Part shown: one piece after another, positions 1 to 64,000 of the stretch
Layout of the letters: the number at the start of each line of letters is the position of its first letter
How positions within the stretch are numbered: position 1 is the stretch's first letter
Sequence record: SRR31156797_613
DNA: 64,000 nucleotides
Direction: 5' to 3' (one strand)
The notes under the pieces: generated by a model
Told to the model about the DNA's origin: nothing
The model's input: the letters and a program-made list of their open reading frames with translations, nothing else
Databases searched by the model: none
Program-made: the position numbers and the translations under genes

Positions 1-48
1 GGTTTCATTTATTTTATTAATTCTAATTACTGCCAAAACTTCTTTCAT
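1..48 (-). CDS. nifI2: P-II family nitrogenase regulator NifI2, 5' end only (runs off window)
   Basis: Minus strand AGGAGA RBS then MKEVLAVIRINKINET, a P-II N-terminus, directly after nifI1. Confidence 0.8.
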   Translation of the reverse strand, partial: MKEVLAVIRINKINET

Positions 49-58
49 AGTTTTTCTC

Positions 59-385
59 CTATAGCTTCTCTTGACCGGAACTTACTGTAAATGCTCTTTC
101 TACTTCGGTCACAAATATTTTACCGTCACCAAAAGTTCCTTCTTCACCTGTACGTGCATTCTTTATTACCAAGTGAACAACTTCATCTACAGCTTCATCT
201 TCAACAACCATCATAAGTATTTCTTTTGGAAGCTCATCATAATGAATATCGCCAACCTTGATACCTCTTTGTTTGCCTCGACCTACAACATCAATCTTTG
301 TAACTGCAGCATATCCTGCATCACTTAATTCATTTAATATTACTGAAACCTTTTCAGGTCTTACAATTGATCTTATCATTTTCAT
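59..385 (-). CDS. nifI1: P-II family nitrogenase regulator NifI1
   Basis: P-II motifs IVRPEK, GRGKQRG, GDGKIFV; directly downstream of nifH. Confidence 0.92.
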   Translation of the reverse strand: MKMIRSIVRPEKVSVILNELSDAGYAAVTKIDVVGRGKQRGIKVGDIHYDELPKEILMMVVEDEAVDEVVHLVIKNARTGEEGTFGDGKIFVTEVERAFTVSSGQEKL

Positions 386-409
386 AATAGGTAAACTCCT
401 TTTCTTCTA

Positions 410-1249
<840 letters not shown>

Positions 1250-1278
1250 TTATTTAAAGCATGTTTGCTTTAATGCAT

Positions 1279-1327
1279 AATAAAAGAGGTCTCAATCATG
1301 CTGTATAAAAGCATAATTAAGACCTCT
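1279..1327 (-). terminator. Intrinsic terminator inside the nifH 5' leader (attenuator)
   Basis: 18-bp stem AGAGGTCTTAATTATGCT / AGCATGATTGAGACCTCT with 2 G-U pairs that work only on the minus strand, followed by TTTATT. Confidence 0.8.
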
Positions 1328-1409
1328 ATGTCTGTAATTTTAGTAAAAATATTTATTTTTCAGGACAAGATATGCAAGAGCGTGATACCCATTCCTTCAA
1401 TATATGACG

Positions 1410-1438
1410 ATTATAATACATGTTTATCGATATTGCAA
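1410..1438 (-). promoter_or_regulatory. Sigma-A type promoter of the nif operon
   Basis: TTGCAA - 17 bp - TATAAT on the minus strand. Confidence 0.75.
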
Positions 1439-1715
1439 GCGTAAAATGAATATATCAATACTTCATCCTGCATTTTGTAGCATATGCATATATTTGCAAT
1501 CGATATTTTGTTATATGTCACTGTAATATTCTAATTCTAATTCTTAGCTTTACTTTGGGACAAATTCTCATTGATTTCTATATAATATAGACTTATATTC
1601 TTAATATAATATTTTACCATTAAGCTAAGAAAATATGATGTATAAAAAACATATTTTCTTTACATCAAATCATCTGAATGTTACTATATGTTTAATCGCT
1701 AAGTAGGAGATACTA

Positions 1716-2642
1716 ATGAAAAAGCTTCTCAATACCCTTAAATACATACTGATATTTATTTTAATTATTTTAATTATAAGTACAATTATTCATCATATAA
1801 TGCTAAAAATAGAATTCAAAGAAATTATCCCTAACGGTACTATAATAAGTGTAAATGAACATAATATGCATGTGTATTCCGAGGGTAATTCCAGCGAAAA
1901 TCCCACATTAGTTTTTATGTCAGGCTCAGGAACTGTTGCACCTGTTTATGATTTTAAGCCCCTGTATTCCAAGCTGACAGACAAATATCATATAGCAATT
2001 ATTGAAAAAGCTGGATATGGATATTCAGAAATTTATACCGTATCAAGAGATATCGATACAATGCTGGAAGAAACACGTAAGGCACTAGAATTAGCTGGAA
2101 AAAATCCACCTTATATTCTGCTGCCTCATTCTATGTCTGGAATAGAAGCTATCTACTGGAGTCAAAAATACCCTGACGAAATCAAATGTATAATAGGTCT
2201 GGATATGGCTGTACCTGAACATTATGAATATTTGGATTTTGATGCAGTTAATCTCAGAATCAAAATAGGACAAGTAAGTACATTTTTGGGACTTCACAGA
2301 ACACTAAGCTTTGTTTATCCATTAAATGTTGAAGGATTAACATCTGACGAAATCAAACAACAAAAATATTTAATGTATAAAAACGCCGTAAACAAAAACA
2401 TAATTGACGAAGGTCAAGCTGTTAAAGAAAATTCTAATATTGTAAAAAATGGCGGTTATGCTGAATGTAATATGCTGTTTTTCGTTTCTAATGGAGAAGA
2501 AATTGGTGATTACTGGATACCATGTATAGAAAGCTACGCAGACTTAACAAATTCCGCCGTCATTTACTTAGACGTTCCTCATTATATACATTACTTTGAA
2601 TCTGAAAACATCGCTAAAGAAATAAGTTTGTTCCTTGATTAA
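1716..2642 (+). CDS. Membrane-anchored alpha/beta hydrolase
   Basis: N-terminal TM segment, EKAGYGYS, PHSMSG nucleophile elbow, C-terminal HYIH. Confidence 0.85.
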   Translation: MKKLLNTLKYILIFILIILIISTIIHHIMLKIEFKEIIPNGTIISVNEHNMHVYSEGNSSENPTLVFMSGSGTVAPVYDFKPLYSKLTDKYHIAIIEKAGYGYSEIYTVSRDIDTMLEETRKALELAGKNPPYILLPHSMSGIEAIYWSQKYPDEIKCIIGLDMAVPEHYEYLDFDAVNLRIKIGQVSTFLGLHRTLSFVYPLNVEGLTSDEIKQQKYLMYKNAVNKNIIDEGQAVKENSNIVKNGGYAECNMLFFVSNGEEIGDYWIPCIESYADLTNSAVIYLDVPHYIHYFESENIAKEISLFLD

Positions 2643-2669
2643 TTGTACATCAACAAGGCACTTGTAACC

Positions 2670-3053
2670 TTATATGGCTATCCACCAAAACACCCCATAC
2701 TTATCAATTAAATTTGAGCAGTAATCATTCCAAGGACATGGTGCTGGACCATCAAAGACATGTCCTCCTTCACTTAATATATCAAATGCTTTTTGAACTG
2801 CTTCTTTGTTGCCTAGGCATACATTCATCGCCATTGTCTGCCATTTATCTTTATTGGCAAAATCACAGTCTTCTCTGCATTCAGCAACGGCTATAAACCT
2901 ATTACCATTAATAGATAATTCACAATGTTCATATGCCGATTCATCTTTGTTTTTAAACCCTACACTTATTTCAGCACCGAATACCTTGCAATACGTTTCC
3001 ACTGCTTCTAAGCTGTTTCTCACATACAAATTGACTCCGAAATCTTTTATCAC
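2670..3053 (-). CDS. VOC/PhnB-like (glyoxalase superfamily) protein
   Basis: A..Y..VFGA N-terminus, AFDILSEGG and W..Y...L.DKYGVFW C-terminal pattern; GGGAGA RBS. Confidence 0.8.
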   Translation of the reverse strand: MIKDFGVNLYVRNSLEAVETYCKVFGAEISVGFKNKDESAYEHCELSINGNRFIAVAECREDCDFANKDKWQTMAMNVCLGNKEAVQKAFDILSEGGHVFDGPAPCPWNDYCSNLIDKYGVFWWIAI

Positions 3054-3256
3054 TAAAATCTCTCCCTACTTATACTATTATTTATCTATCCAAATCCCTT
3101 GAAAATAGGAAGATATATTTATCTGTATCTTAATGAAATACACATTAGCCACCGTTATTCTACAATTATATATTAAGTTAACAATTGAATCAATACTATG
3201 CAAATACCATAAATTCAAGTCAATTTTATTGGATAGATATATAGAATTTCTTGTGC

Positions 3257-3269
3257 AAAATCTATAATT
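3257..3269 (+). promoter_or_regulatory. Candidate shared regulatory box of the PUL (AAAATCTATAATT)
   Basis: Identical 13-mer ~120 bp upstream of both this operon and the GH5 gene; contains TATAAT so may partly be a -10 element. Confidence 0.45.
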
Positions 3270-3390
3270 GTTAAGGTATTTCATGTCAAAAAGGAATGGT
3301 TTTCTTAACCGTTTGCGTCCAGTAGAATTAAATATGTAAGGTAGTCTTGCCTTACTAATAGTTTATATTTACACGAACAAGGAGGAATTT

Positions 3391-5157
3391 ATGAGAAATA
3401 GGAAAAGAATTTCTATTTTAGCTGCAATGATGTTAGCTATCATTAGCTTACTTACATTGCCAGTTCATGCTGAAGAAGAAGCAGCAACAGCTTACTTAAC
3501 CTTTGCTGACGAAGCATGGGGATTGGAGTATTGGTTTGACGGCAACGACTATGCACCTGTTGTAGCAACAACTCAGGAAGTAACGAGCTACGGAGAGTAT
3601 ACTGTAGGTCTGGACTTCACAGGTACTGATGCAGGTTTCGCTACAGGAATAGCATTCATGGATGTTGAAGTATCAAATGGTGAAAGTTTGTATCCAGATA
3701 GCTATATGTCTATCGATTCACTAAAGATTAATGGTGAAGAAGTGGAACTAGGCAAAACTTATACATCATCTGATGATGGTAAAGCCACTAGAACAAACCT
3801 ATATAACGAGTGGGTTTCAGAAATAGTTGAAGGTCGTACTGCTGATGGTGATACTGCTGATATTACAGCCGTACCACTAGACAAATCAGACATTATAGAA
3901 ATCAAAACTATTGAAGTAACATTCACATTATCTGAAGGTGTTGCATTTGCAGCTGAAGCAGAAGCAGAAGCTCAAGAATTACCTGAAGAGGGAACAACAG
4001 CATACATTTCTATGGCTGATAATACATGGGCATATAAATACGTTTTCGACGGTAATGACTATTCACCAGTCGTAGCAAACAACGCAACAGTAACAGGATA
4101 TGGTGAGTATACAGTATCTCTTGATTTCACAGGTGTAGACGTTGGCTCATGTCCTGATTTAGTATTCATGGACGTTGAAGTAAAAGGCGGAGAGCTATAT
4201 TTCCCAAATTGCTACATGCAGATTGATTCAGTTAAGATCAACGGTGAAGAAGCTGAAGTAGGCAATACATATACAAGCTCTGATAATGCAGAAGATACAA
4301 GAACAAATCTATATAACACATGGGTTACAGAAATTGCTGAAGGTCGTACAAATGGATTAGAGCTTACAGATGTATCTGCAGTACCTGTTGACGGAGCCTC
4401 ATACACAGAAATAGAAACTGTAGAAGTTACATTTACTTTAGTTGAAGGCGAAACACCTGCTGCAACTGAAGAAGAAGAATATGTAATGCCAACAGAATTT
4501 AACGCATTCATGATGTTCAGTGACGTAAGCGGTGCTTGGGAAACATATGCACCAGGTGTATCAGGCGATACTACAGTAATCGGCGACGGTAAATATGAAG
4601 TATACGTAAAAGCTGAAGATATCGGAGCTACTGGTCAAGCAACTGAAGGTCAAGTTTTCTTAGTTGATATCGAAGAGCTAGGCAGAGCTATGGTTGAATT
4701 AGGCACACTAAGTGAAGCTGATGATGAAAGTCTGACAGTTACTGATGCAGAAGCAACTGTTGAAGTTTACGTTGACGGCGAAAAAGTATATGCAAAGAAC
4801 AACAATATCTTAATGGGTGATATTGAAGGCAATGGCAGACTACGTCTTGAATTATACAACACTTGGGGCACTGGCACTGCTGATAACCCAGTAGTAATGC
4901 CTGACGTATTGACACCAGCAGAAGAAATCAAAGTAGTATTCACATTAGTTGGTACAGGTCTGAATACTGGTGCTGTTATCGAAGAAGAATCTGAACCAGA
5001 GGAAACTGCTGCTGAAGAAACAGTAACTGAAGAAGTTAAAGCAGTTACTGAAGAAGGCGGACTATCCACTACAGCTCTGATTATTATTGTAGTTGCAGCA
5101 ATCATAGTTATTGCAGGTATTTTATTACTAGTAACAAAGAAAAAAAAACAACAATAA
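3391..5157 (+). CDS. Secreted, C-terminally membrane-anchored protein with three tandem putative carbohydrate-binding modules
   Basis: Signal peptide ending VHA; two ~150-aa repeats offset by 170 aa plus a diverged third; C-terminal TM helix + KKKKQQ; repeats match the GH5 C-terminal module. Confidence 0.75.
   Translation: MRNRKRISILAAMMLAIISLLTLPVHAEEEAATAYLTFADEAWGLEYWFDGNDYAPVVATTQEVTSYGEYTVGLDFTGTDAGFATGIAFMDVEVSNGESLYPDSYMSIDSLKINGEEVELGKTYTSSDDGKATRTNLYNEWVSEIVEGRTADGDTADITAVPLDKSDIIEIKTIEVTFTLSEGVAFAAEAEAEAQELPEEGTTAYISMADNTWAYKYVFDGNDYSPVVANNATVTGYGEYTVSLDFTGVDVGSCPDLVFMDVEVKGGELYFPNCYMQIDSVKINGEEAEVGNTYTSSDNAEDTRTNLYNTWVTEIAEGRTNGLELTDVSAVPVDGASYTEIETVEVTFTLVEGETPAATEEEEYVMPTEFNAFMMFSDVSGAWETYAPGVSGDTTVIGDGKYEVYVKAEDIGATGQATEGQVFLVDIEELGRAMVELGTLSEADDESLTVTDAEATVEVYVDGEKVYAKNNNILMGDIEGNGRLRLELYNTWGTGTADNPVVMPDVLTPAEEIKVVFTLVGTGLNTGAVIEEESEPEETAAEETVTEEVKAVTEEGGLSTTALIIIVVAAIIVIAGILLLVTKKKKQQ
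3487..4947 (+). repeat. Intragenic domain repeats (3487-3930, 3997-4440, diverged 4501-4947)
   Basis: Shared FDGNDY.PVVA, YGEYTV.LDFTG, FMDVEV..GE, YTSSD...TRTNLYN.WV, EVTFTL; third copy keeps G.Y.V, R.ELYNTW, VVFTL. Confidence 0.85.
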
Positions 5158-5174
5158 AATCTAATAATTAACAT

Positions 5175-5212
5175 AATGGATGAGGCAGACGTTAAGGTTT
5201 GCCTTGTCCGTT
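5175..5212 (+). other. Intergenic stem-loop without U-tract (possible mRNA stabiliser or partial terminator)
   Basis: 16-bp stem AATGGATGAGGCAGAC / GTTTGCCTTGTCCGTT with 4 G-U pairs, followed by CAACAAA. Confidence 0.6.
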
Positions 5213-5345
5213 CAACAAATTTCAATTACAAAAAGTAGAATGACTAGAGTTAAATATTACATTTCTTGGTTTTGATTATTACAACAGATAAAACAAGTAA
5301 ATGTTATATTTGTATTTTTACAGCAATAGATTTGGGAGAATTACG

Positions 5346-6794
5346 ATGATACAAAATCGTTCAAATAAAATAGTCAAACAAGGTATGGAATATATCATCC
5401 GCATAGGAGCACTGCTTTTATCAGCTATGATGTTCTTCCCCGGTATTAATCCGTCCAGAATTAATGGCTATATTAATAAAACAATGTCGCTTTTCACTTC
5501 TGCAGTTTCATATTCGAGCTTAACACAGGAAGCCGGACGTGCTATAAGGAAAGGTTGGATATCCGAAAGTTCTTTTACAATTGTCTTTATAGCCAGCATA
5601 ATACTCTGCATAGGTATAGCTCTGGCAGCTGCAGGCGGCAGTATTTCATTGGGAAACTTAAGGCTAAAAAATTTGGCAAATAAATTCACTTTATTTGGAA
5701 GTATAGTACAACTAACCGGATTAGCAGGTATTTATATAGCATACCAGCAGGTAAATGCCACAGAATATCCTGATAGAGTATTACCGCAATTTTCTTCCGG
5801 TTATTATTGGTTCTTTATTATAGCTGTTGTAATGCTGGTGATATCATTGATTCAAATGACAATTACACCAAAAGCTTCTAAGGATATGCCATACGAAATA
5901 GATAGAAAATACAGACTATTTCTTATGTTTCTACCCTTTGCAGCTCTAATATTTGTTTTCTCTTATCTTCCGCTATGGGGTTGGAGATATGCTTTCTTCA
6001 ACTACAAAGCAGGCGGAACTTTGTCTGCGGATAACTTTGTAGGATTTAAATGGTTTACATATTTATTTCAGAATGAAGCAACCCGTCAGGATATAGTAAG
6101 AGTATTAAGAAATACACTAGCAATGAGCGGTCTGGGTATCGCTGTAAGCTGGCTGCCTATGATATTTGCTGTCTTTCTGGCAGAAGCAAAAAGCGCAAGG
6201 TTCAAGAGATTTGTTCAAGTGTTTACAACCATACCGAATTTCATCAGTTGGGTTTTAGTCTATGCATTAGCTTTGGCTATGTTTTCTACCGATGGTTTTG
6301 TAAACAGTATAATGATAAATTTTGGATTAACCAGCGAAGCTAAGAATTATCTGATGGGTGATTCATTTGTATGGTTAAAGATGCTGGCGTGGGGTATGTG
6401 GAAAGGATTAGGATGGAGTGCCATTATATACATTGCATCAATTTCAGGTATTGACCCACAATTATATGAAGCTGCAACAGTAGATGGAGCAGGTCGCTTC
6501 CAAAAGATGCGATATATAACATTCCCATCTCTAATGCCTACATACTTTGTATTGCTCGTGTTATCCATTGCAGCTGTATTAAGCAATGGAATGGATCAAT
6601 ACTTAGTATTTGAAAATGCTACAAATACTTCAGTAATCACTGTTCTGGATTTATATGTTTATCAATTAGGTATACAAAATGGAGTTATCCCATTATCTAC
6701 AGTTGTGGGTATGATGAAGTCTGTGATTAGTATCGTACTGCTGTTCATCGGTAACAGAATGTCTAAAATAGTACGCGGCGAAAGCATAGTTTAG
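5346..6794 (+). CDS. Carbohydrate ABC transporter permease (LplB-like) with extra N-terminal membrane domain
   Basis: EAA loop LYEAATVDGAGRFQ, PNFISWV; ~185-aa hydrophobic N-terminal extension; ATG 5346 after GGGAG. Confidence 0.88.
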   Translation: MIQNRSNKIVKQGMEYIIRIGALLLSAMMFFPGINPSRINGYINKTMSLFTSAVSYSSLTQEAGRAIRKGWISESSFTIVFIASIILCIGIALAAAGGSISLGNLRLKNLANKFTLFGSIVQLTGLAGIYIAYQQVNATEYPDRVLPQFSSGYYWFFIIAVVMLVISLIQMTITPKASKDMPYEIDRKYRLFLMFLPFAALIFVFSYLPLWGWRYAFFNYKAGGTLSADNFVGFKWFTYLFQNEATRQDIVRVLRNTLAMSGLGIAVSWLPMIFAVFLAEAKSARFKRFVQVFTTIPNFISWVLVYALALAMFSTDGFVNSIMINFGLTSEAKNYLMGDSFVWLKMLAWGMWKGLGWSAIIYIASISGIDPQLYEAATVDGAGRFQKMRYITFPSLMPTYFVLLVLSIAAVLSNGMDQYLVFENATNTSVITVLDLYVYQLGIQNGVIPLSTVVGMMKSVISIVLLFIGNRMSKIVRGESIV

Positions 6795-6806
6795 GAGGTA
6801 TCGAAA

Positions 6807-7718
6807 ATGAAAAATAGAAAATTTAAATCAAAAGTTAAACCTGGTGAAGTCATATTTGATATCATAAACTATACAGTATTTGCAATATTCACATTGAGTT
6901 GTCTGTTTCCATTTTATTATCTGTTTATAAATACTATTTCTGATAATGAATTGGTTCAAAGAGGATTAATTAACTTTATACCTAGAGGACTACAATTCAA
7001 AAACTATGTATCACTTACAAGTGTTAATGATTTAGGCACATCCTTTATGGTATCAGTAGGAAGAACTGTTATAGGTACTGCAATAATGGTAGTGGCATCT
7101 GCATTCGTTGGATATATAGTTACAAAAAAAGAGATGTGGGCGAGACAGTTCTGGTATCGTTTTGTAATCATTACAATGTATTTCAATGCTGGGTTGATTC
7201 CTTGGTATCTGAATATGTCTATGCTTGGCTTAACAAATAACTTCCTGGCATACATCGTTCCAACAATAATTGCACCCTTTAATATAATCTTGGTAAAAAC
7301 ATATATAGAATCTATACCAGATGAAATTGAGGAGAGCGCATTCATTGACGGTGCTGGATATATGCTCATATTCAGAAGAATTATCTGGCCGCTAAGTAAA
7401 CCAATATTGGCTACTATCGCCATTTTTGGTGCTGTAGGACACTGGAATTCATTTACAGATTCACTGATACTTATGCAGAATGCACCGCATTTATATACAA
7501 TTCAACACAGACTATATAACTACTTGAACAGCACAAACAATTTAGCTGCAATGATGCAGTCAGGTAGTGTATCTGCGGCAGCTGTTCAAAATGCACTAAA
7601 TACTAAAGTTATTAAATATACAATTTCTATGGTAACTATCATACCAATCCTTATGGTATATCCATTTATGCAAAAGTACTTTGAAAAAGGTATTATGCTA
7701 GGAGCGGTAAAGGGATAG
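6807..7718 (+). CDS. Carbohydrate ABC transporter permease (LplC/YtcP-like)
   Basis: IEESAFIDGAG, YPFMQKYFEKGIMLGAVKG C-terminus. Confidence 0.92.
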   Translation: MKNRKFKSKVKPGEVIFDIINYTVFAIFTLSCLFPFYYLFINTISDNELVQRGLINFIPRGLQFKNYVSLTSVNDLGTSFMVSVGRTVIGTAIMVVASAFVGYIVTKKEMWARQFWYRFVIITMYFNAGLIPWYLNMSMLGLTNNFLAYIVPTIIAPFNIILVKTYIESIPDEIEESAFIDGAGYMLIFRRIIWPLSKPILATIAIFGAVGHWNSFTDSLILMQNAPHLYTIQHRLYNYLNSTNNLAAMMQSGSVSAAAVQNALNTKVIKYTISMVTIIPILMVYPFMQKYFEKGIMLGAVKG

Positions 7719-7752
7719 TAGCATAGTATTGTAATAAAATAAGGAGGAAAAT

Positions 7753-9420
7753 ATGAAAAGAAGGATTTTGTTACTAGTTTTGGTCTTAGCTCTTATGACA
7801 ACAATGTTTACGGGCTGTGGTAAAAAGGAAGAGGAAGTAATTACCCTAACGGTATACAGCCAGTTAGCAAATTATTCAGGAGAACAAACGGGGTGGTTTG
7901 CACAGGAACTGCTGGAAAGATTTAATGTTAAGCTAATGATCGTACCAGAAGCAGATGGCGTTTACGACACCAGAATGGAATCTGGAAACCTTGGTGACCT
8001 AGTTGTTTGGGGAAATGATGGTGAAGAGTATATTGGAGCAGTAGACGCTGGACTACTATTTGATTGGAACGAAGATGGTTTGATAGATGAATATGGTTCA
8101 TATATCAAGGAAAATATGCCATATGCATTGGAGAAGAATATCGACATTTCCGATGGTACACTTTATGGATTTGGTCATAATGTTGCTACATCCAGTGAAG
8201 ACCATGATTCATTCTTCTATACTTGGGACTTACGCTGGGACTTATATAAGGAGTTAGGATATCCAGAAGTAAAAGATTTGGATGATTATGTAGAACTAAT
8301 GGCACAAATGAAGGAAATATGCCCAACTGATGATGCTGGTAATCCAACATATGCTGTTTCTCTATGGCCAGACTGGGACGGAAGCATGGTTATGTATGTA
8401 AAGGCAATGGCAACAGCATACTATGGCTACGATGAATTAGGCGTTGGTTTATATAATCCTGAAACAGGTGAATACTACGATGCATTATCAGCAGATGGTC
8501 CTTATATGGAAACATTAAAATTCTTTAATAATCTATATCAAAGAGATTTGTTAGACCCAGATTCAATGACTCAGACATGGGATGATGTTGATGCTAAAGT
8601 ACGTAATGGCGGTACATTCTTCTCAATTTTCAATTTTGCTGGTTACTTAACTTATAACACAGATGAGCATTTAGCTGAAAACAAGATGATGCTTACATTT
8701 ATGCCTGAAGAAGCTACTCCAATAGTATATGGTATGAATGTATACGGCAGTAACAGAATATGGTCAATAGGTGCAAAAACTCAATATCCTGAGCTATGTA
8801 TGGAAATCATTAACTGGTTATCAACACCTGAAGGCAGAATGGTATCAGAATATGGTCCTCAAGGTATATGCTGGGACTACGATGAAGATGGCTATACATA
8901 TGGTACAGAATTAGGTAAGTCAATGCGTAATGACAAAACTCTTGAATTCCCTGAAGATACCGGCTATTACGGACAATTCAAAGATGGTCAAAATCAGATG
9001 GTTAACGTTACTTGGTCTATTAACGCATCTAATCCTGATTCAAACGGTGAGCGCTATGATTGGGAGACATGGAAGAGCAATCAAACAGAACCTGTCAACG
9101 ATATAGAAGCTGACTGGAGAGAGTTCATGGGAGCTGATGATATTCAAGGATATCTTGATAGTCAAGAATATAAACTGGCTTTAGGTACTACCTACTCTGA
9201 AAGCAATAAAACAGACGAACTAAAAGTTGTTTGGGAACAAGTAATAAAAGCAATTGTAGACTATTCTTGGAAAGCAATCTATGCTAGCTCTGACGAAGAA
9301 TTTGATGCAATCGTTGATGAATTGACAGAAGTAGCTAACAGCTACGGTTACGACCAATGTGTTGAATGGTCACTTGGCGAAGCTACTACTAGAAAAGCTC
9401 TAGAGGACGCTGTAAGATAA
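7753..9420 (+). CDS. ABC transporter oligosaccharide-binding lipoprotein
   Basis: Lipobox MFTGC; LRWDLY, WL..PEG, GP.G..W motifs; follows permeases. Confidence 0.9.
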   Translation: MKRRILLLVLVLALMTTMFTGCGKKEEEVITLTVYSQLANYSGEQTGWFAQELLERFNVKLMIVPEADGVYDTRMESGNLGDLVVWGNDGEEYIGAVDAGLLFDWNEDGLIDEYGSYIKENMPYALEKNIDISDGTLYGFGHNVATSSEDHDSFFYTWDLRWDLYKELGYPEVKDLDDYVELMAQMKEICPTDDAGNPTYAVSLWPDWDGSMVMYVKAMATAYYGYDELGVGLYNPETGEYYDALSADGPYMETLKFFNNLYQRDLLDPDSMTQTWDDVDAKVRNGGTFFSIFNFAGYLTYNTDEHLAENKMMLTFMPEEATPIVYGMNVYGSNRIWSIGAKTQYPELCMEIINWLSTPEGRMVSEYGPQGICWDYDEDGYTYGTELGKSMRNDKTLEFPEDTGYYGQFKDGQNQMVNVTWSINASNPDSNGERYDWETWKSNQTEPVNDIEADWREFMGADDIQGYLDSQEYKLALGTTYSESNKTDELKVVWEQVIKAIVDYSWKAIYASSDEEFDAIVDELTEVANSYGYDQCVEWSLGEATTRKALEDAVR

Positions 9421-9432
9421 AAAATTGACTAT

Positions 9433-9460
9433 GGGCTGTTCAGCAATGAGCAGCCCTTTT
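9433..9460 (+). terminator. Intrinsic terminator
   Basis: GGGCTGTTCA-GCAA-TGAGCAGCCC followed by TTTT. Confidence 0.8.
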
Positions 9461-9515
9461 ATAATATACAAAAAAATGATAAAATAAAATTATCGTATGC
9501 AAAGGATGAAAAACA

Positions 9516-10136
9516 ATGAAGATTTTCAGCATAAACAGCCCACTATATAAATTTATGGTAAGATTCTGGGATATAGTAAAGCTAAACTTTTTTTGGCTCT
9601 TGTTTAGCCTGCCTGTAATTACCATTGGTGCATCAACTGTGGCAGCATATTCAGTCACTCTAAAGATGGCAGAAGATAAGGAAGGTCATGTAATAAAGCA
9701 ATTTATACAAGCTTTCAAAGAGAATTGGAAGCAGGGAATACCTCTGGGATTACTGGCATTAGCAGCTAGTTATTTTGTGTATCTAAATATGGAATTTTTC
9801 AATAAACTAAATGATAATCCTGTATTGTTCTTAATAGCTGCTATAATCATTACATTTTTAGGATTGATTTATTTAACATATGCTTTTGCAATAAGTGCAA
9901 GATATCACAATACTCTGATTAATACACTGAAAAATTCAGCAGCCATTTCCTTTAAATATTTTGGCAGAACATTATTGTTATGGATAATTATCGCAGTTAT
10001 CATCGTATTGTTTATGTTTAACTACACTTTGATGTTTTTGGGTATTCTCATAGGCCCAGTATGTATATTCTTAACAGTGAGCGGATTTGCTGTTTATTTC
10101 TTCAAAGAGATAGATAAAGAAAACAAAAGCAATTAG
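9516..10136 (+). CDS. YesL/DUF624 family membrane protein
   Basis: LN..WL..SLP.ITIGAST.A motif, F..AFKENWKQ, multiple TMs; typical sugar-ABC neighbour. Confidence 0.88.
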   Translation: MKIFSINSPLYKFMVRFWDIVKLNFFWLLFSLPVITIGASTVAAYSVTLKMAEDKEGHVIKQFIQAFKENWKQGIPLGLLALAASYFVYLNMEFFNKLNDNPVLFLIAAIIITFLGLIYLTYAFAISARYHNTLINTLKNSAAISFKYFGRTLLLWIIIAVIIVLFMFNYTLMFLGILIGPVCIFLTVSGFAVYFFKEIDKENKSN

Positions 10137-10160
10137 TATGATGTATTTTAATTAAAAAAG

Positions 10161-10187
10161 AAGTACTTACTTAATCAGTAAGTGCTT
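10161..10187. terminator. Probable terminator between convergent genes
   Basis: AAGTACTTACT-TAATC-AGTAAGTGCTT hairpin. Confidence 0.55.
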
Positions 10188-10203
10188 AATATTTATCATT
10201 TCA

Positions 10204-11967
10204 TTATTTCGCAGGTCCATATTCAAACGTAACAGTCATGGTCTCTATCAGACCCAAAGTATCCGAATCCAATATCGTTGCTGACAAGTACGGCTTCATT
10301 TTGGCGTTTTCACAACGTGCTTCCTCTGGGATTTCAGTCACCCATTCATTATATAAATTTACACGAGTACATATAGCATCATCAGCTGTTGTATATGGAA
10401 TTCCTGTCATAGCATAGTCCTCGTTATTTATTTTTATCTCTTTTATAGTGATTAAATAGTCAGGGAAGAGTAGCTCACCATTTGATATACCAATTGCTGC
10501 AAATGCTGTACTATCAGCATAACCAGCCTCCGTACCGGTGAAGTCCAGTCCCACCGTGTATGTGCCAGCTTCTTCGATTTTTACATCTGTTGCCTTGATT
10601 CCTTCTGTCGTAAGAGATGTATCATACAGGTCGCCAACGCTGTATGTTGCATTATAATCAATACTATTAAACATAATCCAAGCTATAGCATCTTCATCAC
10701 CTGCCAATGTAGTTTCCTCTTTATTAGCATCATTTACAATTGCTGCGTCTATAGAATCAGACATTGATTGTCTGGCATTCTCTTTTATCTCCTCTTGAGT
10801 TAATGACGATTGAGCTGATAAGCTTCTATAAAGAAATAAATCTGACAGACTCTCATCTACTATCTTTAGTTCAGATTTGATAAAGAAACTATTAGTATCC
10901 CAAAGCATAGGAACATAACCGTATAAATCACAATTATCTAGGAAATTGCTCATATAATCTACAGTATTATTTTTAATAGTACCGTCATTTTTTGTAAGAA
11001 CAGCGTATTCACCAAATACAATACCATAGCCTTGGTCAGTAAATTTGGTCATCATCTTAAGCAAATCGTTCATAGTGTTATAATGCTTCTCCGTGCCCCA
11101 GCTGGCAACCCCTGAAGTTCCACAATATGACCAAGGTGTATAATAATGAACAGACAGCAGTAATTTATCTTCTACAGTGTCTATTGGCATTATAAATCTT
11201 TCATCACATGTTCTTTCAATATCAGTATTATAACCTGCAATCAGTAGGAAACGATTAGCATTCATACCTCCTGTACTTCGAACAGTGTCTACAAATGCCT
11301 GATTAATAACGTTATTCATTTCATAGCATTCATCCTCTGACAGCGTACCAGAATCCCTAGCTATATCTTTATCATTTAGTCTGCTTCCCAGTTCTTCATT
11401 TGCACCTTCAAATATTAGTTTGTGGGAATAATCCTTGAATCTTTCTGACAACTGAGTCCACATAGAAACATATAATTCCATTGCATTCTCTCTGGTTTCA
11501 GGGTCTGCAGAGCCAAACATACCCCACCAGCCGCCATCCCAGTGATCGTTAAAGATTACATACATATCTGCATCCAATGCGTAGTTTACTATCTCCTCTA
11601 CCCTGTCTAAATAGCTTTCCGCAATAGTATAATCACCATTTTCATAATCCATTGTATTAGTCCATGCTACCGGTATCCTGATAGAATCAAAGCCTGCTTC
11701 TTTCATTGCCATAATCATCTCTGGCGTAGTAACAGGCTGCTTCCATATTGTTTCATAACTAGATACATCTGCATCAATACCTATTTCACTATGACCATAT
11801 GCTTCCATTGTATTTCCAAGGTTGATACCGTTACCCATCATATCAGCCAGCTCCAGCGATGTCACATCACTTAGATCATCACCTTTCTTTGAATTTGCGC
11901 ATCCAGACAATACTGCTGCAGAAATTATCATAATTATTACACTAACTAAAAAACGTCTATATTTCAT
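10204..11967 (-). CDS. GH5 endo-beta-1,4-glucanase/xyloglucanase lipoprotein (GH5_4-like) with C-terminal putative CBM
   Basis: Lipobox VLSGC; GINLGNT, RIPVAW, NDHWD, NE acid/base (GANEE), HYY, FGEY nucleophile, WD; ~160-aa C-terminal module. Confidence 0.9.
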   Translation of the reverse strand: MKYRRFLVSVIIMIISAAVLSGCANSKKGDDLSDVTSLELADMMGNGINLGNTMEAYGHSEIGIDADVSSYETIWKQPVTTPEMIMAMKEAGFDSIRIPVAWTNTMDYENGDYTIAESYLDRVEEIVNYALDADMYVIFNDHWDGGWWGMFGSADPETRENAMELYVSMWTQLSERFKDYSHKLIFEGANEELGSRLNDKDIARDSGTLSEDECYEMNNVINQAFVDTVRSTGGMNANRFLLIAGYNTDIERTCDERFIMPIDTVEDKLLLSVHYYTPWSYCGTSGVASWGTEKHYNTMNDLLKMMTKFTDQGYGIVFGEYAVLTKNDGTIKNNTVDYMSNFLDNCDLYGYVPMLWDTNSFFIKSELKIVDESLSDLFLYRSLSAQSSLTQEEIKENARQSMSDSIDAAIVNDANKEETTLAGDEDAIAWIMFNSIDYNATYSVGDLYDTSLTTEGIKATDVKIEEAGTYTVGLDFTGTEAGYADSTAFAAIGISNGELLFPDYLITIKEIKINNEDYAMTGIPYTTADDAICTRVNLYNEWVTEIPEEARCENAKMKPYLSATILDSDTLGLIETMTVTFEYGPAK

Positions 11968-12085
11968 ACATCAATCTCCTTCTTTAAATATGAATAAAGT
12001 GTGCCCAAATGTTGAACACACTAAATAGTTTACAGTATTACTTCCTTTAGCATAACCTAAAAAATGCTAGTAGATATATAGTACT

Positions 12086-12098
12086 AATTATAGATTTT
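12086..12098 (-). promoter_or_regulatory. Second copy of AAAATCTATAATT box, upstream of GH5
   Basis: Exact match to 3257-3269, at nearly the same distance from the start codon. Confidence 0.45.
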
Positions 12099-12136
12099 TC
12101 TGTTCCAATAAACAGTATTTACTGAAAACAGAGAAG

Positions 12137-13105
12137 TTATAATGCTTCATCTGTACTTTTCAATAGATTCTCATGCTTTGATTTAAAATGGTTTCTAACC
12201 CATTGAATATGTTTATCGTCATACATGCGATATGCACATTCAATAACCATAGCCAATGCCATATGAAATGCATACAGATTTCTTCTGATATCAAAATACT
12301 TCTCTTGTTCTGCGTTTTTTCCATAACCTTTGATAAAGTTTGTATAATCACCAACCCAGAAATATACCTCCATTAGATTGTCACCCCAAAGGCATCTTTC
12401 GAAATCAATTAACCCAGTAATTTTGCCTTCATTAACCAAAAAATTACCATCCCAGAGGTCTGAATGTACTAAGCAAGGTTCATTAACTACCATAAGGACA
12501 TCTTTTAACGAGTCAATCAAGCTAATAATATTTGAATAAGGCATACCAATATCCACATTCCTACGCTCTCCATCATGCAGCAGCATTGATGCTAAATCTT
12601 TATAGCATAGAAACCAGTTATCAAACTCTTTACTGCTATCTGCAAATAGTCCATACTTACTGGATTTAATATTATTAATCTGACGATTGTACTCCCCTAA
12701 GCGTTTTTCTATAGATACTCTTGTTTCTTTCGCTAAATTATCTTTTGCATGATTATATGTTATGCCCTCTAGCTTCTCCATTACAAAGTACTTGGATTCA
12801 ACTATATTATAGCTTTTATCATATAAATATATACTTGGAATAGGCACAGAGGCTTCTTTCTCAATTTTTTTCATGGCACTTACCTCTGCCTCAATTATAT
12901 CTTTTTCATGGCTCATTACTTCTATGTCTTTCGGTGGTGCGATTTTTATTATCCCTTTATGTCCACCTAGTGTTTCAACATCGTAGGCTGTGTTAAACCA
13001 TCCATCCTTTAACTCGGTAACCTTTTTAATATTTTCATCCCATACTTTTTCTGATATAGAGTTTAATTGCCCTGTTGATAACTTCATTTTTGTAATACTG
13101 TCCAT
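12137..13105 (-). CDS. APH/choline-kinase-fold phosphotransferase
   Basis: G.FN.AY loop, IIKIAP, HSDLWDGN (Brenner motif), IDFER. Confidence 0.85.
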   Translation of the reverse strand: MDSITKMKLSTGQLNSISEKVWDENIKKVTELKDGWFNTAYDVETLGGHKGIIKIAPPKDIEVMSHEKDIIEAEVSAMKKIEKEASVPIPSIYLYDKSYNIVESKYFVMEKLEGITYNHAKDNLAKETRVSIEKRLGEYNRQINNIKSSKYGLFADSSKEFDNWFLCYKDLASMLLHDGERRNVDIGMPYSNIISLIDSLKDVLMVVNEPCLVHSDLWDGNFLVNEGKITGLIDFERCLWGDNLMEVYFWVGDYTNFIKGYGKNAEQEKYFDIRRNLYAFHMALAMVIECAYRMYDDKHIQWVRNHFKSKHENLLKSTDEAL

Positions 13106-13120
13106 TATACTTGCTTCCCT

Positions 13121-13792
13121 TTACAATAATTTTCTGATAATAGGTTCCATATATGACGCAACAAAGGTAGTTCCCTTATCATTTAGGTGAAGTCCGTCAT
13201 CCAGATACATACTGTCAATTTCACTGTCTTCTAATTGCATGAATGCCTCAAGCAGGTCAATACATTCGATTCCATCATATCTTTTTAAAATTTCTTTATA
13301 GTATGGAACCAGCATGTCCATATATTTTTGCTGATGTTTACGCCATATGCATTTACGCACAGGAATTGGTATACATACAACGATTTGGGCTTTGGGATGA
13401 TTAGCTATTACATCATCTATTATCCTAGTGTAATCTTTAATAAACTTCTCATGATGCTCAATTAAATTATTGTATTTATCCTGAACAGGCAATACATCAT
13501 CCATCCCATCCTGAGCATCGTTTGTTCCCAGATTAATTGTAAAAATCTGTCCGTCAATATCCAGTGCTTCTTTATATTTCTTTGTACTGACATATGGCAA
13601 ACCCAAGATTCTGCCGTCCATAGTTGTATTTATAACGCAGGAGCCGCTAACCCCTTTATTATGAACCAGTACATTGCTTCCAAGTAATATATTAAGTTTA
13701 TAAGGATAGCTTTGTTCTTTGGAATCTAATCCGAACCCTTCAGTATTGCTATCGCCCATTGCTACTATTTGTATTTTTGTATCACTTTTCAT
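13121..13792 (-). CDS. SGNH/GDSL esterase, probable oligosaccharide acetylesterase
   Basis: GDSNT, GVSG, LGTND, DGLH blocks; no signal peptide; overlaps GH95 stop. Confidence 0.88.
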   Translation of the reverse strand: MKSDTKIQIVAMGDSNTEGFGLDSKEQSYPYKLNILLGSNVLVHNKGVSGSCVINTTMDGRILGLPYVSTKKYKEALDIDGQIFTINLGTNDAQDGMDDVLPVQDKYNNLIEHHEKFIKDYTRIIDDVIANHPKAQIVVCIPIPVRKCIWRKHQQKYMDMLVPYYKEILKRYDGIECIDLLEAFMQLEDSEIDSMYLDDGLHLNDKGTTFVASYMEPIIRKLL

Positions 13793-16046
13793 GTATAACT
13801 TCTTCTCTGCTTTCCTCTAAATGTATGGATAATCTATTTCCGTTTATAAGTATTTCTACATCCTGTTTATCTGGAGATATGAAACTTGCTTTCTGAACTT
13901 CATTATTTTCCCACCATATGGATACCTGAATATTATTACGTGCTTTAAGCCCCGTAATATACCCCTTATCCCATTTATCAGGCAAAGCTGGGAGTAAACG
14001 CAATATACCTTCATGGCTTTGCAGAAGCATCTCAGCTATTCCTGCAGTTCCTCCTAAATTGCCGTCAATTTGAAAAGGAGGATGCATGTCAAAAAGGTTA
14101 TCAGCAGTAGAATGATTTAGAAGTGCTTCAATATTCTTAATAGCTTTATTACCGTCATGCAGTCTGGCATAGAAATTAATTATCCAGGCTCTAGACCAAC
14201 CTGTATGTCCTCCTCCTGATTCAAGCCTCTCCTGCAATGTAATCTTCGCAGCCTCAAAGAGCTCTGGAGTATTAGATTCTGTAATTGTATCTCCGGGATG
14301 AAGCCCATATAGATGCGATACATGTCTATGCCCTTTTTCCCATTCTTTATATTCTTTCTGCCATTCTAATATCTGTCCTCTTGAGCCTAATTTTTCCTTT
14401 GGCAAATCTATTATCATTTCTTTTATTTTGCTAACTACATAGTTATCTTCATTTAATTCTTTAGAAATTTCCAAAAAACCACTCCACAAGTGGTAAATAA
14501 TCTGACTGTCCATAGTAGGACCATAGCATAAGACTCCCATTTCACCATTATCAAGCAAATACGTATTCTCTGGTGAGACAGAAGGACATGTAACCCAGTT
14601 ATTATCTTCATCTTTTATCAAGTAATCTACAAGGAACAATGAGGCTCCCTTTAATAACTCATATTTTTCTTGTATAAAAGTGTAATCTCTATTAAATCTA
14701 AAATGTTCAATAATATGAGTTGCAAGCCACGCCATACCAACTGGCCATATTGTTGCAGGCATCCATTGATCCTGCGGAGCACAATCACCATAAATATCAG
14801 TATTATGATGAGCAGTGATACCTCTGCAGCCATACATTTTTGATGCTGTTTCACTTCCTTGTGGTTTCATTCTTTCAAGGTGGTCAAATAATGGAATATT
14901 ACATTCACTTAAGTTGGTAACATCAGCAAGCCAGTAATTCATCTCAGTATTAATATTAATAGTATACTTGCATCCCCACGGCGGCTGCATATCTTTGCTC
15001 CATATTCCCTGCAGATTAGCAGGCAGTGCTCCCTCTCTGCTGCAGGAAATCAACAAATAGCGTCCATAATTAAAATACAGTTCGATTAAGCCTATATCCT
15101 TGCAATCATTTTTATAGGTTTTAAGCCTTACATCTGTTGGTAAATTAGAACAATCTATATCCCCATTCAAGTCAATGTCCACCCTATTGTACAAAGCCGA
15201 ATAATCATAAATATGAGCAGATAGCAGCTGCTCGTATGTTTTTTCTGATGCTTTATCTAATGTTTCCTGACACCATTTTTCAGGGTCATGATTATAGTAA
15301 TCGGTAGAGCCTGTAACTAAAATTATCGCTTCTTCTGCGTTAGATACATTTATAGCTGATCCTGCGCAAGCTATATTGCCATCCTTACATATCACTTTTG
15401 CTGCAGATACAAAGAGACTTCCTCCTCCTCCAGCTATGCCGCTTAATGTAATTGTATCTTCTTTTGCATATATGCTTTCACACATATCTCCCCTATCTAG
15501 TTCAACCCTAAAGGATAGCTTGCGTTCGCCTTTAGCTTTTAGTTTAATGACCATTACTCTATCAGGATAAGAAATAAACATTTCTCTAGAATAGGCAGTA
15601 TTATCGCAATCGTATGTACATTCATACACGCTTTTATCAAGATGTAGTTTACGAGAATAATTAGTGTAATTTTTATTTAGTTCTTTGTTCATTTGACTAT
15701 GATGCAGAATTTTCTTATCAAAAGATATTAATAAGTCTGCTAATGGTTCATAATGTCCCTGAGAATATGGAGTTCCGAACATTTTTGTAAAGGCAAGTTC
15801 TTCCGCCTTGACTAGCTCTCCATCAAAAATCGCCTTTCTGATATCATCAATTGCATTTTTTGCATATGGGTTAATTCTATTTCTCTTGCCTCCGTACCAT
15901 ACAGATTCCTGATTTAGTTTAATAACTTCTTTACTTACGCCACCGTATACCATAGCTCCAAGGAATCCATTACCCAATGGTAGTGCTTCTTCCCAAATAT
16001 CAGGATTTGCAGGTTTGTTGTAATATAATTTTTTATTTTCACTCAT
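13782..16046 (-). CDS. GH95 alpha-1,2-L-fucosidase
   Basis: ALPLGNG.LGAM, YGRYLLISCSR, NLQGIW, NINTEMNYW, HRHVSHL, FQIDGN; ATG 16046 after AGGTGA. Confidence 0.93.
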   Translation of the reverse strand: MSENKKLYYNKPANPDIWEEALPLGNGFLGAMVYGGVSKEVIKLNQESVWYGGKRNRINPYAKNAIDDIRKAIFDGELVKAEELAFTKMFGTPYSQGHYEPLADLLISFDKKILHHSQMNKELNKNYTNYSRKLHLDKSVYECTYDCDNTAYSREMFISYPDRVMVIKLKAKGERKLSFRVELDRGDMCESIYAKEDTITLSGIAGGGGSLFVSAAKVICKDGNIACAGSAINVSNAEEAIILVTGSTDYYNHDPEKWCQETLDKASEKTYEQLLSAHIYDYSALYNRVDIDLNGDIDCSNLPTDVRLKTYKNDCKDIGLIELYFNYGRYLLISCSREGALPANLQGIWSKDMQPPWGCKYTININTEMNYWLADVTNLSECNIPLFDHLERMKPQGSETASKMYGCRGITAHHNTDIYGDCAPQDQWMPATIWPVGMAWLATHIIEHFRFNRDYTFIQEKYELLKGASLFLVDYLIKDEDNNWVTCPSVSPENTYLLDNGEMGVLCYGPTMDSQIIYHLWSGFLEISKELNEDNYVVSKIKEMIIDLPKEKLGSRGQILEWQKEYKEWEKGHRHVSHLYGLHPGDTITESNTPELFEAAKITLQERLESGGGHTGWSRAWIINFYARLHDGNKAIKNIEALLNHSTADNLFDMHPPFQIDGNLGGTAGIAEMLLQSHEGILRLLPALPDKWDKGYITGLKARNNIQVSIWWENNEVQKASFISPDKQDVEILINGNRLSIHLEESREEVIHEK

Positions 16047-16458
16047 TAATACTTTCACCTATTCGTTTCTTAATCCTAATTTAATTCAAGTTATTAAATT
16101 AGTCAATTTATAAATTAGATATAAATAACATATCAAATTATACGTTACATGTGAAATGATAGCAAATGCTTACTAATACTTTTATAAATCAACATAATAT
16201 GCAATAATGTGTATTAACAAACTACTATTAAATGTAATTGTAGTATTTAAATAAATAATAGAACGTGTTATACTTATGACGAAGAAGGATAATACTAAAA
16301 ATAATTCAATTTGCATATAGCAGATACTTATCTAGTTGACTGCTTATAATATTACTTATTTTCATTCTTCTTTTTAGAAAACCTTTTTTGCTAGTATTAA
16401 CTGATGCAAAAATTATCTGATTTTAGATTATATTTTATTGCTCTAGGGATATTATATT

Positions 16459-18216
16459 ATGAGACAAAACCAAAAAAAACTTATAAATGTAATTTTCACA
16501 CTGCTGTACTTATCAGGCATATGCACAGGATGCACTAAATTGAACCCAAGTAGTATAGGCTCTTCTGGTTCGATTAACTCATCTGAGTATAATGAATTTA
16601 TTACAGTTGATGTGTTTTGTTCTAATGCAAATTATCAGGGTATACAAGCTGGATGGTTTGGTAAAGTAGTTAAGGAAAAATTCAACATGGAGCTTAACAT
16701 TATAGCTCCGAATGTCTCCGGCGGCGGCGAGACGCTGTACCAGACACGTTCTGCTGCAGGCAGTCTTGGTGATATTGTTATGATTAATGCTGATAAAGGG
16801 CGTTTAACAGATTCAGTATCAGCAGGTCTTCTCCTAGATATGTCTGAGTATGCAGATTTGATGCCTAATGCAATGCAATATCAGGACGGTGTAAAAATGC
16901 TGCAGAACTTTATAGGTGATTCTGAAACAATTTTTGCCGTGCCCTCCAGTGTATCCTCATATCCTGCAACCGAACCCTCTGAAAGCACTGAACCTACATA
17001 CGGTGCATACTTACGATGGGATTTATATACACAAATAGGTACACCCACAATAAGCACTCTCGAGGATTTACTGCCTATACTAAAACAAATGCAGGAAACC
17101 TATCCTGAAACTGAATCTGGTGAGAAAGTTTATGGGTTTTCATTATTTAAAGATTGGGACGGCAATATGATGATGATGGGCAAACAGCCTACTTGTCTTT
17201 ACGGATATGATGAAGTAGGATTTGTTCTAAGCAGAGCTGACGGTACAGATGACCAAAGTATAATCGACAGTGACTCTTACTATATTAGAGCATTGCATTT
17301 TTTCTTTGCAGCAAACCAGCTTGGATTAGTCGATCCTGAATCTACAACTCAGAGTTGGAGCAATGTATGGGATAAATGTGCGGATGGAACAGTTCTGTTT
17401 TCATTTTGGCCTTGGCTTGGTCAGGCTGCATACAATACCAATGACAATCTGGATGAAGGTAAGGGGTTTATGTTGGCTCCTGTTGATGATATGAAGATAT
17501 TTTCATATGGTGCGATGCCTGCCGGTGAGAAATACGTAATTGGAATTGGTTCCAAAGCACAAGACCCTGAACGTATGGCAGCATTTATTGACTGGTTATA
17601 TTCACCTGAGGGCATAATGCTAAGCACTTCGCAAACCGGCAGTACTTGCGGTCCTGAAGGTTTGACATGGGAAATGGTCGATGGTGAACCTTGTCTTACC
17701 GACTTCGGCGTAAAAGCAATGCTTGAGGGAGGTACAGAAGTCCCTGAAGAATGGGGCGGCGGAAATTGGAACGAAGGAGTAAGTCAGCTGAATTTCCAGA
17801 CTGTTCTTCAAAAAGACATTAATACAGATACTGGCTTCTCGTATGATTTCAAACTATGGAAATCTTATATGGAATACACTTCAACACCTGTACATGAGTC
17901 ATGGCGAGAAATCATGGGTTCAGAATCAACATTTGAATACCTTATAGATAATGACAAGCTTATGGTAGCTGCCGGCATAGATTATATTCCTCCAGCAGAA
18001 GAATCAGAAATAAGTGCTATGAGAGATCAATGCAAGGCTATAATTATTGAAAAATCCTGGAAAATGGTGTTTGCAAAAGATGAAGATGAATTCTACGAAC
18101 TTCTAGAAGAAATGCAGGATACTGTACTTGAATTAGGTTACGAGAAGGTATTAGAATTCGATATGCAGATAGCTGCTGAGCAAACAGCAAAAAGAATGGA
18201 AAATCAAAACGAATAA
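16459..18216 (+). CDS. Second oligosaccharide-binding lipoprotein, probable sensory SBP of the two-component system
   Basis: Lipobox-like ICTGC; paralogous to 7753..9420 (GWF, LRWDLY, DWDG.M, DP.S.TQ.W, SWK); no adjacent permease; next to the RR/HK pair. Confidence 0.82.
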   Translation: MRQNQKKLINVIFTLLYLSGICTGCTKLNPSSIGSSGSINSSEYNEFITVDVFCSNANYQGIQAGWFGKVVKEKFNMELNIIAPNVSGGGETLYQTRSAAGSLGDIVMINADKGRLTDSVSAGLLLDMSEYADLMPNAMQYQDGVKMLQNFIGDSETIFAVPSSVSSYPATEPSESTEPTYGAYLRWDLYTQIGTPTISTLEDLLPILKQMQETYPETESGEKVYGFSLFKDWDGNMMMMGKQPTCLYGYDEVGFVLSRADGTDDQSIIDSDSYYIRALHFFFAANQLGLVDPESTTQSWSNVWDKCADGTVLFSFWPWLGQAAYNTNDNLDEGKGFMLAPVDDMKIFSYGAMPAGEKYVIGIGSKAQDPERMAAFIDWLYSPEGIMLSTSQTGSTCGPEGLTWEMVDGEPCLTDFGVKAMLEGGTEVPEEWGGGNWNEGVSQLNFQTVLQKDINTDTGFSYDFKLWKSYMEYTSTPVHESWREIMGSESTFEYLIDNDKLMVAAGIDYIPPAEESEISAMRDQCKAIIIEKSWKMVFAKDEDEFYELLEEMQDTVLELGYEKVLEFDMQIAAEQTAKRMENQNE

Positions 18217-18275
18217 TTTTGCCAGTATATCTGTATGCGTATTCTAGGCAGATACTCATATCTACAAACAGAAAA

Positions 18276-19817
18276 TCATTCTATTTCTACAGCATGAGCA
18301 ATCCTGTATTCATTTGGTGTACAGCCTTCAAAATGCTTGAATTTGAGGTGAAAATAGTCTACATTTTTATACCCTACCAGTGAAGATATTTCATAGATTT
18401 TGTATTTCTTGTTAAGAAGCAGTTCTTTTGCCTTTTCTGCTCTGATTTTGTGCAGATAATCATTAAATCCAGCACCTAATTTTTTACTAAATATCTTACC
18501 CAAATAAGAACTGTTATACCCAAACCTTGGTGCAATATTTTTCAATTTAATATCTTCACTATAATGATATTTCATATATTCTACAATTTCATCTACAATG
18601 CTTTCACTGCTGTATCCTCCTATTATCTGTATAAGCCTATTAGCTTCAGTTTTCATAAACAGCAGCAGCTCCTGCAGATACGCACAGCTATGAAACCACT
18701 GTATGATTTCAGCATTGGTTAAGAATTCAGGATTATAATTTGCATATGTCCTTTTAAACTCCTGTACAATGAATATATACATTCCTGCCAATACACTTTT
18801 TATTGATTCTCCGCTGTTTCTGGAATGTATCAGCTGGGATTTTAACTCACTAAAGAAAGTATCACATTCACTTTTTTTAAATACTATGATTAAATCATAT
18901 AGCTGCTGACCTAAACTTTTTGAATCCTTAGCCGTGAAAAAATGCGTTAAACTCTCAGAATCAGGTAAGTCAGATTCATCAGCAAAGTGTTTATCCTGCT
19001 CAAAAAAGAACTGATTTACAAATACTTTCTGTGCTTGATAGTATGATTTGAATATTCCTTCTGCACTTTCTATAATATTACCAATTGCAATAAAATACGA
19101 GTTGTTTTCAGTAGATTCATATCTGGCACAATACGAATTCAATCGGTTTATTATCTTTTCACCTTTTAAAAGCACAACTGGTTTACCGCCGATATATACT
19201 CTCTTAATCATATTACCATTGCTGGGAACTTTTAGTGCTTCGCACAATAACGCATATGCGTCATAGTCTTCATCGATTGATTTTAGTATCAAGACCTGAT
19301 ATTTTTTAGCCTTTAAGTCTAAATCAGCCAAAGTATACTGGTCTTTGTTTAGATCAGTACTCTCACCTTTGATAATATCCTCTAGAATTCTATCCTTTGC
19401 TTTTTCCTGATAGTAACTTAGATGTCTATGGTGCTTATTTTTTCTAAGTATTTTTGACCTAATATCCAAAACAGCATCCATAAGTTCTTCTTCATCTATA
19501 GGCTTTGTAAGATAACGATCAACATCACAGCGTATTGCATCCTGAGCAAATTTGAATTCTGAATAACCGCTCAAAATTATCACCCGTCCGTCATATCCAT
19601 CTTGTCTTAGCTTACTAGCCACCTGTAAGCCATGAAGCTTAGGCATTCTAATATCTAAGAGAATTAAATTTGGATTTAGATTTTTGATTTCTTCATATGC
19701 AGTCAGTCCATTTCCCGCTTCACCGCAAACCTCAAAGCCTAATTCATTCCAATCTATTATTTTTTTTAATCCCTGACGTACTACTTCTTCGTCATCAGCA
19801 ATATATACTTTTAGCAT
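18276..19817 (-). CDS. YesN-type response regulator (receiver + AraC HTH)
   Basis: IADDE, LLDIRMP, YLTKP; C-terminal VGYKNVDYF...FK...GCTP.EYR. Confidence 0.93.
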   Translation of the reverse strand: MLKVYIADDEEVVRQGLKKIIDWNELGFEVCGEAGNGLTAYEEIKNLNPNLILLDIRMPKLHGLQVASKLRQDGYDGRVIILSGYSEFKFAQDAIRCDVDRYLTKPIDEEELMDAVLDIRSKILRKNKHHRHLSYYQEKAKDRILEDIIKGESTDLNKDQYTLADLDLKAKKYQVLILKSIDEDYDAYALLCEALKVPSNGNMIKRVYIGGKPVVLLKGEKIINRLNSYCARYESTENNSYFIAIGNIIESAEGIFKSYYQAQKVFVNQFFFEQDKHFADESDLPDSESLTHFFTAKDSKSLGQQLYDLIIVFKKSECDTFFSELKSQLIHSRNSGESIKSVLAGMYIFIVQEFKRTYANYNPEFLTNAEIIQWFHSCAYLQELLLFMKTEANRLIQIIGGYSSESIVDEIVEYMKYHYSEDIKLKNIAPRFGYNSSYLGKIFSKKLGAGFNDYLHKIRAEKAKELLLNKKYKIYEISSLVGYKNVDYFHLKFKHFEGCTPNEYRIAHAVEIE

Positions 19818-19819
19818 TT

Positions 19820-21562
19820 TTACTCCCTCTCAAAGTTTTTCGGTATATAAAATCCAATTGTAGTTCCCATATTCAGTTTGGATTGGATGTCCAAACTACA
19901 GTTATCTCCATAAAATAGTTTCAAACGCTGTTGAATATTATAAAGACCAAAGCTGGATTTATCATTGTTTGTATTTCCATTTATAGCTTTCTTAATTTCA
20001 ATCAATCTGCTCTCAGATATGCCGATTCCATTATCTCTAATCTCTAAATAAACATAATCATCTATATCTTTGCAGTTTATTTCAATGATTCCATTTTCAG
20101 TAGTTTCTTCATGACCGTGTATTAGTGCATTTTCAACTATTGGCTGAATCAGCAGCGGCAGCACCATGATTTGTCTTAGCTTAATAGTATTGTCTATATT
20201 TATATTGAAATCAATACGTTCAGAAAACCTTAGCTTCTGTATTTGTAAATATACCTCTATATATTCGAGTTCTGATTCAAGAGTAGTTAGTTCTCCGGTT
20301 GACTCCAGATTATACCTCATATATTTACCCAAAAGCTTTACAGCCTGAGCAACTTCCAGATTATCGGAGTTAAATGCTTTCATTCTGATAGTTTCTAATG
20401 TGTTATACAAGAAGTGAGGATTAATCTTACTGGATAATAGCTCGAGCTCAATCTCCTTTTGATGACGAATTAATTTCTGTTCAGTCATTTTACTGTCAAA
20501 TATCGTCTTGTCTCTATCCTTTATAGAGTGAATCATAACCTGTAGGTCTCTGAAAAGATCCACTAATTCATCATTACCTTTAAATTTTTCTATTATATTA
20601 TAGTCGCCTCCTGTAACCCTATGCATTTGTGTTCTCAGGGTATCAACACGATTAGTAAGCTGCCTTGTATATCTTATTATTATGAAACTAGGTACAATAA
20701 CACTTATACTTATTATCAGTAATGCTACCAACTGAAGTCGTCTTATTTCTTCCAATGCTAAAGGATCTCTGGAAAAAATATAGATACTGTCAACTGACTT
20801 TAAAGGTTTCAAGGTTGATACTTCCAATAGACTCTGTTCACCCATATATGTATCTGCACCGGAATATTGGAAAAAACCACTACTCTGATAGGACATAAAA
20901 TCAATAACAGTATTTGAATTACCCCAAGTACTAAAGAATATTGGATCGTGATTAACTGTTACATCTACTGTCAGGTCATTATTATCGATTTGATTTTTTA
21001 AGTAGTTATTACTGATAGTTATTACAAGTACAGCATCGTATTTACTATTCTTGATATTTATGGGACTTATAAGCTGAAGTTCAGTATATTCAACACCAAA
21101 CTGATTTTTGGAAACCAAAGTAGACCAGTAATATCCTGGCTTTGAAACAGATTCATAAAACCATTGTTTGTTATCTTCTGTAATCACTTCAAAATGACCA
21201 TACGAATGCAATGTTGTATTATTTGTATACAGCGTAATCGTAGATATCTCCGTTTGACGTGCATATATTTGTTCAAGCAGAGTAATATCCCGCATTGCGG
21301 ATTTTGCATCATCCTCTGAATCATACTCTCTCTCTATAAAGGTATGAATTTCAGTATCTCCAGCTATTGTATCACAAAAATTCGTTATAGATGTAGTAGC
21401 TTCAAATACAATAGAACGAACTCTTAAATTATCGGATATAAGCATATCTTGGTGATGCTCATACAACATGGAGTAATTATTCCATAGCAAAAATGCACCT
21501 ACAATACAAATAGGTAAGAATAGCGATAGAACATAAATAAAATATAACTGACGCTTAAGCAT
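19820..21562 (-). CDS. YesM-type sensor histidine kinase
   Basis: Two TMs with extracellular domain, HAMP, INPHFLYNTLE, QPIVENALIHG, DNGIG, GLYNI. Confidence 0.93.
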   Translation of the reverse strand: MLKRQLYFIYVLSLFLPICIVGAFLLWNNYSMLYEHHQDMLISDNLRVRSIVFEATTSITNFCDTIAGDTEIHTFIEREYDSEDDAKSAMRDITLLEQIYARQTEISTITLYTNNTTLHSYGHFEVITEDNKQWFYESVSKPGYYWSTLVSKNQFGVEYTELQLISPINIKNSKYDAVLVITISNNYLKNQIDNNDLTVDVTVNHDPIFFSTWGNSNTVIDFMSYQSSGFFQYSGADTYMGEQSLLEVSTLKPLKSVDSIYIFSRDPLALEEIRRLQLVALLIISISVIVPSFIIIRYTRQLTNRVDTLRTQMHRVTGGDYNIIEKFKGNDELVDLFRDLQVMIHSIKDRDKTIFDSKMTEQKLIRHQKEIELELLSSKINPHFLYNTLETIRMKAFNSDNLEVAQAVKLLGKYMRYNLESTGELTTLESELEYIEVYLQIQKLRFSERIDFNINIDNTIKLRQIMVLPLLIQPIVENALIHGHEETTENGIIEINCKDIDDYVYLEIRDNGIGISESRLIEIKKAINGNTNNDKSSFGLYNIQQRLKLFYGDNCSLDIQSKLNMGTTIGFYIPKNFERE

Positions 21563-21703
21563 ATTCTTCTCCTTCTATTTCTATTCTACATCATTTTTTA
21601 TGATTTCTTCCAATTAATTAAAATTTATTTATAATATACTATATTAGTTGAATTATAATCTGTCAAATGTTTAGATAATCGTTTATAATAAAAAATAGTA
21701 AAT

Positions 21704-21733
21704 AAAATCTCGAATACTCTTATTCTAGATTTT
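21704..21733. promoter_or_regulatory. Inverted repeat related to the PUL box, in the HK/GH31 divergent region
   Basis: AAAATCTCGAATA-CTCT-TATTCTAGATTTT. Confidence 0.5.
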
Positions 21734-21825
21734 TTATAGTATAACAATGAAATTTTTACTGTTTTTAAAGGTAGTGGCATTCAGTAAAATGAGACAAGAA
21801 GATAAAAGTTATTGGAGGGAAGTAT

Positions 21826-24135
21826 ATGAAATTTACTAATGGAGCATGGCTCATGAAAAAAGGCGTGAAAGGATACTATGCATCCGAATTGCGCAGCTCA
21901 CAGATAAGCGATAAGCAAGTCATTGTTTATGCACCATTTCAAGCTATAAGGCACAGAGGGTATACCCTTACAGGACCCTTGTTCACAATTTCTTTTACAT
22001 CTCCAGCAAAAGATGTAATAAAGGTCAAGCTAGTTCACTTTAAGCAAAAGCAACAAAAACCTCAAAATCAATTATTCGAATCTAATTTACCTCTAGAAGT
22101 TTCAGAAAATGATGAGCATTTAGATATCCATGCAAATAAAACTATGGTTCGTATCCATAAAAAAGAATGGAAAATAGAATACTACTATCAGGGTAAGCTA
22201 CTAACATACACAGGTTTCAGGGGACTTGGTATGATGGAAGTAGATGAAACTCAAAAGTATATTTGTGAAAATCTCAATATGTCTGTTGGTGAAAAGATAT
22301 ATGGATTAGGAGAGCGTTTCACTAATTATATTAAAAACGGACAAACAGTTGATATCTGGAACGAGGATGGCGGTACAGGAACTGAGCAGTCATATAAAAA
22401 TATCCCATTTTATCTGTCCTCAAACGGGTATGGATTATTAGTTAATGACACTAGAAAAATCAGCTTTGAAATAGGCTCAGAAAAGGTATCAAAGATTCAG
22501 TTTTCCGTTCCAGGTAATGAATTAGAATATATTATATTCCCGGGAGATACTCCAAAGCAAATAATATCAAAATATACGGCACTTACAGGAATGCCTCCAA
22601 TGCTGCCAGCTTGGAGCTTTGGGCTGTGGCTGACTACCTCCTTTACCACTGATTATGATGAAGAAACCGTTACATCTTTTATCGACGGTATGGCTGAGAG
22701 GGATTTACCACTGCATACATTCCACTTTGACTGCTTCTGGATGAAAGAATATGAGTGGTGTAACTTCACATGGGATGAAGATGTATTCCCTGACCCTGTA
22801 GGTATGATAAAACGGCTAAAGGATAAGGGGCTGCATATCTGTGTTTGGATTAACCCATACATTGGTCAAAAGTCTCCTTTATATGATGAAGGGCTGGAAA
22901 ACGATTATTTTATTCATAATACAGACGGTACTACATGGCAATGGGATTTATGGCAGCCAGGTATGGCAATAGTAGATTTTACAAATCCTGATGCCTGTAA
23001 ATGGTATGAAAGCAAACTGAAGGCATTAATGGATATGGGCGTAGACTGCTTCAAGACAGATTTCGGTGAAAGAATACCAACAGAAAATGTGAAGTACTTT
23101 GATGGTTCAGATCCCAACAAAATGCATAACTACTACTCTTATCTATATAATAAGATAGTATATAATCTGTTAGAGAGAAATCTAGGCAAAGGAAATGCTG
23201 TTCTGTTTGCTCGTTCAGGTTATGTAGGTTCTCAGCAGTTCCCAGTACACTGGGGCGGTGACTGTACATCAGTATTTGAATCTATGGCTGAAAGCTTACG
23301 AGGAGGACTAAGCCTGTGTATGTCCGGTTTCGGATTCTGGAGCCATGACATAGGTGGATTCGAAAGCACATCTACTGCTGATGTATACAAGAGATGGATT
23401 GCTTTTGGTTTGATGTCATCACACTCCAGACTTCACGGCTCAAGCTCTTACAGAGTTCCTTGGCTGTATGATGAGGAAAGCGTTGATGTGCTTCGTCATT
23501 TTACAAAGCTGAAATGCTCATTGATGCCATATTTATATAGTCAATCTATAAAGACTTCTATGACAGGTATTCCAATGATGAGAGCTATGTTCCTAGAGCA
23601 TCCAAAAGATTTAGTTTGTCAAACTCTGGATATGCAATATTACCTTGGGGATTCATTGATAGTTGCTCCTATCCTGAACAAAGAAGGAAGCTGTGAGTAT
23701 TATCTGCCAAAAGGAGAATTTACTCACCAGATGACTAATGAAGAAAAATCCGGTGAAAAATATTACAGAGAGTGCTTTGATTACTTTAGTATGCCTCTAT
23801 ATGTTAAGCCAAACACAATATTACCTATAGGTGCAGTAGATACGCGCCCAGATTACGATTACTTGGAAAATATAACATACCATATTTTCAAGCTGGATAA
23901 TGCTACAACTATAGAATTACCATTATATAATATTGAGAACAATGAAGAAGAAACTATTCAATTGGTTAAAGAAGATAACGAAATCATTATAAATCGAAAA
24001 TCTTCTAAGAAAGCAACTGTTGTATTAAGAAATATTGATGAAATAAAGAGTGCCAATGTTTCGTACACTGTTACAAGCTTAGGTATTGAATTATCTTTTG
24101 ATACACAAGTAAAAGAAATGATAATACAATTGTAG
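21826..24135 (+). CDS. yicI: GH31 alpha-xylosidase
   Basis: MKFTNG.W N-terminus, FHFDCFWMK, CFKTDFGERIP nucleophile, HWGGD, HSRLHGS. Confidence 0.92.
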   Translation: MKFTNGAWLMKKGVKGYYASELRSSQISDKQVIVYAPFQAIRHRGYTLTGPLFTISFTSPAKDVIKVKLVHFKQKQQKPQNQLFESNLPLEVSENDEHLDIHANKTMVRIHKKEWKIEYYYQGKLLTYTGFRGLGMMEVDETQKYICENLNMSVGEKIYGLGERFTNYIKNGQTVDIWNEDGGTGTEQSYKNIPFYLSSNGYGLLVNDTRKISFEIGSEKVSKIQFSVPGNELEYIIFPGDTPKQIISKYTALTGMPPMLPAWSFGLWLTTSFTTDYDEETVTSFIDGMAERDLPLHTFHFDCFWMKEYEWCNFTWDEDVFPDPVGMIKRLKDKGLHICVWINPYIGQKSPLYDEGLENDYFIHNTDGTTWQWDLWQPGMAIVDFTNPDACKWYESKLKALMDMGVDCFKTDFGERIPTENVKYFDGSDPNKMHNYYSYLYNKIVYNLLERNLGKGNAVLFARSGYVGSQQFPVHWGGDCTSVFESMAESLRGGLSLCMSGFGFWSHDIGGFESTSTADVYKRWIAFGLMSSHSRLHGSSSYRVPWLYDEESVDVLRHFTKLKCSLMPYLYSQSIKTSMTGIPMMRAMFLEHPKDLVCQTLDMQYYLGDSLIVAPILNKEGSCEYYLPKGEFTHQMTNEEKSGEKYYRECFDYFSMPLYVKPNTILPIGAVDTRPDYDYLENITYHIFKLDNATTIELPLYNIENNEEETIQLVKEDNEIIINRKSSKKATVVLRNIDEIKSANVSYTVTSLGIELSFDTQVKEMIIQL

Positions 24136-24144
24136 GAGAAATAA

Positions 24145-26196
24145 ATGCTTACAGATATGCAAATAAAAGACCTTTTAGCTAATATAAACCTAGAAGAAAA
24201 GATTGGTATGCTTCATGGAGACGGCATTTTCCAAACAAAGGGGATTAAGAGACTTAATATACCGCCTTTGGTAATGTCCGATGGTCCTATGGGAGTTCGC
24301 CGTGAATTTCATAAGAAGTCTTGGCAGCTAAAGAACACATCAGATGATTCTGTATCATATTTTCTTTCTAACACTGCACTAGCTGCAACTTGGAATGAGG
24401 AGCACGCATATGCTTTTGGTAATGCATTAGGTGCAGAAGCACGAAGCAGAGGTAAAGATGTTATTCTGGCACCAGGCATAAATATTATCAGGAGCCCTCT
24501 GTGCGGTCGTAATTTTGAATACATGAGCGAAGACCCATATTTGATAAAGAAAATGGCAGTTCCTATTATAAAGGGTATTCAGGAAAACGATGTTGCTGCG
24601 TGTGTTAAGCATTTTACAGCAAACAATCAGGAAACTGACAGACTCTTTGTAAATGTTATTGCTGATGAACGCTGCCTAGAGGAAATCTACTTCCCTGGTT
24701 TTGAAGCAGCTATTAATGAAGGACAAAGCTATACAATTATGGCTGCGTATAATAAGCTCAATGGCGATTATTGCTGCGAAAGTGATGAATTGCTGAATCA
24801 AATTCTGCGTGACAGATGGAATTATGATGGTATAGTAATATCCGACTGGGGTGCATGTCATTCCACCGAAAAAGCTGCTCTAGCTGGTATGGACATTGAA
24901 ATGGCTGTAACTTTGGATTTCGACCAATATTTTTTTGCTGACAATCTATACAAGATGGTAGACGAAGGTAAAATTGATATCAAAATCATTGACAACAAAG
25001 TACTTCGTATACTAAAAACAATGAATAAACTCAATATGCTGGACGGCACACGTCAAAAAGGCAGCAGAAACACTCCAGAGCATCAGCTGGGTATACTAAA
25101 GGCTGCTGAAGAGAGTATTGTACTTCTTAAAAATGAAGATAACATTCTTCCACTAGATAATACCATAAAGTCAATTGCCATAATTGGTGAAAATGCTGTC
25201 CGCACACATTCTAACGGTGGCGGCAGTGCAGAGATAAAAGCTCTGTACGAGCATACTCCCCTATCCGGCATCAGTATGTACTTAGGCGGTAATGCAAAGC
25301 TGACATACGCTAGCGGCTACACTAGTGACAAGGATGCTGACGACCTAAAGCGTTTCACTCTGCGGGATGAAGCATCAAGAATTGCTTCGGCTCACGATAT
25401 TGTAATCTTCGTCGGTGGATTAAATCACGATTTTGATACAGAGGAGAAAGACCGTACTGATTATAAACTACCATATGAACAAGATGAGCTGATAAAATCT
25501 CTTGCACAAGTTAATCATAACCTTGTCTGTGTCAATTTAAGCGGTTCAGCTGTTGACCTTAGTACAATGTCTGAGTATAGCAAAGGAGTAATTCAGACTT
25601 GGTACAATGGTATGGAGGGCGGACGAGCTCTGGCAAACATACTATTTGGAGAAGTGAACCCATCAGGAAAACTGCCATTTACCTTTGCTAAGGAACTAGA
25701 ACACTATGCGGCTCACTCAATTGGTGAATTTCATGGCGGCAGTGATGTGGTGTATAAGGATTCAATATACGTGGGATATCGCCACTTTGACAGTCGTAAT
25801 ATTGAAACGTTATATCCATTTGGATACGGTCTGAGCTATACTGATTTTGAGTATAGCAATCTACAGGTTACTATTGGTGAAAAAGAAGTTTTAGTAGATT
25901 TTGATATCACAAATACAGGAGACTATAACGGTAAGGAAACTGCACAATTATATGTACGAGATATTGTATCATCAGTTGACAGACCTAATAAAGAACTAAA
26001 AGCATTTAAGAAAGTAAACCTGAAAAAGGAAGAGAGCACAAATATCACATTCACATTATCCTGTGACAGCTTCTCCTTCTATAGTGAAGATAAGAAAACA
26101 TGGGTAATGGAAGCAGGAGAGTTTGAAATAATGATTGCTGCTTCCAGTGAAGATATAAAATTGAGAGAGACAATAAATATAAACAGTCTAGTATAG
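24145..26196 (+). CDS. GH3 beta-glucosidase, cytoplasmic
   Basis: SDGPMGVR, GRNFEY, CVKH, ISDW nucleophile, PSGKLP, FGYGLSY, FnIII tail; no signal peptide. Confidence 0.92.
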   Translation: MLTDMQIKDLLANINLEEKIGMLHGDGIFQTKGIKRLNIPPLVMSDGPMGVRREFHKKSWQLKNTSDDSVSYFLSNTALAATWNEEHAYAFGNALGAEARSRGKDVILAPGINIIRSPLCGRNFEYMSEDPYLIKKMAVPIIKGIQENDVAACVKHFTANNQETDRLFVNVIADERCLEEIYFPGFEAAINEGQSYTIMAAYNKLNGDYCCESDELLNQILRDRWNYDGIVISDWGACHSTEKAALAGMDIEMAVTLDFDQYFFADNLYKMVDEGKIDIKIIDNKVLRILKTMNKLNMLDGTRQKGSRNTPEHQLGILKAAEESIVLLKNEDNILPLDNTIKSIAIIGENAVRTHSNGGGSAEIKALYEHTPLSGISMYLGGNAKLTYASGYTSDKDADDLKRFTLRDEASRIASAHDIVIFVGGLNHDFDTEEKDRTDYKLPYEQDELIKSLAQVNHNLVCVNLSGSAVDLSTMSEYSKGVIQTWYNGMEGGRALANILFGEVNPSGKLPFTFAKELEHYAAHSIGEFHGGSDVVYKDSIYVGYRHFDSRNIETLYPFGYGLSYTDFEYSNLQVTIGEKEVLVDFDITNTGDYNGKETAQLYVRDIVSSVDRPNKELKAFKKVNLKKEESTNITFTLSCDSFSFYSEDKKTWVMEAGEFEIMIAASSEDIKLRETININSLV

Positions 26197-26217
26197 ATAT
26201 GAAAGGTAGCAAAGTAT

Positions 26218-28269
26218 ATGAATTTCGGTTCTATTAATCCTAAGTTAAAATCAATGATTCATGGCGGAGATTACAATCCTGAGCAGTGGATAGACTATGA
26301 AGGAATTTGGGATGAAGATTTCAAGCTAATGAACATAGCTAATTGCAATGTAATGACTATTGGTGTGTTTTCATGGTCCATGTTAGAGCCTGAAGAAGGA
26401 AAGTTTGACTTCAGCTGGATGGACGAGATAATGGACAAATTGGCAGCAGAGAATAAATTCGCTGTCCTTGCTACCCCCAGCGGAGCAAGGCCTGTATGGC
26501 TGGCTCAAAAATACCCTGAGGTAATAAGAACAAATGAAGATAGAAGCAAAAGACTATACGGCGGCAGACATAATCACTGCTTCACTTCACCTTTGTATAG
26601 AGAAAAAACCAGATTGATAAACAAGAAACTGGCACTAAGGTACAAAGATCACCCTGCACTTTTGGTATGGCATATTTCTAATGAATTCAGCGGTGAGTGC
26701 CATTGCGATTTATGTCAGAATGCTTTTCGTGATTGGTTGAAAGTAAAATATGATAATGATCTCAATAAGCTAAACCATGTATGGTGGAGCAGTTTTTGGA
26801 GTCACAAATATACCGACTGGTCACAGATAGAGTCTCCATCTTCAAATGGTGAAAATGAATCTCATGGACTGACATTGGATTGGAAGCGATTTGTAACATA
26901 TCAGACAAAGAGTTTTATGGACAATGAAATAGAGCCTTTAAAGCAAATTACCCCGGAAATACCTATCACCACTAACTTTATGCGTATGTTTATGGCACTT
27001 GACTACTGGAAGCTGGCGAAATCTCTTGATGTAATATCATGGGACAGCTATCCTAATTGGCATAAATACGATAATGAAGCTTATGAAGCAATGCAGATTG
27101 CCTTTATGCACGATATTACACGGAGCCTAAAAGGTGGAAAGCCATTTATGCTGATGGAGAGCACACCCAGCACTACAAACTGGCAAGGTGTTTCTAAGCT
27201 GAAACGGCCAAAAATGCATATGCTATCGTCAATGCAGGCTGTTGCACATGGTTCAGATACTGTACAGTACTTCCAGTGGAGAAAGAGCAGAGGCTCATTT
27301 GAGAAATTCCACGGAGCTGTAGTTGATCACTGTGGTCATGAAAATACTAGGGTTTTCAGAGACGTATCTCAATTAGGAAATGCATTAACCAAGCTGGATG
27401 AGGTTGTAGGTACTAGTGTAAAACCAGAAGTAGCTATTATATACGATTGGGAGAATTACTGGGCTATTGAAGAAATGAAGGGTATTAACAATAGTGCGAA
27501 AAAATATATTGAAACTGCTCTTAGTCATTACAAACCATTCTGGGAAAGCGGTGTACCTGTAGATATCATAGACATGGAACAGCCTCTTGACCAATACAAG
27601 GTAGTTATAGCACCTATGCTTTATATGCTAAAACCTGGTACAGCACAAAGAATAAAGTCTTTCGTAAAATCAGGCGGTACTCTTGTAACAACATATGTAT
27701 CTGGAATTACTAATGAGAATGATTTATGCTTCCTTGGAGGCTTTCCTGGACCATTACAAGAAGTATTGGGCATTTGGGTAGAGGAAACTGATGGGTTGTA
27801 TCCTAATGATATTAATCATGTGAATATTGCCATAGACGGTAATAATAAAATGTATGATGCAAAGGAGATATGCGATATAATGCATCTGGAAAGTGCGGAA
27901 GCACTTGGACATTATACAGATGATTTCTACGCTGATTTCCCTGCCGTAAGTGTAAATAAATATGGCGATGGTAAAGCATATTACATAGCGTTCAGAAATA
28001 ATGGTGATTTTGAAATAGACTTCTATAATCAATTAATCAGTAAAGAAAATTTAAAAAGAATCTTAGATACCGAAATACCAAAGGGAGTCTCCGTACAAAC
28101 AAGATATGATGATGATAATAGATTTGTTTTCGTTATGAACTTTAATGATGAAAAAAAGGAAATCAACTTAGGAGATTCGAAATATCTAGATATAATAAAT
28201 GATGAGAATATTGAAAATAAATTAGTATTGCAGGGCTATGATGTAAAAGTGCTAAAGCTGGTTAACTAA
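26218..28269 (+). CDS. GH42 beta-galactosidase
   Basis: GGDYNPEQW, WHISNE, CHC..C, LMES, FQWRKSR..EKFHG. Confidence 0.94.
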   Translation: MNFGSINPKLKSMIHGGDYNPEQWIDYEGIWDEDFKLMNIANCNVMTIGVFSWSMLEPEEGKFDFSWMDEIMDKLAAENKFAVLATPSGARPVWLAQKYPEVIRTNEDRSKRLYGGRHNHCFTSPLYREKTRLINKKLALRYKDHPALLVWHISNEFSGECHCDLCQNAFRDWLKVKYDNDLNKLNHVWWSSFWSHKYTDWSQIESPSSNGENESHGLTLDWKRFVTYQTKSFMDNEIEPLKQITPEIPITTNFMRMFMALDYWKLAKSLDVISWDSYPNWHKYDNEAYEAMQIAFMHDITRSLKGGKPFMLMESTPSTTNWQGVSKLKRPKMHMLSSMQAVAHGSDTVQYFQWRKSRGSFEKFHGAVVDHCGHENTRVFRDVSQLGNALTKLDEVVGTSVKPEVAIIYDWENYWAIEEMKGINNSAKKYIETALSHYKPFWESGVPVDIIDMEQPLDQYKVVIAPMLYMLKPGTAQRIKSFVKSGGTLVTTYVSGITNENDLCFLGGFPGPLQEVLGIWVEETDGLYPNDINHVNIAIDGNNKMYDAKEICDIMHLESAEALGHYTDDFYADFPAVSVNKYGDGKAYYIAFRNNGDFEIDFYNQLISKENLKRILDTEIPKGVSVQTRYDDDNRFVFVMNFNDEKKEINLGDSKYLDIINDENIENKLVLQGYDVKVLKLVN

Positions 28270-28322
28270 TTATTCTCTCTTTAATTTCTACAGTTTAATG
28301 TATAATGCGTAAGCTATTATCA

Positions 28323-28337
28323 TTACAGTAATGTAAG
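28323..28337 (+). promoter_or_regulatory. BceR-type binding site upstream of the response regulator
   Basis: TTACA-GTAA-TGTAAG palindrome. Confidence 0.6.
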
Positions 28338-28372
28338 ATACAAAGCAAATGATAATATGATATAATCTTAGT

Positions 28373-29068
28373 ATGAGTAATAATTCCAATAGAATATTAA
28401 TAATTGAAGATGACGAAACTATCTCTGATATTATCACTCAGAACTTAAATAAATGGGGCTTCATAGTTAATGTAGTCGTGGATTTTTCTGATGTTCTAAA
28501 TACATTTACAATATTTAATCCTCATCTGGTACTGATGGATATCAACCTGCCTTACTATGATGGTTTCTATTGGTGTGAACAGATTAGAAAAATATCTGAT
28601 GTACCTATACTATTCGTATCTTCTCGCACCGATGAAAATGACAAAATTAGAGGTATGATAGGCGGTGGTGACGATTATATTGAGAAGCCGTTTTCTATGG
28701 ATATACTTATTGCAAAAATCCAAGCAATACTTCGACGCACATATTCATACAAAAATGCAGACTATTCAATTATCACATTTAAAAACCTTATTCTAGATAT
28801 TGAAAAATCAGTAATAATGATAAATGACAGCAAAGTAGAGCTAACTCATAATGAATGCCAGATAATGAGCTTATTAATTAGAGCATCTGGTAATATAGTC
28901 ACACGTTCTAAAATCATTAAAACTTTGTGGGACAGCGAAAACTTTGTTGACGAAAATACTCTAACTGTAAATATAAACAGACTTCGTAAAAAGCTGCAAT
29001 TAATAGAAGATAGGAGCATTATTTTCACTGTCAAAGGAAAAGGATACAAGCTAAATGAAGATTTATAA
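28373..29068 (+). CDS. BceR/GraR-like OmpR-family response regulator
   Basis: DINLPYYDGFYWC, FVDENTLTVNINRLRKKL. Confidence 0.92.
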   Translation: MSNNSNRILIIEDDETISDIITQNLNKWGFIVNVVVDFSDVLNTFTIFNPHLVLMDINLPYYDGFYWCEQIRKISDVPILFVSSRTDENDKIRGMIGGGDDYIEKPFSMDILIAKIQAILRRTYSYKNADYSIITFKNLILDIEKSVIMINDSKVELTHNECQIMSLLIRASGNIVTRSKIIKTLWDSENFVDENTLTVNINRLRKKLQLIEDRSIIFTVKGKGYKLNEDL

Positions 29069-30056
29069 TTATATAAAACAAAGGTGGTATTATTTCACAA
29101 TTAATTTAGTACTGATAATATTTTTACTGCTCCTTTGCTGGGCATCTGATACATCAGTAAAAATTGATTTTTCATATATTATATCTGCTTTTGTTATTGC
29201 AAATATTGTATTTATTATAATAGACTATCTCCATATTAATCATCGTATTAATTGCATGAGGTCATATATCCTAAACAACGCTGCAAGTGAATTACAGAAT
29301 GAGAATCCCATAGACACCGAATATGCAAAAATTATTAAAGAATTAATACTATCCCATAATAATTACAAAGAGCATGTGACCCATGAACATAACAAGGAAT
29401 TAGAATTTATCACAAAATGGGTACATGATGTAAAAGTACCTATATCTGCTACCAAACTATTGATAGATAATATGACCAGCGAGGAATCTACACAGATAGA
29501 AATGCAATTATCATATATAGATCAAAACATTCAAAAAATTCTATATCATATTAAATCCAAATCATTTCATGAAGACTTCAGAATCAGACCTGCTAGTATA
29601 AAAAGTATTGTAAATACTGCACTCAAAAGCTATGCAGTGTTTTTTTCATATAAATCAATATCCCTAAATATTGATATTGCTGATGTTATGGTAGAAACTG
29701 ATGAGAAATGGAGTACTTATATTGTATCTCAACTAATCTCAAACGCAATAAAGTACACATATAATAATGGTAGAATAGACATTTATACTATAGAAAAAGA
29801 CAATACAATATCCCTTCATCTGAAAAATACCGGACAGGGAATAAACAAAGCTGACTTAAAGAGTATCTTTAGCAGAGGCTATTCTGGATACAGCATACGA
29901 AAAGAAAAATCCACAGGCTATGGTCTGTATTTATCAAAACATTTAGCTGATATTATGGGGCACAAATTAACTGCAGAATCTATTGAGGGAGAATATGCAG
30001 AATTTATAATTACATTCACCAAGACAGGTTATGATATCCATATAACAAAAGTGTAA
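29055..30056 (+). CDS. BceS/GraS-like intramembrane-sensing histidine kinase
   Basis: Two close TMs, WVHDVKVP, SNAIKY, F.RGYSG, STGYGLYL. Confidence 0.9.
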   Translation: MKIYNYIKQRWYYFTINLVLIIFLLLLCWASDTSVKIDFSYIISAFVIANIVFIIIDYLHINHRINCMRSYILNNAASELQNENPIDTEYAKIIKELILSHNNYKEHVTHEHNKELEFITKWVHDVKVPISATKLLIDNMTSEESTQIEMQLSYIDQNIQKILYHIKSKSFHEDFRIRPASIKSIVNTALKSYAVFFSYKSISLNIDIADVMVETDEKWSTYIVSQLISNAIKYTYNNGRIDIYTIEKDNTISLHLKNTGQGINKADLKSIFSRGYSGYSIRKEKSTGYGLYLSKHLADIMGHKLTAESIEGEYAEFIITFTKTGYDIHITKV

Positions 30057-30077
30057 GATTATAAGACTAAATGTAAG
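30043..30077 (+). promoter_or_regulatory. Tandem BceR-type sites upstream of the ABC operon
   Basis: TAACA-AAAG-TGTAAG and a second TGTAAG 20 bp downstream. Confidence 0.65.
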
Positions 30078-30143
30078 GTAATTCGATTTTTTAAAACACA
30101 CTGCACATATATAATTTACTTATAAAATTATATGAGGTGAAAA

Positions 30144-30899
30144 ATGAATTTATTAAGACTAGAAAACATATCAAAAACATATGGTTCAAAAAAGAATAAA
30201 AAATATGAAGCACTGCGGAATATTTCATTCGAAGTTGAAAAAGGTGACTTCATCGGTATCATGGGCTCCTCGGGCTCTGGTAAAACAACACTGTTAAACA
30301 TTATTGGCAGTATCGACGTGCCTACATCAGGCAATGTACTTATCAATGGTAATAATATTTCTAAGCTAAATAAAAAGCAGCTGGCTAAACACAGAAGAGA
30401 TAATATTGGATTTGTCTTTCAGGATTTTAACCTTTTAGATTCTATGACAATAGAGGAAAACATTGTCCTGCCACTTGCATTATCAGGTGCTAATCCAAAA
30501 GACATTGAAAAAAAATTGATGGAACTTGTAACTGATTTGGGTGTTGATAAAATACTAAACAAATACCCTTATGAAGTATCTGGTGGTGAAAAGCAGAGAG
30601 CTAGTGCATGCAGAGCACTAATTACTAATCCAAGCATTATCCTAGCAGATGAACCAACTGGTAATCTGGATACAACATCTGGTAAACAGGTGCTAAATCT
30701 ATTAGAACACATAAATAAGCAATATAACACAACAATACTTATGGTTACTCACGACGTATTTGCTGCAAGCTATTGTCACAATATACTGTTTATTAAGGAT
30801 GGTGTAATCTATAACCGTCTGCATTCAGAGGGCAGCAGGCAGAATTTCTTTGACTCAATACTTCACGTAATGAGTGTACTTGGGGGTATGGAAAAATGA
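30144..30899 (+). CDS. BceA-like ABC transporter ATPase
   Basis: GSSGSGKT, VSGGEKQR, ADEPTG, VTHD.FAASY. Confidence 0.92.
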   Translation: MNLLRLENISKTYGSKKNKKYEALRNISFEVEKGDFIGIMGSSGSGKTTLLNIIGSIDVPTSGNVLINGNNISKLNKKQLAKHRRDNIGFVFQDFNLLDSMTIEENIVLPLALSGANPKDIEKKLMELVTDLGVDKILNKYPYEVSGGEKQRASACRALITNPSIILADEPTGNLDTTSGKQVLNLLEHINKQYNTTILMVTHDVFAASYCHNILFIKDGVIYNRLHSEGSRQNFFDSILHVMSVLGGMEK

Positions 30900-32869
30900 A
30901 AATAATTACCCTTGCAATATCCAACATCAAGCACAATTTACGAAACTATGCAATGTATTTTTTTGCTATGTGCTTTTGTGTGTTTACAAGTTTTTCATTC
31001 GCTAATCTCACACTGTCTGAAACAGTATATAATCATGTACTGCATAGTCAAAAGTATCAAAACATTTTTGTAGGTTTCGGAATTACCATAATGGTATTTG
31101 TTGTGTTTTTCCTGATAAGCTCTAATAATTCTTTCATAAGATTTAGAAAAAAGGAAATATCTACTTATGCGCTCTTTGGTATGGAAAATAATCGAATAGG
31201 ACTACTTCTATTTACAGAAACAATGATAATAGGTATTGCAGCCCTTATAATAGGTATCGCAATAGGTGTATTCTTTTCCAAGCTGTTGTCTATGATTCTG
31301 CTAAAGATGCTAGTTGCTGACTTTGCCAAAGTAACTTTTAATATTGAGTTAAAAGCACTATTAATAACATCAGCAATATACATTGTTATCTTTTGTATAA
31401 TGGGCTTATCAGGACTGCGTACAATCAATAAATTTCAGCTGATAGATTTATTTAAGGGCGAAAAGGTTGCTGAAAAACGTACAAAAGGCTCATTTATCAT
31501 GCTGATTATTTCATTGGGGCTGATAATACTAGGCTATAAACTAGCTATAGCTGACAATGGTTTTGATGTAATGAAATTTATGCTCTTGGTAATCGTAGTG
31601 GTAGTAGTTGGTACATATCTGTTTTATATTGGCGGTGTACAAAAGCTGCTGTACCTACTGAAAAAGAATAAAAGATATTTCTACAAAAAATCACGATTAA
31701 TATCTGTCTCCATGCTGTCACACAAAACCAGAACAATGGCATCTACTATGGGTACAATTGCTGTACTGATAGCAGCATCCACTACAGCAATGGCTTTTGG
31801 GTATACTCTTTATCAAAGTGCAGAAAGCAATGCAAAAGAAGTATCTCATTTTGATGTATGGTACTATGCTGACAATGAAAAGCTGGAACAAAAAATTTAT
31901 GATACACTAAGTGAACATGACAACAAGGCAGTTGACATTGTCAAATTCCAGCGTTACGTATCTACACCAGAGGACGATAATATTCTGGAAGGTTACTCAA
32001 ATTACTTTACTGATATTGCAGAGTACAGTATGACTTACAGTGAAAGTACCTTTAATAGTCTTGTCGCTGTATCTCAGGATTCCAATACTCCTATATCAGT
32101 TGAAAAGGGTGAGCTTATGGTACTGTATCCAAATTATCTACAGGATTTTAATTTTGTTACTGGTACAGTAAAGTACGGAGATAACATATTTAATATAACT
32201 TTTAATGACGTATACAATCCATATAATTACGGAACTTATTTAACTATTGTACTAAATGATGAAGATTTCGATGAATTACTGGAAGAAAGCTATATTAAGG
32301 ATAATATTGATGGTGAGGTTCTATACCCATTCGTAGGGATAAATTATGAGAATTCACTTAATGAAAAGCACTTAGCTAAAGATTTAACCACATTAATCGC
32401 AAACAGTGCAAATGTGGGAAAATATCGGATAATGTACAATAACTATATTGAAAGTATGGAAATATTCGGGCTTATATGCTTTATAGGTTATTTCATCTGC
32501 GGAGTATTTATTCTAATGAGCGTCAGCCTCTTGTACTTCAAACAGGTAGCCATCGGCACAGAGGAAAGCAGTCAATATATTATGCTTAGAAAAATAGGTA
32601 TGGATAGTGAAGAAGAAAAAAGTGTAATAAGGAAAAGAATAGCACCCGTATTCTTTATTCCATTATTTATGGGACTAATCCACTCAATATTTGCTATGAA
32701 GGGTGCAGATACGATGATATTCTCCAATATCATTAGAACTCAAGGCTCAACTTATCTTGAAGTGCTGAAAATCTCATTTGTAATGTATTTAATTTATACA
32801 TTAGCCTACTATGTATTCTATTTAATTACTAAATATCAATACTCAAGAGTAGTGTCACATAGACAATAA
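30896..32869 (+). CDS. BceB-like FtsX-family permease
   Basis: RKKEI..Y...GM, ~10 TMs with a large extracellular loop, Y..LRKIG. Confidence 0.9.
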   Translation: MKIITLAISNIKHNLRNYAMYFFAMCFCVFTSFSFANLTLSETVYNHVLHSQKYQNIFVGFGITIMVFVVFFLISSNNSFIRFRKKEISTYALFGMENNRIGLLLFTETMIIGIAALIIGIAIGVFFSKLLSMILLKMLVADFAKVTFNIELKALLITSAIYIVIFCIMGLSGLRTINKFQLIDLFKGEKVAEKRTKGSFIMLIISLGLIILGYKLAIADNGFDVMKFMLLVIVVVVVGTYLFYIGGVQKLLYLLKKNKRYFYKKSRLISVSMLSHKTRTMASTMGTIAVLIAASTTAMAFGYTLYQSAESNAKEVSHFDVWYYADNEKLEQKIYDTLSEHDNKAVDIVKFQRYVSTPEDDNILEGYSNYFTDIAEYSMTYSESTFNSLVAVSQDSNTPISVEKGELMVLYPNYLQDFNFVTGTVKYGDNIFNITFNDVYNPYNYGTYLTIVLNDEDFDELLEESYIKDNIDGEVLYPFVGINYENSLNEKHLAKDLTTLIANSANVGKYRIMYNNYIESMEIFGLICFIGYFICGVFILMSVSLLYFKQVAIGTEESSQYIMLRKIGMDSEEEKSVIRKRIAPVFFIPLFMGLIHSIFAMKGADTMIFSNIIRTQGSTYLEVLKISFVMYLIYTLAYYVFYLITKYQYSRVVSHRQ

Positions 32870-32878
32870 AATATTTGA

Positions 32879-32914
32879 TAAAGGATTAAGCAATTATGTT
32901 TAATCCTTTATTTT
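32879..32914. terminator. Intrinsic terminator
   Basis: TAAAGGATTAAGCA / TGTTTAATCCTTTA stem followed by TTTT. Confidence 0.7.
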
Positions 32915-32922
32915 AAAAGAAT

Positions 32923-33347
32923 TATAATAATTTTTTACTTGCTTTTCTATCAATCGCTTTACCTTTGAAGTGGGTAAAGGTGCACCGAAATTAATTACTT
33001 ATCTTTAATAACGAATTCATTTCTCATTCCCCATTCCATAATATTTTTGCGTTCTGATACATCAATTGTATCTAATACTACTCTGTCCCAAATTCTGCAA
33101 TTACTCGTTTAACTCTTTCATACACAATATTTCTACCAGGACAATATCCATTTAATAAAAATGTTATTGTAACTTCACTCGGATTAGTATTCTTTTTAGG
33201 TTTCTTTGAAGCCATTCTTGATAAACATGAGCACAGGTTAGTTTCACTAATATCAAATGGATTTGTTAATAGTATAATGTCAGAAAAAGAATATTCATCC
33301 TTGCTAAAGGCATTCATTAAGCCAAATATCAGCTCACTGTCCTTCAT
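32923..33347 (-). pseudogene. Chimeric pseudogene: PaaX-like HTH N-terminus joined to a frameshifted thioredoxin-like C-terminal domain (as in some GNAT proteins)
   Basis: PFDISETNL.S.LSRM then VTITFLLNGYCPG; continues via frameshifts as DRVVLDTIDVSERKNIMEWG and INFGAPLPTSKVKRLIEKQVK. Confidence 0.55.
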
Positions 33348-33429
33348 TTTGTGTTCAGTATCTATCGTAATAATTCCATAATAGATTAAATTGACTTATA
33401 CCTCAAGTCACAATCTATAGTCATACCTT

Positions 33430-33889
33430 TTATGTACCATCATTTGTTCTAACTTTTAGCGTCTTAAACATAATTGCAGTCAAAAGTCCAGATATTATAA
33501 AGCTTATTAATGATACAATTAGCTGAGTAAGAACCAAATCCAGAGGATAAACAATCAGCATAAATTGATTAAATGCCTCAGATACAGATTTTACTATCCA
33601 GATTATCAAACCAAATATTTACCCAACGCAAAATATCCTCTTGGGTAACCTTTTATATATAAATAACCAAAAAATAAGTAAAACTATGATATAGAATATG
33701 CTAAATAATGCATTTATTCCTCCCCTGCTCGTTACGGCTCCAAATTCACTCATCGGTTTGATAGATAGATAGTTTTCATATACCTTATATATAAATAGGA
33801 TTATTATAGAGTAAATTTCCAACTATCATGTGTAGAACCAACATTAGAATAGTCCATAATACTAATCGCCTCTTATTAATTTTTTCCAT
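33430..33889 (-). pseudogene. Small multi-TM membrane protein pseudogene
   Basis: GGAGA RBS + MEKINKRRLVLWTILMLVLHMIVGNLLYNNPI, one frameshift, in-frame TAA at 33619-33621, then IFGLIIWIVKSVSEAFNQF... to stop at 33430. Confidence 0.65.
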
Positions 33890-34154
33890 ATTAAATCTCC
33901 TTTAGCATATTAGTCAATACTCATATAACGTTATATTGCATTGCATTTATTATAATATTATATTTATGACTATAATTCTATATTTTGTTAGCATATATAT
34001 TTTTTGCTAAATATTAATTATTATAATTCAATATTTCTTATATTTTTCTTGATATAAACGAATTATTAATCAAAGGTTATTGACATTATAGTTGCTCTAA
34101 GGTGTAGTATGCTCTTCAGATAAAAAAATTAGCAAATACGTTGGAGGTTATAAC

Positions 34155-35432
34155 ATGAAAGCAAAAACTATAATTGGAATTGTACTAGTAGTAGTAATAG
34201 GACTGGTACTGACAGGTCTATATCTGGAAGATAAAAATAATTCAACAGGTGATGAATATATCAATGAAAACATAGAACTAGTTGAAGTTGAATTAGGCGA
34301 CATTAGCAATAGCTTGAAAATCAAGGGGGAAATTTATGGAGAAAAATCCGAATTCATCGAACTAGACTCTGATATTAAAGTAATCCATATTTTAATTAAA
34401 GACGGCAGCTTAATCAGCAAGGGTGATTCACTATTTACTGTGGATATCGATGCTGTAAATAGCAATTTGAAAACATATACTGCTAAACTAAATGAAAAGC
34501 TAAAAGAATACTCAAAAATCAAAGAAAAATACACAAGAATAGATGTACTAGCAAAAAATGACGGTACTATCGTCCTTAATAATCTAGAAAAAGGCAAGAA
34601 AACAGATGAAATACTTAAAACTGGTAACTTGCTTGAGATAGAAGAAAATGACGAAAAAAATATTTATAGCTTCGAATATGCAGACGCAACTATTCAGAGT
34701 ATCGGCTCAAAAACAAAGTATGGAGAAAAGGTCAAAAAGGGTTCTGTACTATTCAGCTTAAAGATAAAGGATAGCTCAATAAAGACCAAGGAAAAAGAAA
34801 TTGAAGAAATTGAAAAGACTATTGAGTGTTTAATAAACCTTAAACAAAATTCTCAATATCTTGCAGATGAAAATGGTGTAATAAAAGAAATACTAATATC
34901 AGAAAATACATCCTATAATTCAAAGACAAATCTTATTGAGTATATTCCATTTGATAAAATCTGCGTAAGAATACAAGTAAGCAAAAAGGATATATCTAAA
35001 TTTTCAAATGGATTAAGCAGCACTATTACACTAGCAAATGGTGAAACGGTCACCTCCAGCGTAACGAATATTGATTATATTGCGAATGAAAGCGAAAAAT
35101 ACAATGTCTTGCTTGATTTAGATTTAAACAATCAGCTTGTTAAAGACGTAATATATATTGGAAGTGAAGCTACAGTTAATGTTGAATTCAGTAAAGTAAG
35201 TGATGCAATTATTGTTCCAGCAAATGCAATAGGTGAAGATAGTACTGGTGATTATGTTACAGCATATACTGGTAATATTGATGAAATTAATACATATACT
35301 GTAGAAACCATTCCTACTCAAAAAATATATGTAGAAAAGGGTATTATTACATCAACAAAGTCAGAAGTCATCAGTGGTTTATCCGGAAGCGAACATATAA
35401 TCATTGTTAAAGAAAATTCTGAAATAAACTAG
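34155..35432 (+). CDS. Membrane fusion/periplasmic adaptor-like subunit (YknX/MacA-like)
   Basis: N-terminal TM, KDG..I.KGD.LF lipoyl-like half, coiled coil, IIVPANAI, EVISGL. Confidence 0.8.
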   Translation: MKAKTIIGIVLVVVIGLVLTGLYLEDKNNSTGDEYINENIELVEVELGDISNSLKIKGEIYGEKSEFIELDSDIKVIHILIKDGSLISKGDSLFTVDIDAVNSNLKTYTAKLNEKLKEYSKIKEKYTRIDVLAKNDGTIVLNNLEKGKKTDEILKTGNLLEIEENDEKNIYSFEYADATIQSIGSKTKYGEKVKKGSVLFSLKIKDSSIKTKEKEIEEIEKTIECLINLKQNSQYLADENGVIKEILISENTSYNSKTNLIEYIPFDKICVRIQVSKKDISKFSNGLSSTITLANGETVTSSVTNIDYIANESEKYNVLLDLDLNNQLVKDVIYIGSEATVNVEFSKVSDAIIVPANAIGEDSTGDYVTAYTGNIDEINTYTVETIPTQKIYVEKGIITSTKSEVISGLSGSEHIIIVKENSEIN

Positions 35433-35441
35433 GTGGAGATT

Positions 35442-36125
35442 ATGGAAAACTTAATTAATATTATTGATATTCATAAAGAATACAGAATGTCAGATATAGT
35501 TGTTAATGCTTTAAATGGTGTAACTCTAGAAGTGGAAAAAGGAGAATTCATATCTCTCACAGGAGCTTCAGGAAGTGGAAAATCAACGCTAATGAATATT
35601 CTGGGCTGTTTAGATGTACCTACAAGCGGTAAGTATTATCTAAACGGAAGAGATATTTCAAGTGAAAGCGATGATACCCTAGCGGAAATAAGAAACAGAA
35701 ATATTGGATTTGTATTTCAGGACTTCAATCTAATCTCTACTATGTCTGCTATAGAGAATGTTGCATTACCCTATAAATATGCAAATATGTCATCCAAGGA
35801 ATGTATGGAGCAAGCTGAAACAGCACTTTCGAAAGTTGGTCTGGGAGACAGACTGCATCACAAGCCTTTCGAGATGTCCGGCGGACAGCAGCAGAGAGTC
35901 GCATTTGCCAGAGCAATGCTTAGTAAGCCTCCTATACTATTTGCAGACGAACCAACAGGAAACTTAGACAGCAAAACCACACTGGAAATTCTTGATTTAA
36001 TATGTGAGCTGAACAATTCCGGTACTACAGTTGTAATGGTAACTCACGAAAGGGATGTTGCAGAAATCGCCAAAAGGGAAATCGTGCTAATTGACGGCAG
36101 GATAAAGGAGGATATAAGAAGATGA
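35442..36125 (+). CDS. ABC ATPase (YknY/MacB-type)
   Basis: GASGSGKST, MSGGQQQR, ADEPTGNLD. Confidence 0.92.
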   Translation: MENLINIIDIHKEYRMSDIVVNALNGVTLEVEKGEFISLTGASGSGKSTLMNILGCLDVPTSGKYYLNGRDISSESDDTLAEIRNRNIGFVFQDFNLISTMSAIENVALPYKYANMSSKECMEQAETALSKVGLGDRLHHKPFEMSGGQQQRVAFARAMLSKPPILFADEPTGNLDSKTTLEILDLICELNNSGTTVVMVTHERDVAEIAKREIVLIDGRIKEDIRR

Positions 36126-37282
36126 AAATGAGAGAATTAATAAAGTCAGCATTATCTTCCATTTGGTCAAGAAAAGTTCGCTCATTCCTAACCAGCTTAG
36201 GAGTAATAATAGGTGTATTTGCAATATCTGCACTTCTGTCTGTTGGACAAGCAAGCGTAAAAACACTGCAAAGCGAAATGAGTGAATTAAACGGTGATGT
36301 TATCGAGCTGAGTTTGTTTAATGAGAGTAATAAATTGACTCTGAATGAGATTAAGAAAATAAATGAAAACGAGTACATTGATGCAATATGTCCTATAGGA
36401 AAGTCAATAACCAAAGTAGAAAATGGTGAAATAAACTTTGATGTCTATTTAATTGCTACCGATTCATCTTTTTTAGAGGTCAAGACTATTAACGTTTCAA
36501 AAGGCAGGTTTTTATCAGAAATTGACTCCGTAAATGAAACAAAATCTGCTGTACTTGGGTTATCAGCATGTATGCGATTATTTGGAACAACAGATGCTGT
36601 AGGTGAGAAATTCTTTATTGATAATATTGAATTTACTGTTATTGGCGTGATGGAGCAGGCAAAAGAATCGTTTTTTGGCAATCCTAATGAGGAAATATAT
36701 ATTACAACACAAATTGGCAAATCATACTTTGGTATTAACAGCGTAGGTTCAGCTATTATTATGCCCACTGAAGGACATAATGAACGAGCTGAAAACTATT
36801 TAAAAAAGACAATGAAAGACAAGTATAAATCTTCTGAAAGCTATTACATAATGTCAAATGAAGAAATTCAGTCTTTTATGAAAACGACAAATAAACTATT
36901 AATGTCTCTGCTTGGCGGTATAGGCGGTATATCGCTTCTTGTTTCTGGTATTGGCATAATGAATATTATGCTGGTATCAGTCCGTGAAAGAACTAAAGAA
37001 ATAGGCATTCGAAAAGCTATAGGTGCAAAGCGAAAAGATATATTATCTCAATTCCTGATAGAAGCAATGGTGCTTTCACTAATTGGCGGTGTAATCGGAA
37101 TTGCCTTAACATTCCTAGTAATCCCTATTATTGGTGAATTAATGAATACCAGTATTACGGTTACATTCTCAATAGTTTTACTATCAACAATGTTCTCTCT
37201 TTTAGTTGGAGTAGGTTTCGGTATCTATCCAGCAGTCAGGGCAAGTAAACTGCGTCCGGTTGAAGCACTGCACTACCAATAG
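36122..37282 (+). CDS. MacB/YknZ-type ABC permease
   Basis: RSFLT.LGVIIGV, GIGIMNIMLVSV.ERTKEIGIRKAIGA, YPA.RASKL.PVEAL. Confidence 0.92.
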   Translation: MKMRELIKSALSSIWSRKVRSFLTSLGVIIGVFAISALLSVGQASVKTLQSEMSELNGDVIELSLFNESNKLTLNEIKKINENEYIDAICPIGKSITKVENGEINFDVYLIATDSSFLEVKTINVSKGRFLSEIDSVNETKSAVLGLSACMRLFGTTDAVGEKFFIDNIEFTVIGVMEQAKESFFGNPNEEIYITTQIGKSYFGINSVGSAIIMPTEGHNERAENYLKKTMKDKYKSSESYYIMSNEEIQSFMKTTNKLLMSLLGGIGGISLLVSGIGIMNIMLVSVRERTKEIGIRKAIGAKRKDILSQFLIEAMVLSLIGGVIGIALTFLVIPIIGELMNTSITVTFSIVLLSTMFSLLVGVGFGIYPAVRASKLRPVEALHYQ

Positions 37283-37304
37283 ATTGAAATATTAAACTTT
37301 TTTA

Positions 37305-37354
37305 TAATACGGATTATAGGTTATGATTCAGAATCGCCTGTAATCCGTATATTA
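37305..37354 (+). terminator. Probable terminator
   Basis: ATACGGATTATAGGT / GCCTGTAATCCGTAT stem. Confidence 0.6.
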
Positions 37355-37465
37355 TTATGATTATCCTGTTATCTTATTAAGTACATATTTTCAATCATTT
37401 TATACAAATTTTCTAATAACAAACACTCATTTCAGTAAATATCTGTAATTAATTAATAATAATAC

Positions 37466-37517
37466 TTGACATTATCGCGAGAATAGTTTACGCTATTAAT
37501 GCGAGAATGCATTACGC
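37466..37517 (+). promoter_or_regulatory. Promoter with two tandem operators for BlaI-like repressor 1
   Basis: TTGACA-17-TACGCT; GCGAGAATagtTTACGC (37477-37493) and GCGAGAATgcaTTACGC (37501-37517). Confidence 0.75.
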
Positions 37518-37537
37518 AATAAATTAAGGAGTATATA

Positions 37538-37915
37538 ATGAGCGAATATATAAAACTATCACCACAGGATAGATCTGTACTTAACGTTCTGTGGGAAAAC
37601 GGTAAGATGACAAATACAGAAATACTAAATAAATTAGGTGCAGACTGGACACGGCATACAGTACGAGCTTATCTGTTAAGGCTAATTGAAAAAAAATTGG
37701 TCGATGTAGAAAAAGTAAGTAAAAAGCTGCAGTACTATTACTCTTTAGTTACTAAAGAAGAATTTTTGGCAAGCGAAACATCAGCTTATCTAAATGAAAG
37801 ATACGATAGTCTGGCTCATATGGTCGCAGGTCTAGCCCTAGGGAAACAAGTCACTGATAAAGAACTAGATGAATTAGAAAAATTCCTTCATAAGTTCAAA
37901 GGAACGGATAAATAG
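37538..37915 (+). CDS. BlaI/MecI/CopY family repressor
   Basis: LS..D..VL.VLW, W.RHTV...L.RL.EK, ELDELE. Confidence 0.9.
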   Translation: MSEYIKLSPQDRSVLNVLWENGKMTNTEILNKLGADWTRHTVRAYLLRLIEKKLVDVEKVSKKLQYYYSLVTKEEFLASETSAYLNERYDSLAHMVAGLALGKQVTDKELDELEKFLHKFKGTDK

Positions 37916-37916
37916 T

Positions 37917-40421
37917 ATGGAAACATTGATTAAAAGCATAATTGAAATAAGTATATATTCATCATTCATGATAATACTTGTATTACTTATAAGGGCTATC
38001 TGGCAGACAAAAGTAGATTTAAAAATAATTTTTGTTTTATGGATATTGGTATTAGCTAGATTAGTACTGCCATTTACAATCGATTCTCCCATGCATTTTG
38101 ATAAGATATTTCCAAATGCAGAAAAAGTCTCGACTGTAAATTCAGCAGAAAACTACACCAATGGATTAGATTCAGATAATAGCAATATTGAAGAAATAAA
38201 TTTAGCAGAAGATTATTTACCAAGTAATAATGCACCAGAACTAACCATCAATACAACTACGCAGACACAAAGTAACCCAAGCTATATAGATAAAGCTATC
38301 AAATACATTGAGCAAATCAGCATATGGACATATTTGTTTGTTATTTGGTTCGTAGGCTTTGTAGTATTCCTATTCATCAATCTGTATAGTGTGTTTGAAT
38401 TCTATTGCAGAGTCAGCACATGCAAGCAAATTGAATCAGGTGTTATAACAAAGATACTATTAGATAACAAAGCAAAAATTGATCTTACTAAAAGCATTAA
38501 GATAATCAGATGTAAATATGTTGGAATGCCTGTAACATTTGGCTGGATAAAACCAAAGATACTCATCCCTCATGGATTTGAGATGCGAATAAGCGAAGAT
38601 AAGCTTAGACTTGTGCTTCTGCATGAACTCTATCATATCAAGAGAAACGATATATTAAAAAACTATTTATGGCTGTTTGCAAAGGTACTGCATTGGTTCA
38701 ATCCACTTGTCTGGATAGCCTACAAAGAGTATTTAGACGATATTGAATTCGCAGTTGACAACACCATAATTAGAAACAGTAATAAGTACATTGCAAAAGA
38801 ATACTCACAAAGCATAATAGATGTAATCAGAATATCTAACAGAATGTGCAATGTACCCCTTGCCCTGTCGTTCTGCAAGGACAAGAATAAATTAAGAAAG
38901 CGAGTAGAAAATATGATAAAACCAAAGAAAAATCAATTTACAGCTGGTATTATAACTGTCATATTATCTGTTATTATGACAATAGCATGCTTTACAACAG
39001 CATGTCAACCAACTCAAGCAAATTTAACCGAAAGAAACAGCAGCAATACAGAAGAATTACCAACCACTACTGAGCAAGCAAAAGATGAGAATTATACAAC
39101 AGAAGAAATTATAAGTGAAGTTACAGAGCAATTAGCAGAACCTGAAATTATAGTAGAAAATACTGCTGCTAATGAATCGGGATCAGTTACTATTAATACA
39201 TCTGCCATTGTTTATCTGCCCGATACAGAAAATATCCCTGTTGCAAGTATTGTTGAAGAGCCATGGACTCAAGACATGGTAGATAATATATTACATGCAT
39301 ATTTTGGCAAAGATGTAGAATATATTGAAGATGTCTTTACAAAAGCTGATATCATGAATACTATTGAAATAGTCAAAGAAAGTGCTACAAACCTAGATTC
39401 CGATATGGCACAGAGCAACGGCATTGATAATCTGGAAGATTTACAAAAAGAAGCTGATAGAGAAATAACTGAACTGGAAGCTATGTACTCAGATGCTCCT
39501 AGTGAAAACACAAAAGTTGATTCTTTCAATATAAGTAATGATACAGATCATTTATTTCTTCAGGTAGAAACAGGACAAGAATATCATGCAAATATTTTTT
39601 ATAATAATTCTGATGTATTTAAGCAGTTGTATATATTCAATTTCAATTCAGAATACAATTTAGAACACAGCATCTGTACTCAAACATCTACACCTATAGA
39701 GCTAGACTTCGACAACAGCGAGTTCCAATCTGCTAAAGCTACAGCACAAAAATTGATTGATGAAATTGGTATAGATGGTGTAAAACTAACTGAAGGCTTC
39801 CTATCCTTAGATCAGACGAATTTAATTGGACCTGATCAAGAATATGATGGTGTTGTATCAGATCAACAATTCTATGTATTCTTCTTTGATAGAGTAGTAA
39901 ATGATATGACAGTTGCATACACACAATATTTAGGTACGAGAAGTGAAGATGAAAACACAGATCCTCTGCCATATGAGAAGCTTTCAGTATGGATAAAGGG
40001 AAATGATGTAGTTCAATTCTACTGGATTTCACCTATGAAAATAGATACAATCATAACTGATAGTGCAGAAATTCAATACGATTATAATAGTATCATTAAT
40101 ATTGCAAATGAACAGTTAATAAATGAAAATGAAGATATGTGGTACAGTAAAGCTGATAGCATCAATATAGAAATTACAAAAATGGAATTAGTTCTAGCAC
40201 GGGTAAAAGACCCTAATACCAATACATATACAGTAACACCTGTTTGGGATATTTATGGTGATGTTATTGCAAATATACCAGAGGAAAATGTTGATGATAG
40301 AGTATTAAGAAAAACTGTCTTGGTAGATAATAACAACTATTTATTAAATGACAATTCGCTGCCATTACTAACAATTAATGCTATTGATAACACGATAGTT
40401 GATAGAGAACTTGGGTACTAA
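37917..40421 (+). CDS. BlaR1-like M56 metallopeptidase sensor with non-PBP extracellular domain
   Basis: LWILVLARLVLP, HELYH zinc motif, HWFNPLVW, LRKRV, TM then acidic ~470-aa ectodomain ending PVWD...LLTINAID...IVDRELGY. Confidence 0.88.
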   Translation: METLIKSIIEISIYSSFMIILVLLIRAIWQTKVDLKIIFVLWILVLARLVLPFTIDSPMHFDKIFPNAEKVSTVNSAENYTNGLDSDNSNIEEINLAEDYLPSNNAPELTINTTTQTQSNPSYIDKAIKYIEQISIWTYLFVIWFVGFVVFLFINLYSVFEFYCRVSTCKQIESGVITKILLDNKAKIDLTKSIKIIRCKYVGMPVTFGWIKPKILIPHGFEMRISEDKLRLVLLHELYHIKRNDILKNYLWLFAKVLHWFNPLVWIAYKEYLDDIEFAVDNTIIRNSNKYIAKEYSQSIIDVIRISNRMCNVPLALSFCKDKNKLRKRVENMIKPKKNQFTAGIITVILSVIMTIACFTTACQPTQANLTERNSSNTEELPTTTEQAKDENYTTEEIISEVTEQLAEPEIIVENTAANESGSVTINTSAIVYLPDTENIPVASIVEEPWTQDMVDNILHAYFGKDVEYIEDVFTKADIMNTIEIVKESATNLDSDMAQSNGIDNLEDLQKEADREITELEAMYSDAPSENTKVDSFNISNDTDHLFLQVETGQEYHANIFYNNSDVFKQLYIFNFNSEYNLEHSICTQTSTPIELDFDNSEFQSAKATAQKLIDEIGIDGVKLTEGFLSLDQTNLIGPDQEYDGVVSDQQFYVFFFDRVVNDMTVAYTQYLGTRSEDENTDPLPYEKLSVWIKGNDVVQFYWISPMKIDTIITDSAEIQYDYNSIINIANEQLINENEDMWYSKADSINIEITKMELVLARVKDPNTNTYTVTPVWDIYGDVIANIPEENVDDRVLRKTVLVDNNNYLLNDNSLPLLTINAIDNTIVDRELGY

Positions 40422-40481
40422 ATATCTTTGTAGTGTTTTGGATTGATTACTTTACGTTACCAATATAACTTACAAAATACG

Positions 40482-40511
40482 AAGGGCTGTCCAAGCAAAA
40501 GGACAGCCCTT
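40482..40511. terminator. Terminator between convergent genes
   Basis: AAGGGCTGTCC-8-GGACAGCCCTT perfect stem. Confidence 0.8.
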
Positions 40512-40516
40512 ATTTA

Positions 40517-41674
40517 TTATTTTACTGTTACAATTATTGGATCATAGTAAACTTCTTCTCCAACATTCAAGTCACCGCTTCCAAAGGTAATTTTGAACTG
40601 CTCCGGCAAATCATATGCAGGGTCCATAAAGTATATTGATTCTAGGTACGTAGAACCATCATCATTTTTTCCATAACCAAAACTTGCCATTTCAGTAAAA
40701 GGAGAACTAGGAAAAAACTCATCATTTAGGCTATATACATGCATAAATAGATATCCATCCATTTCTTTTCCCCAATTTAGATCATCTTCCTTATATGCAC
40801 GAACAATTATCTGTGTACTGGTTAAAGCTTTTGTTATCGGCAGGATTTCAACTATAAAGTCACCTCTGTTGAATTTGCTTTCTTCCAGTTCAATTACTTC
40901 GGCATTATCTTCATGTGAAGTATTTACGCTAAAAGGTAATTCTACAACATGCTCTATTGTGTCACCTGGAGTTTCTCCATAGTGATATATTACAACCTTT
41001 AACTTAAACACTGTTTCACTTGTTATATCTGCTTCTACATCACGCAAATCATAAGCAAAAAGCTGACGATAAATATGTGGGTCATTATAGTTCTGTATAT
41101 TTACAGTACTATCTCTTACTTTTTCATCACCTACAACGAGATTACTAGCTCTGATAAATCCAATAAAATGTACTTTCGTATACTCATCCAAAGTAGGCAT
41201 AGGACTTCCGTCTGCTTTTCTGACATTATATCCTACAACAAGTTCAGCACCATCATAGGCAACATAATCCTCGATTCTAAATTCATATCCATCCATAATA
41301 ACTGGCTGAATTTCTGATTCATAGTCTGTAATCAGCTCAGTATCCTGCTCTGTTTCTTCAAGGATTGTTTCACTATAAACCATATCAGGTACTGGTGTAG
41401 GCAGAGGTACTTCAATTATTTGCTCTACCTCAGTATTATTACCAAAGACATTTAGTATAGTATCACGAAAAGTCATTCCCTGTGCTAATACTGGATTAAT
41501 ACCCCATGTGATTATAAACATTATAAGCAATGTTGCAGCAGATGTTAATGTACACTTAATAAATTGATTAGTTTTTTTTGTATTTTTTCGATTCGGCAAG
41601 GTATTCAAAGTTCTTTTAATTCTATTATGTACAACTATCGGACATTCACCAACAAAATCATATTCATTTATCAT
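40517..41674 (-). CDS. Probable anti-sigma factor (single TM, extracellular domain)
   Basis: P..V..RI..TL..LP N-terminus, TM, NP.LA; overlaps the ECF sigma stop. Confidence 0.75.
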   Translation of the reverse strand: MINEYDFVGECPIVVHNRIKRTLNTLPNRKNTKKTNQFIKCTLTSAATLLIMFIITWGINPVLAQGMTFRDTILNVFGNNTEVEQIIEVPLPTPVPDMVYSETILEETEQDTELITDYESEIQPVIMDGYEFRIEDYVAYDGAELVVGYNVRKADGSPMPTLDEYTKVHFIGFIRASNLVVGDEKVRDSTVNIQNYNDPHIYRQLFAYDLRDVEADITSETVFKLKVVIYHYGETPGDTIEHVVELPFSVNTSHEDNAEVIELEESKFNRGDFIVEILPITKALTSTQIIVRAYKEDDLNWGKEMDGYLFMHVYSLNDEFFPSSPFTEMASFGYGKNDDGSTYLESIYFMDPAYDLPEQFKITFGSGDLNVGEEVYYDPIIVTVK

Positions 41675-42221
41675 AGTTTTCCTCCTTAAGCATTTCTCGC
41701 ATCTCGTTACGTGCTCTCAGCAATCTGGATTTCACTGTTCCCTCAGGAATATGTATTATTTTAGAAATCTCTCTTACCTTGTATCCTTCGATGTAATGTA
41801 ATACAAAAGGCACTCTTTTATTGATATCAAGGTGGTATATTGCACTTTCAATAGCAATCATATCGTCAATGTTTGTCCTATAGCTAGCAGTATCATTATC
41901 GTAAAGTGGTTCAAATTTTTTCTTCTTTGCAATTCTATAGCATTCTCTTAATACGATTCTAATCAGCCAATGTTCAAAGAGTTTGTAATCCTTAAGCTTT
42001 GGTAAGTTTATCCATGCCCGTATCAGTGCTTCTTGTATAGCATCTGCACAATCAGCATCATTTTTTAGTACTGAGCGGCTGATTCTGTATAATTTATTTT
42101 CAATCTCCAATACTAATTCAGAAAATGCAGATTTATCACCATCTACTGCTCTTTGAATTCTATTATCTGCAGTTCTATCACTGATATTGGTCTTTTGTAT
42201 TATTCGTAAACTTTCAGTCAT
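41664..42221 (-). CDS. ECF sigma factor (SigV-like)
   Basis: DCADAIQE, F..WLIRI, EIS.I..IPEGTVKSRL.RAR; ATG 42221 after GAAAGGA. Confidence 0.92.
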   Translation of the reverse strand: MTESLRIIQKTNISDRTADNRIQRAVDGDKSAFSELVLEIENKLYRISRSVLKNDADCADAIQEALIRAWINLPKLKDYKLFEHWLIRIVLRECYRIAKKKKFEPLYDNDTASYRTNIDDMIAIESAIYHLDINKRVPFVLHYIEGYKVREISKIIHIPEGTVKSRLLRARNEMREMLKEENYDK

Positions 42222-42258
42222 AAAATATCCTTTCATTTATTGAATGCACTCATATATA

Positions 42259-42286
42259 AGACCCTGTAAGTTAGGATTTGGTTTCA
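42259..42286 (-). promoter_or_regulatory. ECF-type autoregulatory promoter
   Basis: TGAAAC - 17 bp - GGTCT just upstream of the sigma gene. Confidence 0.6.
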
Positions 42287-42474
42287 AATAATATTACTTC
42301 TTTATTTTTCAATATTACATTCCTTACATGAGTATAACATTTTTACATTATTTAGAAATTAATTTATGACAATCCATGCGTACTATTGTAATCTTGGATT
42401 ATAGATATACGTCTATATTTTGGAGGTTTATTTGCGTTATAGGTTAGATAAATTGTAGGTTAAAAAAATAATAT

Positions 42475-42530
42475 TTGACATAATCACTAAATAGTATATA
42501 ATATAACTGTATTAATACAGAGCAAACACT
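42475..42530 (+). promoter_or_regulatory. Sigma-A promoter followed by YtrA-type operator
   Basis: TTGACA-16-TATAAT; ACTGTA-N13-AACACT resembles the AGTGTA-N13-TACACT YtrA box. Confidence 0.65.
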
Positions 42531-42559
42531 TGTTATTATTACCCAATAAGGAGGTGCAA

Positions 42560-42928
42560 ATGCTTCACATCAACAAATACTCCAGCAAGCCTATATACGT
42601 ACAGATAGTAGAGCAGTACTGCGAACTAATACTATCAGGAGAAATAAGCCCTGGTGATACCTTGCCATCTGTCAGGGTATTGTCAAGAGAATCAGGAATT
42701 AATCCAAACACTGTGCAGCGTGCATATAGAGAATTAGAAACAATTGGACTTTGTATATCAACTCCTGGTAGTAAGAGGATTATTACAAAAGATGCGCTAG
42801 ATATTTTACTGCAAAGAAAGAAAATGCAGATAGATGCACTTAGAAATATCATCAAAGAAATAAAAAGCAATGGAATAGAGCTTGAGGAAATAATGGATTT
42901 AGTAATGAAATACTATAAAGAGGTGTAA
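42560..42928 (+). CDS. GntR family regulator, YtrA subfamily
   Basis: PIYVQI, LPSVR.L, INPNTVQRAY.ELE; short C-terminus; ATG 42560 after AAGGAGG. Confidence 0.92.
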   Translation: MLHINKYSSKPIYVQIVEQYCELILSGEISPGDTLPSVRVLSRESGINPNTVQRAYRELETIGLCISTPGSKRIITKDALDILLQRKKMQIDALRNIIKEIKSNGIELEEIMDLVMKYYKEV

Positions 42929-42930
42929 TT

Positions 42931-43848
42931 ATGATTGAGATAAACAATGTAAGCAAGTCATTTGACGGAAAAGTAGTGCTATCAGATATAAACCTTAAAT
43001 TCGAGGACGAAAGAATCTATGGCATAGTAGGCTCAAATGGTGCTGGTAAATCAACGCTGATGAGAACAATATGCGGAGTATATAACCGTGATAATGGCAT
43101 AATACTATACGACAATATACCCTTTAATAATAAACGCAGTAATCCGCCTGATATGGTGTTTCTTGCAGACACTATCTACTTTGAAAAAAACAATACAATC
43201 AAATCTCTAGCAAAAATATATGCTGCCTATTACCCTAAGTTCAACATGGAAAAGCTAGAAAGTATACTTGATAATTACAACCTTGAATTTGATACAAAGA
43301 TTATCAAGCTATCTAAAGGTCAAAAAAATCAGATGAGAATTGCAATTGCTTTGTCCTGTAACACGAAATATATTTTGATGGACGAAACGCTGGATGGACT
43401 TGATCCATTAATGCGTATAAATACAAAAAAAATAATATATAGTGAAATTGCTGACACAGAGAAAATTGTTATTATTACATCTCACTCATTGAAAGAACTA
43501 GAGGATATGTGCGATTATATAACTATCATTCACGATAATAAAATACTAATATCAGACAGTGTGGAAAGTGTTAAAAACAAATATGTTAAACTGCGTTGTG
43601 CATTTAATGAACCGATTAATAATAAGCAATTATCACAAATAGATATAGTTTCTTCTGATGGTAGTAAAATAATAACTTTAACAGCCAAAGGTGATAAAAA
43701 CAAAATCCTAGAAGAAGTTGATAAACTGTCTCCATTGGTTGTAGAGGATATATCGCTTAATTTAGAAGAAATATTTGTTATCAAAATGAAAGAACTAGGA
43801 TATGGTGAATTGGTGTTTGATAAGGAGGCAGAGAATGAAAAGCAGTAA
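42931..43848 (+). CDS. ABC ATPase (YtrB-like)
   Basis: GSNGAGKST, LSKGQ, MDE..DGLDP, LEEIF. Confidence 0.9.
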   Translation: MIEINNVSKSFDGKVVLSDINLKFEDERIYGIVGSNGAGKSTLMRTICGVYNRDNGIILYDNIPFNNKRSNPPDMVFLADTIYFEKNNTIKSLAKIYAAYYPKFNMEKLESILDNYNLEFDTKIIKLSKGQKNQMRIAIALSCNTKYILMDETLDGLDPLMRINTKKIIYSEIADTEKIVIITSHSLKELEDMCDYITIIHDNKILISDSVESVKNKYVKLRCAFNEPINNKQLSQIDIVSSDGSKIITLTAKGDKNKILEEVDKLSPLVVEDISLNLEEIFVIKMKELGYGELVFDKEAENEKQ

Positions 43849-45835
43849 GAGATTAATAAAATATACTGATTTGAGGAGAAATTTATTTAACTTTATATGG
43901 ATATCATGCCTTGGCATAATAGCTACAGCAGCATTATTAAAAACTAGTAATTTTTTGTGCTTAAATGAAGTTACAATGCCACTGGTAAAAATTATGCCAC
44001 TTGTTGCAGTATTATCTGGAATTAAGTATTCAATTAGTCTTATGAAATTAGTTAAAAATAAAAGTGCTGCTGATTTTGTATACTCGTTACCAATTTCAAA
44101 AACTAAGTATTTCCTGTCAAAATATCTAGCAGCAGCTTGTATGAATTTGATTACTATTATCTTCGTTGGAGTTATCGGAGGGTTGCTCACAGTCAATATA
44201 ATTTCATGGGTATTCATTGGTGATATTTTCTTTGTAATGCTTGAGAGCTTTGTAACATCTATGCTTATTACATCTGTTATGTTTTTATCATTAAGTGCAA
44301 CAGGTAAACCAGGTACCGCCATACTATTATTCACAGGTATCGTTATAGCACCAATGATATTACCTATAACATCTGATTTATATAACTTTTACAATGTCAA
44401 TGCTGATAAAGTGAATTTGCTTTCTCTGCCAAATCTATACACCCTAAATAATGCTGTTTTTTTGCAAATTGAAAGAGATGTAATATATACTGGATTATTA
44501 AAAGCCATTATTTTTACATTCTTATTATCTGTTGGTTATTTTGGAATTGGCTTATGTCTTTTTAGTAAAAGAGATGCTGAAACTACTGGTAATTACACTT
44601 TAAATAAATGGATAAATTACATATGCATGAGCATAATTCCTTTTTATATTATTTATTTTACAATACGACATTCCTTTAATTATTTTTATAGAGAATATAT
44701 GGGATATCAAGTTCTCTTCAGAATAGAAATCATTATCGGACTATTCGCTGTTGCTTTTTTGATTATGATTTTGTATGACATAATTACACAAGGTAAACTC
44801 AGATGGAAGAATAAGGCCATTTGGGTAATGATTGTATTGATATTAATAAGTGTTGGCACATATTATATAGTATATCAAAAAACATTTAATATTAAGCGCA
44901 TTAATATAGACAGCGATGATATTGAACATATCAATCTGGTGTTTCATAAGTATGCATCTTATAACAGTATATATTCTCGTCGCTTGACATATGGCGGATT
45001 GATAGCGGAAGACTTGGATATAATAGATGAGGATATCTTTGATGATATAGAAGACTTCTGCAATAATGACGATATCGATGAACAATCATCAAACAGGGCA
45101 TATCCACTTATAAAAGTAACCTTAAAAAATGGAAACCATGAATATATTTCTCTGCATAATCTAGAGATGGCTAAAAAGGGAATGAGCATACTCTATTATG
45201 GTGATGAATTATTAAATAAGTACTATCTATGCCCACCTGCTGAAATTGTAAAGAATATAGAAATAGGTAATGTTGTACTAGATGATAATCAGACTAAAGA
45301 TATTATAAGTACATATTATAAAGAATATAACAATCTTGATTTGGAAGAAAAAGCATATCATACTCAAAAAACCAATGAATACGCTGAACCAGAACGTAAG
45401 ACACACATTTTTGCAGATATGTATTGTGTTAGTAGAGAAGGTCTAGATACTCTTATTGATTTATTCTATATAACAAAAAATACTCCTGAAACTGCTGAAA
45501 AGATTTTTACATTTGCAAATGCACAGTATTTAGAGGCTGTTACCAATGCAATAATAGAAGATAGTAAACCACATTATAGCCAGGTTAGTATAACAAATAA
45601 TGGCAATATAATTGGAAATGTGGTTACAAAAAGTGAAGAGGACAAAAAAACGCTTGAAGAAATTTTAAAGAACAATGATATAAGCACACCTGATGTAACT
45701 GATAAAATTGCAATAATTGAATATTGGTATGAGTGGAATGGGTTTATGTATAATAGTTCGGCGAAAATATATATTAGCTTAACAGATGAAGAACTTGCTG
45801 CAATATGTGAACTGGATGAATTTATATATAACTAG
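43835..45835 (+). CDS. ABC-2 type permease with large C-terminal extracellular domain (YtrC-like)
   Basis: D...SLPISK...F.SK motif, ~10 TMs; ATG 43835 after AAGGAGG. Confidence 0.78.
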   Translation: MKSSKRLIKYTDLRRNLFNFIWISCLGIIATAALLKTSNFLCLNEVTMPLVKIMPLVAVLSGIKYSISLMKLVKNKSAADFVYSLPISKTKYFLSKYLAAACMNLITIIFVGVIGGLLTVNIISWVFIGDIFFVMLESFVTSMLITSVMFLSLSATGKPGTAILLFTGIVIAPMILPITSDLYNFYNVNADKVNLLSLPNLYTLNNAVFLQIERDVIYTGLLKAIIFTFLLSVGYFGIGLCLFSKRDAETTGNYTLNKWINYICMSIIPFYIIYFTIRHSFNYFYREYMGYQVLFRIEIIIGLFAVAFLIMILYDIITQGKLRWKNKAIWVMIVLILISVGTYYIVYQKTFNIKRINIDSDDIEHINLVFHKYASYNSIYSRRLTYGGLIAEDLDIIDEDIFDDIEDFCNNDDIDEQSSNRAYPLIKVTLKNGNHEYISLHNLEMAKKGMSILYYGDELLNKYYLCPPAEIVKNIEIGNVVLDDNQTKDIISTYYKEYNNLDLEEKAYHTQKTNEYAEPERKTHIFADMYCVSREGLDTLIDLFYITKNTPETAEKIFTFANAQYLEAVTNAIIEDSKPHYSQVSITNNGNIIGNVVTKSEEDKKTLEEILKNNDISTPDVTDKIAIIEYWYEWNGFMYNSSAKIYISLTDEELAAICELDEFIYN

Positions 45836-45910
45836 TTTTGGGTGAAGATTGCGATTAGGTTTATTATCAAATATATTAAATTAATATAGATTTACATTAT
45901 AATATTTTAC

Positions 45911-45963
45911 TTGACAATTATGGTGATATGATATACTCTTAATACGGGTAAATTATATCACCC
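45911..45963 (+). promoter_or_regulatory. Promoter with two operators for BlaI-like repressor 2
   Basis: TTGACA then TGnTATACT; TGGTGATATGATATACTC (45921-45938) and GGGTAAATTATATCACCC (45946-45963), similar in inverted orientation. Confidence 0.65.
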
Positions 45964-45987
45964 TATTATATTTATCGAGGTACCAAG

Positions 45988-46371
45988 ATGAATAGCATTA
46001 AGTTAACAAATGCAGAAAGAAAGATAATGGAAATTATCTGGGAGCATAAGGAACTATCCAACATGGAAATAACTGATATGATTGGTGAAGAAATGAGCTG
46101 GTCAAGGCATACTGTAAAAACATACACTAATTCTCTAACCGAAAAAGGTATGCTGGGAGTTAATCAAATAAGCCAGCGAAAAATCAAGTATTATCCCCTT
46201 GTATCAAAGGAAAGATATCTAGCATGGACAACCAGTAATCATCTGCGAAATAATTATTCACGGCTTTCATATATGGTTGCTGGTCTAATCAATAACGAAC
46301 AGGTAACAGACGAAGAAATTGATGAATTAGAGCAGCTTATCAAAAAGCATAAGGAGCATATAAATGATTGA
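45988..46371 (+). CDS. BlaI/MecI/CopY family repressor
   Basis: LT.AE.KIMEIIW, WSRHTVKT...L.EKG; paralogue of 37538..37915. Confidence 0.9.
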   Translation: MNSIKLTNAERKIMEIIWEHKELSNMEITDMIGEEMSWSRHTVKTYTNSLTEKGMLGVNQISQRKIKYYPLVSKERYLAWTTSNHLRNNYSRLSYMVAGLINNEQVTDEEIDELEQLIKKHKEHIND

Positions 46372-49036
46372 GTTTATAATAACTTTCACTAATATTATTC
46401 TTCTTTCATCCGCTGTAATAGCAGCAGTACTGCTAATAAGATACTTTTTTGCCAGTAAACTGCGTAGTTTTGTCCTGTCTGTATTGTGGATTGCTGTATT
46501 AACAAGGCTGATAATACCGTTTACGTTTAGCTCACCTGTTGACATCAGCAATATATTCAATGACAAGCAATCAACAGATACGAGTATTACAGATAATAAT
46601 ACAGGAAATTTGCAGACAGACAGCATGTATCCAGACAATTTTTCCGAAGAGTACATTGCTGATGATACTGTCAATATAAATACTACTGATGAAATTGTTT
46701 CAGAGAATTCTACTTTAGTACAAAGCGAAAATACTAACAGTACTTCAGAAGAATCATCATTGCTTAAAGAAGTAATTAATACAGTGAAAACTTCACAGTT
46801 TTTATCATTTGCAACAATAATATGGCTGATTGGCGCATGGATTACACTATTGCTAAATATAAGAACAATATTTAATTTTAGTAATAAAGTTAAATTATGC
46901 AATGAGATAAATAATAAGTCTATTCGCAGAAGTCTTACTATTGCAAAAACCAGACTTGGTATTAAACAGCGTGTAAAAGTTCTTCAATGTGAATTTATAG
47001 ATACACCAGTTACATGCGGCTTGATTTCACCAAAGATTTTACTGCCTGCTGGATTTTCACAAGCAATGAACAATGAGAAGCTGTATCTTATCATTCTTCA
47101 CGAACTTTGCCATATCAAGAATCGTGATATTCTGAAAAATTATTTATGGCTCATTGCTAGAATAGTGTATTGGTTTAATCCCCTTGTTGCTATTAGCTAC
47201 AATGAATATCTGGAGGATATAGAATACATTGCAGATGAAAAGGTTCTGGAATGTCTGAATGGGCAATCCACACTAGAATATACACAAAGCCTGCTGGATG
47301 CAGTTAAATTCTCAAATATTAATACAAAAGTTCCGGTTGCTCTCTCTTTCTGCACATCAAAATCAAAATTGAGAAAGAGAGTAGAAGTTATGTTAAACCC
47401 TCAGAAAAAATCAAAACTAGCAGGTATTGCAATACTAGCACTTTGTTTTGTTCTGGTATTCGCCAGCTTTACAACAGCCTGCATAAAGCGAGATGATATT
47501 AATACATCTGCTGAAATAACTGAAAATAATGAAGCAGTATCAGAGGAAGTGCAAATTCAGGAAACACCTGCTCCTACAACAACTACACCACAGGAGACCG
47601 AATCTATACCTGTTGACCAGCCAATTAAGCGTAATCCTCTAGGTTCCGAAGAGGCTGCAATTGCAGTGGCAGAAAGCATAAATGTCTCAAATGCTGACAG
47701 CTTTACTTATATTGGTTACTCGGAAGATCGTGTTCCAAACTATCATATGATACAATCAAATGACGATACACATACTCATTATATGATTTACGAGTTTAAT
47801 GGTGAATTAAGGTATCTGCAAACATCTGTATTTACACAGGACCCTGTTGGGGAAGAACTAAGTACAGATGAATTGATGGAAAAAGTAAAAGAATTTGCTT
47901 ACGAGTTATATCCTAATACTGAATTAACACTGACAAACTGTGAAAAGGAGGATTTTTCCTGGGAATATGAAGGAGAAACATATTATAGCAATGAATATAT
48001 AGCTACTGGAGAACTATATGATAATGTTGATGGTTCAATTCGGAAATTCACTTCAAATGTCCGCCTAGACGGAAAAATCTTAAGTATTAAAGCTGAGTAT
48101 AGCGGACTGGACTATATGGAGCTTTCTGATGATGTAAGAAACAAAATACTCAGTTATGCTGAAACGAATAATACAAATATTGATTTATTCCAAAGAGATG
48201 AATACTACAATGACTATATGCTTCATTTCAAGTTTGATAACGATAATTGTACAATCTCTTTACTGGAATCAGATATGTCCGTTATTGACTACCTCAATAT
48301 ATCAAATGAAACTGATGTTGAATACTCATTGACTAATAGCAAGGCTCATGAACTTGCGCAACAATATGCTGACTTTATCTTTCCAGATAATACATCTGTT
48401 GTAATAGATGATGAGGAAGTTATGCTTGGTGATTATGTTGGCGAGGGTACACTGACTGACAGCCGAGGTACTATGGATTTCTATATAGTACTAAACGGCA
48501 ACGGTGATCTTCATAAAATTGGCATTAAGCCGAATGTAGATAAAACTACTATTGAAAAAGTAGAAAAAGCAGCCGCTCTGCAGACTGCTATTAATACAAT
48601 TAAGGATGACTGTCCCTTCGTAGATGAAAGCAGACTAAAAACATTATCTATTGAAGAATACGAAAACCAATATCATGAAGCTTATAAATTCGAGTTTGAA
48701 TATACTTCACTGAATCCAACAATATATGATTATTCCTTCAATGCATATATTGATATAGATGTTCATTCAGGTGAGCCATTTTCATGGCGTGTAGACTACA
48801 TTGAAGACGGATTGAATTTAATTACTCAGGAAGAAGCAATACAAAAAGCTAAAGAATATATTGTTGCCGAATATGATGTTGATCCTGATAAGCTAGTCTA
48901 TAAGGAGTTTATCGTTATGACTGGCAGAGTTTTGGAATTCCAAGCTAATTTTGATTATGAAGATGGCATATCATATGGTGCATCTATGCTGGCTGATACT
49001 GGTGAACTAGATGGTATTGGATTTGGCTCAAATTAA
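46364..49036 (+). CDS. BlaR1-like M56 metallopeptidase sensor with PepSY-like repeat ectodomain
   Basis: HELCH, YWFNPLV, LRKRV; ectodomain with repeated EEA...A.. helices and D..SGE/ADTGE ends. Confidence 0.85.
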   Translation: MIEFIITFTNIILLSSAVIAAVLLIRYFFASKLRSFVLSVLWIAVLTRLIIPFTFSSPVDISNIFNDKQSTDTSITDNNTGNLQTDSMYPDNFSEEYIADDTVNINTTDEIVSENSTLVQSENTNSTSEESSLLKEVINTVKTSQFLSFATIIWLIGAWITLLLNIRTIFNFSNKVKLCNEINNKSIRRSLTIAKTRLGIKQRVKVLQCEFIDTPVTCGLISPKILLPAGFSQAMNNEKLYLIILHELCHIKNRDILKNYLWLIARIVYWFNPLVAISYNEYLEDIEYIADEKVLECLNGQSTLEYTQSLLDAVKFSNINTKVPVALSFCTSKSKLRKRVEVMLNPQKKSKLAGIAILALCFVLVFASFTTACIKRDDINTSAEITENNEAVSEEVQIQETPAPTTTTPQETESIPVDQPIKRNPLGSEEAAIAVAESINVSNADSFTYIGYSEDRVPNYHMIQSNDDTHTHYMIYEFNGELRYLQTSVFTQDPVGEELSTDELMEKVKEFAYELYPNTELTLTNCEKEDFSWEYEGETYYSNEYIATGELYDNVDGSIRKFTSNVRLDGKILSIKAEYSGLDYMELSDDVRNKILSYAETNNTNIDLFQRDEYYNDYMLHFKFDNDNCTISLLESDMSVIDYLNISNETDVEYSLTNSKAHELAQQYADFIFPDNTSVVIDDEEVMLGDYVGEGTLTDSRGTMDFYIVLNGNGDLHKIGIKPNVDKTTIEKVEKAAALQTAINTIKDDCPFVDESRLKTLSIEEYENQYHEAYKFEFEYTSLNPTIYDYSFNAYIDIDVHSGEPFSWRVDYIEDGLNLITQEEAIQKAKEYIVAEYDVDPDKLVYKEFIVMTGRVLEFQANFDYEDGISYGASMLADTGELDGIGFGSN

Positions 49037-49065
49037 ATAAGTATTTTAGGAATAGGATACTATTT

Positions 49066-49096
49066 TTAAGCAGGTACTATACCTGCTTAATTTTTT
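49066..49096 (+). terminator. Intrinsic terminator
   Basis: TTAAGCAGGTA-CTA-TACCTGCTTAA followed by T6. Confidence 0.8.
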
Positions 49097-49209
49097 ATAC
49101 ATTGATATCTTTTATAATTGTCATAATAATCATATATCTGTATTGTATAGCATGAGGGTATTGTATATTAATTACTGCATTAGTATAATTGTAGAAAAGG
49201 ATAAAAATT

Positions 49210-50859
49210 ATGGAGATAGTTGCGTTACTAATTATTATCGTATGCATCTATATTATATATAGAATTCATCTTGACAGAAAATTTCAAAAAACTATGGCTA
49301 CTATCAAATATGAATTTGGTAAAAAACCAAAGAATGAATATCTGAAAATATCCGATATCAACAATTATTCAATTCAAATGAAGACCAGTAAAAATCAAGT
49401 ACATTATATCGATAGCATTACATGGAATGACTTGAATATGGATTTGGTTTATAAAAGGATAAACAGCTGTAAATCAAAAATCGGTATGGAGTATCTCTAC
49501 TGCAAACTACATGAAATCTCATTAGATAATGCTGAGAATTCATTATATTCTATGATTGATTATTATAACAATAATATGAATCTAGTATTCGATATCCAGT
49601 ATGAGCTAAATAATATTAATAAAAATAGCATCAGTATAGTCCCGCTTTTTAGTCCAAAGGCGAATAATACTTTGCCATTTCCTGATTGGTTGTATAATAC
49701 GCTAGCAATATTGCCTTTAGCTGCATCTATATTATTAGCAGCTTCATTCATTTTGTCATTTAGTCCATTAATTCCTATAATCCTAATTATATCCCTATTT
49801 ACAGCAGATATAGTAATTCACTATAAAACAAAGACAATGCTTAACAGCAGATTAGAAATAGTAGATCAGCTGTGCAGTACACTTAATGTAGGCAATAAAC
49901 TTATTAAAAGTAATCTTTTGCAAGAGAATGATGAATATTGCAAATTCAAAGAAAGCTTAAACAAACTAAAAGATATCCGACCTAGCCTTGGCAGTCAGTC
50001 AAAAGGGATTATGGCAGAAATGTCATTTTTGCTAGAATACATAAACATACTTTTTATGATTGATATCAGAAAGTATAAAAAATCTATGGCAATAATAAAG
50101 GATAACCTTAAATCTTTAAAGCAAATATATAAATACATCGGGATCCTTGATTCTGCTATTTGTATTTTATCATATAGAAAAAGCCTTGATTTTTACTGTA
50201 TCCCGACAGCCCACAATGAAAATAATATATCGTTTAAGGATATCTATCACCCTCTTATTGGTAAACCTGTACTAAATGATTTTGAAATCAACAATAATAT
50301 AATTATTACAGGTGCAAATGCTACAGGGAAGTCTACATTTATTAAATCAATTGCAATTAATAATATTTTTGCGCATACTATCAATACCTGTTTAGCAAGC
50401 CAGTATATCACTAAGCCAATGTTTACAATTACATCTATGGCATTACGAGATGATATTACAAGCGGTGAAAGCTATTACGTAACTGAAATAAAATCACTAA
50501 AGAGAATATTAGACAAAATAAATGAATTACCATGTCTTTGCCTTATCGATGAAATCTTAAGAGGTACTAACACCATAGAACGAATATCCGCTTCGCTAAG
50601 TGTTCTAAAATATATTCAGGATAAAAACTGCTTTTGTATTGTAGCGACACATGATGCAGAACTAGCTCAAAGATTGGATAATCAATTCAGTAATTATCAT
50701 TTCGATGAAAAGGTAACTGATAATAGTATTGAATTCAATTATAAAATAAAAACAGGAATAGCAAACTCTAAGAATGCAATCAAACTGCTAAGCTTTTATA
50801 ATTATGATAAAGAGATTATCGACGAAGCTAACAGGCTTGTGCTTGATTTTGAAGACTAA
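49210..50859 (+). CDS. Membrane-associated MutS-related ATPase (domain V only)
   Basis: TWNDL.MD, TM segments, TGANATGKSTF, GESYY..EI, DEILRGTN..ER, ATHD. Confidence 0.88.
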   Translation: MEIVALLIIIVCIYIIYRIHLDRKFQKTMATIKYEFGKKPKNEYLKISDINNYSIQMKTSKNQVHYIDSITWNDLNMDLVYKRINSCKSKIGMEYLYCKLHEISLDNAENSLYSMIDYYNNNMNLVFDIQYELNNINKNSISIVPLFSPKANNTLPFPDWLYNTLAILPLAASILLAASFILSFSPLIPIILIISLFTADIVIHYKTKTMLNSRLEIVDQLCSTLNVGNKLIKSNLLQENDEYCKFKESLNKLKDIRPSLGSQSKGIMAEMSFLLEYINILFMIDIRKYKKSMAIIKDNLKSLKQIYKYIGILDSAICILSYRKSLDFYCIPTAHNENNISFKDIYHPLIGKPVLNDFEINNNIIITGANATGKSTFIKSIAINNIFAHTINTCLASQYITKPMFTITSMALRDDITSGESYYVTEIKSLKRILDKINELPCLCLIDEILRGTNTIERISASLSVLKYIQDKNCFCIVATHDAELAQRLDNQFSNYHFDEKVTDNSIEFNYKIKTGIANSKNAIKLLSFYNYDKEIIDEANRLVLDFED

Positions 50860-51018
50860 TGCAGTATCATTTGTAGCTAACAAATATAGTATATATTTCT
50901 GTCTATTATCCATTTTTACTCACTATTTAGATTTTTAAGCTCACGAAAAAATATGAAACTAGATAAATTATTTTACTATGTTCTAATAGTATAGGTCAAT
51001 GTGACGAAAATTAAGCAA

Positions 51019-51555
51019 TCAATTCTTCCTTTTTCTAGGTTTCATAATCCATAAGTAAAGAGTATACCCAAAAGCTAAGATAGTGGTTATCCATTTAATC
51101 ATAATAAATATTGTTGAAAGCATAAGCATAGGACTATTAGGATGCAATGAACAATTTATAATCAATGATGAATTCTCAAGTAAATCTGCAATACTCCTTA
51201 GCAGAGGAAGTAGTATTATACCTTTTACAGAAACTTGCTTATTAGCAAAACTACTTGCTGATACATTGATTCTACATAAAACAAAGAATAAAAAAACAAT
51301 AAATATTATATCCAATATGCTAACTATAATGTAGCTGTTTCTACCTATGGCTCCCAAATTCTCAAAATACTCAAATATATATTTAGGACTGTTGTAGAAA
51401 CTCGTCTCTATCATTCCGACACCGTAGTTTTTTTCAAGTGCCATGTTTCCAAACCAAGGATTTTCCAGCAGAAAAAATGAGATTACAAATCCAAAAATGA
51501 TTATTATAGTATTTTTTCTATTTAATAATTTCTCCGTAAACCTCTGTGTGCTCAT
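51019..51555 (-). CDS. Hypothetical membrane protein
   Basis: Four hydrophobic segments, LG..GR..Y...D, D..EN, KW motifs; GAAAGGA RBS. Confidence 0.75.
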   Translation of the reverse strand: MSTQRFTEKLLNRKNTIIIIFGFVISFFLLENPWFGNMALEKNYGVGMIETSFYNSPKYIFEYFENLGAIGRNSYIIVSILDIIFIVFLFFVLCRINVSASSFANKQVSVKGIILLPLLRSIADLLENSSLIINCSLHPNSPMLMLSTIFIMIKWITTILAFGYTLYLWIMKPRKRKN

Positions 51556-51611
51556 AAGTATTTATTCCTTTCAATTAAGTCTTGTGATTAACAATAAAGC
51601 ATGTTAATATC

Positions 51612-51641
51612 AGTATACCGACGGTATACCATTGGTGTCAA
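51612..51641 (-). promoter_or_regulatory. TetR operator overlapping the promoter of the membrane-protein gene
   Basis: Perfect palindrome GTATACCG-A-CGGTATAC (51613-51629) over minus-strand TTGACA-18-TATACT. Confidence 0.75.
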
Positions 51642-51654
51642 TAAGGAAATTACA

Positions 51655-52278
51655 ATGTCAGAATCAAAAAAAGAACAATGCTATAAAAAGAATCACAGAA
51701 TGATATTGGCATCTGCCAGAAAAGTCTTTACCGATAAAGGCTATCAAAATGCCTCAGTCAATAAAATTGCAGAGATTTCAAAGGTTACTAAAAGGACACT
51801 TTATAAACACTTTGAGAATAAAACTCATTTATATTTAACTATACTGTTTGAAGAATACAGGGATTTTACAAATTATATTTTAGCTCAAAATATTAATAAT
51901 CAAAGTGGTTTTTCAGCAATGCGAGCCTTGTCTCTTTCTTATTACAAGTATTTCAAAAGTCACTATCCAACCTTTAAAATTATGTACAATATAGGTATAA
52001 TCAGGCAGAAAACTGATAATACACTTGTTGAAAAAATAATCAAATTGGATAACGCAACAACAAAGCATATCATAGAAATTATACATTTAGGACAGAACGA
52101 TGGCTCTATTGTCACTTCCATAAATGCCGAATCTATTGCAGAAAAAATGAAATTTTTACTTACAAGTTTCTTCAACCAATTAACTTTGACAGGCAAAGCA
52201 TATGCTAAAAATATCAATGAACCACTAGATTCCTTTGTCGAAGATACAATAGACCTATTGCTTAAATCACTAAAATGA
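51655..52278 (+). CDS. TetR/AcrR family regulator
   Basis: IL.SA..VF..KGY..ASV..IA....VTKRTLYKHF.NK. Confidence 0.9.
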   Translation: MSESKKEQCYKKNHRMILASARKVFTDKGYQNASVNKIAEISKVTKRTLYKHFENKTHLYLTILFEEYRDFTNYILAQNINNQSGFSAMRALSLSYYKYFKSHYPTFKIMYNIGIIRQKTDNTLVEKIIKLDNATTKHIIEIIHLGQNDGSIVTSINAESIAEKMKFLLTSFFNQLTLTGKAYAKNINEPLDSFVEDTIDLLLKSLK

Positions 52279-52295
52279 TTTTTGTAATTTATTAT

Positions 52296-53495
52296 TTATC
52301 TGATGCTATCTGAGCAAACATTCAGCAGCAATTTCCTTGCTGTCTCTCTACTATAATACTTTGGTACAGGATATACTCCATGACATTCTTTGAATGCTTT
52401 ATCAATAACTTTTTCAATATCTGATTGTGGGAATTTCTCAAATCTATCAGGAACACCAAATTGCTTATTAATATCAAATAATTTTTGTACTAATTTTTTC
52501 CCTTTAACCTGAGTAGTATCACCTGCTTCACAAATATCTATCGATTCAGCCAATTCCGCAAATCGATTTTTGCATACTGGCATATAATATTTCATTACAT
52601 GAGGCAGAAGAACAGCATTTGCAAGACCATGAGGTACACCATATCTTCCTCCGATAGTATGAGCAAAAGCATGAACATATCCTATATACGAGCGAGTAAA
52701 AGCCAGCCCTGCATACAGTGAAGCTGTCAGAAGTGCTTCTCTTGCTTTAGCATCAGTTGGATTTTTCATAACTATTTCAAGGTTTCTGAATATGAGATTA
52801 ATTGCAATTAATGAATATCTATCTGTTTCCTCGTCAGCATATCCGGAAACATATGCTTCCAGAGCATGAGTTAGTGCATCAATTGTTGTATTTATAGTAA
52901 TCTTTTCAGGCAGTCCAAGTGTTAACTCTGGGTCTAGAATCGCTACATCTGGTATAAGCTTTGGATCCAAAATCTGCATTTTTTCGTGAGTTGATGATTC
53001 TGATATTACAGCCGCTGCAGTTCCTTCACTTCCTGTACCAGCAGTAGTTGGAACAGCTATAAAGAAAGGTAATTTTTTCTTTACTTTGAAAAGACCTTTT
53101 AGCTTTTCTGCAGGTCTGTTGCTCACTATTGCTGCGCCTGCCGCCTTAGCAGTATCTAATACTGATCCGCCGCCTACAGCTATGATTGCTTGACAATCAG
53201 AATAAACTGAAACAGCTTTATCTACAATACCAAATGATGGCTCTGGCAAAACTTCATCAAAAATAATAATTTCAATTCCTGAAGATTTAATACTTTCTAT
53301 TACTGTATCCAGCAATCTAATTTTCATCAGCTGCTTATCAGTGATAACGAATACTTTTTCAATATTCATTAAGGCAAGTATCTCACCTGTTTTTGCAGCC
53401 TTTCCTGCTCCAATATATGTAATTGGTATTGGTAATTTTACAAGTTTAATGATTGGTTTACGTATTGCAATACTAATTCTAGATAATATACCCAT
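52296..53495 (-). CDS. Iron-containing alcohol dehydrogenase
   Basis: GGGSVLD, PTTAGTGSE, DALTHALEAY, HAFAH, HGLAN. Confidence 0.92.
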   Translation of the reverse strand: MGILSRISIAIRKPIIKLVKLPIPITYIGAGKAAKTGEILALMNIEKVFVITDKQLMKIRLLDTVIESIKSSGIEIIIFDEVLPEPSFGIVDKAVSVYSDCQAIIAVGGGSVLDTAKAAGAAIVSNRPAEKLKGLFKVKKKLPFFIAVPTTAGTGSEGTAAAVISESSTHEKMQILDPKLIPDVAILDPELTLGLPEKITINTTIDALTHALEAYVSGYADEETDRYSLIAINLIFRNLEIVMKNPTDAKAREALLTASLYAGLAFTRSYIGYVHAFAHTIGGRYGVPHGLANAVLLPHVMKYYMPVCKNRFAELAESIDICEAGDTTQVKGKKLVQKLFDINKQFGVPDRFEKFPQSDIEKVIDKAFKECHGVYPVPKYYSRETARKLLLNVCSDSIR

Positions 53496-53739
53496 TGAAT
53501 CCTCCAGCAGTTAATTAGTAAATATGAATTATACTCGTCTAATATTATTTATTTGTTGTATAATTTAATTATATGGAATAATTCAACAATTTTCAAGTGA
53601 TTAATATTATCGCTTAAAATTAGTATAACAATTTATGCATTTTTCAGTATAAGATTCTTACTACAAATATTAATCAATGGAATACTTGTTAACAAAGATA
53701 ATTAAGTACCTAATATTAGAATGTATTTTAATATCATTC

Positions 53740-55200
53740 CTATAAATCTATCATAGTACGTTTCAATGCAGTTAGCCATCCTGAATATAACTTATCAGCA
53801 TCTTCATTTGGCATCATAGGACTAAATGAACGACAATTACTATTAATCTGCAGCAATTCAATCTTATCTTCCCACAATCCAACTGCCAAACCTGCAGCAA
53901 ATGCACTGCCTTGTGCTGACAGCTCCTCAATCTCTGCCTTATTCAACCTTGCATCAATTATATCACTTACAAACTGCATCAGGAATTCATTGTTTGTTGG
54001 ACCACCGTCTACATTCAGTGTACTGACTTTCTCGCTCATATCCTTAGATGCTGCCCTTACAATATCGCATACCTGATACGCAACGGATTCCAATCCTGCA
54101 CGTACAATATGCTTTTTCGTCGTATCACGCCTAATCCCGCAAATCATTGCCTTGCACTCATAGTTCCAGTGAGGTGCTCCCAATCCATGAAAAGCAGGAA
54201 CCAAATATACACCATTTGTGCTATCTACATCTTTTGCTAATATCTCAGAGTCTTTTGCATTGTTTACAATACCCATCTCATCAATAAGCCATTTTATTGT
54301 ATCACCACTGGAATTTATATTGCCTTCAAATACATATTCTACTTTCCCGTTTAGTGCCCATGCAATCGATGTTACCAGCCCATTTTGCGATTTCCTCGGT
54401 TTATCTCCAATATTTATCATAATAGAGGAGCCAGTACCAAATGTTACTTTACCAGTTCCTTTTTCAAAGCATTTCTGACCAAATAATGCTCCATGAGAAT
54501 CACCTAATACACCGCTAATTGGAATAGGTTCTTCAAAAAAGCCTTCAGCTGTAGTATATCCGAAAATCTCATTTGACGACTTAACCTCTGGAAATTTTAA
54601 TATGCCCAATCCAAAAATATCTATCAGTTTATCATCCCATTTATTATCATTTATGTTGAACAATTGCGTTCTGGAAGCATTTGAATAGTCAGTTGCATGG
54701 TTACCAGTAAGTTTCCATATTAGCCAGCTGTCCATAGTACCAATCAATGCACCTTTTTTTACATCAACATTATCAATAAGCCACTTGGCTTTTGCAGAAG
54801 AAAAATATGGTGATAGTTTGATACCTGTTGCATCTGCAATATATTCAGCTTCGGATGATATCTTTACATCTTTAATAGTATCAGTCGCTCTAGAACACTT
54901 CCAGACAATAGCATTATACACAGGATTACCATTATCATCCCATAACATTGTAGTCTCTCTCTGGTTTGTTATAGACAGCACTTTTATGTCATTTTTATCA
55001 ATATTAGCTTTTTGTACAACATCCTTAATACCTAGAATTGTATTATTATAGATCTCAACAGGATCATGCTCTACCCATCCTGATTTAGGATATATCTGTT
55101 TATGTTCGAAATTACTCCTGCAAACAAGACTGCCTTTCTCATCAAACAAAATGGCTTTCGTTGCAGTTGTACTCTGGTCAATTGTCAATATATATTTCAT
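53740..55200 (-). CDS. FGGY sugar kinase (GlpK-like, possibly apulose kinase)
   Basis: IDQSTTATKA, NQRET, DYSNASRT, GDSHGALFGQ (GlpK has GDQQ), DGG. Confidence 0.85.
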   Translation of the reverse strand: MKYILTIDQSTTATKAILFDEKGSLVCRSNFEHKQIYPKSGWVEHDPVEIYNNTILGIKDVVQKANIDKNDIKVLSITNQRETTMLWDDNGNPVYNAIVWKCSRATDTIKDVKISSEAEYIADATGIKLSPYFSSAKAKWLIDNVDVKKGALIGTMDSWLIWKLTGNHATDYSNASRTQLFNINDNKWDDKLIDIFGLGILKFPEVKSSNEIFGYTTAEGFFEEPIPISGVLGDSHGALFGQKCFEKGTGKVTFGTGSSIMINIGDKPRKSQNGLVTSIAWALNGKVEYVFEGNINSSGDTIKWLIDEMGIVNNAKDSEILAKDVDSTNGVYLVPAFHGLGAPHWNYECKAMICGIRRDTTKKHIVRAGLESVAYQVCDIVRAASKDMSEKVSTLNVDGGPTNNEFLMQFVSDIIDARLNKAEIEELSAQGSAFAAGLAVGLWEDKIELLQINSNCRSFSPMMPNEDADKLYSGWLTALKRTMIDL

Positions 55201-55219
55201 ATTCTACACCACTTGCTAA

Positions 55220-56638
55220 TTACTGCTCTTGACCCATAAGCCATTGAAGGATTTTATCCTCCATATCTTTGTTGTAGAAATCCATTTTGAACCCAAGATA
55301 ACGCTCTGCTTCATACAGTACTGCCATTACATTCTTGTACACTCCTGCACAGTGATGCACATATGGTCCCTCTACTATCTTTCGTTCTAATAATGGCCAG
55401 TTTTCAACTTCTATCCATCCGTATGATACTGCATTGTATTTACCGTCTACAACTTTTGCTGTACCTGCCAGCATCATATATTCGCCGTTATCACCATCAA
55501 AACGTACTAATGAGATATCTCCGCGTTTTAGTTCCTGTGTTACAGCACCAGGACATTGTGATTCAAAAACAAAGGGAGTACCGATTTTCTTCTCACCTCT
55601 TGCTAATGAAATTGGAAAATTACCGCAATGCTGCAAAAGTTCAGCATTATCATTCTTAGTATCCCTAAGTGTCCAGTCAGCAAAGAAGATTGGTTCATCC
55701 ATAGCTGCCGCTTGAAGCAATACTGAGGTTATGGCTCCGTGTATGTCTGTTTCGCATACTACTGGCAGTCCTTCATCAGTTAATAAACCATTAGCAGCAC
55801 ATGGCATAATACCGATTTCATCCTGCAAAGTGTTCCAGCATTGAATTGCTACTGCAGAGCATCCATTTTCTTCAGCCATTTCTTTCATAGCCGCTTTAAG
55901 AGCTGCTACAACATTTAGCTTATCCTCATTCATACATACTGTCATATTTTCTTTAATATATTCTAGAGTATCAGCAATTTTTGATTCATCTTTTTGGATT
56001 TCTTTTACTCTGGCAGTCAAATCAGGCATAGCAACAGGAACCAGCTGAATACCAAAGCGTTCCAATAATTCACCTTCGTTGCACATCATAGTCCAGAAAT
56101 CAGCAGGTCTAGTAGATAATTGAAGGATTTTCATGTTCCTGAATTCTTTTACAACATTTGCAACACTGCGGAAGACCTTGATACCACGTTCAAATACTTC
56201 ATCTTCTAATCTGCAGTTTGTCATATAATTAAATGGAATTCTAAATCTTCTTAGCACTTTACCCGTGGCAAATAATCCGCATTGTGAATCTGTCAGGCGA
56301 TAGCCTTCATCCGTTGGGTCTCCATCTCTAGGACCCCAGATTAATACAGGCACATCAAATTCCATTGCAACTTTACATACCAAATCCTCTGTACCAAAGT
56401 TAACATGTGGGAAAAACAATGCATCAACCTTTTCTCTCTTAAACTTCTCTACAACTTTATCAACAGATTCTGCACCAAAAAGTAATCCTTCATCATTTAT
56501 ATCCTCAATATCAACGTATTCAATACCTAACTCTGTAAGGCGTTTATATGTATCAACCTTTAAACGAAGTGCTTCATCTCTGCTGAAAATATTTCTTCTA
56601 GTTGGTGCTACCCCAATCTTAATTTTATAATTCTTCAT
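55220..56638 (-). CDS. L-fucose/L-arabinose isomerase family protein
   Basis: NFGTE, DSQCG, AIQCW, CETD.HG, HCG, EGPY.HH. Confidence 0.85.
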   Translation of the reverse strand: MKNYKIKIGVAPTRRNIFSRDEALRLKVDTYKRLTELGIEYVDIEDINDEGLLFGAESVDKVVEKFKREKVDALFFPHVNFGTEDLVCKVAMEFDVPVLIWGPRDGDPTDEGYRLTDSQCGLFATGKVLRRFRIPFNYMTNCRLEDEVFERGIKVFRSVANVVKEFRNMKILQLSTRPADFWTMMCNEGELLERFGIQLVPVAMPDLTARVKEIQKDESKIADTLEYIKENMTVCMNEDKLNVVAALKAAMKEMAEENGCSAVAIQCWNTLQDEIGIMPCAANGLLTDEGLPVVCETDIHGAITSVLLQAAAMDEPIFFADWTLRDTKNDNAELLQHCGNFPISLARGEKKIGTPFVFESQCPGAVTQELKRGDISLVRFDGDNGEYMMLAGTAKVVDGKYNAVSYGWIEVENWPLLERKIVEGPYVHHCAGVYKNVMAVLYEAERYLGFKMDFYNKDMEDKILQWLMGQEQ

Positions 56639-56699
56639 AATACTCTCCTTAATTCTTATGTTATAAATTTTATTTCACTTAAATGATAATAACTTCTAA

Positions 56700-57647
56700 T
56701 TAAATATCAGAAGTATCAAACTTCTTCTTTATTATTTCAACTGTGTTTTGAGCCGTCATACCGTAGTGAGCAAATACCTCATCTGATTTACCAGCTATTG
56801 CAGGCTCATCAGGTACACCTATTACCTTGACAGGGACTGGTTTGTAGTCTGCTACCACTTGGCATACACTGCTACCTAATCCTCCATATATACTGTGTTC
56901 TTCCATAGTGACAATTATCATTGCAGTGTCAGCTACTAATCTTACCGCGTCTTCATCAAAAGGCTTTAAAGTATGCATATCCAGTACTTTTACCGAGATA
57001 CCCATTTCATCAAGCATTTTACCTGCTTCCTGAGCTGGCTTTACCATCTCTCCAGTTGCAATTATACATGCATCTGTACCTTCCTGAATTACTGTAGCTT
57101 TACCAGGTATGTATCCTATATTTTCATTATCGAATACATCCTCTACTGCATTTCTGCCAATGCGTACATAGGCAGGTCTTGGATTACTCATCCATTCCTC
57201 AACTACCTGTGCAGCTTCAAATCTATCAGCTGGAAGAATTACATCAATGCCTGGGATTGCTCTGATAGTAGCAATGTCCTGTACTGAATGGTGACTCATT
57301 CCTAGTGCTCCATAGCTTATCCCTCCGCTGATTCCAAGCAGCAGAACATTGCTTTGTGAATAAGCAACATCTACCTTTACCTGCTCGGCACTTCGCATTG
57401 ATAGAAAACATGCTGGTGAAGCCACCATTGTTTTTTTCCCGCATTGTGCCATACCTGCTGCAATACCTACAATATTTTGTTCAGCGATACCTGTTTCAAT
57501 CAATCTATCTGGGTATTCTTCCACAAATGGTTTCAAACTAGCTGAACCTCTGGAATCACTGGTTAATACAAATATTTCATTATCAGTTTTTGCAAGCTCA
57601 ATCAGCTTACTGCATATAGCCTGTCTATTTGAAATCTTATTCTTCAT
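56700..57647 (-). CDS. Transketolase, C-terminal (pyrimidine-binding) subunit
   Basis: GIAEQN, R..EQVKVD, G.SHH, EEHS..GGLGS. Confidence 0.92.
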   Translation of the reverse strand: MKNKISNRQAICSKLIELAKTDNEIFVLTSDSRGSASLKPFVEEYPDRLIETGIAEQNIVGIAAGMAQCGKKTMVASPACFLSMRSAEQVKVDVAYSQSNVLLLGISGGISYGALGMSHHSVQDIATIRAIPGIDVILPADRFEAAQVVEEWMSNPRPAYVRIGRNAVEDVFDNENIGYIPGKATVIQEGTDACIIATGEMVKPAQEAGKMLDEMGISVKVLDMHTLKPFDEDAVRLVADTAMIIVTMEEHSIYGGLGSSVCQVVADYKPVPVKVIGVPDEPAIAGKSDEVFAHYGMTAQNTVEIIKKKFDTSDI

Positions 57648-58455
57648 GAGTTATTACCTCACTTAATTCTTTTATAGCTTGTTCATATTGTTCCTTTGTA
57701 GGTACCCCATGATGCCATTTAGCTTGATTCTCTATAAAGGAAACACCCTTTCCTTTGGTAGTATGCGCAATAACTAATGTAGGCTTGTCTTTAACTATTG
57801 TTAACAAGGCCTTTTCTATCTCATCGTAATCATGTCCGTCTATTTCAATTACATTAAATCCAAATGCTTCAAAGCGCTCCCTTAAAGGCTCAAGATTCAT
57901 TACATCCTCTGTAGCACCTGATATCTGTAATTTGTTTCTATCAATAATTGCACATAAATTGTCTAATTTGTAGTGACTTGCAGCCATTGAGGCTTCCCAA
58001 ACTGAGCCTTCCGCCAATTCTCCATCACCCATCAGCACATAAACACGATAATCTTTTTTATCAATTTTACCTGCTAATGCCATACCAATACCAACTGATA
58101 ATCCGTGACCTAATGCACCGGAATTGACTTCGATACCGCTAATTTTATTGTTTGGATGACCAATTAACTTCGTGCCAAATGCAGAAAATGTATCAAGTTC
58201 TTTTTCATCGAAATAGCATAAATCAGCTAAAATAACAAAGTATGGCTCTACTGAATGACCTTTACTCAATATAAATCTATCTCTGTCTTTCCAATCAGCA
58301 TTATTAGGATCATGGGTAAGTACCTTGTAAAAGAGAGTTGTCAATATATCTGTTTCAGATAACGCACCCCCTGTGTGTCCAGTTTTTGCATTGTAAATCA
58401 TCTCAATTGTTTTTTTTCTAATCTCATATGATTTTTTTCTTAAATTTGCTTTCAT
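57637..58455 (-). CDS. Transketolase, N-terminal (TPP-binding) subunit
   Basis: GHTGG.LS, DRFILSKGH, GDGELAEGS.WEA, KGKG. Confidence 0.93.
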   Translation of the reverse strand: MKANLRKKSYEIRKKTIEMIYNAKTGHTGGALSETDILTTLFYKVLTHDPNNADWKDRDRFILSKGHSVEPYFVILADLCYFDEKELDTFSAFGTKLIGHPNNKISGIEVNSGALGHGLSVGIGMALAGKIDKKDYRVYVLMGDGELAEGSVWEASMAASHYKLDNLCAIIDRNKLQISGATEDVMNLEPLRERFEAFGFNVIEIDGHDYDEIEKALLTIVKDKPTLVIAHTTKGKGVSFIENQAKWHHGVPTKEQYEQAIKELSEVITHEE

Positions 58456-58767
58456 CACGCCTCCGGATAATATATAAGATAAATAACTAGTATTATTTAG
58501 TATTAGTATTACTTGTTTTTTAATATTTATCTAGTATTAATATGTGTTTCAAGGGAAAATTCACCTACATAGTAGCACCATTTAGTTAATTTGTCAAATT
58601 TGTTTATATGTTATTTAGTAAATTATTATTTTTATTTATCTGCTTTATTTAGCTCATTTTAGTTTAATAACTAAATAAACAAGATAATTATTAGTGTATA
58701 ACATTTTTTTTCACAAAAAAAGCTATTCAAGGATGAAAATAGCTTTAGTCTAACATTTTATAAAGAT

Positions 58768-59835
58768 TTAGATAAATTTTATTATATCATCAGGCTCAAT
58801 CTCGAAAGCAGGTTCGATTTTTTTTACGCTGTCCCTTACAACTATATTATTTCTGACTTGTACTTTTACTGACGCTTTATAGTTTTTACCTTCTATTTTA
58901 TCTATCAGCCATTTTGCGGCCAATGCACCCATACCAGCTTTATCCACGCAAATTGTAGTTAATCTAGGGCTTGAAGTCTCGCAGAACAACATATCATCAA
59001 AACCAATGACAGAAATGTCATCTGGTACTTTATACCCCGCTTCTTTCAGTGCTCTTATTGCACCAAATGCTATAATATCATTTTCAGCAAAAAAAGCCGT
59101 AGGTAAGGATTCTACATTCTCAAGTGCTTTCTTCATGTCATTATATGAGCCATCTATTGATGTACCTACACAATATACATCTTCTTTTTTAACTTCCAGA
59201 TTGTAGTCATTCATTCCAGAGAAAAAGCCTTTTTTCCTATAATAGAAATTATTGATATATACTGAGCTGTGTAATAACCCAATTCTTCTATGCCCATTAT
59301 CTACTAAATATTTAACCGCCTTAAAAACCGCATCTTCATTTGACAGCAAAACACAGTCATAATCGCTATCACGATAGCAGCTATCCAATATAACGATTGG
59401 CACACTAGTCTCATCCAGTATGTGAAGGTCAATATTTCTTAACTCAGTTGCAAGGACAATGATACCTTCGCTCTCTTCCTTTTGAAAATATGCTTTGACC
59501 TCATCTTCACCAACCTCAGATATATTGATGTTTGCCATTATCAAGTCATACCCTAAGCTTCGGCACTCTCTTGCTATACCATTCATCACTTCAGTAAAGA
59601 AATATGTATCTGCTACTACTTCGCCATGCCTTTTCACCTGTATAAACTTTATAGTTTTTTCGTTCTTCTTGGAAAAGCTGCGCTGATAGCCCATTTTTTT
59701 TGCCATATTCAGGATTTCTTCCCGTTTACTTTCACTGACACCTTTTCTATTATTGAGAGCATTTGAAACAGTACCCGGTGAGACTCCAACTGCTTTTGCT
59801 ATATCAGATACTTTATTCTTATCTTTGTTTACCAT
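58768..59835 (-). CDS. LacI family transcriptional regulator
   Basis: DIAK..GVS.GTVS.ALN, ND..A.G, VPDDIS.IGFDD, LTT. Confidence 0.92.
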   Translation of the reverse strand: MVNKDKNKVSDIAKAVGVSPGTVSNALNNRKGVSESKREEILNMAKKMGYQRSFSKKNEKTIKFIQVKRHGEVVADTYFFTEVMNGIARECRSLGYDLIMANINISEVGEDEVKAYFQKEESEGIIVLATELRNIDLHILDETSVPIVILDSCYRDSDYDCVLLSNEDAVFKAVKYLVDNGHRRIGLLHSSVYINNFYYRKKGFFSGMNDYNLEVKKEDVYCVGTSIDGSYNDMKKALENVESLPTAFFAENDIIAFGAIRALKEAGYKVPDDISVIGFDDMLFCETSSPRLTTICVDKAGMGALAAKWLIDKIEGKNYKASVKVQVRNNIVVRDSVKKIEPAFEIEPDDIIKFI

Positions 59836-59857
59836 ATATTCACCATCGTTTTATCAA

Positions 59858-59878
59858 TTTACTAAATATTTTAGCAAA
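59858..59878. promoter_or_regulatory. Palindromic candidate operator upstream of the LacI gene
   Basis: TTTACTAAA-TAT-TTTAGCAAA. Confidence 0.5.
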
Positions 59879-60034
59879 CTATAATAAATTTATCAACTAG
59901 TATTATTGTAATAAGCTATTTTGTATAAATATGATTATTATAATAATCCTTTCTATACACTTTATTGCTTTAAGATAAATTATTCAGAAAACATACATAA
60001 AGGATATATTAAAAAAGATTAATTTTCCATTATA

Positions 60035-60550
60035 CTAGTATAGATTAATCAGCCAGTTTTTTAGCATTCTTTTAATTATCATTATTACAATAACTGAAAT
60101 AAAGATAATCGCTAAAGATTGCAGAGTGTATCCCTGAAGAACTAGTCCTAAACATAATCCTGCTGCCGGCGGATGTTCTGAGTTAGTCATAGTCATAAAA
60201 AGTAATGATAAACCTACTGCTATCCCTCCAAAAACGCTGAAAATCCAATTGTATTCCGTTAGCTGATAAATATAGGATGCTATATGGTGTAATATTATAC
60301 CTAGAATAATACCTATTACGTAACCGCCAAGTACACTTCTCCCCTTACTTGTTCGTAAATGAGGCATTGCAAATACCAAAAATGCTGTTGCCCCAAATGC
60401 AGCTATAATAACTTCATGGAACATGCTGTCGATAGCAAATAGTATTATTACAACTGAAACTGTTGCCATAAGACACTGCAATATGTAATGTGATATATTA
60501 TACTTAAACTTCTTGTCTATTATATTAAATTCTCTGCCCAATAATTTCAC
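60035..60550 (-). CDS. HPP family membrane protein
   Basis: FGATAFLVFAMP and EHPPAAG motifs, 4-5 TMs. Confidence 0.88.
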   Translation of the reverse strand: MKLLGREFNIIDKKFKYNISHYILQCLMATVSVVIILFAIDSMFHEVIIAAFGATAFLVFAMPHLRTSKGRSVLGGYVIGIILGIILHHIASYIYQLTEYNWIFSVFGGIAVGLSLLFMTMTNSEHPPAAGLCLGLVLQGYTLQSLAIIFISVIVIMIIKRMLKNWLINLY

Positions 60551-60689
60551 TATTTATGTCCTCTTAATAAATTAGTTTTGTTATTCTTAATTGTATAACA
60601 TTATAACAGAATTATCCTTATTTTCCTCTTTAACTTTTAAATTCTGGCTAAATATCAATGATAACAGTTACAAACCAGTATATCTAGAC

Positions 60690-60739
60690 TTGACAATATT
60701 GTAATACTACTATACTATTTATATAAGTACACTGTACTT
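60690..60739 (+). promoter_or_regulatory. Promoter and TetR operator
   Basis: TTGACA-17-TACTAT; palindrome AAGTACA-C-TGTACTT (60725-60739). Confidence 0.65.
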
Positions 60740-60763
60740 TTTTGATGACGCAGGAGATAAATA

Positions 60764-61375
60764 ATGCAGCGAGAAAAAGATGAAATCAGAAAAAGCATCC
60801 TAAAGTCTGGTAAGGAAGCGTTCCTAAAAAATGGATTTGAAAAAGCCTCAATTAGAAAAATAGCAGCAGAAGCGAAAGTATCCAAGAGCAATATCTATAA
60901 TTACTTTAGAAATAAGGATGAATTATTCTGTATGATACTAAAACCTACGATTAATATCATTTATAGCACAATAGCAGCTAAAAGAGATGAATATAAGTAC
61001 AAAAAGCAAGATATATACTCACTAGATGGTCAGAGAACAGTTATCAAGGCAGTAATGGAATTTGTCTACAATAATAAAGATGATTTTATTCTTCTTCTCT
61101 TTAAGTCCGAAGGATCTTCTTATCATAATTTTAGAGATATAATAAAGGATGAATATACTAAAATGATGGAAGATTGGCTTGAAATCACCTCACCAGATTC
61201 TAATATATCACACTTTTTTATTGAGTCTATAGCGACCTTTTATATTAATACTATTGCACAACTGATTATTCAGAATAAAAGCCCCGAAGAGGTACAAAAT
61301 CATTTCAGAGAATTTCTGTCCTTTATATTTGGCGGATGGAACAAATTATTAGAAAGTGGTGAAAAAAATGATTAA
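60764..61375 (+). CDS. TetR/AcrR family regulator
   Basis: F..GFEKASIR.IA..A.VS.SNIYNYF.NKDELF. Confidence 0.92.
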   Translation: MQREKDEIRKSILKSGKEAFLKNGFEKASIRKIAAEAKVSKSNIYNYFRNKDELFCMILKPTINIIYSTIAAKRDEYKYKKQDIYSLDGQRTVIKAVMEFVYNNKDDFILLLFKSEGSSYHNFRDIIKDEYTKMMEDWLEITSPDSNISHFFIESIATFYINTIAQLIIQNKSPEEVQNHFREFLSFIFGGWNKLLESGEKND

Positions 61376-62180
61376 TAAACAACAAAATAACAAAATTCAA
61401 TATGGCAACTGGGTATCACAAAAACTATTAACTAAAGTAACTATTGCAGCAATATTTACTTCATGTATTTCAATACTTTTATTTCTATTACCCAAAAGTT
61501 CTAACGTCATCTTGACTATATTCAGGGTGCTAAGTATAGCATTATTTATATTTTTCTTGTTCTCATTAATATACTTTCTGATAGCTAGAAAGATGTTTTC
61601 ATATACTGGAGGGAAAATCCAAGAGAAAGTAATTAATAAGCTAATAAATACCATTTCATGGAATGGCATAGGTAAAGCTCTGGATATTGGCTGCGGAAGC
61701 GGATATCTGACGATTACTCTTGCAAAGGAATATGAATCTGCTTCAATAACGGGAATAGATTATTGGGGAGATAATTGGGATTACTGTAAAAAACAATGTG
61801 AAGAAAATGCAAGATTATCAGGAGTAAATGATAGAACGGAGTTTATTAAATCTAGTGCATCAAAACTTCCATTTGAAGATGGGACTTTTGATTTAGTAGT
61901 CAGCAATATGACTTTCCACGAAGTAGCTGACAGCGATAACAAGATTGAACCCGTACTTGAATCACTTCGTGTATTAAAGAAAGGAAGCACATTTGTTTTA
62001 CAGGACTTATTTATGATAAAAAAATACTTTGGTACTACAGATGAATTACTTAATAAATTAAGAGAAGCAGGTATAGCAGAAGTTAATTATATAAATACAA
62101 GTGAATGTGACTTTATCCCTGGATTTCTAAAGCTTAGTTTTATGCTTGGAGCAGCAGGAATAATATATGGTAAGAAATAA
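61368..62180 (+). CDS. Membrane-anchored class I SAM-dependent methyltransferase
   Basis: YGNWV, two TMs, LDIGCGSG, LPFEDGTFD.VVS. Confidence 0.9.
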   Translation: MINKQQNNKIQYGNWVSQKLLTKVTIAAIFTSCISILLFLLPKSSNVILTIFRVLSIALFIFFLFSLIYFLIARKMFSYTGGKIQEKVINKLINTISWNGIGKALDIGCGSGYLTITLAKEYESASITGIDYWGDNWDYCKKQCEENARLSGVNDRTEFIKSSASKLPFEDGTFDLVVSNMTFHEVADSDNKIEPVLESLRVLKKGSTFVLQDLFMIKKYFGTTDELLNKLREAGIAEVNYINTSECDFIPGFLKLSFMLGAAGIIYGKK

Positions 62181-62257
62181 TACCCGTTTATAGTACAAAG
62201 AATAAAAAGCCTAGATTGTTAGGCTCTTTGTATAATAATTGACTATTTATTATTTAA

Positions 62258-63640
62258 TTATTTATTTTCAGCGTTATCCAGATTTATATCTCCTCTTTCC
62301 TGTAAATCTGTCAAAATTTCTTTATACATCTTTTCGTCTATTTTGAACTTAGAACGATATACAACATATCCAGCAAGAATAAATAGAAGAGGAATAATAA
62401 ACATAGCTAACTTCATTATTAGTATGCCTCCATCAGTTACATCAGATATCTCAACAGCATTGTTTATTCCTGATATAATTACTGTAGCACCTACTATACC
62501 TGAGCCAACTGCACCACCCATTTTATTGATAAAAGGCTGCAGTGCAAACGTAACACTTTCATTTCTTTTACCAAGTTTCCACTGACCATATTCGACTGTA
62601 TCAGCCAAAAACATCAATATCAACAATTGAATAAAAGCCTGACCCACAAAAAGCACTACACCTGATAGACCGATGAAAACCATGTTCATTGGTGAAAAGA
62701 AGAAAATTATATAGCCTAAAACAACCATTATTGTGCCACCTTTATATAATTGCTTTCTGGTGAATTTTTCTCTGAACAATGGAAATAGTGCCAATGTTAT
62801 TATCTGTGTCAATATCAATATGCCACCAAAAACGCTGTACATATCCTCATTACCGTATGCATATTTGAAGTAGTATGGTCCAAATGATGTGGTTGTTACA
62901 TAACCTATCATAAACAGTGTCATGGAAATAGCAACATACAGTAATTGGTCATTCTTAAATATTGCCTTTACCATTCCTTTTAAAGTAGTCTTTTCTCCCT
63001 GCTTAAACATTTCTTTTGGTTCATGTACTCCAAATAGAGTAATGCTCTGACCAATCCACGTTATAGCAACAATTATTACTGCAAATACAAGGAATCCAAA
63101 CTGCATATTATCAAACGCTTTGCCTAATCCTTCTGTGACTGGTAATACACCTACAACTACAACTGCTAAACCTACATTTGCACAAATACGAGCAAAAGCA
63201 CCAATTTTTTCACGTTCTTTCTGGTCTGTTGATAGTGCTGGAAGCATTGACCAGTATGAAATATCATTAGCTGTAAAACCGATACCCCACATTAAGTATA
63301 TTATTGCAAAGAAGATGATAAAAACATTATCTGATAGTTTAAAATCTGTAAATAGTAAAATAGTAAATATCCCACTTGCAAATGCACCTATTGCCATCCA
63401 TGGCTTAAATTTCCCCCATCTTGACTTAGTATTATCAACAATTACTCCCATAATAGGATCATTAACGGCATCAAATATCCTAGCTCCTACTATGATTGCA
63501 GTTATCCACCACATTATTGTATCTGATAAGTTCATTATCTCTGTCAAATAGTACATTAAGAACATGCTGACTAAGGCATACAGCATATCCCTTCCGATTG
63601 TTCCCAGCCCAAATGGTACTGTGTTATTTCTCTTTTTCAT
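62258..63640 (-). CDS. GPH/MelB-family glycoside:cation symporter
   Basis: RIFDA.NDP.MG..VD.T.SRWGKFKPW, D.VEYGQWK.GKR.E. Confidence 0.92.
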   Translation of the reverse strand: MKKRNNTVPFGLGTIGRDMLYALVSMFLMYYLTEIMNLSDTIMWWITAIIVGARIFDAVNDPIMGVIVDNTKSRWGKFKPWMAIGAFASGIFTILLFTDFKLSDNVFIIFFAIIYLMWGIGFTANDISYWSMLPALSTDQKEREKIGAFARICANVGLAVVVVGVLPVTEGLGKAFDNMQFGFLVFAVIIVAITWIGQSITLFGVHEPKEMFKQGEKTTLKGMVKAIFKNDQLLYVAISMTLFMIGYVTTTSFGPYYFKYAYGNEDMYSVFGGILILTQIITLALFPLFREKFTRKQLYKGGTIMVVLGYIIFFFSPMNMVFIGLSGVVLFVGQAFIQLLILMFLADTVEYGQWKLGKRNESVTFALQPFINKMGGAVGSGIVGATVIISGINNAVEISDVTDGGILIMKLAMFIIPLLFILAGYVVYRSKFKIDEKMYKEILTDLQERGDINLDNAENK

Positions 63641-63675
63641 AATCCTTCTCCAGTCTATATTAATTGGTTAGCAAA

Positions 63676-63999
63676 CTACTCTGCCTTGCCTTCAAAAATT
63701 TTAGCTTCGTATTTTCTCAATTTTAATTCATTATGTTCACTATAATTTGATAAAAGTACCTTTAAATTGCAAACGAACTTTGTATCTTTACCAGTAAAGT
63801 TTAATGCAATAGTCAATGCTTTATTTTCATATCTTCTTTCATAAACAAAAATTTTATTAGTCATTTTAATAACTTTAAAATTACCATACTTTAGTATATC
63901 ACTATTGCTTCTAAAATCTATAAGTTTTTTGTAGAAACTTAATACTGAGTGTTTGTCCTTAATCTGATTTTCCGCATTGATGTCTTTATAGTTTTTATT
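63676..63999 (-). CDS. GH13 alpha-glucosidase/oligo-1,6-glucosidase, 3' end (gene starts beyond window)
   Basis: NKNYKDINAENQ..D..SVLSFYKKLI..R....L.YG.F, IFVYER, LLSNY, LRKYEA. Confidence 0.8.
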   Translation of the reverse strand, partial: NKNYKDINAENQIKDKHSVLSFYKKLIDFRSNSDILKYGNFKVIKMTNKIFVYERRYENKALTIALNFTGKDTKFVCNLKVLLSNYSEHNELKLRKYEAKIFEGKAE

Positions 64000-64000
64000 T

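Follow-up and report, generated by a model that had tools for sequence, protein, structure and literature searches.

The gene at positions 3391-5157 (+) of the 64,000-nucleotide stretch of DNA analysed here (the window, record SRR31156797_613) probably encodes a non-catalytic surface protein that binds beta-glucan or xyloglucan and feeds a neighboring GH5 endoglucanase and ABC importer, a reading to which we assign a probability of roughly 60%. In this scheme, the repeated modules of the protein, P0001, would bind beta-1,4-glucan chains, most likely those of xyloglucan, and thereby hold the polymer at the membrane surface, where a lipid-anchored GH5 would cut it. The resulting oligosaccharides would be imported by a solute-binding protein (SBP1) and two permeases encoded directly downstream of P0001, and then trimmed in the cytoplasm by GH31, GH3, GH42 and GH95 enzymes. 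It is the fusion partners and genomic neighbors of the module that point to carbohydrate as its ligand, and to xyloglucan as the likely one, and we infer cooperation between P0001, the GH5 and the importer.

The reading frame of P0001 is open throughout and specifies 588 aa. A ribosome-binding site, AAGGAGGA (3379-3386, +), can be read directly in the sequence with the ATG 4 nt further on. The N-terminus reads as a Sec-type signal peptide, MRNRKRISILAAMMLAIISLLTLPVHA/EEE (residues 1-27, ending LPVHA/EEE; 3391-3471, +), with a hydrophobic segment at residues 7-25 and a low-pLDDT helix at residues 4-20. Three modules follow on the same strand: M1 (residues 30-190; 3478-3960), M2 (residues 196-360; 3976-4470) and the membrane-proximal M3 (residues 364-526; 4480-4968). 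Beyond them come an acidic linker rich in E, T, A and V (residues 527-557; 4969-5061, +), modeled with low confidence (pLDDT 46-64), a C-terminal membrane helix, LSTTALIIIVVAAIIVIAGILLLV (residues ~558-581; 5062-5133, +; hydropathy 3.61 at residues 563-581, model helix at 560-587), and a predicted cytoplasmic basic tail, TKKKKQQ (5134-5154, +). Residues 7-25 and 563-581 are the only two hydrophobic segments that a hydropathy scan finds in the protein. Pfam and NCBIfam scans of P0001 detect no catalytic domain, and the end of the signal peptide, VHA/EEE, contains no lipobox. Though the tail has a hydrophobic stretch and KKKK, its sequence has no LPXTG, and P0001 is thus not one of the sortase-anchored LPXTG surface proteins. 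The architecture set out in an earlier note on this DNA (signal peptide, linker, C-terminal transmembrane segment with KKKK, neither LPxTG nor catalytic domain) is borne out by sequence, hydropathy and domain scans, and the best reading of P0001 is a predicted type-I membrane-anchored, non-catalytic cell-surface protein with an ectodomain of three beta-sandwich modules.

M1 and M2 are close relatives, with 59% identity over 159 aa (BLASTP, E 3.5e-67), and both have a paralogue in the C-terminal accessory module of the GH5 (residues ~416-587 of the enzyme; 10207-10722, -), which is 45% identical to M1 (E 1e-30) and 40% identical to M2 (E 1e-23). The earlier note was therefore right that P0001 and the GH5 C-terminus have a module in common, while its description of P0001 as three copies of this module holds for M1 and M2 and is overstated for M3. 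M3 contains an inserted helical segment, reaches 25% identity with M2 (E 3.6e-4), and has no significant BLASTP similarity to M1 or to the GH5 module. Profile-profile comparison by hhalign relates it to M1 (probability 96-98%, E 5e-13 and 3e-9) and to M2 (95-97%, E 1e-11 and 3e-8), with a reversed control at 0.7%. This comparison, supported by the AlphaFold model of P0001, in which three beta-sandwich units are visible, suggests that M3 is a divergent homologous copy of M1 and M2. It may not bind sugar, since the YTSSD part of the conserved motif is missing from it. Just two genes of the window, P0001 and the lipoprotein GH5, contain the module. Across species, positional orthologues group together as GH5-attached modules, stand-alone M1 and stand-alone M2, with identities of 55-75% inside each type and 40-45% across types, which implies that the GH5-attached and stand-alone forms are both old and conserved.

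No named family accounts for the module in the collections searched. It matches no Pfam or NCBIfam model, sequence and profile searches of the PDB return no sequence match, and 42 single-module sequences give no match to Pfam CBM models at E <= 1. The single-module AF2 model, made for M1, is confident (pLDDT 95.3, pTM 0.89), and Foldseek finds no PDB match to it at E <= 0.001; the best has E 0.05, and query-normalised TM-scores are at most 0.33. This model was used in place of the whole protein, for which Foldseek gave only meaningless multi-domain alignments (TM ~0.1). Comparison with CBM families covers those with a Pfam model or a solved structure, and the dbCAN/CAZy HMMs, including those for CBM75-80, lie outside it. 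The AlphaFold, Foldseek and Pfam checks that the earlier note had called for thus give a confident fold and no named family, and as neither Pfam and NCBIfam nor the sequences and folds of the PDB yield a match, its suggestion of a possible new CBM family survives as a candidate. Full-text searches of the literature likewise yielded no description of the module family or of such a stand-alone protein, subscription-only papers, CAZy pages and bioRxiv supplements being outside that search.

CBM65 was the only named lead, from a language-model search (score 0.76) in which 15% of the members of the matching cluster carry CBM65, and we rejected it: 0 of the 42 single-module sequences match PF18259 (CBM65_1) at E <= 1, CBM65 is not among the Foldseek PDB matches listed, and profile-based searching of the PDB sequences turns up none. 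There is nonetheless a likeness to CBM65 of Eubacterium cellulosolvens Cel5A, in that both are beta-sandwich modules appended to Firmicutes GH5 endoglucanases. The available portions of two papers describe CBM65 as preferring xyloglucan, with a concave sheet whose aromatic residues mediate its binding, and as having distant homologues in Ruminococcus albus GH5 enzymes (PMC3576085; PMC4954948). CBM65 is ~133 aa long compared with ~160 aa for the module here, and those same portions describe no stand-alone, multi-copy anchored proteins (PMC3576085; PMC4954948).

At 50% identity the family falls into 342 clusters. Its members come from Lachnospiraceae, Christensenellaceae, Vallitaleaceae, Eubacterium, Butyrivibrio and Roseburia MAGs, with others from MAGs of Izemoplasmatales and Acholeplasmatales; the relatives of the source organism are Bacillota. 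We scanned the domains of 52 of 141 new representatives, picked for long stretches outside the module, with short or fully module-covered proteins left out. Fourteen of the 52 carry Pfam Cellulase (GH5), none carries another catalytic family, and the remainder have the surface-protein repeats LRR_5, Flg_new, FIVAR, Big_2 and SH3_3, or nothing. At the level of loci, the module is appended to a GH5 in 19 of 60. Having GH5 as the only catalytic fusion is typical of a module that targets a substrate, and, judging by the model, the module is a contiguous unit that would fold independently within carbohydrate-active enzymes, as CAZy asks of a CBM.

Conservation within the module is consistent with this role. 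Across 528 unique modules, an aromatic and polar constellation (W43, Y70, F89, E98, N114, Y124, T125, S127, D128, T133, R134, N136, N139, W141 and R149) is conserved at 81-97%, which fits a putative ligand site. A spacer that merely holds something off the membrane would not retain such a constellation over 528 modules, nor would it be limited to GH5 among enzymes. These observations, together with lipobox-bearing relatives in MAGs of Izemoplasmatales and Acholeplasmatales, which are wall-less lineages, make it very unlikely that the modules serve as an inert spacer or bind the cell's own wall polymers, even though beta-sandwich repeats with no recognisable function would suit such roles, as would the fusions to surface proteins of the LRR_5, Flg_new and FIVAR kinds.

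The means of attachment differ among relatives. In a sample of 121 proteins (the query and 120 hits), 52 end in a C-terminal helix and basic tail like that of P0001, 5 have LPXTG, and 54 have a signal peptide and no recognisable anchor. An N-terminal lipobox was picked up by regex in 10 of the 64 proteins without other anchor types, and by reading, 6 of these 10 candidates place the cysteine where the signal peptide ends, the named ones being from Izemoplasmatales. Surface display thus appears, from these sequence features, to be kept by interchangeable means (helix and tail, LPXTG or lipobox), although with about half of the proteins anchorless, being surface-anchored is not a universal trait of the family. 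The relatives examined close with a divergent, membrane-proximal last module of the M3 type.

The enzymes encoded around P0001 give the substrate context. The lipoprotein endoglucanase (gene 10204-11967, -) has the lipobox LSGC with Cys22, which confirms the lipid anchor proposed for it earlier, and its GH5 catalytic domain (10888-11769, -; Pfam Cellulase, E 6e-44) has GH5 xyloglucanases and endoglucanases as its best PDB sequence matches. The top match is 3zmr (E 6.5e-51), which we take to be a GH5_4 enzyme, and others are 2jep (‘xyloglucanase’), 4w84-4w89 (‘xyloglucan-specific endo-beta-1,4-glucanase’) and 6xsu (‘GH5-4 broad specificity endoglucanase’); GH5_4 is a candidate subfamily for the enzyme. 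Further along, Pfam identifies a GH95 alpha-fucosidase-type enzyme (13782-16058, -), a second solute-binding protein, SBP2 (16459-18216, +), an AraC-type response regulator (18276-19817, -), a histidine kinase (19820-21562, -), and GH31, GH3 and GH42 enzymes that form a cytoplasmic oligosaccharide-trimming set (21826-28269, +). A xyloglucan-type gene set (GH5, GH95, GH31, GH3, GH42 and a two-component system) is thus confirmed in the window.

Similar neighborhoods recur elsewhere. Among the 44 loci that span 12 kb or more, a GH5 is present in 33, a GH31 in 19, and at least one of GH5, GH31, GH95 and GH3 in 38; the other 6 have none of these four within 10 kb. Recurrent neighbors also include GH29 fucosidases (11 loci), abhydrolase/BD-FAE esterases (13), GH42 (7), GH43 (4) and GH2 (3), as well as sugar kinase and fucose isomerase. 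At 16 loci the GH5 is module-free and only ~33% identical to that of the window, and these, with the 6 large loci that have none of these GH families, suggest that the ligand may vary or be a broader beta-glucan.

In eighteen loci, a stand-alone module protein is encoded along with a module-bearing GH5. Such pairing would also be expected if the modules made cohesin-like contacts with one another and P0001 were a scaffold that recruits module-bearing GH5 to the surface. Scaffoldin/dockerin logic combines a multi-copy scaffold with a single-copy enzyme, an arrangement that P0001 and the GH5 resemble by analogy, and the many anchorless relatives could be accommodated. However, the GH5 of the window is already lipid-anchored, and the 16 loci above pair a multi-module protein with a module-free GH5. 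Conservation in the module falls on polar and aromatic residues (Y, W, D, N, R) of the kind that sugar sites typically have, and the other fusion partners are ordinary surface repeats rather than a varied set of enzyme families. On balance we find protein docking distinctly improbable.

In xyloglucan-type loci of Clostridia and related bacteria, this importer operon begins almost invariably with the module gene. In the window, P0001 is followed by ABC permease A (5301-6794, +; likelier start at the ATG at 5346), with Pfam BPD_transp_1 at residues 289-485, by ABC permease B (6807-7718, +; Pfam), by the presumed lipoprotein solute-binding protein SBP1 (7753-9420, +), which has no Pfam match and is assigned from its position and its similarity to SBP2, and by a DUF624 membrane protein (9516-10136, +; Pfam). 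Cys22 of SBP1 is invariant in 44 orthologues. In a synteny survey of 60 species' loci, one genome per species, tblastn placed the start of permease A at most 2.6 kb downstream of the module match on the same strand in 55, and of the five exceptions, four are accounted for by contig ends. By ORF calling, permease A directly follows the stand-alone module gene in 51 of 55 cases; spurious long antisense ORFs hid genes in L035, L049 and L050, so the tblastn count is the better figure. The operon-first position claimed for P0001 is thereby substantiated, and the co-occurrence of the module gene with GH5, GH31 and ABC genes, which had been named beforehand as a test of function, is strongly positive. 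No terminator-like site was found on the + strand between the module gene and permease A, which is a slight pointer to co-transcription.

Because it is the permease gene, and not the GH5, to which the module gene is tightly linked, a role as a transporter accessory fits this pattern as well as capture does. P0001 would then be an extracellular subunit of the ABC importer and would pass substrate on to the transporter, either by binding oligosaccharides or by docking the extended permease or the solute-binding protein, with no polymer capture for the GH5. Linkage to permease A is the strongest that we observe, and it includes the 16 loci with a module-free GH5. Permease A itself has an N-terminal extension of ~190 aa with extra hydrophobic segments, and this is conserved: for 53 of 54 orthologues (median length 485 aa), the alignment with permease A of the window extends to residue 60 or lower. 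The lack of a terminator-like site between the two genes on the + strand and the M3-type ending of the relatives examined are also compatible with such a subunit. Yet the same module occurs on GH5 endoglucanases, which act on polymers, and the variety of anchors (membrane helix, LPXTG, lipid or none) argues against a fixed membrane-embedded contact. None of the results obtained places P0001 in contact with any transporter part, and we regard a purely accessory role as unlikely.

The two roles could also be joined. Rather than a free-standing lectin, P0001 may be a dedicated extracellular partner of the extended-permease-A class of ABC importers, a Gram-positive counterpart to the SusD/SGBP-SusC pairing, in which the distal M1 and M2 would capture xyloglucan and the M3-type module would link what is captured, whether chains or oligosaccharides, to the permease or binding protein. 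Such coupling would explain why the first-gene position is kept even by anchorless relatives, and we put it forward tentatively, as a long shot. Complex prediction for M3 (residues 362-530) with mature SBP1, in which alignments were unused, gave scores of 0.16 and 0.02, where the mark was 0.34, and has no bearing either way on whether the two bind.

Surface capture ahead of cutting and import recalls the surface glycan-binding proteins (SGBPs, SusE/F type) of Bacteroidota, for example the ones in the Bacteroides ovatus system described, in the available text, in bioRxiv 10.64898/2025.12.13.694138 and PMC13543919. Like P0001, these are non-catalytic, surface-tethered proteins of tandem beta-sandwich units, encoded in substrate-specific loci beside transporter genes and an endo-acting GH5, and their proposed role is to retain polymer so that it can be cut and imported. 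In contrast, Pfam searches detect no sequence relationship between them and P0001; they are outer-membrane lipoproteins partnered with SusC/SusD, whereas P0001, in a cell with a single membrane, would be held by a membrane helix at its C-terminus and is partnered with an ABC importer. We propose that P0001 works in an analogous way without being a member of this group, given its lack of a lipobox, its ABC/SBP neighbors and its Bacillota relatives. Among Gram-positive bacteria, Sas6 and Sas20 of Ruminococcus bromii are non-catalytic, multi-module glycan-binding surface proteins, which combine known starch-binding CBM families with dockerins of the amylosome. P0001 differs from them in its unnamed module family, its membrane-helix anchor and the position of its gene at the head of an importer operon.

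The closest parallel to the locus as a whole is the xyloglucan-oligosaccharide cluster of Ruminiclostridium cellulolyticum, which, as far as the available portion of the paper describes it, combines a two-component system whose regulator is of the AraC type, an ABC importer whose binding protein is a lipoprotein, and GH31, GH3, beta-galactosidase and alpha-fucosidase enzymes of the cytoplasm (PMC4780118). On that description, its set is the same as that of the window (GH5, GH95, GH31, GH3, GH42 and a two-component system). That system relies on cellulosomal xyloglucanases, and the same portion mentions no lipid-anchored GH5 or multi-module surface protein (PMC4780118). The legend to Figure 12 of that paper lists one ‘gene of unknown function’. 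The window itself has the glycoside hydrolases, ABC/SBP importer and HK/AraC regulator that together make up the three-component locus as defined in the available text of PMC13543919.

Overall, the module family is a concrete and widespread candidate for the glycan capture step at the Gram-positive cell surface. Cell-surface glycan capture is well worked out for Bacteroidota, but to our knowledge hardly so for those Gram-positive fibre degraders whose oligosaccharide import runs through ABC systems. The module may also represent a new carbohydrate-binding family for which the PDB offers no detectable structural relative. If binding holds true, the combination of module gene and extended permease would mark xyloglucan use among Bacillota more sharply than enzymes alone, and the module would offer a new xyloglucan probe or fusion tag.

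The first gene of the ABC importer operon (3391-5157, +), preceded by a strong ribosome-binding site, encodes a 588 aa protein with a Sec-type signal peptide at its N-terminus and three modules of ~160 aa each, M1 (residues 30-190), M2 (196-360), and the divergent M3 (364-526). These are followed by an acidic linker modeled at low confidence, a single hydrophobic helix near the C-terminus (residues ~558-581), and a terminal TKKKKQQ tail. The protein lacks an LPXTG motif, and Pfam and NCBIfam detect no catalytic domain in it. It is most economically read as a surface protein with no catalytic role of its own, and its modules would bind beta-1,4-glucan chains, with xyloglucan the likeliest ligand. 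At its 3' end the module gene shares sequence with an antisense ORF of 152 aa (4767-5225, -), whose translation is low-complexity and which is probably a by-product of sense-strand composition.

M1 and M2 share 59% identity (E 3.5e-67), and both resemble the ~170 aa C-terminal module of the GH5 endoglucanase encoded on the opposite strand (10204-11967, -), a lipobox protein (Cys22) in which Pfam recognises Cellulase at residues 67-360. This enzyme-borne module is 45% identical to M1 (E 1e-30) and 40% identical to M2 (E 1e-23). BLASTP matches M3 to M2 only (25% identity, E 3.6e-4). Profile-profile comparison pairs M3 with M1 at 96-98% probability (E 5e-13 and 3e-9) and with M2 at 95-97% (E 1e-11 and 3e-8), against 0.7% for a reversed control. 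Of the family motif, R-x-x-L-Y-N-x-W is preserved in M3 and Y-T-S-S-D is missing. Judged by sequence comparison, M3 is a divergent copy of the module. The earlier note had counted three copies of the GH5 module, which is accurate for M1 and M2 and needs qualification for M3; its remaining description, of the architecture, the homology to the GH5 module, and the lack of an LPXTG motif and a catalytic domain, is borne out. A six-frame profile scan of the window picked up no further copies. For each of M1, M2, and the GH5-attached module, the first matches in other species are positional orthologues, and identity is 55-78% within a module type and 40-45% between types; the stand-alone and enzyme-borne forms are thus old paralogues, each conserved separately.

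AlphaFold2 predicts three beta-sandwich units for the whole protein (mean pLDDT 89.9; 121 aligned sequences, the query plus 120 relatives), and M1 alone, modeled with 42 sequences, reaches a pLDDT of 95.3 and a pTM of 0.89. A Foldseek search of the PDB with a single module gave nothing at E <= 0.001 (best match E 0.05, query-normalised TM-score <= 0.33), which speaks to the lack of a close solved relative and not to a new fold. None of 42 single-module sequences matched Pfam at E <= 1, and neither the module protein alone nor the 42-sequence profile had a meaningful match among PDB sequences. By these comparisons, which cover the CAZy families that have a Pfam model or a solved structure, the module family is uncharacterised, and the suggestion of a possible new CBM family meets no strong match to a characterised CBM in Pfam, PDB sequences, or PDB folds. 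A protein-language-model search returned only unnamed clusters; one of them, at score 0.76, pointed weakly to CBM65, which 15% of its members carry. CBM65 identity is contradicted by the Pfam scan, the PDB profile search, and Foldseek. Across 528 unique modules, a set of aromatic and polar residues is 81-97% conserved (W43, Y70, F89, E98, N114, Y124, T125, S127, D128, T133, R134, N136, N139, W141, R149, and F178).

A word-seeded search recovered 2103 proteins at E <= 0.001 among 7999 candidates scored, and 1.84 billion representatives, searched exhaustively with a profile, gave 342 clusters at E <= 0.001, of which 98 reach E <= 1e-30. The 120 matches listed are all 'hypothetical' or unnamed, save one called an LPXTG-anchored protein. 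When these and the query are counted with an M1/M2-type profile, 30 of the 121 proteins have two such modules, 44 have three, and 47 have four, with the divergent M3-type module usually last. The family's anchor varies: the C-terminal helix and basic tail occur in 52 of the 121 and LPXTG in 5, while 54 have a signal peptide and no recognised anchor. A regex for the lipobox hit 10 of the 64 proteins outside the first two groups, and the N-termini, read by eye, place the cysteine at the signal peptide end in 6 of those 10, the named ones being from Izemoplasmatales. A short motif, G-[LMIV]-[SNP]-[STPA], which may be a processing or sorting signal, lies just before the helix in 31 of the 52 helix-plus-basic tails and reads GGLST here (within 5050-5157, +); no NCBIfam sorting-domain model matches the module protein. 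Among 52 representatives picked for long stretches outside the module, 14 carry a fused GH5 and no other catalytic family was found; further partners are LRR_5, Flg_new, FIVAR, Big_2, and SH3_3, and about half of the 52 gave nothing.

A single scan with one genome per species yielded 60 loci, mostly from Lachnospiraceae MAGs, the others from Christensenellaceae, Vallitaleaceae, Mobilisporobacter, Acetivibrio, Eubacterium, Butyrivibrio, Roseburia, Natronincola, Izemoplasmatales, and Acholeplasmatales. By tblastn, 55 of the 60 have a permease A gene (5301-6794, + in the window) that starts at most 2.6 kb downstream of a module match and on its strand (median gap 415 nt). ORF calling finds permease A directly after 51 of 55 stand-alone module genes. 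Four of the five exceptions (loci L037, L038, L053, and L055) stop at or near the match; in the fifth and only informative one, from a Roseburia MAG (L011, 10001-13652), the module gene precedes lepA, with GH29, GH42, and a kinase upstream. Typically the module gene is followed by permease A, permease B, SBP, and DUF624 (the last three at 6807-7718, 7753-9420, and 9516-10136, all +, in the window), and often then by GH5. One locus (L017, 2024-4600) has a module gene apparently split into two ORFs.

This conserved linkage to permease A favors the main rival, in which the module protein would be a transporter accessory serving the ABC importer. So does permease A itself (497 aa), whose BPD_transp_1 domain is confined to residues 289-485 and whose N-terminal extension of ~190 aa, with extra hydrophobic segments, is conserved: in 53 of 54 orthologues (median length 485 aa) the alignment extends at least as far as residue 60 of the window protein. 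Permease A more likely starts at the ATG at 5346, which follows a GGGAGA site.

Glycan binding by the modules remains our preferred reading, and the earlier note's capture-protein interpretation is partly supported by the architecture, the module homology, the confidently modeled fold, the GH5-restricted fusion, the near-invariant operon position, and the substrate-type context. The expected co-occurrence with GH5, GH31, and ABC genes is seen beyond permease A: among the 44 loci that span 12 kb or more, GH5 is present in 33 and GH31 in 19, and 38 encode at least one of GH5, GH31, GH95, and GH3, with none in 6. A GH5 with the module occurs in 19 of the 60 loci, 18 of which also encode the stand-alone protein. 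A GH5 without it, ~33% (31-35%) identical to the window GH5 catalytic domain, sits after DUF624 in 16 loci (L006-L010, L013, L023-L028, L031, L035, L046-L048); this is probably another GH5 subfamily, and the stand-alone protein's ligand may therefore differ there. A docking scaffold, or an envelope-binding or spacer role, is less likely because the window GH5 is already lipid-anchored, many loci pair the module protein with a module-less GH5, and lipid-anchored relatives are present in lineages that we take to be wall-less. Unassigned neighbour ORFs were clustered and 82 scanned with Pfam (30 recurrent-cluster representatives and 52 long singletons); recurrent neighbours of module genes include abhydrolase/BD-FAE esterases (13 loci), GH29 fucosidases (11), GH42 (7), GH43 (4), GH2 (3), FGGY kinases, and fucose isomerase.

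The window also encodes GH95, GH31, GH3, GH42, a further binding protein, and a two-component pair of histidine kinase and AraC-type response regulator. Its enzymes correspond to those of the Ruminiclostridium cellulolyticum cluster characterised for xyloglucan oligosaccharides (PMC4780118). The second solute-binding protein (within 16459-21562) is ~30% identical to SBP1 by tblastn; it has no permeases of its own and adjoins the regulator and kinase, which suggests a binding-protein-dependent sensor. Between GH5 and GH95 lie an APH/fructosamine-kinase-like phosphotransferase and a GDSL esterase (12137-13792, -), the latter fitting removal of xyloglucan acetyl groups. Farther downstream (52296-59835, -), an Fe-alcohol dehydrogenase, FGGY kinase, weak fucose-isomerase-like protein, split transketolase, and LacI regulator plausibly serve a pentose or deoxy-sugar freed from oligosaccharides. 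Two BlaR1-type M56 peptidase sensor proteins, one of them containing DUF6034, are encoded at 37917-40421 and 46364-49036 (+), close to the gene for an ECF-type sigma factor (41664-42236, -) and to genes for ABC/FtsX export; the sensor genes are unrelated to the module protein. A NifH/frxC-family gene (410-1246, -; Pfam E 1e-131) sits at the window edge.

The module protein would belong to a kind already known, that of surface glycan-binding proteins or CBM arrays. In their accessible portions, a recent study of xyloglucan import by Gram-positive bacteria (bioRxiv 10.64898/2025.12.13.694138) and a 2026 glycoside transporter review (PMC13543919) treat surface glycan-binding proteins only for Bacteroidota, and the literature found by full-text searching holds nothing on this module or such a stand-alone protein. 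Within that literature the module family is uncharacterised, and its conserved first-gene position in an ABC-importer operon is not mentioned. The modules would bind glucan at the cell surface; with the lipid-anchored GH5 and the lipoprotein binding protein as neighbours, the module protein would make up a system that captures, cuts, and imports it without a cellulosome.
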